The notes: generated by a model from the sequence alone, not told the origin. A stretch of DNA of 56,785 nucleotides, filler included, from Basidiobolus ranarum (GCA_040143965.1; 4 parts of 4 records of this genome joined end to end with filler, not necessarily neighbours in it); one strand, 5' to 3'; numbered from the whole stretch's first letter, positions 1 through 56,785 are shown. A program made the numbers and translations.

Positions 1-273
1 AGTCACATTCTCTCCTCCAAATCCTCTGGTCCCTATTTCTTTGGTGAGCAATACTCACTGGTGGAGATTGCCCTCTCACCTTTTGTCAGTAGATTAGCAG
101 TCATTGCTAAGTTCGCCAAGTTCGAGATTCCTGAGGTCCCAGAGTTGGAGGCTTATTTAAATTGGGCTGAGAGCATTCAAAAGCGTCCGTCTTTCATCCA
201 CAGCTCTCTACCACCTGAGGAATTGTACAGTTTTACCGAGAAATTGGCTACTAAATTCAGAGCGTTGCTTTAA
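1..273 (+). CDS. Glutathione S-transferase, C-terminal part (5' end outside window)
   Basis: Frame 1 from base 1 reads SHILSSKSSGPYFFGEQYSLVEIALSPFVSRL...YLNWAESIQKRPSF. This matches the GST C-terminal GPY/FxG..(F/Y)SLxD/E..xPFxxRL and W...xRPS pattern. Confidence 0.8.
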   Translation, partial: SHILSSKSSGPYFFGEQYSLVEIALSPFVSRLAVIAKFAKFEIPEVPELEAYLNWAESIQKRPSFIHSSLPPEELYSFTEKLATKFRALL

Positions 274-570
274 TGTAGATCAAAATAATGTTTATATATA
301 TTCTCAATAAAGAATTGGTTGCAAATGGATTTATTCAGATATATTCGCTAATGCTCAATGCTATGTCAAAGCTCTATATAGATTCAGTACCGATATCCAG
401 ATACAATCAAGATGTATATAGAGATGGGTGGGGTTTGAATGGTGGAGGTTAAATGAGAGTATTCGAAAGTGAGAATTCAATTCTCTTCTACGAAAAATTA
501 TAGATTGTATAGTTTTTTTGAATTTCATTCAGCCAGTGAAAGATGCACCTCAAAGCCAGGAGGTCGAACT

Positions 571-870
571 TTATAATTGTATTCTGTTAGCCCCAGGGAA
601 AGTAGCCGCCCTGCGAACCTGACGAGGTCTCAAGGGAATCGGGTAATTGAATAACATAATGGAATCCTCAGCATGCTGAGAAGAAACAGTGCTAGTAGCA
701 ATGGTGGAGCTACGTTGAAGACAAGGGCGCTCTAACCTATCAAATGGTGATCTATTTGATGACGAGGTAGAAGAGGACCCTGGAGACTGTGCACGATCGC
801 TATTGCGATAAAATACCCTGGTAGAGGAAGTGACAGCAGAGTAAAGGGAGTTATCAGCGGCGTATCTCAT
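571..870 (-). CDS. Small Ser-rich hypothetical protein (99 aa)
   Basis: ATG-initiated ORF with a TATAAAA on the minus strand at ~982-988. No recognisable domain. Confidence 0.4.
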   Translation of the reverse strand: MRYAADNSLYSAVTSSTRVFYRNSDRAQSPGSSSTSSSNRSPFDRLERPCLQRSSTIATSTVSSQHAEDSIMLFNYPIPLRPRQVRRAATFPGANRIQL

Positions 871-2087
871 CTTGGTAATAAGTCACAAAATTAAGAAAAG
901 TACTTGTGGATATAAGGTTGATACTGTGATGATAATTCCCAAACTCTTTCGCTTTGTTGGATAGTGTGAGAATCTATGAACTTTTATAGTGCGCTTGAAG
1001 CAATAAGGGATGCTATGGTTTGAAGCTCATCGGCTTTTGTAACAGATCTCGGAAAGGCTGACGAGGATATCCTACAAGTCGGTGAAGCAAAACCCTCTTA
1101 GGTTATTGTAAACTCGCCATAGCTCTACAGAGCAGCTTGTAGTCTAAATTTCAAGAAACTCGAGACAACCCTGGCCATGTAATGCGATGGAATGTAACAA
1201 TGTTCGACAAGTGTTTGAGATATGGCTAGCTATTTTCTGTGCGGACTAAATTCTCGCTCTCGGAAGTTTCATCACTGAAGAAGGCATAGTACAAACAAGC
1301 GTTTCAAATTGTGCTGTTTTGATTCCATCAAAGCTTAGCCACCTTTTGCCAAACAACCCGTAACACAATACTCGGTGATAGCCCCGCCTTTTTCATTGCT
1401 TTATTTAGTTTGTAAGGACAAGGACCAGGACCAGGACTGGGGTGTGGAGATACGATGTGTGTGGAGGTACAGATCAAGTTGTTATTTTTCACTAATTAAA
1501 CGCTTAGGGCCATATATAGGTAGTTTATTAGCTACTTTTCATTCGCTACTTCTCTCCATCCATATTTGAGTGACATACCCTAACCACTATCCCCTTAAAC
1601 AACCCCTTTCCTTGTCCCAAACATTCAGTTAATTTAATTTGAATGCTGTGAATCGACAAATCCATCAGTGTGATCTTAATTCTGTAACCTGTAATTTAGT
1701 TCAGCCAATAAAATACCATTATTTCGAAATATAGGTTTTTCAATTTCAACCAGTGCAAGATTATCCCATTTCACGTGACTATGATTAAAGAGGGAAGCAG
1801 CATAAGTTGATTAAGGGTCGGGTTAATGCCCGTAAGAACAGTCCAAATTTCCTTTCTAATTTGATGCTGTCTCATTCCTCCTCTTTCAGAAAAACACGCA
1901 AGATCATCATTGTATTGTTACCTTAGTGTAACAACATAAAGTAAGAGCCCCTTATATTTTCTTTAGGGAAAACATCTAGTGACCCTGACATATCTAACAA
2001 ATCTATTTTCTGTCACAGAGCCTCGTTTTCTTCTAATTTTCTGAAAGCTAGAGTTTTTCCACCTCAAATTATCACTTTTCTTGAAAT

Positions 2088-5000
2088 ATGTCGTTAAAGT
2101 CCCAGGGGAGTGATGAGTTAATTCTAAAGCCACCTGATTCTAACATCAGTATTTCAACAGCCGATTCTTCTACTTCCGACACGTTTTTACAGAAAGTAAT
2201 AGCAGAACGCAACACATTGCGAATACAAAATGATCAACTATGGAAAATCATTGAGAAACAACGTACAATCATCCAACAACTCCAGAAAGTATCTTCCAAA
2301 AACTCTGCTTTATTACGGCAAAAAATGGCAGAAAACCGTAACCCAAAAGGACTAGGTGTTTCTGTAGATTTTACTTCTAAGCAAAGTAGCCTGGAGCAAG
2401 AGTCTTCTGAGGACTTATTTCTAGAACCACTTTCACCAACTTCACTTGATTCTCATACAAATGAGATACTCTTTCAAATAGAGCTCTCTAAACGAACTTC
2501 TGACCTTGATAGTATTTCTGATTTCATTTCTTCCACTGAACACGACTCCAACTCTCTTATAGCACACGCCCGCACCAATTCTCTCGATTCTGAACGCGCT
2601 ACAAATACAATATTACCTGAAATATCCTCAAAAACCCTTCGTAGATCTATAACCTCCCCTTTACCTCTAAACTTAATGAAACCTTCAGTAATTCCTCCTT
2701 CAGAGGAACGAATAACTCCTACTTCATATTTAAATTTCTCAAGACCTCCTAGAACTAACTACCCACCTTCTCCGCTTTCACTAACAGAAGGGGTATTGGA
2801 TATCCCAATTACAAATAAGATCAGAGCACCGCTATCTCCGTTATTCCCCTCACCTATCCCGATATCTTGTAAAAGTGAAGAAAATACTAATGGACATAGT
2901 GATGATGATTACGGTATTGATGTAATCACAGAGTCGCCTAGCGTTTCGCAAGAAGGTAGGAATGAGTGTCATATAAAATATCAAAACCATGAACAGGTGA
3001 ATATTAACAAGAAACTGAATCTAGCTACTAATAACACCCTTCGACCTCGAAAACCAGTATCTCACCACACAAAAAATATGCATTCCAGGTTAACACTCGA
3101 TGAATTTGGACCCGATTGTATCGAAAGAAACACGCTTTCCCAGAATTCACAAGAATTCGATGAGAAAAACGACAAATCCTCTGACGATGTTCAGACAGAA
3201 GAAATCCACCAAATCGAACCCGCTTCACCTTTGGTCGAAAATCCAGGAACATTTGACCTTAACACGGAAAAGGGCAATGATGAAACTTCTAAAGATATTG
3301 AACCCCTTACACATAATTTAATTCTTACTGAACACGAACACGATGAACCCACTAATAACAAGCTGCCCTCAACACTAGATACTACACTTGATTCACGATT
3401 ATCATTTGTCGTTGATGGGGGCGACACAAAGGCTGTTCCAAGCAACGAAGTCTGTGATACAAACCAGGCTGCCATTACCGACAATACGGATCATGAACCA
3501 GATATATCGAATATCCAACAAACTATAGAAGAAACCGCCCCCGAGGATGAGAATCACAATAACATTGAAATACCGACATTAACTAAGCCTGAATTAGATA
3601 ACTCAACCCCAAAGACACTCACACCTCTAAGTTCTCAAGAATCCTTTTCCATATCTTCGCATAATATGATGTCATCCACTATACTTGACAAAGCACTCCC
3701 TAACCCAAGCCATTATCTTCAATCAGCGTCCCCCGCTCCTCATACCGACATGGATCTCAACTCATCAGCAAAGTCATCTGCCATCAATCAAGGTTGTAAA
3801 CTGACATCTTTGATTGGTGTCGATATTCGAGTAACAGGATCTGCCGTTAGGATCAACTCCAATGGAAAGGAGATACTGGTGTTTTTGATAGGAGTCGGTA
3901 AACGAAGTGGACTCGCCAAACTTCACGAACTTTGGACAGTTGAAAAATATTATTCCGACTTTTTGGCACTAGACGCAAAGGTTCGTCGTTCAAACTCTGA
4001 CCGAGTATTAATCATATTCATATTGATCTCTTGGTTTTATTGAATGAACTCAGCTTAAGCGTACGCAACCTCGAAGCAGCGTTCTACGAATTGGTAAACT
4101 TCCAGACCGTAATCTATTCTTTACTCACGCACCTTCGAAAGTAGATCAACGCAAGGTAATATGTCATGAAACCGTAATACAATTCGCAGTATCGTTTTAT
4201 TGACTTTTTGTTGATATTTACTAATAACATGTAGCTCGCGCTTCAAAAATATCTTCAACATCTGATTTCCTTGAATTTTTCTCACAATACTGATATTTGT
4301 GAATTTCTTTCGACAAATATCGCCAAGAAAGTGAAAACCACCGAAAGAGTATAGCGATTCGTTGAGTTTCACCTTGTCTATAATAAGATCTAACTTAATA
4401 TATTAATGTAGATCATGGGGATTAAAGAAGGTTATCTAACTAAACGTGGGAAGAATTTTGGTGGCTGGAAACGACGCTATTTCGTATTGAAAAGTCCGAT
4501 CTTTGAATATTATGAGGCTGTAAGTGATTCAAATATACTTGAAATTACTTTAATATCAGAATTAACTAGTACTGGTTTAACAGAAGGACGGATCGTATCT
4601 TGGCTCAATCAAAGTATCCCATTGTCACATATCTAGACAACCATCTAATGCAGGGATAGGCGATACACCTTACCGCCACGCACTGATGATAGTAGAGCCG
4701 AAAAAGAATGGTTCAGGCGTCAACCGACATATCTTATGTGCCGATAGTGATGCTGAACGCGATGAATGGGTAGCAACTCTTAATTTCTATACCACCAATA
4801 CTAGTATAACCCCCACACCTTCAATTTCCGCCGTCTCGGAAGCAGAGAGCGAAAGCTCAAAATCAGGTAGCCAAACGCCCGCTAAAAAGGGAGGCAAGCT
4901 GAGAAAGCTGATACGAAATGATTCACCTAACAACCCTAGACGTACCAACTCTCCTATACCAAGAACAGAATCGCCTACTCCACTCAGCCCTATTAAATCT

Positions 5001-6801
5001 CACGGCGATGTAAATCATCATTATTCTCATTCTCTCGAAACAAACAACCTCAGTCATATGACAAAAGCTAGTATTAACTATGGTGCAACGGAGGCCTCTA
5101 GTCTACCTGATACTGCGAAATCAACCCATCGTAAAAGCTTTTCTTTCAAAGAACGACTTCTACGATCCACATCTCCCCCACCTCCGGTACCTCTTCTACC
5201 CATCAATGTGGATAGTATTTCCTCGGATCCCTCCCCTCTATCGCCTTCATTGGCTAAAAAGTCTTTTGGGAGCAGCCTGATAAGCACCAAGCAGAACAAG
5301 GAAAAGGAACTCAATACACCCAGAAAGCGGACTCCATTTGGCTGGGGAAAGAAGATATTCTCTGGAAATGGTACGAAGAATATAAGAGTATACATTGGTA
5401 ACTTTCTAGCGCTAATCAGAGATGTCCATTTTTTTTAGATCCCAAGAACCGAGAACCTCTAATACCTATATTTGGATCACCATTAGAGAAAGCTGTAGAG
5501 GCCTCCAGAATCAACGATGGCTATGAATTACCTGCAGTTGTTCATAGATGTATTGAGTATTTGGATGCCAAAGGAGGTATGTTATATATGTGACTATCGA
5601 TCCTTTGAACATTTAAAAGTTATTTATATATTTATTTTCAACCGCACCACATAGCTCACAAAGAGGAAGGTATATATCGATTATCCGGCAGTACATCAAC
5701 TGTGAAGATGTTGAAAGATAAATTCAATGCAGGTATATAGACTTTCCTCAGCATCAAAGTTTTGAGAAATTCATTCTAAAGATCTATACTATAGAGGGGG
5801 ATTATAACATTCTAAAATCCGGGGTTTATTATGATATACATGCGGTATCTGGGATTTTGAAACTTTATCTGCGTGAACTTCCCGTTAGTATATTAACAAG
5901 ATCACTTCACACGGAGTTCCTCCATGTAACAGGTAATTAATCTTGTCCAGCAATGGAAATACTTCCCACTTTACTAATACGTATACACTAGATTTACTTA
6001 ATCGACGTGAAAGGGTCAATGAATTAGGTCGATTAATATCCACCCTTCCACTCGCCAATTATACGCTACTTCGTTGTCTAATGGCTCATTTAATTCGAAT
6101 CGTTCAACATTCAGATGTTAACAAGATGACAGTTCGTAATATTGGAATCGTATTTTCACCCACATTAGGAGTTCCAGCTGGTGTATTTAGCCTTTTAATG
6201 ACAGAATTTGAATATATATTCTGGGTGAATGATGACGGTTGCGCAGCACCCAAAAAGATCGAAGATGCTGAATGCGAGGAAGATATTAAATCTAGAAGGG
6301 TCGATGAAGGAGATATGGTTAAAGTATCTACATCACACCCTGAATCTCCTATTGTGCTTGAGACATCAGAGTCTATGGATAGTGGTATTCCAGAAGAGGA
6401 AACGATGCAATCTACAAGGAGGCCTCCACAAATTAGGACATTTTTGCAGGATCAAATTGGACGCAGCAATCGAAACAGCGTCATTTACGCAGACTCGGCT
6501 CCACAAGAGTTTGTTAGAATGGAAAAAGATCTTCAAGGTAATTAAATATTCTAGGCCATCAGCAATCAGGGAATGGAAACTAATCGTAATATTTGTTTCT
6601 ACAATAATAGGATTGAACACCGGTTTTGAATGTGACGAGGAAGATTTATATGACCTGGTAAACCCTACCGGCGCATCTGTATCTGATACCTCCTACTTCA
6701 TAGGTTCTCCTGAAGCGAATGAATGCTATTTGAACCTAGGTGGAGATTCGCAAAGCATGAATGATTCAGATTATTCCGACGATGACATAGAAAATAACTG
6801 A
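2088..6801 (+). CDS. Bem3/Rga2-like Rho GTPase-activating protein (coiled coil - PX - PH - RhoGAP), multi-exon
   Basis: N-terminal coil ERNTLRIQNDQLWKIIEKQR; PX (WTVEKYYSDFLALDAK|LKR..., intron from 3981); PH (KEGYLTKRGKNFGGWKRRYFVL, LCADSDAERDEW); RhoGAP (EEGIYRLSG, LKLYLRELP, NKMTVRNIGIVFSPTL). GT-AG introns connect the ORF pieces; stop at 6801. Confidence 0.9.
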
Positions 6802-7331
6802 GAGTCACGTGAACCAGAGGATAGTAAACAACGTGCAGGACACGTAATGGCTTTTTGAAACGCACTTTCTCTACTTGTATTTTATTCCATCTGAGCCATA
6901 TATTCACATATATATATACACCTACCCGATGTTGAGAGTCCACCTTGATATTGATTATTAAATCATTTAATGCGACGCAATTTAACCAGGCAACCAATCC
7001 AATATTTGCATTTATACCACTGATGGTATTAGAGATCAAAAATCAAATTACCTATTTTAATGTGCAATCTTGTGGTATATAGATTGATCAAACTATATTC
7101 CATTTAACCATCTGAACACAGGATGAGGGGCGATTGAATCCAATGTAAGTGCATATAAACATTCCCTTAGTGAGGTGAATAGAAGAAAAAAAGCCAATAT
7201 CTTCTTGGGGGGACCACACAGAAGAACACTCAAACATCGTTTTAATGCTGAACTATCTAAACATCGCCGTAAATAGTTGCGACTACAGTATGTGTGCTTT
7301 ATAATTAGAATGCTGACCATTGGCGGAATTT

Positions 7332-7388
7332 TGAAATTCTACCCTTGATATATATACTAAGTGAAATTCTACCCTTGATATATATACT
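7332..7388. repeat. Tandem duplication of 27 bp (TGAAATTCTACCCTTGATATATATACT x2, period 30)
   Basis: Exact direct repeat visible in the sequence. Confidence 0.9.
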
Positions 7389-8454
7389 TCCAAAACGTGC
7401 GTTTCATCGGTTATGCGTAGTTGTGGATACAGATGCAGATGATCTGAGCTTCTCGACAGGTGACAGGCGAGCTCAAGATATAACCAGAAAAATGCCCATG
7501 TAAATCAAATTCCAAGTTAGACCACAATCCAATCAAGTAAAAGCCGCATATGGAAAAACTGGGGTAGATTTATAAATGTAATCCACTATATTAACTTGGG
7601 ACACTTCTTGGGGGCTGCGATGAAACACATGTAACATCTTCACAAACCCATGCTTTCATGAGTTACACCAAGACTCGTATTTTAAATGAATACTGAATTG
7701 GGGGTGGTTCGACATCTTACTCGACATCTTACTCGATTACCATTCATTCCTCCATTGTTCTTGTTTGCTCCATAACTATTCATCATACCATATATATTCA
7801 TCAAGGGCCCATGCGTCATAATATGATAGGAACATATGATCTGATTTGATGGGTAGTTTCGGCCTCGGTTTCGGTTTCTATGCTATCAATCTTTGTGGGC
7901 TGCAGTGGTTGTTTAGTATACATGAGATGTGGTGTGATGCCAGCACCTATACAAGCGCTAAATATCCATTGTTTTAATCAGCTTGTCGTTCAAACTAGAT
8001 ATGAATAGAGATATGCTTGCCTAGTTTGTTTTAGAAAATTTATTCAGGGGGAGGACTGACCCGAGTATCAATGTGATGTGGGTGTGAGTATAGTTTTATT
8101 GGAGTACCACATACCAGGTAATGACTCGTTAGCCCCGGCCAATGCAGATAGTCATCCCTGATGAAAAGAAAAAACCGCTACACCTTGAATGAAAACGAAA
8201 TTTGATTGGATTGTTGTAAACACAACCACTAGATTTGATAATATCATGCTATTTTACGATCGGCATTTAGTATCCTAATAATTTGGGACTCGGGAGGATC
8301 AAGAAATTTGTATAAAAGAGTGATCAGCGACACTATTAATAATGTTTGTTGGGGCTCGGACCCCTTCCCATTATTATCATACACCTCTCAACTCCTTAAC
8401 ATAGTACTATTTACGAGCTCCTCCTTCCCTTTCATATTGTGAAAAGTCCCTCCT

Positions 8455-9195
8455 ATGGATACTAATTTTCAAACGTACAATTGTCCAGTCTGTGACAAGA
8501 TGTTTCTTCGCTCAGATAATCTAAATCGGCATATCAAAACACACACCGGTGAAAAGCCCTACCGTTGCGAATATCCTGATTGTCACAAGCAATTTTCACG
8601 TTCCGACGAATTGAAACGACACTTTAAGGTTCATAATCAGAAATCAATGGAAAAAAGCGACCGACGACGTTCATATATCAGTATAAGCGATTCAACTACT
8701 CCCACTCACACACTCTCAGCCGATACAAGTATCAATCAAAGAAAGGATAATATGGGGGATATTGGTGGCTTTAATAGCAGACAAACCAACGTTGAAGATA
8801 CAAGAATCGGTACTAGTGAATATGCTGATGTTACTACGGCTCCAACCGATAGTACTTCGCAATACGCGAAAGAGATGATATATTGTGATCCTCATCAGTC
8901 AATCACTCATGGTCAACAGAAAATGGGCTTGTCCTTCTCAGCTACCTATACTTCGAGTGAAGCTCGAGAAGCGACTCACTCCGATCCTTATCATACCTAC
9001 TCGAAGATCGGGTCCACTCTATCCCATTCTGTCATCTACTCTTCCGAATCATCCGACTATACCGGAAATCCTAGTCGTTCTTCAGAAAAGTCCATCTTTG
9101 AGGCATCCTCATCAACAGGTATCATTCAGGCATCCACAGTTCGCCATAAACCAAGGCAATCACCGATGGATATTCAATCGTTACTTAATGAGTGA
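8455..9195 (+). CDS. C2H2 zinc-finger transcription factor (2 N-terminal fingers), single exon
   Basis: CPVC...[25 protein letters not shown]...[13 protein letters not shown]-terminal [16 protein letters not shown] at ~8311. Confidence 0.92.
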
Positions 9196-9952
9196 TGCAT
9201 CTGAATACCCATATGTAGAGTACCCTTGGTGCAATTTGGAATTTCGAAAATTCCCAATTAGAAAAGTATTTCAACTTTCAGTGATTGATTTCCATGGAAT
9301 AACTAGTAATTGAGGATAGAATTGATTACCTAGATTTTTGCTTCGCTAACTTTCGTATTAGGAGGCTTACTACTGGAGAGTACTTTCCTTTACATTGCTA
9401 TACTACCAACCCTCGAGATATTGGAGAGATTTCATTTGATTTTGATGTTAGCTTAAACACATATAAATTGCTAGTACAATATATATATGTATATTCTTCA
9501 TTAATCTCTAGTATGATGACTTTGCCAGGCTTTACCAAGAACCCTATGGATTGCTTCTATCACCATCAGCATTGGCTGAATTTGTTATTGAACCCTGATG
9601 TATTCACCCAAAGGCCCATGCCCTATAGGATATATATAGTATATGTAAACATGAATTTATTCTCTGTATTATTAATGAATTACACTTTGTCAGACATGAT
9701 GAAATTCTTTGTAGGTTTGTCATTTGCTGTTCTAGGAATGATTTATTTACAATACCCAAAAGAAGTGTTACTTGCGTTATACTTATGCATTATGTAGGTA
9801 GGGAGAATTAAATTGTATCGCCTCTATATATCTATGGAAGGTAGGATGCTCTACAAATTGATTGGATTTTGGATGCTTTTAGGGGGGATATGGTTTCTTT
9901 GGATTTACATGAACAGAGAAATTTCAGTATTGTCTGATTGCCTTCATGCTCT

Positions 9953-10519
9953 TCATGCCTCCGATTCATCTGGACCCCAGTGTTCGTATTGCGCCTGGTG
10001 CTTGGTCAAAGTGGTCCGTCGGGTGAAGGATTTCCCACAGTCAGGGTGTAAGCATCTATATGGCCTTACCCCTAAATGTGTACGTCTATGCCGGGTCATT
10101 GAAGAAGACTAGAGTGAATGGAATATATTCGGTAAGTAAGGTGAAAAAAGAAAGCGAGACAGGTTCATGATAAATACTCAACATACATCACTAAAAGCGA
10201 GTTGACATCCTGGATAATTACAAACATGAGGTTTCTCTCCAGTGTGAATACGTATATGAACATTAAGTGCGGATTGTTGAATGAACGCTTTCCCACAAAA
10301 TTGACATGGAAATGGACGTTCTCCCGTATGAGTTCGTCGATGTCGATTTAACTCTGAACTTCTTCGAAATTGTTTCTCACAACCCTCCCAAGTACACTTA
10401 TACATCTTACGGGTACGTGGCTTTCTCAAGTTACAATCATCTGGATGAATTACCGTTTCTTTTGTACTGTATTCTTCACTAACTTCGTCGATGGGGTTTA
10501 GTATCAAGTCAAGGTCCAT
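9953..10519 (-). CDS. C2H2 zinc-finger transcription factor (4 fingers, 162 aa); exons 10519-10187 and 10108-9953
   Basis: Fingers joined by TGERP/TGEKP linkers. A GTATGT...CTAG intron restores finger 3 ([16 protein letters not shown]) and adds finger 4 ([25 protein letters not shown]); TGA at 9955-9953. Confidence 0.9.
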
Positions 10520-13510
10520 TCTATGATACTGGGGGGAATAAATAGTACGTGCGCTCTCAAAACAAGTATTTGGATAAATAGAGCAGGGAGAATGAATTAA
10601 AACTAGACATCAAGAAAACCTCGGTTGTAAACAGAGAGGGTTGTGGTAGACCAAAGGCACAAGTCAAGTGAATAGGGAGTAGGGAATGGGGGGTAATTTT
10701 AACAAATATTTGGTAACGCATAGCTATTTATTTAAACCATTGCCGGAAAGTCCCAGTGTGGTCGAAATTTTTCTAGATAGATTTGAAATTGATCTTGCAG
10801 GAAGATCTCTTAGCCAATCGTAGGTATGCGGCGATCCATAAATCCCGTTTGATGAATTCTACAGAGGGGTTATTGGCTATGTAATAATTAAATATGACAC
10901 AGACCTTAATGCTGAAACTTGATTCCGGAATTTTGGATTTCAGAGATGCTGAGCTCAGTCCTTACAATCTTTTAATCCAACACAAAACCCTCTGCGTCTC
11001 TAGGTGACCCTGGCCCATTCATAGCTGGGATGGGAATAGAGGGTGAATGATGGGTGAAGAAGAAGGGTGGATAGGGTGGTAGCTTGAGTGATGGGTGTGG
11101 ATATGAATCTCCATTTCAAGTAAGTGACTTTTATTGTAAATCTAATTTCCTTAACACCTAGACCTTGGTTGGTATTGACAATTATGTAACATGAAAGATC
11201 TTCGAGCCAATGGCTCTATCTTCGCTCAGTTTCCCACTCAATTCCTTATTTGTCTATCATCTGTTGACCCGTTACTACGGCAGCTAGGCTTTCTAAATCG
11301 AATCTAATATATGTATCGTTATTTACTCTGGCCAGTATCCGAACATAACAAATCAACTGCTATCTAATCACGTGATTCTACCAGCCACACTCGGCCCCTT
11401 CCTTTAAACTAATGATAACATTCAAATATCTTTTATGGGAGTGGATTTGGATATATGGCACCAGTATTGATGACAGTTCAGTCACGGCGGTCCAGACCGC
11501 TCTGACAGGCAATCGATTGAGTTTTTATTGATTTTTCTTACTATAAAAGTCTATAAAATCGACAGAATTCTGCAATCTATCTGGTCACTAGGTCGGAGGA
11601 ATATAAGGGTGAATGTGAATGCGAATGTGAGCGAGAATGCGATTATCTATGATGTAAATACCATATTAGTATACTGACGTGTCGTAGCCTTTTCAGGTAT
11701 TACCTTATACTAATCAAGCCAGGGTGAGAGAAATTCCGTGTATGATTGGTTCCATCTCATTCACAGAAGAGGAGGAGCTGAAGTCAAAGAATGATATAAC
11801 ATAAATGGTACTCACTTTTCTATGGACAACTCTTGGTTGATATTTTAGGCTTAGATATCCAATTAGTTAAGAAGTTCCCAATTTTCAGGATGGCTAATCT
11901 GATCTAGAGACGCTCTTGGTAAGTTCCTTGGGTTTCTCTCTTCTCCAAGATCCTCTCTACTACTGTGGAGAGTTGCGAACCTTAACTGTGTGACAAGTTT
12001 CTGTTACGCAACGAAATCACGCTCTATACTGAGTCATAATCTGGTCCACAGACCACCAATTACCGCTACAAAAGTGCAAATTTCATTCTTCATGTATATA
12101 TATAGTAGTATTAAAAGTGTCACTTTGATTTAAGAAGAATACTTGAAAGGTGACTTCCGAGACGAAAAATTGATTTTGAATCAAGTAAATGAACTGCTGA
12201 TGACTATGGGGTTTCATTGATATGGTAACGATGGAATTTCATTCCAATAAACCAGTGGTATATTATGAGGTGAGACTTGACATACCTTTTGGTTAGTAAC
12301 GAACCGTACTAAACTTTGTGTAGAGACATCTACCACTAGGTATCAAGTGTGATCTATGCAGTATAGATCATCATGCAACAGATAGTTATATGTTTGTTGT
12401 ACCAATAATAGAATCGCTGAATCCAAACTCGAGGTTTTCTCCCCACGTAAGCGTTGAGTTGAAGAGTAAAGACATTCATATGGACATTCGATGCCAATGG
12501 ATATAGTTATGATTGTCTAAAGGCTATCGGGTTGGTGGCTTTTAACAGAGTGATTCATTTGTTGTCATTGATTGCCCATACACTAAGAGTGCTTTGAGTA
12601 CTTGAACCACATGATATATTTCATACAGTTGACTCGATCTCAAAGTAAACCATTTTAGGACCTCCCTAACCGGTTATCTAATATTTGGAATAATATCGAA
12701 AGGGAAATATCGGAGGGAGTGGGAAAATTTCCTTGGTATCACGAAAACTTAGATCTCATTTAAATCCTGTTAAAGTGGTTGGTGGTTCCCACCACACGGA
12801 CATTGTAGATGGTTCAAGTGTAGTGGCATAATATGTTATCTGATGGAACTCCCTACACACTACTACCAAACTATTATCATTAACACAATGTGGCTTTGTG
12901 TTAAGGATTTGGTACTGTTCTACATCCATCTTGTAGCAAGCATGCGGCTTAAAATGTGTGGATATTGAGGGTTGAGTGAAATGCTGAGTCAGCTCTAGAA
13001 TACTATCATAGTTACCGATGGGTGAATTTAAGAATCATGTCATGTGTAGGGTTAGTTTTGGTGTTCATTAGTCTACCTATCAATTACTTGATTATATCCG
13101 AATCAATTATTGGTCAGGAAAAAAAAAACCTGACTATCCATATAAGTAATGTAAGATACAATTACTGGATTATGATAGGAATAAGATCCATTTAAATTAC
13201 TCAAATGTTGGAAATATCTGTGCATCTAATAGCATAATAAGTTGCTGCACTCCATCCAGTATGTATTATTTCTTTAAAAATTCAACAATCAAACCTTCAA
13301 CTAGATGCCATAGGATTGTCAAGATTAGGCCAATATTATTTAAGTGAGTAATTCTTCATGTATCATAGTATAACGAGTTCTTTTCAAAGCTGCAATACAA
13401 CAAAATTCAACATTCAATATAGAATCATTCCTAGAATCGCAAAATATCCAAGATTTTATTTGATACTAACAAGTAGAGAAAGTCCACACCCTGGACCAAA
13501 GTAATAGTAT

Positions 13511-13800
13511 TGTTGGAGTGCTTTGGGAGCTATTGGAAGTGAATTGGAGAACCAGAACCATTGATATTTTTTGTTAAATAGTTAATTGGTGTATAAATTG
13601 ACAGTTATGCTTTTGTCACAATGCGGACAAACTGACATGTAGAATATATTTAAGACGATTGCAGAAGCATATATACAAAGCTTGCAATCTTTTTGGGTAT
13701 CGTTACCAAAATCATACAATCTGAGAGCTTGTTGGTGAAAACATTTGAAATAAATTCTAAGTGAAGATGTTGAGCAGTAACTTAGTGAAGCTCAGGTAAC
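13511..13800 (-). mobile_element. Diverged LTR copy (reverse), interrupted at 13801 by a second LTR
   Basis: Begins TGTTGGAGTGCTTTGGGAG, the reverse complement of the LTR 3' end, and aligns loosely to the reverse complement of 13801-14143. Confidence 0.55.
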
Positions 13801-14143
13801 TGTTGAAATTAGCACTGCTTAAACACCTATATAGTCATATATAGCTTAGTACTTAGTTATCTTATAATTCACTAAGATATTATCAATTATTTGCAAGCGG
13901 AATTTACTTAGAATATTTTTACCAACTTAGAAGTTCTCAACTATTTAGATTTTTCAAAATTGTGCTAGAAGCCCCAAACTTTGCACACATGTTCCTGGGA
14001 CCTCCCTTAACACATTCTACACATTAGTCTGCTTACATCTTGACAAAACTATAAATGTCAACTTTCTACTCAATAAATCAATAAGTGAAAACCACCAATT
14101 CCTCTAATTCACCAAACCACTTCCAACAGGCTCCCAAATACTT
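13801..14143 (+). mobile_element. Ty1/Copia-type LTR (~340 bp), cut by contig end
   Basis: Starts TGTTGAAATTAGC and is co-linear with 35431-35760, which ends TTCAACA. Confidence 0.8.
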
Positions 14144-14243
14144 NNNNNNNNNNNNNNNNNNNNNNNNNNNNNNNNNNNNNNNNNNNNTTAATTAATTAAN
14201 NNNNNNNNNNNNNNNNNNNNNNNNNNNNNNNNNNNNNNNNNNN
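14144..14243. other. Artificial contig-joining spacer (N44-TTAATTAATTAA-N44)
   Basis: Identical 100-bp spacer occurs three times; its core gives stop codons in all six frames. Confidence 0.97.
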
Positions 14244-14757
14244 GACTGCATCCCCCTGACCCCCTCTTTTCATCCTTACCCTTACCAGAACATCTATATC
14301 CTCCACTCACCTTAATTAACTGATCAATTTGGGCAAATGTATGTCAAGTTTTCAGCCTCAATATTGTTGAAGTTTATTGTCTTTATCATATTTGCTATCT
14401 CTATCTTTATATACCTAACTATATCATATATCACCTATAAGTTAGTTAAGATAACTTAGTCAAATATCACTTAACTGCAAATTGGAACTTATATTATATA
14501 TATATATGAATATTGTGAGAATTAGTAATTCCATATTGGAAGTTTCAAACTTGTCCAAATTGTTCCAAAGATAGCACATTTTACTCCCACAGATGTTCTG
14601 AACAAAACCCCAGTCTTAGTTGTCTAATTTCCACCAAAAATGTATATATGCTTCATTTCTGGTCAACAAATAATCATCTCATAAAGTTATTCACAACTTC
14701 ACTTTTCCAAAGTTCCTCCAAACAGCCAATATTTTCCCAATAGATATGATCCAGCTT

Positions 14758-14857
14758 TGCCACAGTATCTTAAAAGGTTGATGTTTGTAATTGTCAATTT
14801 GTGTAGATTAGTATATAAACTAAATAAAATTCATACCACCTGGTGCTTTTCTTCCCC
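14758..14857. repeat. Interspersed repeat family B (inverted copy at 56683-56785)
   Basis: CACAGTATCTTAAAAGGTTGATG...CCTGGTGCTTTTCTTCCCC aligns to the reverse complement of the window's last ~100 bp. Confidence 0.75.
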
Positions 14858-14999
14858 ATAACAACTTGGCCTAGTTAGCAAATAGTTTTCAATATCAATA
14901 TAAATCATAAAGATTTACTTAATAGTTATATTGCATTCTGTGGTTTGTCTCACTCTGTAGCCAATATTATGTTTAAAATTTACAAGATCAAAAAATATA

Positions 15000-17620
15000 A
15001 ACACCTTTATATAGGTGACAGAGCAAAGATGATAAATATGCTCTTTGTGGAGATAGAGTTTTCATATCATGGCTTAGAAAGCTACATGAATGATTTAACT
15101 TATTGGGATTCATCCATTGACAACTGATTAAAGAGTTAAAAAAATTAGCATCTACTATATTACAATCAGTATAACCCCAAAATTACCTTATAAAATATTG
15201 AGAAAATCAATGAAGAACTCAACGTCAAATATGATCTGAACCACTTTTCTAAGCTACTATGACAATGCTTAGGAAAGCTTGAAACACTCAATAAATCTCC
15301 TACAATTCAACTGCTGCCATATTGATGATATCTGAAGAACAAGAGTTGTATCTACTTAGCTTTGAAAAGGAAGAGATCTTTGCTTGGTTTCAAGACCAGC
15401 ATCATTTATCAATCACTCTTACCTTTGTGAATTTTAATATTCTACAAGATTAGTCAATTATCATCAAGTAATGATAATTCAACAAGTATGACTAAGTTTC
15501 AACTTTCTACCAACAAAGTTTTACTAGTCTCAGGTACCTATGTGCAAAATCAACAGTATATGATGCTAACTTTATGTAATGTTCCATCTCACATACAATG
15601 AACCACTGATGAAATTGCAATTGAAATTATGGCAGATAAACATAATAGAAGAATACTGCAAAACCAAAGTTTAATTAACCAGCATCAGAAAAGACTACAA
15701 AAGTTGCAGTATGTTGAAGATATGGATCCACCAGTTACCAAAGTTACAGTTGATCAGATAATAAATAAATCATCAACTTATCAGCTAAAATAAGCACTCA
15801 AACATAAGATAGTGGAAGTGGAATATATCGTTAAAGTTGAAGATCTAATAGCCAATACTTGTGTTGTGAACCTGCAATAGGTAAAGTCCAGTAAAATTCC
15901 AGAAGCTATCAAGCTTGGCAATTCTATTGTTAAAATCTCAAATTCAATTGAGAGGTAAACAATGATCCTGACATGCACAAGATCTCAAAGGCTGGCCATA
16001 TTCTATATTTCATTTGCTTGGAAGCAATCAAGAAAGTAGCCAGAACAAAGAAAGTAAATCAAAATTGGATATAGTACAATATTAGAAAGCTCAATTGGAC
16101 TAATTGCTCAAGAATTGCTTCAGCTTTAAACAAGTTAAATTCAGCAGAAATGTATCCAAGATTATCAACATATCTCTTGCTGTTGATTTTGTACTAACTA
16201 GCTTCTATTAATATTTTGCCATTATCACTACAAAAGATTTATTTATTTAATGGCAATACAATGAATGTATTGATTCATTTTTTTGTCCAGAACCCTATCT
16301 GTCATAATTGATTTTCAGATAATGATTTCATTGATCAATATGATGCTTTAACTGGACATAGATGCATTATATTGAAGAATTTTTCTTGCCTATCAGTGAT
16401 CTTAGCAAAATGTCCTCCATATTAGAACCTTCTATATAATAAATAGACTTGTATCATAATATAAACAATTGCCATATTTACTTATTTGGATACATGTTGC
16501 AATTTGTGAAGAAGATTCATAATGACATAGTTGAAAGGGTTGTTATATTTATCATATTCAACACTGAATATGGGAGAAATCAACTACTTTATAAAACCAA
16601 TATGTGATCAAATGATTAGCCTTAAATATATATAAAGCTTGTTAGTAGCAATATTTATGAGCACTCTTACTTTTCCAACCAGAAATGCCATCACCTTGCC
16701 TACTAAACCTAAACAAGGATAATCTTGAGCAACTCCACATTATGACTTGGCACCAGTCTTTTTGTTTATAGTGCAAATAGTGAATTGATGCTTGAAGTAA
16801 TGATCAAATGTTTTAATTAATGTCTTTGTTATTTGTGTGACTTGAGCCACCATACACAATCTGACTAAATTGGTACCATGATCTGGAATAGAAGTAAGTG
16901 TCTCTTCACCCATAATTTGTACTAACAAGTCAGACTTATCCAGTAAATGATATATGTGGAAATAAGTTTGATAATGGATGTTTGGTATCATACATGATGT
17001 TCACTTGTAATTATTGTCTATGTGATGTGTATCTAAATATACAGATTGCAAGCAAAGCTATAACTGTAAAAATGACATTAATATGTTTCCTGGGATGCTG
17101 TATTTCTCTGATGATTAGCTCATAGAAGTTACTTGTCAACCAAATTTTCAGGACATAAACTTTGATAGTTTTGTAAGAAACCAAATCTCAATTAGCTTGA
17201 ATTCTGAACTGGAGAAGACCAAAATAATAAGATGTGAGGTAAAAGCTTTCTTTTATGGGACTAAGTTGTTGACTTGTTTTACATATTCACTCAAAGACCT
17301 GCCAGAAGTAAACCTTTTGAACTTGACAAATCTCCACTAAATTTAAACAAGCATGTAAGCCAATATATAATGTTGAAGCTATCATTGAGAAGAGTCTTCT
17401 GTATTGGCACTTTGGTTTGGTCCATAGCAGAGCATAACATATAAGGCTGCTTGACTATAAGGGAAAATTATGATTGATATGTAGTCATTCATTTGAGCCT
17501 CATGAATAAGTTGTGGTTAAGAAACTTGATATATACAGTCAAAGTCAAGCTAATTTCTATGTAAAGTATTTACCCCAGGGTTAAAATCACCACAGTTGAG
17601 ACTTCTGACTTGGGGGGTGG
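15000..17620 (+). mobile_element. Highly degraded non-LTR (LINE-like) retroelement relic
   Basis: Stop-ridden + strand frames retain RT-like motifs in correct order: IKPIC (~16591, cf. RPI), LEVMIKCFN (~16791, cf. DxxKAFD), FGIIHDVHL*LL (~16981, cf. GxxQGxxLSPLL), LYFSDD (~17098, cf. YADD), EKTKII and DLGGG. A decayed C..C..GH..C knuckle lies at ~15975-16020. Almost no CpG. Confidence 0.5.
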
Positions 17621-18157
17621 AATCTTTACATAATGGATTATATCACTGAGACCCCCTATTTTTACTTGATATGGGGAATTGCATCCCTCATATCCCCAGC
17701 CTCCCAAACTATCTTACTCTAGCTTAGAAGAACTATACACCATAACCTTATCCTATTTGGAATACTCTTATGTCTAGCTCGCTAGGGAACTTGACTATAT
17801 CTACTTGACTTTATGCTAAATATATAATGCTTACAATAGGTTTATTTATTTAAGCATGTTTTTAACTTGAAATATCAATTTTGCCCCTTCTGGTGTTTTT
17901 CCATTCTCCCTGATGCGCGTTGAGAGGAAAGGGCACATTGTTGTTTTAGCCTAAATAGTCCTACATCCTTACCCTCTGGCCGTAATTTTCGCACGAATCC
18001 ATGAGTCACTACCTCCAATCCTACCAAAAATGGCAACAACCGAATGCTGCAGTTACAAGCGCAGCTGATGAATCATTGGATTTGCAAAGTACATAAACCA
18101 TACCCAGCTCAAGTGGGGGAAGTACAATTTCATTCCCATTTTTTGCATTCCATGCCA

Positions 18158-20005
<1,848 letters not shown>

Positions 20006-20227
20006 GTTTTTATGATAAATATGTGCACGAGAATCCTCATTCTAAGCATCAATAAAAATCATTCAGTTTTCATACCATGAAATTTCCGCATTAATATGGT
20101 TCACATTAATGATGTTGAGTTATTTATCCCTCTCTAACATCACTATTCGACCCAATATCTGGTCAGTGATATATATATTCATATATATAGCTCTAATAAA
20201 TAATGCCAATCGATCCCAAAAATCACT

Positions 20228-20875
20228 GAACATTGAACACGTTGGTGGTGGTCCAGAGAGTATCACATTTATGGGGAATCGGCTGGTTCCATCTCTAGTC
20301 ACTATCATAGGTTTCTCAATCGTGGTTTGTTCAAGAGAGCAATCCTGCAATCAGGAACTATCAATACCGTACCTCTTAGACCTGATGCAGCGGATTAGCC
20401 ACTATTTGAGCAATTTTTGGAGAAATATGGGATTGACAAGAACCTGGATAGTCAGGGAGAGGTTGATGCTCTCTGTCAAATCATACTACGTTAGTGAACG
20501 ATATTAATGGGTTAGGAGCTGCTATATCTCCACACCAGGATGATGTTCTAATCCAAGTTGAAATCATAAAGCAGGCTCTTGAGCTCCAGGGCTACGATGA
20601 AAGCATTGAAGCAGCCATCATTGGTGAATGTGAAGATGAGGTTTGCTGGCGCAAACATGACAATTGGAAACGAATTAGCCTCATCTGTAACTCTTCCTAG
20701 GGCACGTTGTTTTATTATCGAAATAATTTCACAGACCCTGAAGGGTATAAGGAATATGACGAGACACAGATCCCACAAAACTTGAGACAGGACTTCATGA
20801 GTATTTATCCCGAGCCCCAGTCGAACTATACCGATGAATAGCACCAGTATAAATGGTGATTTCAAATTGCAGGGC
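20228..20875 (+). pseudogene. Internal fragment of a carboxylesterase paralog (frameshifted)
   Basis: Co-linear with 18913-19595 and retains YGESAGSIS, HQDDVLI and the same intron position after GAG, but carries indels and stops. Confidence 0.85.
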
Positions 20876-20949
20876 AAACATCATGATCGAATACGTAGTA
20901 TTTTTTGGCAGTGGCTTGATAGTTGCAGATCTCCACTTCGGGATCATGT

Positions 20950-21322
20950 GCTTCGAAGGGAATAGTTTGGCCTCAACGTCCCATTATTCCTAGTTTATTA
21001 GCCCTAAAACCTGCACGAACGTATGAGTCACTACCTCCTAGTCTGCCAATTAATGGCATCAACCAAATGCTGCAGTTACAAGCCCAAATGATGAATCATC
21101 GGATTTGCGAGGTACAAAAACCATACCCTTAATCCTAAATCAAATTTCCAGTTTGTAATATTGTTTGCATCACACTTCAATGGCACTATATATAGTCATT
21201 GTTGCTATCGCTTCATTTGCTTTGTCAGCAAGTGGAGTGAAGGGTGCTACTACCATCACACTGGACCTTCCTGGCCATGGGATTCTTCGAGACGGAGTTA
21301 CCAGTCAAAGAGCACAATGCTT
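20950..21322 (+). pseudogene. Promoter plus 5' coding fragment of a third carboxylesterase copy, truncated by Copia sequence
   Basis: Aligns to 17925-18301. ATG at 21180 gives MALYIVIVAIASFALSASGVKGATTITLDLPGHGILRDGVTSQRAQCL; homology stops abruptly at 21322. Confidence 0.85.
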
Positions 21323-21722
21323 ATTTTATGTACTTCGCTTGGTGTTATACAGAAAACATGATTACTGATATGTTCACCAAACCATTAGCTAAGCCAAAAT
21401 CTAAAAAATTTAGACCCTCCTTAGGATTTGTTTATATGTCTATTTATCCTTGGGACAGTATTAAAATTAACTTAGCCTAAGTATATATATATATTCATAT
21501 ATAACTTCATACTTCATAATTCTATATGTCACTAAGATATCACTCACTTTTCTAAATTGGAGCTTACTTTGGTATTTGCAGACATATAGACTTTTCAGAC
21601 CTGTCCTAGAGGCCACAAACTTTGCACACCTATGCCTGGAACATTTTGTAACATATCTGACATACTTCTTACTCTCCTATTGGTATAATTTCAAATGTCA
21701 AACTTCTAATCAATAAATTAGT

Positions 21723-21984
21723 GGACTTGTTCCATTGTGCCAGGATTTATTGGACCTTCAATCAATATATTAGAGTAAATGTGATAGAATACTTTATCCA
21801 ATGGACTTGTTCTCTGTGATAGTGCCAGATTGTGCTGTATATATCATATTGGATAAAGTGTTCTAAAATTTATGTGGCACAATTTGGCACTAACCAGCAC
21901 CCTCTAGCATGATCAATCTCAATCACAATTACTCTAATATATTGAGCCAAGGTCCAATAAACCCTGACACAATGGAACAAGTCC
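21723..21984. mobile_element. MITE-like foldback element (~262 bp) with ~65-bp terminal inverted repeats
   Basis: GGACTTGTTCCATTGTGCCAGGATTTATTGGACCTT... pairs with ...AAGGTCCAATAAACCCTGACACAATGGAACAAGTCC. AGT is present on both flanks (possible 3-bp TSD). Confidence 0.75.
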
Positions 21985-21994
21985 AGTGTTTGAA

Positions 21995-22342
21995 TATTTA
22001 GGTACTTTGGGAGTTTGTTACAGGTGACTTGGAGAACTGGAATAATTGGTGGTTTTCACTTACTTATTTATTGAGTAGAGAGTTGTCATTTAGAGTTTTG
22101 CCTGGATGTAAGCAAACAATTGTGTAGAATATGCTAGGGAAGATCCTGGGATCATGTGCGCAATGCTTGGAGCTTCTAGCACCAGTTAGAATATCTCAAC
22201 AACTTTTAAGTTTTCTGAGATATAGATTTTTTGAAGTTAATTCCAATGGAGAGTAGTGAGTAATAGCTTAGTGAAATATTGAATAACTAAACTCTAAGCT
22301 ATATATGACTATCTAGATACTTATGCAATGCTAAATTCAACA
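21995..22342 (-). mobile_element. Solo LTR (reverse orientation) with probable 5-bp TSD
   Basis: Reverse complement of the 13801/35431 LTR; ends TTCAACA at 22342; flanks TTGAA / GTGAA (4 of 5 match). Confidence 0.8.
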
Positions 22343-23362
22343 GTGAAAACCACCAATTCTTCTGGTTACCAAAATTGCTTCCAACAACTCCCAAAACACT
22401 TTATATCATTCTTTTAAGGGATTTCTTGCTTTCTTTATGGCTAGAATTTTCCAAGTATGCTAATGTAGTAAAGTACCTCTACCAATTCATAAATAGTTAG
22501 AATATGCTATTATATTTTGGGAGAAGTTAGCTTTGATATGGTATTACTAACATATTTTATTGATCCTGAGTAATGGTATTATTGATATTGAAAGGTAGTA
22601 GAAATTTCAAAGCTTTCTTGAAGCCCCCAAACCTTGTACATAGTATTGTTGCTTCCTTTCCAACATGAACCCAGTATTAGTTGCTGGTGTTTTGGACAAA
22701 ATTATAAATATCAAAGTTCTAGCTAATGCACCAACAAGTATGAACTATACTATCCTAAAGCTATTCATTTCTCATCCAATCTCCTTGTAAATTCAAACAA
22801 CCAATTGTTGAACAAATGAGAATAGCAACAAACAGAGAGATTACTACTATAGTAAGGCTAATATTCATGAATATGGGGTTCAGTAGAAAATACTTTAAAT
22901 TTTGTGTGGCAACATACATCTACTTTGAAACATGATTTATGATAACATTTGTTAATAAACACTGATGGCATCAGCTGTGCAAATATATAATTATATGCTT
23001 TCAGGAGCTTTTACTAAGTGTATGACTTATAAATTGCAATTGTGAGATTACTAGTCAGCTACTTATCTGGGGAACACCTTTTCACCTCAGCCACTAATAT
23101 GCTTTAACACCCAGGAACAATAGCTTAAAAATGTTCATTTCTAAGAGAATTAGATTTGAACTTGGCCATTTGCTGTTCCCCAAAGTCAATCTAGAAAGAC
23201 TTGTTCAGCTCCCAAAGATATTTGGAGCACTATGTATATTTTCAGTTTACATCAAGCTCAAAAATATATTTGTACTAAAGGTTTCTTGCTGTAATTTCAA
23301 ACCATCACAATGATGTAAGATGGACTGATACTGCTCAGAATGTCATATATACAACCCTAATA

Positions 23363-23566
23363 TCAGTTGACATTTGTAGTTTTGTCAACAGGTAGATAAA
23401 CTAATTTTTAGAGGACATAGTTGGAGAAAATGATAAAATCAGAGAATTTCCAAGTTGGTAAAATTATTGGTCACAAATTACTCACAAAGATACTAAATAA
23501 TTTCAGTAAGATTTTAATAGCTAACTATGTAACTATTTAGATTCTTAAGCTGTGTCATTTTCAACA
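23363..23566 (-). mobile_element. Diverged partial LTR copy (reverse)
   Basis: AGTTGACATTTGTAGTTTTGTCAA and the terminal ...TTTTCAACA match the reverse complement of the LTR. Confidence 0.55.
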
Positions 23567-24259
23567 AGTATAAGATACTTGGAGTATATAATAAGGAAGA
23601 TCCAAAATCTAAAATAAGCCAGTGCAAGCTTCAAAGTTTAATAACTACATAACCACAAAACTGATAATATGGCCAATGAAATATTTGAAGCATTAGTTAC
23701 TTAGAGGTACATCCTGCATTAAAAGAAGTTGGAATCTATGTAACCAATGGATTGTCCATCAGTTGCAATTTGCAAGCTGACAGTGAAATTATTGAATTGG
23801 TTTGGAGTACTAGTGCATAGAAATATTTCAATAGAGTTTCGGAAAAACTATATTACACAAGCCAATGGGTGCCTCGCTATTCGAGAATTTCAAGAAAATT
23901 ATTTGAGTTTATAAGTACTTAACATATGCACCATTAGGAAGAGAGGCTAAACGTATCAATGGCTCGATCCTACAACGCCCATAATCATATTGAACAAGAT
24001 GAACATTGAATTGAGGTCGGAAATGTACACCCCAATATTTCGGACTTCTCACGAAAATCCTGTGCACGACAAAATGTTACTGGCATACTATTTATAGAAT
24101 TAAGAACAAACGTGTATATATATCAGCTGAACTTAGAGTATAGGACAGATTACAAATGTATGGATAAGATATAATTGCGGATATCTAATGGTCAGGGTTG
24201 GTGAAACTACTTACTCGTATATATAATGCTGTACATTCTGTGCTCTCTTCTCGAACAAA

Positions 24260-25852
24260 ATGGACGTAGACCCTAAAGTATTACGAGAGCAATTTCAAAA
24301 GATCGTTGAATTGGCAGTCCTTCGACATGAGAATTTACATCAGCTTCGAACATTACCAGAAGTGAGTGCTTCGGATGTGGTGGCCCAAGATGCGGTTTTA
24401 CTTGAAGAGAAACTACCACTTAATAGTCAATCTTTAGAAGCCACCATGAAGGAGATTTTTGACCAGATTCTTCCAAGATTAGCAAACGGAGCCGGACCAA
24501 AGTAAGTCTAACGGAAGCTATACGGTGGTTCTGAGATGAACTTTACCACTAACGCTTATTTAAAAATAGATGGTTTGGTCTTATCACAGGTGGTGTGACA
24601 CCAGCTGCATTGCTTGGAGATTGGTTGACCCCCGTTTACGACCAAAATCTAATCCTCCATTCCCCTAAGGAGTCCATTTCTACAGTTATAGAACAACATG
24701 CACTAGACATGGTACTAGATTTGTGTAACATTTCGCGAGCCAGGTTTCCAGGAAAAACCTTAACTACTGGAGCTTCAGCTAGTAATGTTCTGGCTCTGGC
24801 CCATGGTAGACAGTGGGTATGTGCAACTCGTTGGGGAATTGATCCTTCTGAAGATGGACTATGTGGTAAGGTTATAAAGGTACTTGGTATTAAAGTACAC
24901 GCGAGCGTTGTCAAAGCAATGAGTGTCACTGGCTTAGGAAGAAGAAATTATGTTGAGGTATCTGGAGATCAAAACGCAATAACTTGGGATTTTGAGAAAC
25001 TGGAAAGTCTTCTAAAGGAATATCAGGAAAATGATTCAACAGGAGCCATTGTCGTGGCGGGCTTTGGAGAGGTTAATACAGGTGCATTTGTTGCTGATAT
25101 CCCCAAGGTTAGAGAGCTATGCGATAAGTATCAAGCTTGGCTGCACATTGATGCAGCCTTTGGAATGTACGCACGGGCGACAAAAACCTATGCCCATTTA
25201 GCACCTCATCTTGAACTGGCCGACAGTATTACCTCGGATGGGCACAAGGTATATTTGATAGCAGATTATGATATAAGCACTATAGAAGTTTCAATTATAA
25301 TTTACTAATGCTGAAACAAAAATATTTTAGTGGCTAAATGTACCGTACGATTGTGGACTGTTTTATACACGATATTTGGATGTTTCTCTTCAAGTATTCG
25401 GCGGTGTTAAAGCTGCATACCTTGCTACCACTCCCGATGATAGTACCCCGAACCCTATGAGCACCAACATTGAGAGCTCTCGTCGATTCCGGGCATTACC
25501 ACTTTATATGTCGCTCAAGACATATGGCGCTGAAGGCTACGCGCATATGTTTGAAAGTAACTGTTTATTCGCGCAAAAACTTGCTGACTGGCTACAACAA
25601 CATCCTTCGTACGAGATCCTCTCTCCATGCTATTTAAACATCGTACTATTTAGAAGCAAGGTGAAGGAATGGAGTGGTCAAGACGGAAATCAGAAGCTAA
25701 TCGACGCTCTAAAAGCAACGGGAGATATATATGTTACAGCAACTGCATGGAATGGCCAGGAAGCCATTAGAGCCGCGATTAGTAATTGGAGAACCAACAT
25801 TGAGCGAGATTTTGAAGTGGTGACGAAAGCACTGGCTAAAGTTATAGCGTAG
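24260..25852 (+). CDS. Group II PLP-dependent decarboxylase (aromatic amino acid/diaminobutyrate decarboxylase-like), 3 exons
   Basis: GPK|WFGLITGGVTPAA, GEVNTG, WLHIDAAFG, PLP-lysine motif DGHK|WLNVPYDCG, ESSRRFRALPL and IRAAISNWRT. Introns 24502-24569 and 25249-25330. Confidence 0.9.
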
Positions 25853-26278
25853 TCAATGTATTCAGCATGTAGTACAAGTAAACCTCCATGAAACTGGCCC
25901 ATCCTATATTATTAATTTATAGTAATGGGAATTCATTAGTGCCACGTGTGTAACTCCTCGCTGTGACCATTTGAGCAGATCAATTTACACGGGAATAAAC
26001 GCACAGTGGAGTTGATTGGTTTCCCAACTATTCAGCTCTCAATAACTCAACTATTCAAGCCAATCATTTTCTTCAAGCACAGGTTCATTATCCAGTAATT
26101 TACCTGTAATCGATGAATGCGTTGCCAGAAAGCAGCAGCCCTTGTCTAAAGATATACTGGTTTGTCAATAGGCTGCTTAATAACTAAACAACTTCATTTA
26201 TTATGTAGATAGGCGATGCATGACGATAGTATGAAAGTTAAATGACTATTAAGTGATTTCGTGGTGGGATAAGAATGT

Positions 26279-28066
26279 TTAGGCACTTGACAATATGTCC
26301 TCAGCCACTTTTTGTCCTACCATATGAATAAACATCACGGGGAAATATCCAGGAATTTCTGGGAATACAGAAGCATCCACCACTCGAAGATTTTTGGTTC
26401 CCCGGACTCGGAATTTGGAGTCCAGCACAGCCATGGGGTCACTATCTTCACCTACTTTAGCGGTACAGCAAGCATGATGGCCCCAAGAGATTTCGCGAAT
26501 GTATTGTTTGAGCTGGTCATCGGTGGTTAAGTTTTTTCCTGGCAAATACTCCTCGAATTGACTCCATACAATCCCGTTGGTTCGCTTTCTTTGTAAGCGA
26601 ATTTGCTTTACTATAGCATCAAGATCCTCATCACCACCCTGCTCGAAGTAATGGAAGTTGATGTAAGGAGTATCAAAGGGGCTGTCAGAGGTCAATCGCA
26701 CTTCACCAGCTCTGTTCTTGGTATGAGCCTTAAGAATCAATTGAGAGACGGAGTCTGGATGATCTGCTGCCAATTGAGAATATCCTTTGAAGTATCCCCT
26801 GAAGAGAACTGGGAGGTTAAGGGTGAACAAATCGGGCTCAGTAAGGCTTGATTTGGACTTGTCCATGTAAGCGGAGAGAACACCATTGGAAATGTAAGGT
26901 CCAGTGCGGTACTTTTGGTACTCGTTGAAGCATGGATCACTGGAGTTGGCCCAGAACTTGCAATCTTTCAAAAGACTGAACTTGCGGTCCAACTTCATAA
27001 CAAACGGAGTTTCATAACGATCTTGCATATTACGACCTACTCCTGGTAGGTTGACTTTGGTTGAGATGTTCATCGCCTTCAGGTGATCCTGATCACCAAT
27101 ACCACTGAGCATCAATAGTTGTGGAGTATTGAACGTACCCGCGGAGATGATGATCTCCTTCTTGGCAAATACTTGTCCGATAGTGGCATTCTGACGATTA
27201 CGGTCACTAGAGAGTGGACTGGCTTTGTATAAGTACTGGCCTTGGGTGAACTCCACTCCTTTGGCGGTGTTTTGCTCGTCGAGAATGATCTTGGTAGCTA
27301 AAGTATCAGTCCAGATGGTGAGTTTTCCAGCACCGGCCACTTGCTTGATATACCCGGAGTAATCACCACGGTTGTAGTTCTTACCATCCACATTCTGGGG
27401 TACGAAGATCCTGCCTTCTTTATCTGATTCAAGATTACCCAGAAGAGTATATCCGTTTACATCACGGAAGACGTTACCAATGATATCTGTTAGCATCCCG
27501 AGGAACTGAGGATCCAAAGTGAGTTGACGAAGGAAGTTAATATAACTGGTAGGAAACCAACCATTAAAGCCATGATCTGGCTCAAAAATCTCCGAACGAT
27601 AATAATTACGTTCCATTCGTTTGAAGTATTTTCTCATATTCTTCTCTTTCCATCCGTTATCTTTAGTAGTTGTCGCCATCAAGTCGAAGTCTCGGGTATT
27701 AGGATACAAAGCAATCATGGCATGATGATTAGGACAGCCACCTAATGCTCCCACGCGAGGATAGAAGACATTCTGGCGAAGGCCAGTGCTTTCAGGATAA
27801 TGCTTGACAAAGTATTCGAACGAAATGGCGGGGTCTTCGGATGCTCGGACATGTAAAACTGGTGTGGTAGTAACGCTGCTCTGATAATCGGGACCAGCCT
27901 CTATGAGCAACGTGCTGAAGCCAGCTTTGGCCAACTCAGTGGCGACTACTCCTCCGCCGGCTCCGCTCCCGACCACTACGTAGTCAAACTCTTGCTGTTG
28001 ACCGTGAGCGTAGAGGCTCAAGGAGACTGTGAGAAGGAGGCCCAGAAGATTACGTCCTAAAACCAT
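26279..28066 (-). CDS. Secreted GMC (glucose-methanol-choline) oxidoreductase, single exon
   Basis: Signal peptide, FAD motif DYVVVGSGAGG, GTFNTPQLLMLSGIG, LPGVGRNMQD, WGHHACCT and LRVVDASVFP. Confidence 0.93.
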   Translation of the reverse strand: MVLGRNLLGLLLTVSLSLYAHGQQQEFDYVVVGSGAGGGVVATELAKAGFSTLLIEAGPDYQSSVTTTPVLHVRASEDPAISFEYFVKHYPESTGLRQNVFYPRVGALGGCPNHHAMIALYPNTRDFDLMATTTKDNGWKEKNMRKYFKRMERNYYRSEIFEPDHGFNGWFPTSYINFLRQLTLDPQFLGMLTDIIGNVFRDVNGYTLLGNLESDKEGRIFVPQNVDGKNYNRGDYSGYIKQVAGAGKLTIWTDTLATKIILDEQNTAKGVEFTQGQYLYKASPLSSDRNRQNATIGQVFAKKEIIISAGTFNTPQLLMLSGIGDQDHLKAMNISTKVNLPGVGRNMQDRYETPFVMKLDRKFSLLKDCKFWANSSDPCFNEYQKYRTGPYISNGVLSAYMDKSKSSLTEPDLFTLNLPVLFRGYFKGYSQLAADHPDSVSQLILKAHTKNRAGEVRLTSDSPFDTPYINFHYFEQGGDEDLDAIVKQIRLQRKRTNGIVWSQFEEYLPGKNLTTDDQLKQYIREISWGHHACCTAKVGEDSDPMAVLDSKFRVRGTKNLRVVDASVFPEIPGYFPVMFIHMVGQKVAEDILSSA

Positions 28067-28375
28067 GACTTTATTTCAAACAAAGACTTATTAAGTGTGA
28101 CAGCTCAACTCAACTGAATGAGTATGAAGTTCCAAAAATGAAACCATTTTATAGCCACCTCGCTCTTACGCTCAACGTCTGAAAAACCTGACTTGCTATA
28201 AAGATTCCATAAATTTACTTTGTGAACCATTTGTGGATGTTAAGGATTGACGAACGTTTTAGGGATTGTAGCACACCAGCTCCTAGAAATTAATTCAACT
28301 TATGTTACGGACCATACCATCGTACTACGCCCAAGAGCTCACAAAGAGATCATCTTCAAATTAAGACTAAGCTGT

Positions 28376-28475
28376 NNNNNNNNNNNNNNNNNNNNNNNNN
28401 NNNNNNNNNNNNNNNNNNNTTAATTAATTAANNNNNNNNNNNNNNNNNNNNNNNNNNNNNNNNNNNNNNNNNNNN
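28376..28475. other. Artificial contig-joining spacer
   Basis: Same N44-TTAATTAATTAA-N44 spacer. Confidence 0.97.
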
Positions 28476-28676
<201 letters not shown>

Positions 28677-28992
28677 TTTCTACCTTTTACGACATTACTA
28701 TTATGCTGCAGATCGAATAAATATTCAATTCTTTGCCATATTTCAATATTTGGAATTCATCATTTATATAATTTAAGCGAATTTGGTGTAGAAACAGTTG
28801 CGCAGGAAATGATATGTTTGGAACACGAGTTTTCAATCCAAAATTTCGAAATCATTGAAAGTTATCTATACAAAACGGAGCATTCACAAGCGAAAGATAC
28901 AGTAATAATAATTTAGAATGAAATGTAATGCTTACCTAAATAAAGTTGCAGGAAATGATGCAATTGTTGACTGAAATATGAATATAATAACC

Positions 28993-31900
28993 CTATTTTT
29001 TGTTTAAGATATTTGATAGATTGAAACCGGATTTGATGGATTCCAATGATCCTGATGATTTCATTGAGCCTAATCTTCGAGGCGGATTTAGAGTAGATTT
29101 ACGACTGCTTCCAGGTAATGATGGGGGAAGTTTCGGTAGAATGCTTTGCTTTCGATTTCCGGCGTTGCTTAGTATAGAGAGGCGTTGATATCCGGGTCCA
29201 TTTAGTATAGAGCCCAGTCTTTTACCAGTGTTGGGTGCAATGGAGTATCTTGAGTGCTCAGTATTGCTGCTTTTGGGAGGTGATGAAACTATATCCGCAG
29301 ATGTATTTAGCTCAATTGATTGCCTGTTTTTCCCGAGGGCAATCTTTCTTTTTTTCTTCTGTACTGGATCAACTGACACATTATTTGAACTAGTAGAGTT
29401 TTCATTACCTACACCCAACGTTTGTCTCTTTCGATTGAAAGCTATCTTTTTCCTTTGGTTAGTTCCCTTGGGCGATATCTCATCAGAGATGCTATCTTCA
29501 GAGATCTGTGATATTGTGATATCTTCAATGATTGGCTTTTTCTTCCGCTCTAGCAACTTTTCCACTCTACCGGTTTTCTTGTTGGTTTCATAGTTGTTGG
29601 AGTCCATGCTATCTTCAAACTCCACTCTATCTACAGTGGTTGCATTGATAGATTTAATTTTCTTTCTACCACGGCTATTAGGTGAGGGGTTTTTCAATCC
29701 ACCAGCAGTACTATCGGGTATCTCTGAAGTCAAAATCTGCTGTACGATTTTCTTGGAATCATTTTTCGGGGATTGAGAAATTGATTTAGCGGGTGCAGTA
29801 GGTTTACTAACTTTCTTTCTACCGCGTTTTGAGGTTGACTCTGATGCTAGTTCTTCAGCTTGCGGAGTCAATTTCGAAGTGAGTTTCTTGTCAACCCTAC
29901 CTAATATGTTACTGGCTGTATTGGCGTCATGATCGTCATCTTTAATTGCATGTTTCTCTACGGACTCTGTACCAGAAGATTCCTCAGCAATGGTGTTCAA
30001 GTGAGGAATGACTGCAGATTTTTGGCGTTTGCGAATTGGCTTCGTCTTCGCTATTTTTACGACCTCAGAGTTAGTTTTTGAATGAGGAGTAAGAGAAAGC
30101 TCATCTTCATTGGAATTGATTGAATCACGGTCATTTATCCGTTTTCTGTTAGTGGGTGTAGATGACTCTCCCGGCTTATGTTTATTCTGATTGATTTTCT
30201 TCTCTAAAGATAAAATTTGACTTTTGAGTTGGTTACGCTCGTCGTTCCAATTAGATAATCGTTCTTCCAATTGAAATTGAGTATCTGCAGCTAAGTTGAC
30301 GGCATTCATGAATTTGTCTTGCATCTTTTTGAATTTCTCTTCCATTTTTGAATTGCCCTGTTGAGTGGAGTCACGAAGCACTTGCTTTGTATTGACCATG
30401 GATTCAGCATTATTAAATTTGAGTTCGAGCTCCTTAACCTGATGAATCAAATCTTTTTTCTCAGACGTCCAGCTCTTCAGTTCAAGTTGATGTTGCGCTA
30501 CGATGAACTCACTCTTAGCTTTAGCTGCACTTAACTCTCTCTATATTAAAAGAGAATAAACATGAATCTAAGGAAGTAAAAGACAATTTAAATCTAAACT
30601 ACATACATTCACCTCTTCAATGCGATCCGTCATTTGAATTTTCTGTTTTTCAAAAGAGTTTTGCCCATTTTTGGCTTCAGCACGGAGTTTTCTGATTGTT
30701 TGTTCAAGATCGGAGACCTTATAAATAAGTTCATCAGATGTTTGGCTACCACTAGTTCTTTCCAGCAACCATTTCTTACGTTCCTTTTCAATTTTGACCG
30801 TTCTTTTTTCGAGTTGTGTCTCCAGTGAGATATTTTCTTTTTCAAGAGTCTTGATTTTATGAGTTTGAGCCTCGAATTTTTTGCTCTCATCTTGTAGCTT
30901 CTCCTTAAGCTCGTGGTTCTCTGTCTGGAGTTGTCGAGCATTTTGAGTTTCCAAAGTTAGTTTTTCCAATATCTGATTATGAGCTTCTTTGAGCTCAGAA
31001 TACGTTGTCCGAAGGGTACAAAGAATTTCTTCAACGGATTTTAGCTCTAGTTTGGAGGTGATTACGGACTCTTGACATCTCTCATAATCAGTTGCTTGTT
31101 CATCAAACGAATTCTAAAATTAAGTGGTCGTGAGTACCATATCTACAATTAAATAAATCCATTCGAAATTCTAAACTCTACCTGTAAAACTGCGAGTTTG
31201 AGTTCGACATTAGTGCATTTCATCGCCAACATATCTCGTTGGTCAGTGACAAGTGCTACAGAGGAAGAATATAAATAACGCGGTCAATATGTATTTTCGA
31301 TTTATCTTACTTACACAGATTAACGCGGACTCTACGAATATCTTCTTTTAATGTGACAATTTCGGTGGTCATTGTAGATGACGATAATCTAGCATCCATT
31401 GTCGATATAATCTCACTGGCTTGTAACTAAGAGAAAGTCAAGCAAAATTAACTAATGCAGTCACCACTTTGAACAGAAAATCTCTTACTTCGTTGCATTG
31501 TTCCTTTAAGTTAACGCAGTTCTTCGTCAAATCATGAATTTTATTTTGAAGTGACTTGTTTGTATCTTGAAATTCCTGAAGCAGGGCTTCTTGCTGACGT
31601 AGAATCCCAAATTGAGTTTCATAATCGGCCTAGGGGAAACTTCGTGAATACTCTATAGAAAATAGAATAATTCTATAAAAATGTACTTGAATCTTTTTCA
31701 GTTCAGTCTTGTATTGTTTGCATCTTCTTTCATGTTGGATCACTCTCCGATCGATGCTATTCATTTTCTGAGTAGAAAGAACTGATTAAAAGATAAGCGA
31801 AGAAGTATTATAGACATTTCTTCATACCTCGCGTGTTTTCATTTTTCTAAGAATCTCTCCAAATTCTAGCAACTCGGCAGTTTCCCGATTGAGTTCCCTT

Positions 31901-33516
31901 TCAGTTGACTGTAAATAGTGGTAAATATTAAGATGTTGATACCAATAGTTACAACTCCGCTTACCTCTACGTTAAAAACAAACAAACTTTTGCAATTTCC
32001 CGATAAAAATTCTGATATTGTTGAATGTTAATGTATGCATTTGCAAATGCTGATCAAATCTAAACCCGAACCTGAGATAAGTAGAGTCAAGTACGTATCA
32101 TCGTGAGGCAAAGGGCCCACGAACGATCCCGATGTTAGTTGAGTTGCAATTTTTCCTAGAAAGTTCATAAATACCAGAAGTTGTATGTATCATATCAAAT
32201 TCTCCTACTTATTATATAAAAAGACTTGGAAACACCGCTGATAGTAGAGGTAACAGGTGTTTCTTTGGTCATAATAGAATCCATAGGAATGTAGCGTGGC
32301 ACGCCCATATCAATCTATACAAATACACTCAGTAAAATTGATCTTCTATTAAATGCCCAAGATTCATCAAACATTCAACAAACCAAGTAGAGTGTGCCCG
32401 ATGTGGGATCAGTACCGGAGGTTTCAAACCGAATAGCAAGTACAAAAGGTAAGGTACAACCTAGATATTATCATGTTCATCAAATAGATAATAAATATCA
32501 ATTCAACCAAAACTGAAGTACCTTGCGAAAGCTTTTCCTCTATTTCTTCGAAAGATTGAATTGGTGAAAGAAAAGGGTCGACCCCATGGTTTAAGAGATC
32601 AGCTATAACATCCAAAGAATAATTTGAGTACTCCACTATTGGTATCCCAGTAGAGACACATAAATCTTACCTGTTACTGAACGGCCTGTTTGTAGATCAA
32701 TACATTTCTTGTCGGTAACGCTCAAATATCTGAATGATTTCAATCCAGTATTAGAAACGAGCTTGTTTCGTGATACTCACCATGAGGTTACTCACGCATA
32801 CGATATAGTTAAGTTCTTCTGATCATTAATTTCGTGTTTTTTCAGAGTATTCATGAAAGGAACCAGCACTTTCATTCTGGATAAGCAATCATGGTATGAA
32901 GATAACTTCTAACACAACTTCATGTAAACAAAACTATTACCTATCGTATAGAGCTTTTTTACTCATACTTGAAATGAATACGAAATCGTTAGATATTATT
33001 AACTTGTATATATACAAAAAATCACACCAACCCAATTCCTAGGTTAAATATCACAGCATTACCACCTACAGAAAACAATAAGGATATGCATTCAACATTA
33101 GTAATTTCATTTGCTGATTCATAAAATACCTACCGTTAATGGCAAAATCAACACTATCTTCTACCCTGTTATCTTCGTAAACATCAAGTTTATCAGAACC
33201 ATAGCAACGATCAAAATAAAGCCTCTTTCTAAAGTAGGAGAGATGTGTTTGCAGTTTGAAGTTAAAGCTAATTATGTAAGGGAAAGCCTACGTCTCGGGA
33301 GAACCATCGACACCTTGTAATAGATACTTAAGATCAGTCAAATTTCATTGCTTCCGGATACGATAGATACTGATAAGAACCTTTTTCAAGAGTCAAAACA
33401 AGGTACTTGTTATTTTCACCAAATGAAAGTGCTTTTCCTTTTAAAGGATAATTAGTTGGCGTTGGGTTGGGATGTAACTGCACCAGTACATTGACATTGC
33501 CAACTATACAGGCCAT
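28993..33516 (-). CDS. Kinesin-fold protein with degenerate motor domain, long coiled coil and basic disordered tail (~19 exons)
   Basis: Manual GT-AG splicing gives one open frame: NVNVLVQLHP...LYFDRCYG...VDFAINGGNAVIFNLGIGMSKK...ISYLSVTDKKCIDL...IQSFEEIEEKLSQG...GTLYLIDMG...SKSFYIIRKIATQL...LPHDDTYLTLLISEFLSGNCKSLFVFNV...ETAELLEFGEILRKMK. This is co-linear with kinesin motor motifs and joins in frame to ORFs 30568-30969 and 28993-30450. Confidence 0.8.
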
Positions 33517-35430
33517 GTTTGAACTAGCGTAGACGAAGAGAGCGACTTAATAGTATTGCAGTTAAGCTAAGTAATTTTCAATATTAGAAAGGCTATGTGA
33601 AGTAGTACTTGTAGGTTTTTTGGTTTTTTGCTTACAGTCCCCAACTGCCTGGTAAAATACTATTCTAATAAACCAGTATGAAAGTTAACCTCTCCCGGGT
33701 TTGTTTATCATTTCTATCCAATCAAGCATATTCCGTCTAGCTATGGTTGAGTTGGAGGAATTTGGAAGTAGATCAATGCTGGTTGCAATACCAATTTGGA
33801 CCTATTCTAATACAAAGTATATGTAGTAAATGATCAATGAAACAATCAGTATCTTCGGAAGTCACTACATGAAAAATGAGGTAAGTAGATTTCGAAATGG
33901 TTGTAAAGGTTGAGCGGAATCAAATGAAGAATATTGAGTATGTGCCAAGATTAAACTACACCATACAATTGTAGAATTGAATTGAGAGAATTCCAGTTTT
34001 AGGTAACTCTCATCCAAATCTAGTTTGCCATGGATATAGTATTGATTTTTGAGTCAAGCGATCTCACTTCTTTTGCCTCAAACGGTAGTTTACGCGCTTC
34101 ACAATGGCATGCTGTAGAGCGTAGATATCAGTCACAGTTCCCAGTCCAACTTCTGCTCAGTATATTTATCAACATCATTTACTCTGTTCTATGTATAGAG
34201 GAAAAATAACCCAAAATATAGAAGTTAGTACAGCTTTACTAGATCTCGTGATAGAGACGCGCAAGCGCAGAGCTTATGGATGTTATTCACAATGGATGCG
34301 TTCGTGGAAGTGCTATCTCAGTGCTGATGGAATCTGAACATAAAGCCAGTCGACAAAGTTGAAGAATATAGTAACTCTCTACGTGGTCTCTATTTAGTCT
34401 CATAACTTTATCAGAGTGCAACATAAATCCTAAAACTCGAATCTTTAACTATCACCTACGCGGAGGTAAATTTCCTCGGTGTAAAGTAATAAATTCATGT
34501 AGCATTGAAAGAGATACGTGATACCTACAGCCCTTGGATGTATTCATTTCATTGGGTTATTGAATGTGAGTGGATCATTCTCGTCGGATACATAGGAGGC
34601 TCTGTTGAAGTACCTTCTCGGTATTTAGTAATAACATACGAAGGAGATGAATTTTCAAGATTGGGGCAGGCGGCGTTGATCCAAATGCACATTTTCACAA
34701 CTCCCTATATATCAGCAACATTGAGTTCAAAGATGATCTGGTTTGATTGGGATGCCAATGGGGATTAGCGATGCTGCTAACATATCTATATGTTGATGGA
34801 CACTCGTTGGAAAGCGATGCACATCCACGGATAAAAAACTAGTCACAACCCTGTCCAGGAGGTGTAGCCTGTCATTTCAAAAGACCATATGCGGCACTAA
34901 ATCGTCGATCATTTGAGTGCAGGCTAATACTCAACTTTCCTCTGAACATCCAAATTCATATATGGTAAATGCCCAATTAGGCGCTTGAGAGTTGAGCCTT
35001 AAGCTGGGGACAAGCCTCTTACTGGAAGTATCAGATCTAGATAAGTCGAGACCTATAATTGTCTTCGTCCAGAATTAGCAAATCATCTTCCATTAACATT
35101 ATGAGGTTGGCCATTTCACATTTCCATTGCGACTATCTATTTCAGTATTTTCCCTGAACTGGCAGGTATTCTGCGGATTTTTTAGCTTAGTCTAGCACTC
35201 GGCCCCACATATACATGTTAGACTATATTTATGAAGCTAAGCATTTTCCTGAAGTCCAATGAAATGATAAGTGTATCTTGAAAACTCAAGTTTATTTTTA
35301 AGAATATTGGCACCCTTGGCATTACCGAAAAACTAATCTTTCGTAATGAACCTTCTGGTTCATTTCAAATGCACAAAAAATTCCACCAAATATCAACATT
35401 TCCGTAAGTATTAGTGATTGGTGTCATAAT

Positions 35431-35760
35431 TGTTGAAATTAGCATTGTCTAAACACCTATATAGTCATATATAGCTTAGTATTTAGTTATCCTATACTTC
35501 ACTAAGATATTACCCGTTATTCTCAAGAGAAATTTACTTGGAAGTTCTCAGATATATAGATTTTTCAAACTTGTGCTAGAAGCCCCAAACTTTGCGCACA
35601 TGTTTCTGGGGCCTTCCTTAAAATATTTTACACGTTAGTTTATTTACATCTTTACAAAACTATAAATGTCAACTTTCTACTCAATAAATCAATAGGTGAA
35701 AACCACCAATTTCTCTAGTTCTCCAAATCACTTCCAACAGGCTTCCAAACTACTTCAACA
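35431..35760 (+). mobile_element. Solo Ty1/Copia-type LTR (330 bp)
   Basis: TGTTGAA...TTCAACA inverted termini, internal TATATAG and AATAAA, with homologous copies on other contigs. TSD imperfect (ATAAT/ATATA). Confidence 0.85.
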
Positions 35761-36656
35761 ATATAATGTAAAGCAAAGCAGTATAACAAGACCAAAACAT
35801 ATACTTCTCCTACTTGAACTTTTTATTTGCAATACCAGTGATTTGATGAAGTTTGACTTAGCAGTTCAACAGTTAAGCTACTGATCAGATACACAATTGT
35901 TAGACCTTCGCTATATATATATATGGTGTTTAACTAGAACAATAGATCCTCTTTCCACTCTAGCATATCTCTACCCATACTATAGAGCCAACTGACTATT
36001 GTGGCGCATTAATAGCAGACAATTTCTAAGTAGTCCAAGTACACCAACTCATACTTCTAATATGGCAACTATTCAGCACTAATATGAAAATTGCCATTCG
36101 GTTTCAATTTGAGTGAAATAATATCGTAAACTTCATCCAAGTTTAATAATTCCTATCAAATAATCGGCCGCTCAGTTGAATTTTTGTAGGGTTAGGGTTT
36201 CTTAAAAAAGGGCCAATTGTGTCACTACAGGGGAAATCATTTGCTGACGAGTAAACCATTTTAGCGTATTCGTTCTCTGTAAAGAAACCTAACGAACGAA
36301 TTGCAACTTGAAGTGTGGGAAGATCCTGAAATTCCCCCACTCTGTAAATCTAAATGATGGGTGTGTGCAACAACCTGTCAAAATCCGATAAATTAGAAAA
36401 ATGCTCTATAAAGATAATCTCATTACAATATGAATTACCAGGTTTCTAGTTCAATTTAATACTTTTGTTACATATTAAGGATCTAGCCACCAACGTAAAT
36501 ATTGGAAATACATCGAATTATAATCGTTTCGTAATCAAATATAGCAAAAAGTTTTCCCACCCTTGGTGCATCAACTAGACCTGTAATCGTATTTTCTTAT
36601 CATTTATAACCCTAGCCTGCGCCTGTCAAAAGGTTGAACTTTTTCTCAGATAAAGT

Positions 36657-38088
36657 ATGTCCCGTTCTTTTGTACCTCTTCGTTCCCTCTCTAAATTATC
36701 ATTAACAAGCATGGCTACTCGTCGCTACAGTTCTAGAATTCATGAGGTAGTTGCCAATGAACTTCAGGCCACTAGAGATGCCGGTACATTCAAGAGCGAA
36801 CGCATTATCACTACCCCTCAGCGTAGTGCAATCCGAGTTCAGGATCCTAATGATAAAAATGTCACCACTCCTCAGATTAATATGTGTGCCAACAACTACC
36901 TTGGTCTTTCTGATCACCCAGCAGTCGTTGCTCGTGCCAAAGAATACTTGGACTCTCATGGTGCTGGTCTTTCTTCTGTTCGTTTTATTTGTGGTACCCA
37001 AGATATTCACAAAAAACTTGAGAAGCAGATCAGTGATTTTTATGGCACCGAGGATACCATTTTGTATGCTTCTTGCTTCGATGCAAATGCTGGTATCTTT
37101 GAAGTTCTATTGAACGATCAAGATGCCATTATTAGTGACGCTCTCAACCATGCCTCCATTATTGATGGTGTTCGTCTTTGCAAGGCTAAGAGATTCAGAT
37201 ATCAGAATTGCGATATTGAAGGTAATATGCATATATATATATATATAGTGTTGTGAACAATTTTCCAACTTTTATTTCTATGTTGCAGATTTAGAGAAGC
37301 AGCTTCAAGCCGCTGATAGCCAAGGTGCCAGAATCAAGATGATCGCAACTGGTAGGTGTTTTCATATTCCATTTCTAGGACATAGCAATTTTGATTAATG
37401 ACTTCTTGTATTTTCAGATGGTGTCTTTTCCATGGATGGTAAGATTGCTCCTTTAGATAAAATTTGTGACGTAGCTGAAAAATACAATGCCGTCATTTTC
37501 GTGGATGATTGCCACGCTACCGGATTTTTGGGTAAAACTGGCCGTGGTACCCCTGAACATTTCGGAGTTCAAGACCGAGTACATATCGTCAACTCCACTT
37601 TAGGAAAGGCTTTAGGTGGCGCTGCTGGTGGTTATACTACTACTACTGCGGATATCGTTTCTTTATTACGTAATCGTAGTCGTCCTTATCTGTTTTCCAA
37701 TTCTTTACCTTCACCTGTGGTTGGGGCTGCATCTGCCGCTATTCAGCTCGTTGATGAAGGCAAAGCCGGGTTAGATCGCCTCTGGGCTAATACTCATCTC
37801 TTCCGTAGCAAACTCAAGGCTGCTGGATTTACTGTCAAGGGTGATAACCATCCCATCACTCCAGTGATGTTAGGAGATGCACGTCTGGCTTCCGAATTCG
37901 CTGATGAGATGCTTCAAAAGGGAATTTATGTTGTTGGGTTTTCTTATCCTGTTGTTCCAAAGGGACAGGCACGTATCCGTGTTCAGTTGTCCGCTGCTCA
38001 CTCTACTGAGGAAGTAGAAAAGGCTGCTAACGCTTTCATTGAAATCGGACGTAGACGCGGTGTTATTCCTTCTGAAAGCAAGCTGTAA
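36657..38088 (+). CDS. GCAT: 2-amino-3-ketobutyrate CoA ligase (glycine C-acetyltransferase), mitochondrial, 3 exons
   Basis: Arg/Ser-rich presequence, [68 protein letters not shown] and [22 protein letters not shown]. Confidence 0.95.
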
Positions 38089-39354
38089 ATTTAATGTTAT
38101 ATCCCAATCAAGTAATAAAACAAACCTAATTATTTGGGTTCCTAACAAATACGCAAGCCACTTCACGAGTGTTTTGTGGCGTTATCATTTCACTTTATTT
38201 TCCTCAACACATTCTACCAAAGCGCTAGGATCTTGGGGCTATTTCCATCCTATATTTAGTAATTACCACAACAAACATCAGCTTGGTATAGCAAGTAATA
38301 ATCCGATATTTGAGGTGTATTAAGTGAATGGTATTTTGGGATATCAGAATGAATGAAACGTAGTGTTAGCTCAAGGGGTTTCATGTACTCTGTTTTCTTA
38401 GATACTTGTACTCAATATTATCTTAATAATACAGGCAAAAGTTCACCAACATCATATCTACAGCAAAGTTATCTCAATGATTAGCTCTTATTCACTGCCT
38501 CATTCTTGGGCAAGTGCTAAGCTTGAGTATATTTCTAGTATATATATCTGCTACAATCTGATGCCCTACTGAATAGAGAAGTTGTAAGTGTCAATATTTG
38601 AGAGAATCCTCCTAGGAAACAAGGTTTAGCACTATTGAGAACTTGGATTTTACATATTTATTAATTGAGAGACACAACCATAGAAGTTCAGTCTTTTATT
38701 CACAACACTTAGCGTGTATATTTACATAAATATGTACAAATGTGTATTACATCAAAAGACAAGAATTCATACATTTTGTAAACCTCAAAGTCCCAAGTAA
38801 AAGTGATTGAATAGATTGGATGGGTCCAAACATATGACAAAGTGTTGCGTTTTAAGGGGATAATTCTAGCTGCTCGTGACTTACGGATATATATAGATAT
38901 ACTTGCACGGCCATTCAGCACTCTCAAATAGTTTCTTGTTGCTGAGTGATAGAGTCTTCAATAACACATACTTTTCGCCCTGAGCCATGGTAAATGTTCA
39001 GATGAAATAGAAGTTGAATATCCAGATAGCATAATGCCAACTGAATACTGCATTCTACTTTCAATATGAAGTAGTTTGAAGTATCAAACCGCACAGGCGG
39101 GAATCCTAAAATCCTCAAAAATGGCGTATTCTGTTTATGTTACACCGTTGACATCCATTTGAAATACAGACACGAAATACCAGATGTCGCAATGGTAAAG
39201 AATATCAGTATCGACTTCCAAATACAAAATGACTTGATTAATTACCATTATGCATCCATTGAGGCATCTCAATATTTTCTTGCGTAATTTCGATTTTGTT
39301 GGCATTAAACCGACGCAAATAGCGAATTGCTTAATAGCAAATGGGAATTTAAAG

Positions 39355-40847
39355 CCAATCCGGACGCCTAGATAGCTGCCTGTAGATCATCTATTTGATT
39401 GTGGTGATGTATACCCTTCATTGTTTCACATGGGCACTTGGAATATATTGACAACCAATCTCTCCATTTAGTCTCAAGCTGCTTGGTAATATTTCCATGG
39501 GAAGATCGAAGGCCTAATCCTGTCATATACACATGATCGCTTTCGAATCAATGCATGAGATAGCGTCTATAGGATGGAACAATCGAGATATCCAGGCACT
39601 CGATTAGTTTTCATTCAAAAACACGAAGGGCTGATCTACAACTAATGAATCAGATTTAGTAAGGATGATACAGGATACACACGAGGTGAGCGTTACAAAG
39701 AGCGTTTTATTGGAAACCAAGAAGAATTTGTCACTCTACTCAGCCATCAAATAAACGGACAGAAACCGGTTACTGAACAGGTTTTAGCAAAGGAGTTTGA
39801 TTTCAACAGGTCCAATTGTTATGCCATAAACTCGGCATTGGAGTTCTACATACTATTAACATATTGCTTAAAATACTTGTTGGCTTACTATTTTACATCG
39901 CTGGCTCTCATTGTTTTTCGGCAACATGCCTGGCAATATCCAATCACTCATGTGTAGTGCTGTGATGTGCTCATGTTACCGACTCAAGATAGTAAATGAT
40001 TTACTAAAGGAGTTGTGTACTGTTGGGCCGATATTTACCAGCAACATCCAACGTGTCAATTGGTGAAACCTTTCATCTTGAGATAGGAAGAGTCCCTGTT
40101 GTTGTAATCATTCCCGAAACAACGCGGACGGACTAGACACAAATATGACACTATAACTATGTCATTTTGTGAATGGGAAAATGAAACATAGACAGACCAA
40201 ATCGATCTACATGAATTTACAATGAATATGCATCCTCAGTCGACATTTTCCCAATAAGATGGTGTGTTTTCCAATGAGCAATTTAGCAGTTAGAATCATC
40301 TAAGGATTCCTGGCCGGTTTTGAATCAAGTAACGCATGTACCTTACACCAGTGTACATTGATGAGTAGCCAGTCAGAGATGTTCTTAAGTTGTTTGACTG
40401 GTTAAGCTGATTTTGCGCACTTCCCTAGGGCCCTAATAAGACCTCGGGAAAATCCCACCATGATTGGCCTTACCATTCACATTTACCGAGTTGCGTGGGT
40501 CCAATCAGCAGACTGTAATGTCCCAACAACTTTGTATTGCGTATCGTTATGTTGTGCTTTTCAAAGCATAGTGGTACTTCCTAACCCACTTCGGTGATTG
40601 TTCAGATCTCCAATCAAGATACAATGTACAAAGACCACTGCAGGGATCATGATGTGGATAAGAGACTTCTGTTGAGTGTTGAATCATAAGCATTGAGTGG
40701 CACCTAAATGGCTCCTTGATTTGACATGCGTTGATGAAATACTGGCTAAATAAGTACTTCGCTACGGAATGGCCATAGCCAAATTTCTTATCTCAATTTT
40801 GCTGGGTAAGTACAAATTCTTAGGTGCTTACAGCACGTGTTGATTGG
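39355..40847. promoter_or_regulatory. Cluster of CCAAT boxes upstream of a zinc-finger gene
   Basis: CCAATC/GATTGG at 39355, 39455, 39940, 40462, 40501, 40610 and 40842. Confidence 0.4.
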
Positions 40848-41541
40848 ACAGAGACAGAAGATAACAGGCCAATGGCCGATGATTGATTGTCTTACTTTAT
40901 ATTAGTCTCACCTGTTTACTCTTTAATTTGACGCTGAATTTGAAAGCTTTTACATCACACTATTAGACCGTTGGAAAATACTGAGATAGCGAGTTGAAGT
41001 TCCAAGATAATTTCAAACAAATGAAAAATGACATTGTAACACAAAATATTCTAAAGCCCGAAATTTACTAAACTTGGAGAGAGAAACAACACCACTGATT
41101 GAGTGGCAGACGTATGAGGAGGAAAGGGTCTATAGAATCTAGAATTTAATTAACATTGGGCTTGCTTCAATCGATTGATGGGCATGTCGGCAATATATAA
41201 GCAGAACGATGTCCCTTGATGAGCTCAATAATCTGATCGTATGTTTTGCTGATTACAGTTACTTTCTCACAACCTAGCGGCGAATCATAGAATAATTGGA
41301 GTTGCTGACATCTATACCATCCATCTCGTGTGTTTTCACAGTAAAATACCTTAGGCGATATCTGATATACCATTCGTTAAAAGTCAGCATTGTCCTTTAC
41401 AATCCTCTTGTATTCTTCTATCGTTCATCTGCTACCAAGTTGTACCGATTTCCACTAAGACTCATCTTGCTAAACCTGGCCCATTATTCGACGCACGTCT
41501 TAGTGTATTGTACATTTCTTTGATACTAACTATTTGAAACT

Positions 41542-42602
41542 ATGGAGAATGAACCCTTTGGCCACATTTCTGCTGCTTACGATTCTAGAACCAGCCTATC
41601 TTCCGATTCTACTTTAAATAGCGATAATACTCCCTTCTTTGCTACACAAGGGTTGAATGATTCATTCGCATTCATGTTAAACTCGAATCAATATTCGGAT
41701 TTCGATGGAAATATACCACCCTTGCCTGTCACAGGTAAACTTTGCATTCTGCTATAAACACTTAGCCATCTGCGATGATTGGAATTTAAAATCTTACCTA
41801 AATTTTTAGAGCCCCTTCAGTTATTCCCAAGTTCTACGGATCTGGAAGAATGGTCCCTCCCATTGCTAGAATTCAACGAATTAAGCGGCAATGAGTTGAT
41901 TCTCGAATGTTTACCGGCGACTTCCAACGAGTACGAGACTGTAATGGATTTAGATACCTCTTCAGAATCAAATATGCCTTCACCGTTAAGCAGTAGTTTT
42001 GATTCTGATAAATCAACAGTGGATCCTCAGATATCCTTAAAATACAGCCGTGACGCCAGATATCCACTGTCAAGCATAAGATATATTCCCGATCAAAATC
42101 CAGTTCCTGATGGCTTGACGGAAGCGAATCAAGCGGCTACATTCAGAGGTAAACATCGACCATCCAATTTGGTTATTTCCTCAAGTGTTGAACATTTACT
42201 GCCATACTCTATGGCACCTGGAATCACTAGATCCACCACATCTCCAGAAGAAGTCAAATTTGGTTTCAATATCACACCACCTTTAACCCCATCTACGATT
42301 TCAAACACTTCCTCTTTTTTTCGTTTGACCAAAGCAAATCGACGTTTTCGTTGTCGATTAGGGACTATGAGTGCCAAAAATCTGTGTCATGGCATGAAAC
42401 CTAAAAAACTACAAGGAAAGAAAAGAAAAGAAAGCGTGGAGATAAAGGATGAAGAGGCAGAGAATAATACTTGCCAGTTTTGCCAACGTCCATTTAAGCG
42501 TAAACATGATTTACAACGTCATGTGAGATTGCATACTGGAGAGAAGCCGTTTCAATGTAGTCAGTGCCTTCTTGCTTTCTCACGAACGGATACACTACGA
42601 AG
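41542..42602 (+). CDS. C2H2 zinc-finger transcription factor (3' truncated by contig end), intron ~41735-41809
   Basis: Acidic Ser-rich N-terminus followed by CQFC...RKHDLQRHVRLH-TGEKPF-QCSQC...RTDTLR. Confidence 0.9.
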
Positions 42603-42702
42603 NNNNNNNNNNNNNNNNNNNNNNNNNNNNNNNNNNNNNNNNNNNNTTAATTAATTAANNNNNNNNNNNNNNNNNNNNNNNNNNNNNNNNNNNNNNNNNN
42701 NN
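42603..42702. other. Artificial contig-joining spacer
   Basis: Same N44-TTAATTAATTAA-N44 spacer. Confidence 0.97.
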
Positions 42703-43405
42703 GTAGAGAACGTAATGATGAAGCTACACCCAGAAATTGTGAGCACTTTTATACTTCAAGCACTTACCTCGGGTGGCTCATCTGGAAGCATGGCACGTCC
42801 TATATTAAGGGAAGCGGCATGATTGGGATTGAAGTTGATTCTAGAATATCGCTTATTTGTAAGTGTGGTAGGTACTCAGTATGTAGAGAAAGGTATCGAA
42901 ATTCGAAATCCCCATTTTCTGGCTTCCGTTCTGTTGGAGGTTACGTGTCTCGTTCGTACATTTTATATTAGGACTACTGTAATAAATAACTTGTTGGAGA
43001 CAAATGAACTAGTATTTGAATTTGGAATACAAATGCAAGTACTGTGTTTTCATAGGTAACTGCTGATCCTGAAAATTCTGTATTTAGATTAGTCTTCACA
43101 CCTTTTCGAACCTAATATAAATTAATGTCGCCTTGATACATCAGCAACATCAGGAATTATAAGTAAGTCTTGATGAGTATATCCACAACCTGTTATAAGA
43201 ATATACCGCCACTATCGCTGAGAGTGAGATAACTAATGGACATGGCTACACATGCAACAAATCTTAGTAATTTTAGTTATCTGACTTTGTGGTTGTTGCA
43301 GATAGTTTTGTTTATTTATGAAGGTTATTGAGCATATGTTCTAGTAAGCTAGCAATAAATCTAAAATGTGTAGTAACTATTCATTAAATAGAGTGAAGGA
43401 ATTAG

Positions 43406-43834
43406 CTAGATAATGCACATAACGTTAGGACTGGATGGCAACACTCTGACCTTGTGTATCCCATAAACTAATGGGCATCCAACTGGACGTTTTTCATTTT
43501 TCTTATTGTCGATGAGCGTCAAAGTGTCATTGCCTATGAAACGGCTAGTGATCGGGAACAAAATTTCAATATTTCCTTGCTGACTTTGTACATCTACAGT
43601 GTGTACTTGATGCACTACAACCCCGCGGCGAGAGCCAGCTCGGTAGAGCTCCACGTTCAGACCACTTACAGTATTAAGTACAGGAGAGGGGATACGGAAT
43701 TGTAACTTCATTGTACATCCAGCATGAATCACACCAGGGCCATTGATATCCACATTAGTGGTGCAGATACTGGGAGACGGTGCTGCAAAACCCAGACTAA
43801 GCATTGAGAGAGCAATCAAAGTAGAAGAAATCAT
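43406..43834 (-). CDS. Small secreted protein (142 aa, 4 Cys, beta-rich)
   Basis: Likely start MISSTLIALSMLSLGFAAPSP (signal peptide); TATAAAA on the minus strand at ~43916-43922. Confidence 0.75.
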   Translation of the reverse strand: MISSTLIALSMLSLGFAAPSPSICTTNVDINGPGVIHAGCTMKLQFRIPSPVLNTVSGLNVELYRAGSRRGVVVHQVHTVDVQSQQGNIEILFPITSRFIGNDTLTLIDNKKNEKRPVGCPLVYGIHKVRVLPSSPNVMCII

Positions 43835-44556
43835 TTTAATAGCGATTTGAAAAGAACCAGTAGTGCCAAGATATAAAAAACCTTGAATATCACTACTGTA
43901 TACTGCTAGAGACACTTTTATACTAGATTTGCTTACGAGCCAGGAGACATCTCAGACTCAATCGAATGCATGCTACACTCTGACTCTGTAAAAACAGGCT
44001 TGGCTGGAGCTATGATGCATCACGAATAAGCCATTAGATGATTATTACCGGTTGTGGTCTATATTGAAGAAATATCAGAACCCCCTAGCCCCACTACTTG
44101 TACTTCTTTGTATCTGACATTGCTTACGGAGAAGAGATAACTCTGAAAGTTCATTAGTTATACTGCAAATATTGACTTGGACTTTCTTAATTCAATCAAC
44201 GCTTCGGGTATTAGTTGTAAGCTGGAATTTTTCAGACGGATATTTACCACGCCAAACACTATACTCACTTCAAGCAGACTTCGTTGAGATTGTGACTCCA
44301 TTATCAATATTTAGTATTCATACTAATGCTCTAGGCACGCAAATCCCCATCTAAATGGTTTATGATCAGCAGGTTATTCTATTTGTGTGAATTACTTTGT
44401 ACACATTTCCCGTAATCAGCCTGTTAGAAGTTAGCAATTTTCCTTCCAAGATTTACTTAGCACCATCTCCGTTTGGTAATTAAGTTCAGAAGTACGGGTA
44501 GTGGGGTATGGGGGTTCCGATGTTTCTTCAATATTTTCATCACAATTTGATATACC

Positions 44557-44628
44557 ATAGTATTGCTTCGCCAGTTCACCCTAAATAAAGATGATAGTAT
44601 TGCTTCGCCAGTTCACCCTAAATAAAGA
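44557..44628. repeat. Tandem duplication of 35 bp (period 37)
   Basis: ATAGTATTGCTTCGCCAGTTCACCCTAAATAAAGA occurs twice, separated by TG. Confidence 0.9.
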
Positions 44629-45153
44629 AGATCTTTTGCATAAGTAGTAAAATTAACTTAGAATTGATTGCCATTGACCCTGAAGGGCCCAGGGCTGATA
44701 TGCGAAATCGATAAAAATAATCATTGGAGGTGACTATATACTCCAAGCCAGAATCCTCAATTGCCTCTTATATTAACTGGGACTAAATGACGTACATTGA
44801 CCTCCTTGGCAGCTATGGTGATTTGAGGCTGATTTTGTAGCCCATCTCCAGTGAGGGCACTCATAGTAGTGGAGACAGGGAGTGGCTAATACTATTTAGT
44901 ATCTAACCCTACATAAAAGCTTTTTGCCTATATCTTTATATCAGTACACTCGGATATATATAAAGTTTAGCGTGCATATCAAGGGTTGTTACGGTAATCT
45001 TGGTGGTAATCTTGGTGGTAATCTTGCTGCCAATTCAATCTGCAGCTCACTAATGCAGATACTTTATGAGAGCAGAATATTAATAAATGCATTGAAATTT
45101 GACTAGTTTAATTCAAAGCTTAGAAAATCATGCATGACCCTAATACACAATAA

Positions 45154-48100
45154 CTATAGCATGTTCATCGATTTAGCAACTGACTCAAGGTCTATAACTG
45201 TATTGAAAGGGTTAGTGAGGATGTAGTTGGCACATATTTTATACAGATTCAAGTGTTTCTGTGCTATCTCGTGTGGGAGTATTAGGTGGTTATAAGAGAG
45301 TGAAACTTGTAGTCCGTCGTCAACAGGGAATCCTTCGATCATGACAGTTGGGTGAATAGACCAGTAAGTTTTGATTTCACTCACTCTTGCTGAGAACCCT
45401 ACTTCTGGCAACTTACGGCGATAATTTTGATAGGCAACAAATGAGCCAAATACTTTCTGCATATCTGTCCTATCAGCAAAGACACTGTTTTTAAGAACCT
45501 GAGCCAGATCAACATTCTCAAAAGGTAATAGATTGTGTTGCTCCGCTTGGAAACGGCGTAATAGGTCGATCAATCGTTCTTCTTTTTTCATTTCTATCCG
45601 GAATGGCAACACATTGAAACACATTCCCACCATCTCTGCAATGCCTTCCAGAGGCATATTGCGGCCAATTATCACATCTCCAAAGAAGATGTCATTTTCC
45701 TGGGCATACAATCCCATAGTAATGACCCAGACTGCCTTGAAGAAAACCGCTTTCATTAAATCCTCCGTCTTACAGAATCCAGTAATATCGCAAGTTAGGG
45801 TCAGTTTGATCCCCGAGGAGTACTCCGAGGTTACGTACTCTGTAGGCAACTGCCTGGGGATCAAGTCTCCACTAACACCATCTAGCTTGTTCTTCCAATA
45901 CTCAACCTCGGGTACCATATCTTGCTTAAACCAGCTGTCTACAAAGTTTAGGTAAAGGGGGCGAATGGGAGCGCTTCCATGTTCATAAATTTGAATCAAG
46001 TCGCTGAGCAAAAGTTCCATCGTCCATCCATCCATCAACGAGTGATGGATTGTCCAAACAAATCTATATTCTTCAGTTTGGTCGCAGAAAAGAGCAAAGC
46101 GTATCATGTTTCCGCCAAGACGCATACCTTTCTCACGGTTTTCGACTATGTATTTTTCAACGGCTTTCTCTTTTTCTTCCACGGAGGTGCAATTTACAAT
46201 GTGAAACTCTGGCTGGAAATGCTGCTCTTTTATCACTATTTGAAGAAAATTCAAATGGTCCAATTTGGCGTTAGAAAGCACAAACACCGTACGTAATACT
46301 GGATTTTGGTGGCATAATTGCACACAACTCTTTTGGAAGCGCTCAGTATCAAGTGGCGCTGTAATACTGTAGAGTGTCTGGAATATCTGCGCACTTTTAT
46401 CCAATATAGTCTCATAAACCGTATACCCTTGAAGCGGTATACATGGTATTATGTTCTCAACGAAATCCTTTTGAATTCCATTACCAGCGACATCCACTTC
46501 CCAGATTTTTTCCATGGAGGATTCGTCGACATGGAGTAGATTGAATGGTTGCAAGTGCGCCGTACTGTGGTTATCTTTTGACCCTAGACTACTGTTAGTA
46601 GAAAGATATTCTGCTAACATTGCTACAGTGGGGTTATCGAAGATCTGTGATGAACTGATCGGATACCCAGCTTTGTGGCATAAGGAACATATCTCGATAA
46701 CAGAAAGTGAGTCTCCTCCTAGAGACAAAAACGTATCATGAATTCCAATATGCTGCACCGCCAAAACCTTCTGCATGATTTCTGCCAGATTCTCCTCTAG
46801 CGAGGTTCGTGGGGCTATATAGTTTTCATGCAAGCTTGTGTGTGTTACTGGGGGTGCTGGGAGAGCTTTATAGTCGATCTTTCCATTTTCGGTTAATGGT
46901 AGTGACTCCAACACGACGAAATCAGCAGGAGTCATAAAGTCAGGCAACTTTTTTCTCAAAAAATTCTTGAGCTCAGGTATGAATTGTTGTAGCTTTCTGT
47001 GGAGTGGATTGTTGTAATTCTCAGAATCCAAGTTCGTGTACTCCGGCATCTCAAAGAGATGATAGTTTTCGTTGTTATTAGAGCGCCAAAACACAACATC
47101 ATATACTCCTCCACCATCGTGATGACTCCAGGAAATATTCATGCTGAAGCCTTTCTCTTTGGATATAAGATAAAGTTGATCTGGTGAAGCTCCGTCAAAA
47201 TCATTGTCATCAAGTGTTTTCTGTAGTTCAACAGCGGTACAATCATCCAGGCCTCCATCTAATGTTTGCTGCAAATGTATCTCTCTTTCAAGACGCTTGT
47301 TGGGGATACCTTTGATTGCGAGTATATCTTCCTGCCGATTCTGTAATACGTCACGAACACAATCCAGACTTGGACAGTCCACTTTCCAGTCTAACCATCT
47401 TGGGACTTCTATTTTGCCGCTATCCACACAGCCGATGTGCAGTACTACTTGATAACGAAACTTGCTCATCTCGTTCAAATTACTGGTTAGTTTAGGAATC
47501 ACTTGCACGTGACTTATCTCTTTCATCTTTTCTTTCAATGTAAAAAAGTAGGCTGGATCCAACAAAAGCTCATTCTCGTTTGATTCCTTGGTTTTCGCAA
47601 TTTTTCGGAGCTCTTGCACGGTGGTATTTTTATTTGCCTTGAATAGAGCTAGCGAACTGTAATGGTACTTCGACAGAGTCTTCCCGCGAATGTCCCCCAA
47701 AAAGATATGGCCCCCAGGTTTAACAGATTTTATCACACTATTCAGCAAGTTATTTAAATATTGGATACCTGGGAAGTGCTGCAATACTGAGTTGATGATC
47801 ACTGTGTCAAATTGATCGACTTCAAGTGAATCAAGCTCGTGCGCGCCGCCCGATTGCAGCTGAACAATATTCTCCAAGTGTAAATCTTTCAGATATCCCC
47901 GGACATAATCCAGTGCAGCTTCTGATAAATCCGTGCCAACATATACTTCACATTGAGGGGCTATATTAAACATGATCATACCTGATCCGCATCCTATCTC
48001 TAGAACATGCTTAGGGCGAAGACTCTTGATTCCATTAAGAGTGTCCTCTAGCCACTCGCGCATCTCCTGCTGTGGGATTGTAGTACCATCGTAGGTATTA

Positions 48101-50253
48101 GTCCATCCTGCGGTATTGAAAGTTGGCTCGTAGTGACCACGTTGAATATCATCATATGCATACTCGTCACATGCTAGTTTATAGTCGTTTACATACTGCG
48201 GTTCTAAATCGTTAGCATCCATTCGGGTAATATACCCCACCAGTCGCTTATGCTTCATGCCATCTTCAAGTGGAACTATAACGCATTCTTTAACTAATGC
48301 ATGCTGCATCACTACATCACGTACTTCACCCAACTCCACCCGATTACCTCGAATCTTAACCATATCATCAATTCTACCAATATATTCAAGATTCCCATCG
48401 GCCCTCCAGCGTGCTAGATCTCCAGTGCGAAATATCCTTTCTCCAAGGACTGGGTTAACAAATTTTGCAGCAGTTAAGTCAGGCCGGTTCAGATAACCGC
48501 GAGCTAAGCCATTTCCGGCTAAGAAAAGTTCACCCACGGCACCAATGGGTACCGGCTGAAGGTTTTCATTCAGGACATAGGCACGATTATTTGAAATTGG
48601 TCGCCCGACGGGTATTTTAGGCAGGGTTTCTTTAATCTCGTACCATGTTGAGCAGACTGTGACTTCCGTAAGGCCATACAGATGTAACAGACGCCCTGTG
48701 AAGCCAAAATCTAGATATTTCTGAACCAGTTTTATATTTGCAGGCTCACCACCGAACATTACACATTCCAGTGGAGTGAATAAAGTAGGTCTATGAATCA
48801 TAATCTGGTTGAATAACGCAGTTGGCATCACCATACTATTGATACCATGTCGCCTGACCTCACTTTCCAGAGATACCAAGTTCAAGGATGTTGCTCGGTT
48901 GATGCATACAAGGGTACCTCCATTTAGTAGAGCTGACCAGATCTCAAGTGTGGACACATCAAATGATGTATTACAAATTTGCGCAATTCTGGTTTTGGCA
49001 GTCGCCTGAAAATAATCAGTGTTGCATACTAATTGAATAACTGATTTATGCTCGATCATAACTCCTTTTGGTGTTCCGGTTGATCCGGAAGTATACATCA
49101 CGTAAGCAAGATCTTCTGCGGCGACTGATGTATCGAGTCTAACATTGTTTTCGTCATTTTGTATTTTTCCCCATTCTTCATGGATGGCGATCACCTTTGC
49201 AGTTGTTAAGGAGAAAAGATCACTGGACGGTCTATCGATTAGAACTACCTGACACTTAGAGTCTCGAATCATAAAGTCCAACCGTTCAGCTGGATAGCTT
49301 GGATCTAATGGTAAATATGCTCCCCCAGCTTTCAAAACTGCCAGAAAACAGGTGACTAGCCATTGTGATCGTTCCATACAGACTGCCACCAATGTGCCGC
49401 TATTGACTCCTACATCGCGCAAACGATGTGCTAATGCATTGGAGTATCTTTCAAGATCAAGATACGTCATTTTTACATTACCATTGATGAGTGCTACACC
49501 GTGGGGGTTATTGGTTACGTGCCCCTCAAATAAATTTATCATACTCACGCCAGTGGGAAGGTCCGTTTTCGTATCGTTCCAGGTTACTAACAATTTTTCG
49601 AGCTCCTTTTCGTCAAGTATCAAAATATTCTTGATGAGTACTTCGGGAGATTGTGCTATGCTCTCTAATATGTTCAGAAAATGACTGATCATTTGTTGAC
49701 CGATTTCATCTTCAAATAAATCCGTTTGGCATTGTAATAGGCCATTCAATGCAGTAGTGGATTCCTGAAAATGGAGCTCAATAAGTGGATGTTCCCTGTC
49801 TTCACCACTGGAGTGGGCACTCTCAGCTGTCTGATGAAAACTGAAAAGTACTGTGAAAAACGTTTCGCTATTTTTGGCTGATTTATATCCAGACGTACGC
49901 TGAAGCTTGGTTTTCTCAACATTGTGTAGCAGCTCTCGAAAGCTCATATCTGACCAAATATCATGGACGATACAGTGATTATTGATACCTGAAAAACTAT
50001 CTTCGACACAATGAACAATTACCTTGTGCTTGATATAGGAACCAAGAAGTATTTGGAAGGCTGAGAGCAGAATTGTACTCAAGGCTACTTTTTCTTTCTG
50101 GCTCAAATCATGAAGCTTCACTCTCAGGTCACTGGAGACGGTGAATGACTTAGAGGTTATAGTTGATGATTTCTTGCAGAAATCAGCTATTTTGTTTGTG
50201 ACATCGTAAACGTTGGTAGAGAAGCGTTCAGTGTTTGTGGTACTTTTAAGCAT
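45154..50253 (-). CDS. Monomodular NRPS: partial C - A (interrupted by N-methyltransferase) - T - terminal C; intronless
   Basis: A cores YTSGSTGTPKG, FDVS, YGLTE, GELFLAGNGLARGYL, RTGDLAR, VKIRGNRVELGE; embedded MT VLEIGCGSG and INSVLQHFP; then LTENGKIDYKAL, T domain LGGDSL and C domain HHSLMDG. Start taken as MLKSTT (50253), just after TATATATA at ~50288-50296; the ORF extends to 50340. Confidence 0.93.
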   Translation of the reverse strand: MLKSTTNTERFSTNVYDVTNKIADFCKKSSTITSKSFTVSSDLRVKLHDLSQKEKVALSTILLSAFQILLGSYIKHKVIVHCVEDSFSGINNHCIVHDIWSDMSFRELLHNVEKTKLQRTSGYKSAKNSETFFTVLFSFHQTAESAHSSGEDREHPLIELHFQESTTALNGLLQCQTDLFEDEIGQQMISHFLNILESIAQSPEVLIKNILILDEKELEKLLVTWNDTKTDLPTGVSMINLFEGHVTNNPHGVALINGNVKMTYLDLERYSNALAHRLRDVGVNSGTLVAVCMERSQWLVTCFLAVLKAGGAYLPLDPSYPAERLDFMIRDSKCQVVLIDRPSSDLFSLTTAKVIAIHEEWGKIQNDENNVRLDTSVAAEDLAYVMYTSGSTGTPKGVMIEHKSVIQLVCNTDYFQATAKTRIAQICNTSFDVSTLEIWSALLNGGTLVCINRATSLNLVSLESEVRRHGINSMVMPTALFNQIMIHRPTLFTPLECVMFGGEPANIKLVQKYLDFGFTGRLLHLYGLTEVTVCSTWYEIKETLPKIPVGRPISNNRAYVLNENLQPVPIGAVGELFLAGNGLARGYLNRPDLTAAKFVNPVLGERIFRTGDLARWRADGNLEYIGRIDDMVKIRGNRVELGEVRDVVMQHALVKECVIVPLEDGMKHKRLVGYITRMDANDLEPQYVNDYKLACDEYAYDDIQRGHYEPTFNTAGWTNTYDGTTIPQQEMREWLEDTLNGIKSLRPKHVLEIGCGSGMIMFNIAPQCEVYVGTDLSEAALDYVRGYLKDLHLENIVQLQSGGAHELDSLEVDQFDTVIINSVLQHFPGIQYLNNLLNSVIKSVKPGGHIFLGDIRGKTLSKYHYSSLALFKANKNTTVQELRKIAKTKESNENELLLDPAYFFTLKEKMKEISHVQVIPKLTSNLNEMSKFRYQVVLHIGCVDSGKIEVPRWLDWKVDCPSLDCVRDVLQNRQEDILAIKGIPNKRLEREIHLQQTLDGGLDDCTAVELQKTLDDNDFDGASPDQLYLISKEKGFSMNISWSHHDGGGVYDVVFWRSNNNENYHLFEMPEYTNLDSENYNNPLHRKLQQFIPELKNFLRKKLPDFMTPADFVVLESLPLTENGKIDYKALPAPPVTHTSLHENYIAPRTSLEENLAEIMQKVLAVQHIGIHDTFLSLGGDSLSVIEICSLCHKAGYPISSSQIFDNPTVAMLAEYLSTNSSLGSKDNHSTAHLQPFNLLHVDESSMEKIWEVDVAGNGIQKDFVENIIPCIPLQGYTVYETILDKSAQIFQTLYSITAPLDTERFQKSCVQLCHQNPVLRTVFVLSNAKLDHLNFLQIVIKEQHFQPEFHIVNCTSVEEKEKAVEKYIVENREKGMRLGGNMIRFALFCDQTEEYRFVWTIHHSLMDGWTMELLLSDLIQIYEHGSAPIRPLYLNFVDSWFKQDMVPEVEYWKNKLDGVSGDLIPRQLPTEYVTSEYSSGIKLTLTCDITGFCKTEDLMKAVFFKAVWVITMGLYAQENDIFFGDVIIGRNMPLEGIAEMVGMCFNVLPFRIEMKKEERLIDLLRRFQAEQHNLLPFENVDLAQVLKNSVFADRTDMQKVFGSFVAYQNYRRKLPEVGFSARVSEIKTYWSIHPTVMIEGFPVDDGLQVSLSYNHLILPHEIAQKHLNLYKICANYILTNPFNTVIDLESVAKSMNML

Positions 50254-50557
50254 GATGTTATGAGCAGATATGTCAGATTTAGGAGCTATATATATAGCTA
50301 GGATATCCAGTAATCCCAGCAAAGACGGATAAACAATCATTTAAAATATAATACGTATCATTCATTAACTTCACTCGACCTGTGGTAGGTAATAGGAGAC
50401 TAGTTTCAGGGATGGTTCAGGAATGCTCATCAAAGCGTTTCCAAACGAAATTATTAGGTAAATCGAGAAATTAGGTAAATCAAGAGATTACCTTGCTAGT
50501 ACAATGGCAGCATCGATAGAAAATTGGTAAAACAGGATTTCTGAATTCTGATGCTGT

Positions 50558-50607
50558 TATAATATCTGTACTCTGATTATTCTATAATATCTGTACTCTG
50601 ATTATTC
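50558..50607. repeat. 25-bp perfect tandem duplication in the NRPS/P450 divergent promoter
   Basis: TATAATATCTGTACTCTGATTATTC x2. Confidence 0.9.
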
Positions 50608-50848
50608 TGGTTGGTGGTAATGAATTGCAATTATGCCATGCAAATCTTAAATTAAACTATTGTTCAAACTCCACCTACGTATCTCTGTAGCAAAAGGGTC
50701 AATATCCAATTGAGTATAGGTTGTTTCAGCTCCCCTAATTGTAAGGCGACTATTCAAGGAGACATTATTAGTGCACACTACCCCAAGTAGATACCGTATC
50801 TGTTCCATTAAAAGGCAAAGGAGGACTCAAGGCTAATGATTCTTTCGT

Positions 50849-52996
50849 ATGTGGCTTTTCTCTATTACTTTGATTATTATAAGCGCCCTTGCGGTGAAGT
50901 ACTTCAAGTCCGTGCAACCTATCCCTCAAGAGTTACGAAAATTGCCTTCAACTCATGATTTTGCTGGCATATTTCGACTCTTAACCGGTATGGAATTACT
51001 GACAGTTCTAGAGAGATACTATTGCCCTGCTCTTCAGCATGATGGCATAGCAACGGTAATTAGCATATATTTGCAGCTGTTCAATTGAAAGTTATCCTTT
51101 CTGAACTGATTTATGCAGTCCTATATTAGAGGGAAACTTGGAGTGATGGTGAACATTTATTTTACATACTGAAATGATTTCACCCAGCTGAAGTTTGATT
51201 TAGGTTTCCAATCCAGAATATGTAAAGCACATTTGGAAGAATATAGGTATTTGAAATAATATCCATTATGCTGCATACTACTTATCAACGCCAGTACAGA
51301 CGTCATTCCTAAGTTCCCCATTGTTGATGACCCGCACTCACTTATGTTCAAGCTTCTCGGCCGTAACGTGGTTTTTTCGTAACTATCTTTAATATACGTC
51401 TCTCTGTGACTTTTCTAACCAGATTTATAGCAATGGAAAGGTTAGGTCTCTTGATACAAACTAAATATTCCATTTGCTTACGCTGATTTTCAAAGCGTTG
51501 GAAGTTGAGAAGGGAACTTATCAACCCGCTCTTTCGTATGAGTTGGGACCCAGCCAAGTTTGGTCAAATAGTGGTTGATTTCTTTGGCTACATCGAGCGA
51601 AATCCTATGCCAGATCTATACCAAGCCTTTGAATTGTATTGACTTCTAATAATACATCCTATGAATTATTACTAATCTACACCGAACTAGATTGACTCTA
51701 GATAGTCTTGGAAAGATTTTATTCGGCTTCGACTTTCAGGTATTTGACGCGACCCAACTTTGACATTACTCTCTCTGATATTAGTGAATTCTAGGCAATT
51801 CAGAATCCGTCCGGTGAACGAGTAACTACGTACTTTACGGCATTTACTGCTGCCACAGACTCTGTGTATATATTTGCTCCAATTTTGGATTATTGGCCAC
51901 TCGGGCAACGAGCGAAAGGACACCGTGCGGTCGAGCGCTTTCGAACAGTCCTAGGTCAGGTAGCTAAGGACAAAGCCAGGGAAATCAAAGATGATTCCAA
52001 AAATCTGCCTAGAGAACCAAGTGACTTATTGACAGTATTCGTTCAAGCATGGATTGAGAATCAGCTAAGTCTTGAGGAAATATTGGTATGGTAATTTTGA
52101 AAGAATCATCCTAAAATTCCGGACTGAAGTACTGTTTGTAGGATGAAATGACCGCTTTGCTAATCGCTGGCCATGGTAATTATTCTCTAAATTTTACAAG
52201 TGGACAGCAGCTTGAGTAACATCTTTATAGACACAACGGCAAATGCACTCTCATGTGTGGTATATTTGCTAGCTAAACATCCGGAGATTCAGGTGCGTGT
52301 GAGGGAAGAAGTAAAAAGCGCGTTTAGTAACCACACAACAGGCCAGCAAATTCCATCAGCTGATGAAATTAAATGTATGGTAGCATATCAATCAGTCTCA
52401 AGTTATAGTTTATTTAATGGATTTTAGCTTTAAAATATCTCGATGCTGTGATTAAGGAAGCTCTAAGACTCTATCCATCGACGCCTATACTTCCAACACG
52501 TAGAACAGCTAAAGATACTCAACTAGGAAATATTCCAATCCCTGCTGGGACTCTTATAACGGTAAATTTGCATGCTATGCATCGATATGATAAATATTGG
52601 GCCGATCCCCATATATTCAATCCAGAAAGATGGCTATCCTTGGACGATCAGGCGCGCAATAAGATTGCTTGGAGCGCTTTTACTGGTGGGGAACGAATAT
52701 GTAAGAAAAAACGATATATATTAGTTAGTTTCGTGCTGACAACTATATCTTTACTATCAGGTGTTGGAAAAGGATTTGCTACGACTGAATTAAGAGTAGT
52801 GCTCTCAATGCTAAGTATAGATAAGCGATCTATAATTATTCGACGCTACATTCTAACATATGCCACAATTATAGTTCGCAAGTATAGCCTGCATCTACCT
52901 GAGGATAGTGTTCATAAAGAACGGATTCAGTTTTGTTGCAGCATCCTTCTAAAGCCTCGCAACCTTCGGGTTCAATTTAGGCCATATTCAGAATGA
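50849..52996 (+). CDS. Cytochrome P450, intron-rich
   Basis: N-terminal membrane anchor, VVFS|NGK|RWKLRRELINPLF, I-helix LIAGH|DTTANAL, EALR, PERW and heme motif FTGGERI|CVGKGFA. Splices into an intact frame. Confidence 0.92.
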
Positions 52997-53484
52997 ACCT
53001 GAGATGCTACATCTGATGATTATGACCAAAGTCAGCAGTATTACTACATCCTGTAGTATGCAGATTTATATTTATGGATGTTCAATAAAACCAATAATCC
53101 ATAATGCTTCTTTGGGACATAGTTAAATATCCTGTAGAAAGATTTTTTCGGTGTAATTGGCAAAGCAATAGCTCAACCTCTGATAGCTTATGTACTGGGT
53201 GACATCCAAAGTTGCTTCTAAAGGTCGTATATGGTATCATTTAGAGATATTTCGTTTGCAATATACCATCCCAAAATAGTCAAACTTTGAGCTCAAACTC
53301 CTAGGACCTTATTAAACCTTATATATCACTTCCACAAGCCACATCGTTACATACTACCTCTTTATTCAAAATAAAAATAGGGGAAAAATATCAACAGTGT
53401 CATCTGGTTAAGCCCAGTTTAAAAAGAACATTAATTGTATAAATGCGGAAAGTTTCATTTAGTAAATAATATGATTCGATTGAA

Positions 53485-55296
53485 TTACTGATTCTCTTCG
53501 TCTAATACACTACTCATTCCACTTAAAATATAGGGCACACCCAACGCAAGGCCCGCTATATTATGTAAGCATTGTAATCTTTCCTTACCAGATAACTCCT
53601 GAATCTTCCAGCCTATCCTGCCGAAAAGCTGGTCACTGAGTCCATCCAAGTCTTGCCACTCTTTTATAGTTGAATTATCCTGCATGCAAAGCTGCATCGG
53701 TTTGAGAAACCAAGCGTCATATAATTCATCCATCAGTGGTAGCTGTAAGTCAGTTTCTGGCCACCATCTTTTAGGTACTTTCCCATTAATTACTTCTTCG
53801 ATCCACTCCCACATAAGTGAGGACCATGGTTCCCAGTCTAACTCCATACTTTGATTTGTTCCGGAAAAGTAATTATAAAAAGATGAACCAAGATACGGAT
53901 CAAAGCAACTAGCTTTCACTTTCTCGATCCACCTGCATCTTGTATGTTTGTCTAGTTGACTGCAGGTAATGCCGATATTTTCAAATAGATGCCGACTTCG
54001 AGTCTGGCACATGGTGTATAGACCGATTGATAGCCCAATACTGCCCACTGACTCCCCTTGTTGCTGCAATTTATGGAAAGTGCTAATACTATTGAACGAT
54101 ACGGCAATCAACTCGGCTACAACAGTGGAGGGTGACATTTGATTCATTGAACTTCCGCATAACCGAGCAATATTGGTCATTTCCCCATTTTGAGTGTCAC
54201 GGAGTAGGTCGAAAATATCATGTGGGACTACACTCAGCGCATAAGCTTCTTGTGACACTAAATCAGTCGAAACTGGCCCACTTTCACTACTGTATGCCCA
54301 ACCCACGCCGTCAATACCACGTAAGAACAAGACGTCTCCTAGTGGCACATTGTGCTTGATAAACATTGCATCTGGACACTGTACATCACACGATTTGCGA
54401 TGAATTTGGACCATGTCCATATAAGCGCTTACTCCTAACCACTTCGTCAAGTGCTGAACCGAGTTTGTGCCCTCACAGAATTCTCTCAAGATTCCGTGAA
54501 CAACTTCTTTGTAAATGGTCTGACCTACATCTTCTTGCGCTCCATGCCAGATCCCGTGGTCTTGTGTACTTATTAGCGACAAAAGCATGTCATTACAAGA
54601 AATATCATTAGCTTCCCAAAAGGATCTACAAGCTGCGTGGTATATAGCAGTGCCAATTGCTCGATTATGCTTGAATGAAGCTGAAGGACACAGCCATTGA
54701 GCCCACCCATCTAGATGATCCCAGTCCTCGATCCTCCAATTTTTTTTATATTCAGAATAAACCGCTTGATGGCCAGAATTTTGCATGACTGACAGCGATA
54801 ATCTGTTGAAAATTCTTAATGCCGCTAGCATGATGTTGAAATATGCGTCCAGCCCGTCTTGGCAGCGTGCAAACGAGCGAGAGATATCCTGAGTGTGCTC
54901 ACGCAGTCTCACCAGAACCATGGCAGTGATCTCGTCGTCTTCGGACGGACATTCCACTCCGTATTCGCACAATATATGTAAGATTCGCGAGTCAATTACA
55001 TCTGTATGATTAGCCAAGCAGCCGGTTTTTTCTGATATAGATTGAGCCATACATAGAGCCGCAGAAGTAAAGCAAGGGCCGTCGTATTTCTTTTTCCCAA
55101 TTGTTACGGAGTTTGTGACTTCATCGATATCTATTTTGACAGCTTTAGTATTCATACTGATGTACGAACCGTTTGATTTCTGGAGTTTGAATGAACATAA
55201 GGTAGCTGGCCAACTGTATTGCTGTACCGGCTTACGCTCTAGACAGTCATTATCGGCTTGGACGGGTGTGCTGATTTCTCTCAATGTTTGTAACAT
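53485..55296 (-). CDS. Hypothetical protein (603 aa, intronless), possibly a non-canonical class I terpene synthase fold
   Basis: Long clean ORF with an upstream TATA-like sequence (~55360-55368). Motifs LFLRGIDGVG, HDIFDLLRDTQNGEMTN and YTMCQTRSR appear in the order of the RxxDG, NSE-type and RY motifs. The gene is well supported; the function is tentative. Confidence 0.7.
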   Translation of the reverse strand: MLQTLREISTPVQADNDCLERKPVQQYSWPATLCSFKLQKSNGSYISMNTKAVKIDIDEVTNSVTIGKKKYDGPCFTSAALCMAQSISEKTGCLANHTDVIDSRILHILCEYGVECPSEDDEITAMVLVRLREHTQDISRSFARCQDGLDAYFNIMLAALRIFNRLSLSVMQNSGHQAVYSEYKKNWRIEDWDHLDGWAQWLCPSASFKHNRAIGTAIYHAACRSFWEANDISCNDMLLSLISTQDHGIWHGAQEDVGQTIYKEVVHGILREFCEGTNSVQHLTKWLGVSAYMDMVQIHRKSCDVQCPDAMFIKHNVPLGDVLFLRGIDGVGWAYSSESGPVSTDLVSQEAYALSVVPHDIFDLLRDTQNGEMTNIARLCGSSMNQMSPSTVVAELIAVSFNSISTFHKLQQQGESVGSIGLSIGLYTMCQTRSRHLFENIGITCSQLDKHTRCRWIEKVKASCFDPYLGSSFYNYFSGTNQSMELDWEPWSSLMWEWIEEVINGKVPKRWWPETDLQLPLMDELYDAWFLKPMQLCMQDNSTIKEWQDLDGLSDQLFGRIGWKIQELSGKERLQCLHNIAGLALGVPYILSGMSSVLDEENQ

Positions 55297-56432
55297 TTTG
55301 GCTACAGTGATACGTGCACCAAGAAATAGAAACTAAGCATTTAGTAGTGATGAGTGCACTTTATATAATCCAGAAACAAGACGTAGTGCAGCCCCTATAT
55401 ATCAGCCCCATAACCATGACCAGAAATTAGGGTTATATTGAGAGGTCAATTCCAACTTTTCGGTACGCTAATCGTGAACTTATGCGATGTCAAGATTCAT
55501 CAATTAAGCAAGACAATTACTGTGAAACCCGGGGCTGCAAAGATAGGCGTATATATTTAGGTAATCCACTCCTATTGGATGCTCCTGTTCATTTTCTTAT
55601 CGTGCATATGCGTTGCTGTACGATTTCTGCCTCATCGATTTTGGTATATAATCTGAGAATGAGGATACATGGAGCTTAGCCCTAACCCTAACTCTTAATA
55701 TACGGATCATAATCATGTGGAGAAATAGTAGGGGTAAGTATTTAAATCGGTATCGTCGATGTCGCAGCAGGAGTAACTTGCATCCGAAACTACACCATAG
55801 TCTTCATTATTTCGATTCACAAGTCTGTCTCATTATATGAAATAAATATCTTGCTTTCATTAGCTTATTGCCTCACTTACCAACCCTAACCCTTTACTGG
55901 ATGCTTGCAGATAGTACATAGAACTTCTTCCCCTCTATAGTGCCAATCAATTTCTGATTACTCTATTGTATTGAGCAATAGTTTGATAACCCCTGGACCG
56001 ATGAAACAAGCAACTAGTCAATTACGTATGGGTGGCAGGGGGCTGATAATTACACTAGTTTCTAGTGGATTTTCAAACTTAGTACCACTGCTGTAATATG
56101 TCTTTGACCAACGCGGTGTCAATGAAAAAAGCGATGCAAAGTTTTGCAGCTTGCAGAATAAAGAATCTAATATTTTTGGTGGCACATTTTAAATCATAGA
56201 ATGAGAAATATGCTCTATAATTGGCGAATGGTTGTTTCCCTCTGGCTAATCATATCAGTCGGCCGCTAAGAAATTACCATTACGCTGTGATTTATGGAGA
56301 AACTGGCTTTGGCACTTACACTAATAGCAGGAATCTCTCTCCTGAAGAACATGAACACATTGCTAGAAAGATACCTACTTATCCAAGAACCTAAACTTGA
56401 TGGTATACAAGTCATCTGTTCACATTCTTACA

Positions 56433-56785
56433 GGGGATGAAAAGCACAAGAAGGTGCAATCTTTATTTATTTGAAGTTAGATAACACATATATATAATAA
56501 AGCCAAGACAGAAATAAAATTTGTAGGATAACATTAACACAGATCTTTTTAAGCAAGCATCCCAAATTTCTCAGCTTGAAAAATGTAGAAGTCTTTCAAA
56601 AATTCTGTAACGAGTGGAGTATGATAATTTTTGAAGTGTAGTATATCTTTAAAGCAGAGTGTCCTTTATAGAAAAGGGTTAGGGGGATGAAAAGCACCAG
56701 ATGGTGTGGACTTTATTTAGCTTAAATACTAATCTAACCAAAGTGACAATCAAGACATCAATCTTTTAAGATATTGTGACAATAC
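56433..56785. repeat. Repeat family B, two GGGGATGAAAAGCAC-headed units 250 bp apart
   Basis: Heads at 56433 and 56683; CpG-poor; the second unit matches 14758-14857 in reverse. Confidence 0.65.

Follow-up and report, generated by a model that had tools for sequence, protein, structure and literature searches.

A candidate terpene–N-methyl-amino acid locus on a fungal contig: a single-module NRPS, a P450 and a VigB-like protein

The final 14,083 bp of the window (the whole 56,785-nt stretch of DNA analysed here) form a fungal-type, intron-rich contig (42703–56785) that may hold a compact locus for secondary metabolism encoding three enzymes: a single-module nonribosomal peptide synthetase (NRPS), a cytochrome P450 and a 603-aa protein with a predicted terpene-synthase fold. 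Our best explanation, a tentative one held at well under even confidence, is that the three make a terpene–N-methyl-amino acid conjugate. Terpene cyclases of a non-canonical kind, among them VigB and the TriDTCs, came to light only in 2025, and Pfam-based genome mining does not see them. The locus points to a third and very sparse branch of such proteins, with an altered metal-binding motif and with members in a bacterium as well as in fungi of non-Dikarya type, and places it beside a putatively N-methylating single-module NRPS and a P450.

Layout of the locus

The window joins four contigs with artificial N44-TTAATTAATTAA-N44 spacers between them, and physical linkage to the locus is confined to 42703–56785. 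An earlier, sequence-only reading had placed an NRPS, a P450, a 603-aa ORF and a small ORF on one contig. All four genes were located where that reading put them, and its assignment to a single contig is correct because the whole finding lies within 42703–56785. The small ORF (43406–43834, minus strand) encodes 142 aa from its ATG and begins with a signal-peptide-like N-terminus, MISSTLIALSMLSLGFAAP; Pfam gave no match to it at E ≤ 0.01 and a chance-level match only at E ≤ 10. The NRPS gene (45154–50340, minus strand) and the P450 gene (50849–52996, plus strand) diverge from a common intergenic region (50341–50848; GC 0.358). This region is 508 bp long when counted from the first NRPS ATG and 595 bp from M30, the start used in the Atlas record, and the latter agrees with the gap of ∼600 bp reported earlier. 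The P450 gene and the 603-aa ORF (53485–55296, minus strand) are convergent, tail to tail, with 488 bp between them. Neither a prenyl diphosphate synthase gene (GGPP synthase included) nor a partner NRPS gene was found on the 14-kb contig.

The long ORFs of the NRPS (5.2 kb) and the 603-aa protein (1.8 kb) are fully open at ∼42% GC. Their GC3 values are 0.418 and 0.429, respectively, and the other genes in the window range from 0.317 to 0.479. Both ORFs are intronless, whereas the P450 gene between them has 12 introns. An intron-rich gene lying between two intronless ones speaks against contaminating DNA and against a chimeric assembly. The only hints that the host may be an early-diverging fungus are the many short introns of the P450 gene and a relative in Basidiobolus ranarum.

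The NRPS and the P450

The NRPS is a single module encoded by one ORF of 1728 aa (1699 aa from M30). Pfam and motif matches give the domain order as a condensation (C) remnant, an adenylation (A) domain with an inserted methyltransferase, a thiolation (T) domain and a terminal C domain. They confirm the A(MT)-T-C architecture proposed from sequence, although that proposal had missed the N-terminal C remnant. Residues 187–251 (49588–49782, minus strand, as for all NRPS features) match only the final 65 positions of the Condensation profile (392–456 of 456) and are therefore read as a C-domain remnant or C–A linker; no HHxxxDG was found in the N-terminal part, the sole occurrence in the protein being at residue 1432. 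The adenylation core (residues 271–617; 48490–49530; Pfam AMP-binding, 3e-80) carries motifs A3, A4, A5, A7 and A8, and AMP-binding_C follows at residues 1122–1154. The adenylation motifs present are SGSTGTPKG, FDVS, YGLTE, FRTGD, GRIDDMVKIRG and NGKID. The methyltransferase core (residues ∼772–901; 47638–48027) matches Methyltransf_12 and related Pfam families, contains SAM motif I (VLEIGCGSG at 779) and lies between A8 (GRIDDMVKIRG, 655) and A10 (NGKID, 1152), in the A8-to-A9/A10 interval where interrupted A domains carry such insertions. The thiolation domain (residues 1185–1246; 46603–46788; Pfam PP-binding, 1.8e-11) retains the phosphopantetheine serine in GGDSL at 1208, and the terminal C domain (residues 1295–1718; 45187–46458; Pfam Condensation) has HHSLMDG at 1432. 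The whole core set is intact, as in a single-module A-T-C NRPS.

Among solved structures, the relatives of this NRPS are bacterial. LgrA matches at 1.1e-227, and the interrupted A-methyltransferase chain 5wmm_A aligns continuously to residues 259–1162 (2.3e-130). The nearest solved counterpart of the terminal C domain is TycB (1.4e-33), with bacitracin synthase 3, SrfA-C and McyB also among the closer ones (TycB and SrfA-C at 1e-33 to 1e-28); the fungal TqaA C_T matches more weakly than these bacterial elongation C domains (2.2e-16). By sequence, the NRPS is of an apparently bacterial type. It may have been cut out of a longer bacterial assembly line: its terminal C domain resembles bacterial elongation domains, and half a C domain remains at its N-terminus. 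The A-domain pocket, read by hand against what we take to be the GrsA landmarks, suggests a hydrophobic amino acid. By analogy with other interrupted modules, methylation would putatively fall on the amino acid nitrogen.

The intact P450 described earlier as divergent from the NRPS is recovered as a complete gene model, built by hand, whose 13 exons encode 491 aa including an N-terminal membrane anchor. The exons, all on the plus strand, are 50849–51055, 51119–51148, 51204–51246, 51300–51378, 51431–51440, 51496–51635, 51691–51739, 51795–52085, 52142–52175, 52231–52374, 52428–52700, 52761–52814 and 52875–52996. They include one exon of 10 nt and are separated by 12 introns of 52–63 nt, all GT-AG. 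The full-length model contains the I-helix AGxxT (AGHDTT), ExxR (EALR), PERW and the heme-binding FxxGxRxCxG (FTGGERICVGKGF). Pfam p450 matches two of the five exons scanned (1e-27 and 4.4e-8), and a separate scan of exon pieces gave a p450 match of 2.2e-25. The nearest solved P450s are mostly of the eukaryotic microsomal type.

The 603-aa protein

The 603-aa protein is predicted to adopt a non-canonical, VigB-like class I terpene-synthase fold. Neither Pfam (even at E ≤ 10) nor NCBIfam gave a match to it, all four relatives tested likewise matched no family, and the canonical terpene synthase families PF03936, PF19086 and PF06330 showed no significant sequence match. An AF2 model built from a 39-sequence alignment (pLDDT 68.4, pTM 0.76) has the α-helical class I terpenoid synthase fold. 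When the model was compared exhaustively with 48,161 PDB chains by VIA-align, the best 50 rows were all terpene-synthase-fold enzymes (Z 10.6–7.4, 202–256 residues aligned, rmsd 4.1–7.0), in a Z range where, by the program's own caveat, helical proteins may reach 10–11 through common arrangement alone. The titles of 41 of these 50 rows mention a synthase or cyclase of terpenes or isoprenoids, a further eight are what we take to be terpene synthases, and the remaining one is the prenyltransferase DabA (Z 8.0). The superposing part spans residues ∼195–440 (53977–54714, minus strand), the model ranges running from 194/195 to ∼430–490 in most rows. Foldseek against the PDB returned no match at E ≤ 0.001 (best 0.13), and an ESM Atlas feature search returned TRI5/terpene synthase clusters at 0.90–0.89. 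On the strength of the model, the protein probably has a terpene-synthase fold, and the earlier description of it as terpene-cyclase-like gains support at this level. It is further backed by a motif-by-motif parallel with VigB. That the protein is an active prenyl-diphosphate-ionising enzyme is a prediction to which we give just short of even confidence.

VigB, a class I diterpene cyclase of the non-canonical kind, acts in vinigrol biosynthesis in Virgaria nigra. Its report lists the motif residues D260, R339/G340, N369DxxDxxxD377 and Y436 and states that activity is lost in most substitutions of such residues (PMC12703729). The canonical DDxxD and NSE/DTE motifs, the latter (N,D)Dxx(S,T)xxxE, were not found in the 603-aa protein, which has in their place a single aspartate (D246) and HDIFDLLRD. 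D246-H-G-I (54550–54561; this and the following motifs on the minus strand) corresponds in position to VigB D260YGT, itself equivalent to the aspartate-rich motif, and reads DYG[IV] in the Streptacidiphilus and Basidiobolus ranarum relatives. R326-G327 (54316–54321) corresponds to VigB R339-G340 (pyrophosphate sensor, helix kink). H359DIFDLLRD367 (54196–54222) corresponds to VigB N369DIQDYERD and to the NSE/DTE metal-binding motif; D360, D363, D367, G371, E372, N375 and R378 are invariant across 39 sequences, and the first residue is His in the clade of the 603-aa protein (five of five sequences) but Asn elsewhere. R435-H436 (53989–53994) is, by its spacing, a candidate counterpart of the RY pair (VigB Y436). 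Both R326 and R435 are invariant in alignment A1 and almost so in A3, the 39-sequence alignment. At the position-276 column nearly all relatives have DD, whereas the 603-aa protein has E-G.

Sequence relatives are few. The best PDB sequence match of the A3 profile is guaia-6,10(14)-diene synthase (E 0.098), whose NSE-motif stretch aligns with the family stretch NDvmDLhtD..GE..N..RL; the profile of the protein's own clade (A2) matched no PDB sequence at E ≤ 10. In a set of 1.84 billion representative proteins, close relatives occur only in Streptacidiphilus and B. ranarum, and these are 38% identical to each other. The branch leading to the 603-aa protein is very long (9.08 changes per column). 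More distantly, an Ascomycete family of uncharacterised ∼585-aa proteins (e.g., Pochonia chlamydosporia VFPPC_15462), strongly conserved across classes, is homologous to the clade (hhalign probability 98.6%, E 7e-16, ∼470 columns). Our literature search returned no paper citing the six locus tags looked for (five from this family and one for the B. ranarum relative), and the family forms an unexplored reservoir of candidate cyclases.

A proposed pathway, its rivals and known systems

In the pathway that we infer, down to the activity and substrate of the 603-aa protein, the type of methylation and the link between the three enzymes, the A domain would activate an amino acid, perhaps a hydrophobic one, and the embedded methyltransferase would methylate it on the carrier, its placement between A8 and A10 being that of N-methylating modules. 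The VigB-like enzyme would ionise GGPP or FPP via D246, R326 and a metal site of H359, D363 and D367 and then cyclise it, and the membrane-anchored P450 would hydroxylate the resulting terpene, as VigC acts on the VigB product. The intact terminal C domain would pass the amino acid to a free nucleophile, linking the N-methyl-aminoacyl thioester to the terpene hydroxyl by the logic of AneB, ThmA and FlvI. That the three enzymes share a single pathway is conceivable, if doubtful. A more specific version, in which a rare VigB-like lineage with His for Asn was joined with a bacterial-derived NRPS and a native P450 to give the first such conjugate pathway outside Dikarya, we regard as unlikely; the lineage would comprise actinobacteria (Streptacidiphilus) and non-Dikarya fungi, the latter being B. 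ranarum and the present genome. If active, the locus would extend terpene–amino acid hybrid chemistry past Aspergillus-type fungi, provide a concrete example of a cyclase family moving between kingdoms and offer a natural His variant with which to probe metal and diphosphate binding by class I cyclases.

The same genes could instead work as two separate units, one a terpenoid-making pair of the VigB-like protein and the P450 (cf. VigB/VigC) and the other the NRPS, making an unrelated N-methylated product; this arrangement is somewhat unlikely in our view. Examples of such a product are an N-methyl diketopiperazine or a small-amine amide, made by this NRPS on its own or together with one encoded elsewhere. 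The thaxtomin synthetases TxtA and TxtB share the A-MT-T-C layout, and the terminal C domain is closer to the peptide-bond-forming TycB, SrfA-C and McyB than to TqaA C_T. A divergent, shared intergenic region, as between the NRPS and P450 genes here (508 bp), is nevertheless a typical layout of co-regulated cluster genes, and a dipeptide made by one module needs iteration or a partner, of which there is none on the contig. For the terpenoid half, the vinigrol cluster requires just a GGPP synthase, a cyclase and a P450 (PMC12703729). The neighbourhood might also lack biosynthetic meaning, a fragment of a bacterial NRPS assembly line transferred long ago and a transferred or fast-evolving orphan flanking a native P450, with at least one of the three inactive. 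The truncated N-terminal C domain, the bacterial affinities of the NRPS and its C domain, the intron contrast between the P450 and its two neighbours and the mutual identity of 38% between the orphan's nearest relatives in Streptacidiphilus and B. ranarum would all fit such a history, and PMC7466969 documents the horizontal acquisition of secondary-metabolite genes by Basidiobolus. We consider it unlikely: both long ORFs remain open, the NRPS catalytic motifs and the family-invariant residues of the orphan are all kept, and the codon composition matches that of the host, a sign that the genes have long been resident there under selection.

It is also conceivable, but quite improbable, that the 603-aa protein, though folded like a terpene synthase, is not a cyclase but a prenyltransferase acting on an amino acid or NRPS product, or a non-catalytic or differently catalytic descendant. 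DabA, which appears among the fold matches, is an N-prenyltransferase that N-prenylates glutamate. The His for Asn in all five collected sequences of the clade and the very long branch point the same way, as does the reported inactivity of TriDTC homologues from outside Trichoderma (PMC12370890). However, the other motif residues are invariant, the layout fits that of the proven cyclase VigB, and 49 of the best 50 fold rows (eight by our own assignment) are synthases or cyclases rather than prenyltransferases. We retain the three-enzyme conjugate pathway as the best, tentative explanation and compare its parts with known systems.

VigB and the 603-aa protein are both ∼590–600 aa long and annotated as hypothetical, and for both the sole weak sequence relative is guaia-6,10(14)-diene synthase, the one seen by the VigB authors. 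VigB superposes on CLM1 (8H4P) with an rmsd of 4.5 (PMC12703729); the central region of the 603-aa model likewise superposes on class I terpene synthases, with Z 8.6 and rmsd 5.1 against 8h4p_B. The motif order D-x-G, R-G, xDxxDxxxD, R-x is equal, with gaps of 79, 30 and 67 residues in VigB and 80, 33 and 77 here. VigB is clustered with a P450, and a P450 is the direct neighbour of the 603-aa gene. Order, spacing, the single Asp, the Arg, the Gly and the three motif aspartates are kept, but the 603-aa protein has His for Asn at the first metal-motif position and His for Tyr in both DYG and RY; its two nearest relatives retain DYG. Its contig also lacks a GGPP synthase, and its other neighbour is an NRPS. 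VigB's NDIQDYERD was absent from all 108 proteins collected, and the putative likeness is one to the published VigB motifs.

The TriDTCs of Trichoderma are non-canonical diterpene cyclases annotated as hypothetical, mostly intronless and lacking known motifs, with a predicted α-helical barrel and a DxxDxxxD aspartate triad at 445–452 that is essential for activity; they are reported from Trichoderma, Metarhizium and Ophiocordyceps only (PMC12370890). The 603-aa protein has the same pattern in D360-I-F-D363-L-L-R-D367, though the pattern alone is weak evidence. In contrast to the TriDTCs, the Ascomycete family related to the 603-aa protein is far more widespread, with no Trichoderma listed. In common with the 603-aa protein, that family has the invariant D..D...D, GE, N and R residues, but it is only 15–22% identical to this protein, reads NDVMDLHTD with Asn and lacks DYG.

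For the NRPS, the Aspergillus comparators proposed earlier are apt. AneB, ThmA and FlvI, all A-T-C NRPSs of one module, esterify hydroxylated terpenes, giving the terpene–amino acid meroterpenoids aculene, CJ-12662 and flavunoidine, respectively (PMC10720950). Like them, the locus NRPS is one module whose terminal C domain has an intact catalytic His and Asp (HHSLMDG), and it adjoins a terpene-cyclase-type gene and a P450. Unlike them, it has a methyltransferase-interrupted A domain and an N-terminal C remnant and is bacterial in type, its terminal C domain being nearer TycB and SrfA-C than TqaA C_T in a comparison made to solved C domains; the C domain expected of the AneB/ThmA/FlvI type is fungal, FUM14_C-like or C_T-related, with a terpene alcohol as acceptor. 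The methyltransferase between A8 and A10 is shared with 5wmm_A, but the locus NRPS differs from interrupted-A-domain systems in being a single module on a eukaryotic contig.

Organisation of the locus

Three artificial spacers, each made up of N44, TTAATTAATTAA and N44 (14144–14243, 28376–28475 and 42603–42702), show the window to consist of four ∼14.1-kb contigs joined together, so that genes from different pieces cannot be counted as neighbours. The only piece linked to the locus is the 14,083-bp contig at 42703–56785, which carries an NRPS, a P450 and a 603-aa ORF. Window GC is about 0.30–0.45, and composition and gene structure show the DNA to be eukaryotic. The pieces at 1–42602 carry ordinary, intron-split eukaryotic genes that are not neighbours of the locus, including those for a PH + RhoGAP protein (4581–6545), a C2H2 zinc finger (8443–9195), a carboxylesterase (18705–20005), a PLP-dependent decarboxylase (24553–25852) and a class I/II aminotransferase (36654–38088), along with an intronless, minus-strand GMC oxidoreductase gene (26279–28075) and two long ORFs without a Pfam match (652 aa, 2085–4043; 515 aa, 28993–30540). 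A C2H2 zinc-finger ORF (41779–42654) is truncated where its own contig ends and is likewise no neighbour of the locus.

The NRPS ORF is intronless, lies on the minus strand at 45154–50340 and is open for 1728 codons; its ESM Atlas record begins at M30. Pfam places AMP-binding at residues 271–617 (3e-80), a SAM-methyltransferase core at about 772–901, AMP-binding_C at 1122–1154, PP-binding at 1185–1246 and a full Condensation domain at 1295–1718. A motif scan of the ORF found the catalytic signatures complete: A3 SGSTGTPKG (418), A4 FDVS (460), A5 YGLTE (555), A7 FRTGD (637), A8 GRIDDMVKIRG (655), the SAM motif VLEIGCGSG (779), A10 NGKID (1152), GGDSL (1208) and HHSLMDG (1432). The methyltransferase thus sits between A8 and A10, and 5wmm_A, a solved interrupted A-MT chain, aligns continuously to residues 259–1162 (2.3e-130). 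Pfam, motifs and this alignment all bear out the A(MT)-T-C order proposed by the sequence-only reading. Over the first 270 residues the Condensation profile is matched by its tail alone (best stretch, 187–251 against positions 392–456 of 456), and the motif scan found no HHxxxDG there; the gene therefore appears to start with a C-domain remnant. We take the A-domain pocket code to be approximately D-V-L-V-M-G-L-V-C-K, read by hand against GrsA landmarks; on this reading the pocket is probably hydrophobic.

The closest solved relatives of the NRPS are nearly all bacterial (LgrA, 1.1e-227; SrfA-C, TycB and McyB). Taken by itself, its terminal C domain matches TycB best (1.4e-33), then bacitracin synthase 3, SrfA-C and McyB, and scores 2.2e-16 with the fungal TqaA C_T. 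Taxa are recorded for two Atlas clusters, bacterial in both cases; we treat this as a lead only. Judged from these comparisons, the NRPS is bacterial in type, with a truncated C domain in front. By eye, no A-domain remnant was seen past its stop. Downstream of the gene lie a 47-nt inverted repeat (44061–44107 and 44488–44534; 85% complementary, arms 380 nt apart) and, after it, a tandemly duplicated 37-nt unit (44557–44630); together these may be a small mobile-element remnant.

The P450 gene lies on the strand opposite to the NRPS and starts 508 bp from the start of the NRPS ORF (595 bp from M30). Its model, hand-built from the DNA and three reading frames with predicted splicing, has 13 exons and 12 GT-AG introns, all of 52–63 nt, and includes a 10-nt micro-exon (51431–51440, coding S-NGK) flanked by introns of 52 and 55 nt. 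The 491-aa product contains a hydrophobic N-terminal anchor (MWLFSITLIIISALAVKYF), AGHDTT, EALR, PERW and FTGGERICVGKGF. Scanning five exon pieces against Pfam gave p450 matches for two (4.4e-8 and 1e-27), and an ORF piece matches as well (2.2e-25); the other three exon pieces, which are short and come from the N-terminal and middle parts, have no Pfam match. The exon that spans the K-helix and the heme site has mostly eukaryotic microsomal-type P450s as its nearest relatives.

The 603-aa protein: relatives and fold

The intronless ORF encoding the 603-aa protein (53485–55296, minus strand) lies tail to tail with the P450, 488 bp from its stop, and no coding sequence was seen by eye beyond it. 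The protein has no match in Pfam, even with a cut-off of E ≤ 10, and none among NCBIfam models. When 1.84 billion representative proteins were searched exhaustively with phmmer, six reached E ≤ 0.001, one being the query. The five relatives, none of which carries a Pfam domain, comprise two strong matches, from Streptacidiphilus sp. BW17 (a hypothetical protein, 2.1e-28) and Basidiobolus ranarum (KAK9763727.1, 2.0e-27), and three weak ones (3.5e-6 to 7.2e-5), all from one Ascomycete family. With the Pochonia member of that family as query we recovered 99 proteins that are 47–81% identical to it, none with a functional name or a Pfam domain. The family is ∼585 aa long, widespread (Orbilia, Xylaria, Claviceps, Metarhizium, Talaromyces and others) and marked by a near-invariant NDVMDLHTD..GETRN motif. 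Profile–profile comparison indicates that it is homologous to the window clade, that is, the 603-aa protein and its nearest relatives (470 columns, probability 98.6%, E 7e-16). A quick tree of 39 family members did not place the 603-aa protein because of three very long branches.

Other searches were blank. A word-indexed homologue search found only the query, both with the single protein (1 of 4966 candidates) and with a 10-row alignment containing it (1 of 6012), though the other nine rows are in the collection; the blank is therefore weak evidence. Contig scans of prokaryote genomes confirmed none of 88 pattern matches to the window-clade alignment or of 23 to P0008, one of the two strong relatives, and a metagenome contig scan confirmed none of 90. 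No match to the Streptacidiphilus protein was found in plasmids by tblastn, and no publications citing six locus tags, five from the Ascomycete family and one from the B. ranarum relative, were found in the literature searched.

AlphaFold2 modelled the 603-aa protein poorly from the single sequence (pLDDT 34.6) and better from a 39-row alignment (pLDDT 68.4, pTM 0.76), with residues 1–54 and 89–144 remaining poor. Foldseek against the PDB gave no match to the model at E ≤ 0.001, and the Atlas's own model of the protein had no match either (TM ≤ 0.27). In an exhaustive VIA-align comparison with 48,161 chains, all of the best 50 rows have the class I terpenoid synthase fold, with 202–256 residues aligned over model residues ∼195–440 at an rmsd of 4.1–7.0. 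Their Z scores run from 10.6 to 7.4, and a Z below about 13 can reflect an arrangement common in helical proteins, so the fold argument is the uniformity of the list and not Z. The title states the fold class for 41 of the 50; eight more (SkABA3, BcABA3, Cop4, Hyp, CotB2, FlvF, AaTPS and 'Hedycaryol') are terpene synthases. Two independent weak leads agree with this fold. An Atlas feature search returned TRI5/terpene synthase clusters at 0.90–0.89, behind unnamed Ascomycete clusters at 0.95–0.94. Likewise, the best match of the 39-row profile to PDB sequences is guaia-6,10(14)-diene synthase (E 0.098), aligning 'lpNDvmDLhtDiltGEtrNllRL' with the NSE-motif stretch 'LVNDILSYEKDLRLGVDHNMVRLL'; the profile of the window clade alone had no match there. 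Given its homology to the 603-aa protein, the Ascomycete family is probably also of terpene-synthase fold.

Origin of the locus and its possible readings

Both the NRPS gene and the 603-aa gene lack introns, versus 12 in the P450 between them, and their GC3 values (0.418 and 0.429) lie among those of other window genes (0.317–0.479). Contamination or chimeric assembly is unlikely, because an intron-rich P450 separates the intronless pair and the composition is even throughout. A bacterial origin of that pair would imply long residence in the host. Bacteria-to-Basidiobolus transfer of secondary-metabolite genes is documented in PMC7466969, the sign there being absence of introns, not composition. 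Between Basidiobolus ranarum KAK9763727.1 and its Streptacidiphilus sp. BW17 relative, identity is 38%, as against only 23% between KAK9763727.1 and the 603-aa protein, a pattern that would fit inter-kingdom transfer of this rare family.

From our analysis, the locus is best read as encoding a pathway of three enzymes: the 603-aa protein, as a VigB-like cyclase, would form a terpene, the P450 would hydroxylate it, and the NRPS C domain would esterify the hydroxylated terpene with an N-methyl amino acid. Gene identity aside, we infer all of it. One rival takes the 603-aa orphan for a prenyltransferase or another non-cyclase: a single row of the best 50 in the structural comparison, DabA, is a prenyltransferase, and the fold match and VigB-like motif layout would favour a cyclase. 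Another would have the NRPS, P450 and 603-aa gene form two independent units, and a third would make the locus a meaningless juxtaposition of transferred fragments. The sequence-only reading had described an NRPS head to head with a P450 and followed by an orphan with terpene-synthase-like motifs. That description stands in its NRPS domains, P450 model and ORF positions; its interpretation holds in part: the gene identities are supported, the terpene-cyclase-like call by the fold match and motifs, and the joining of an N-methylated amino acid to a hydroxylated terpenoid is a hypothesis. No publication bringing together a terpene cyclase, an NRPS and a P450 in a gene cluster of early-diverging fungi was found in the literature searched. 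We regard the locus as a candidate cluster, unproven, of the terpene–amino acid hybrid type and a new variant of it.

Comparison with known cyclases and hybrid pathways

VigB, a published non-canonical terpene cyclase, is described as a 589-aa 'hypothetical protein' whose gene clusters with those for a GGPP synthase and a P450; the sole sequence clue reported there is slight similarity to guaia-6,10(14)-diene synthase (PMC12703729). A ColabFold model of VigB could be superposed on CLM1 (8H4P); GGPP cyclisation by the enzyme depends on Mg2+, and both its N- and C-terminal extensions are needed (PMC12703729). Compared by published motifs, its catalytic residues D260YGT, R339/G340, N369DIQDYERD and an RY pair (Y436) (PMC12703729) have candidate counterparts in D246HGI, R326G327, H359DIFDLLRD367 and R435H436 of the 603-aa protein, with motif gaps of 80, 33 and 77 residues versus 79, 30 and 67 in VigB. 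Both tyrosines of the VigB motifs are histidine in the 603-aa protein; the DYG is kept in its two strong relatives, as DYGI in the Streptacidiphilus and DYGV in the B. ranarum protein. Across 39 sequences D360, D363, D367, G371, E372, N375 and R378 are invariant. Of the 108 proteins compared, all five from the window clade have His as the first metal-motif residue; 101 others have Asn, and two lack the pattern. Where almost every relative carries DD, the 603-aa protein has E-G. The TriDTC cyclases, compared here by their published description, are another motif-less family and depend on a DxxDxxxD triad (PMC12370890), a pattern that the 603-aa protein shares. The description that best fits the 603-aa protein is a VigB-like His variant within a terpene-synthase-fold superfamily that is for the most part uncharacterised.

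The proposed pairing of cyclase and P450 parallels that of VigB and VigC (PMC12703729). For the final step the precedents are AneB, ThmA and FlvI, A-T-C NRPSs whose C domain is reported to choose the terpene alcohol (PMC10720950); by the same logic, the C domain of the Basidiobolus NRPS would join the N-methyl amino acid to the terpene alcohol in the proposed pathway.
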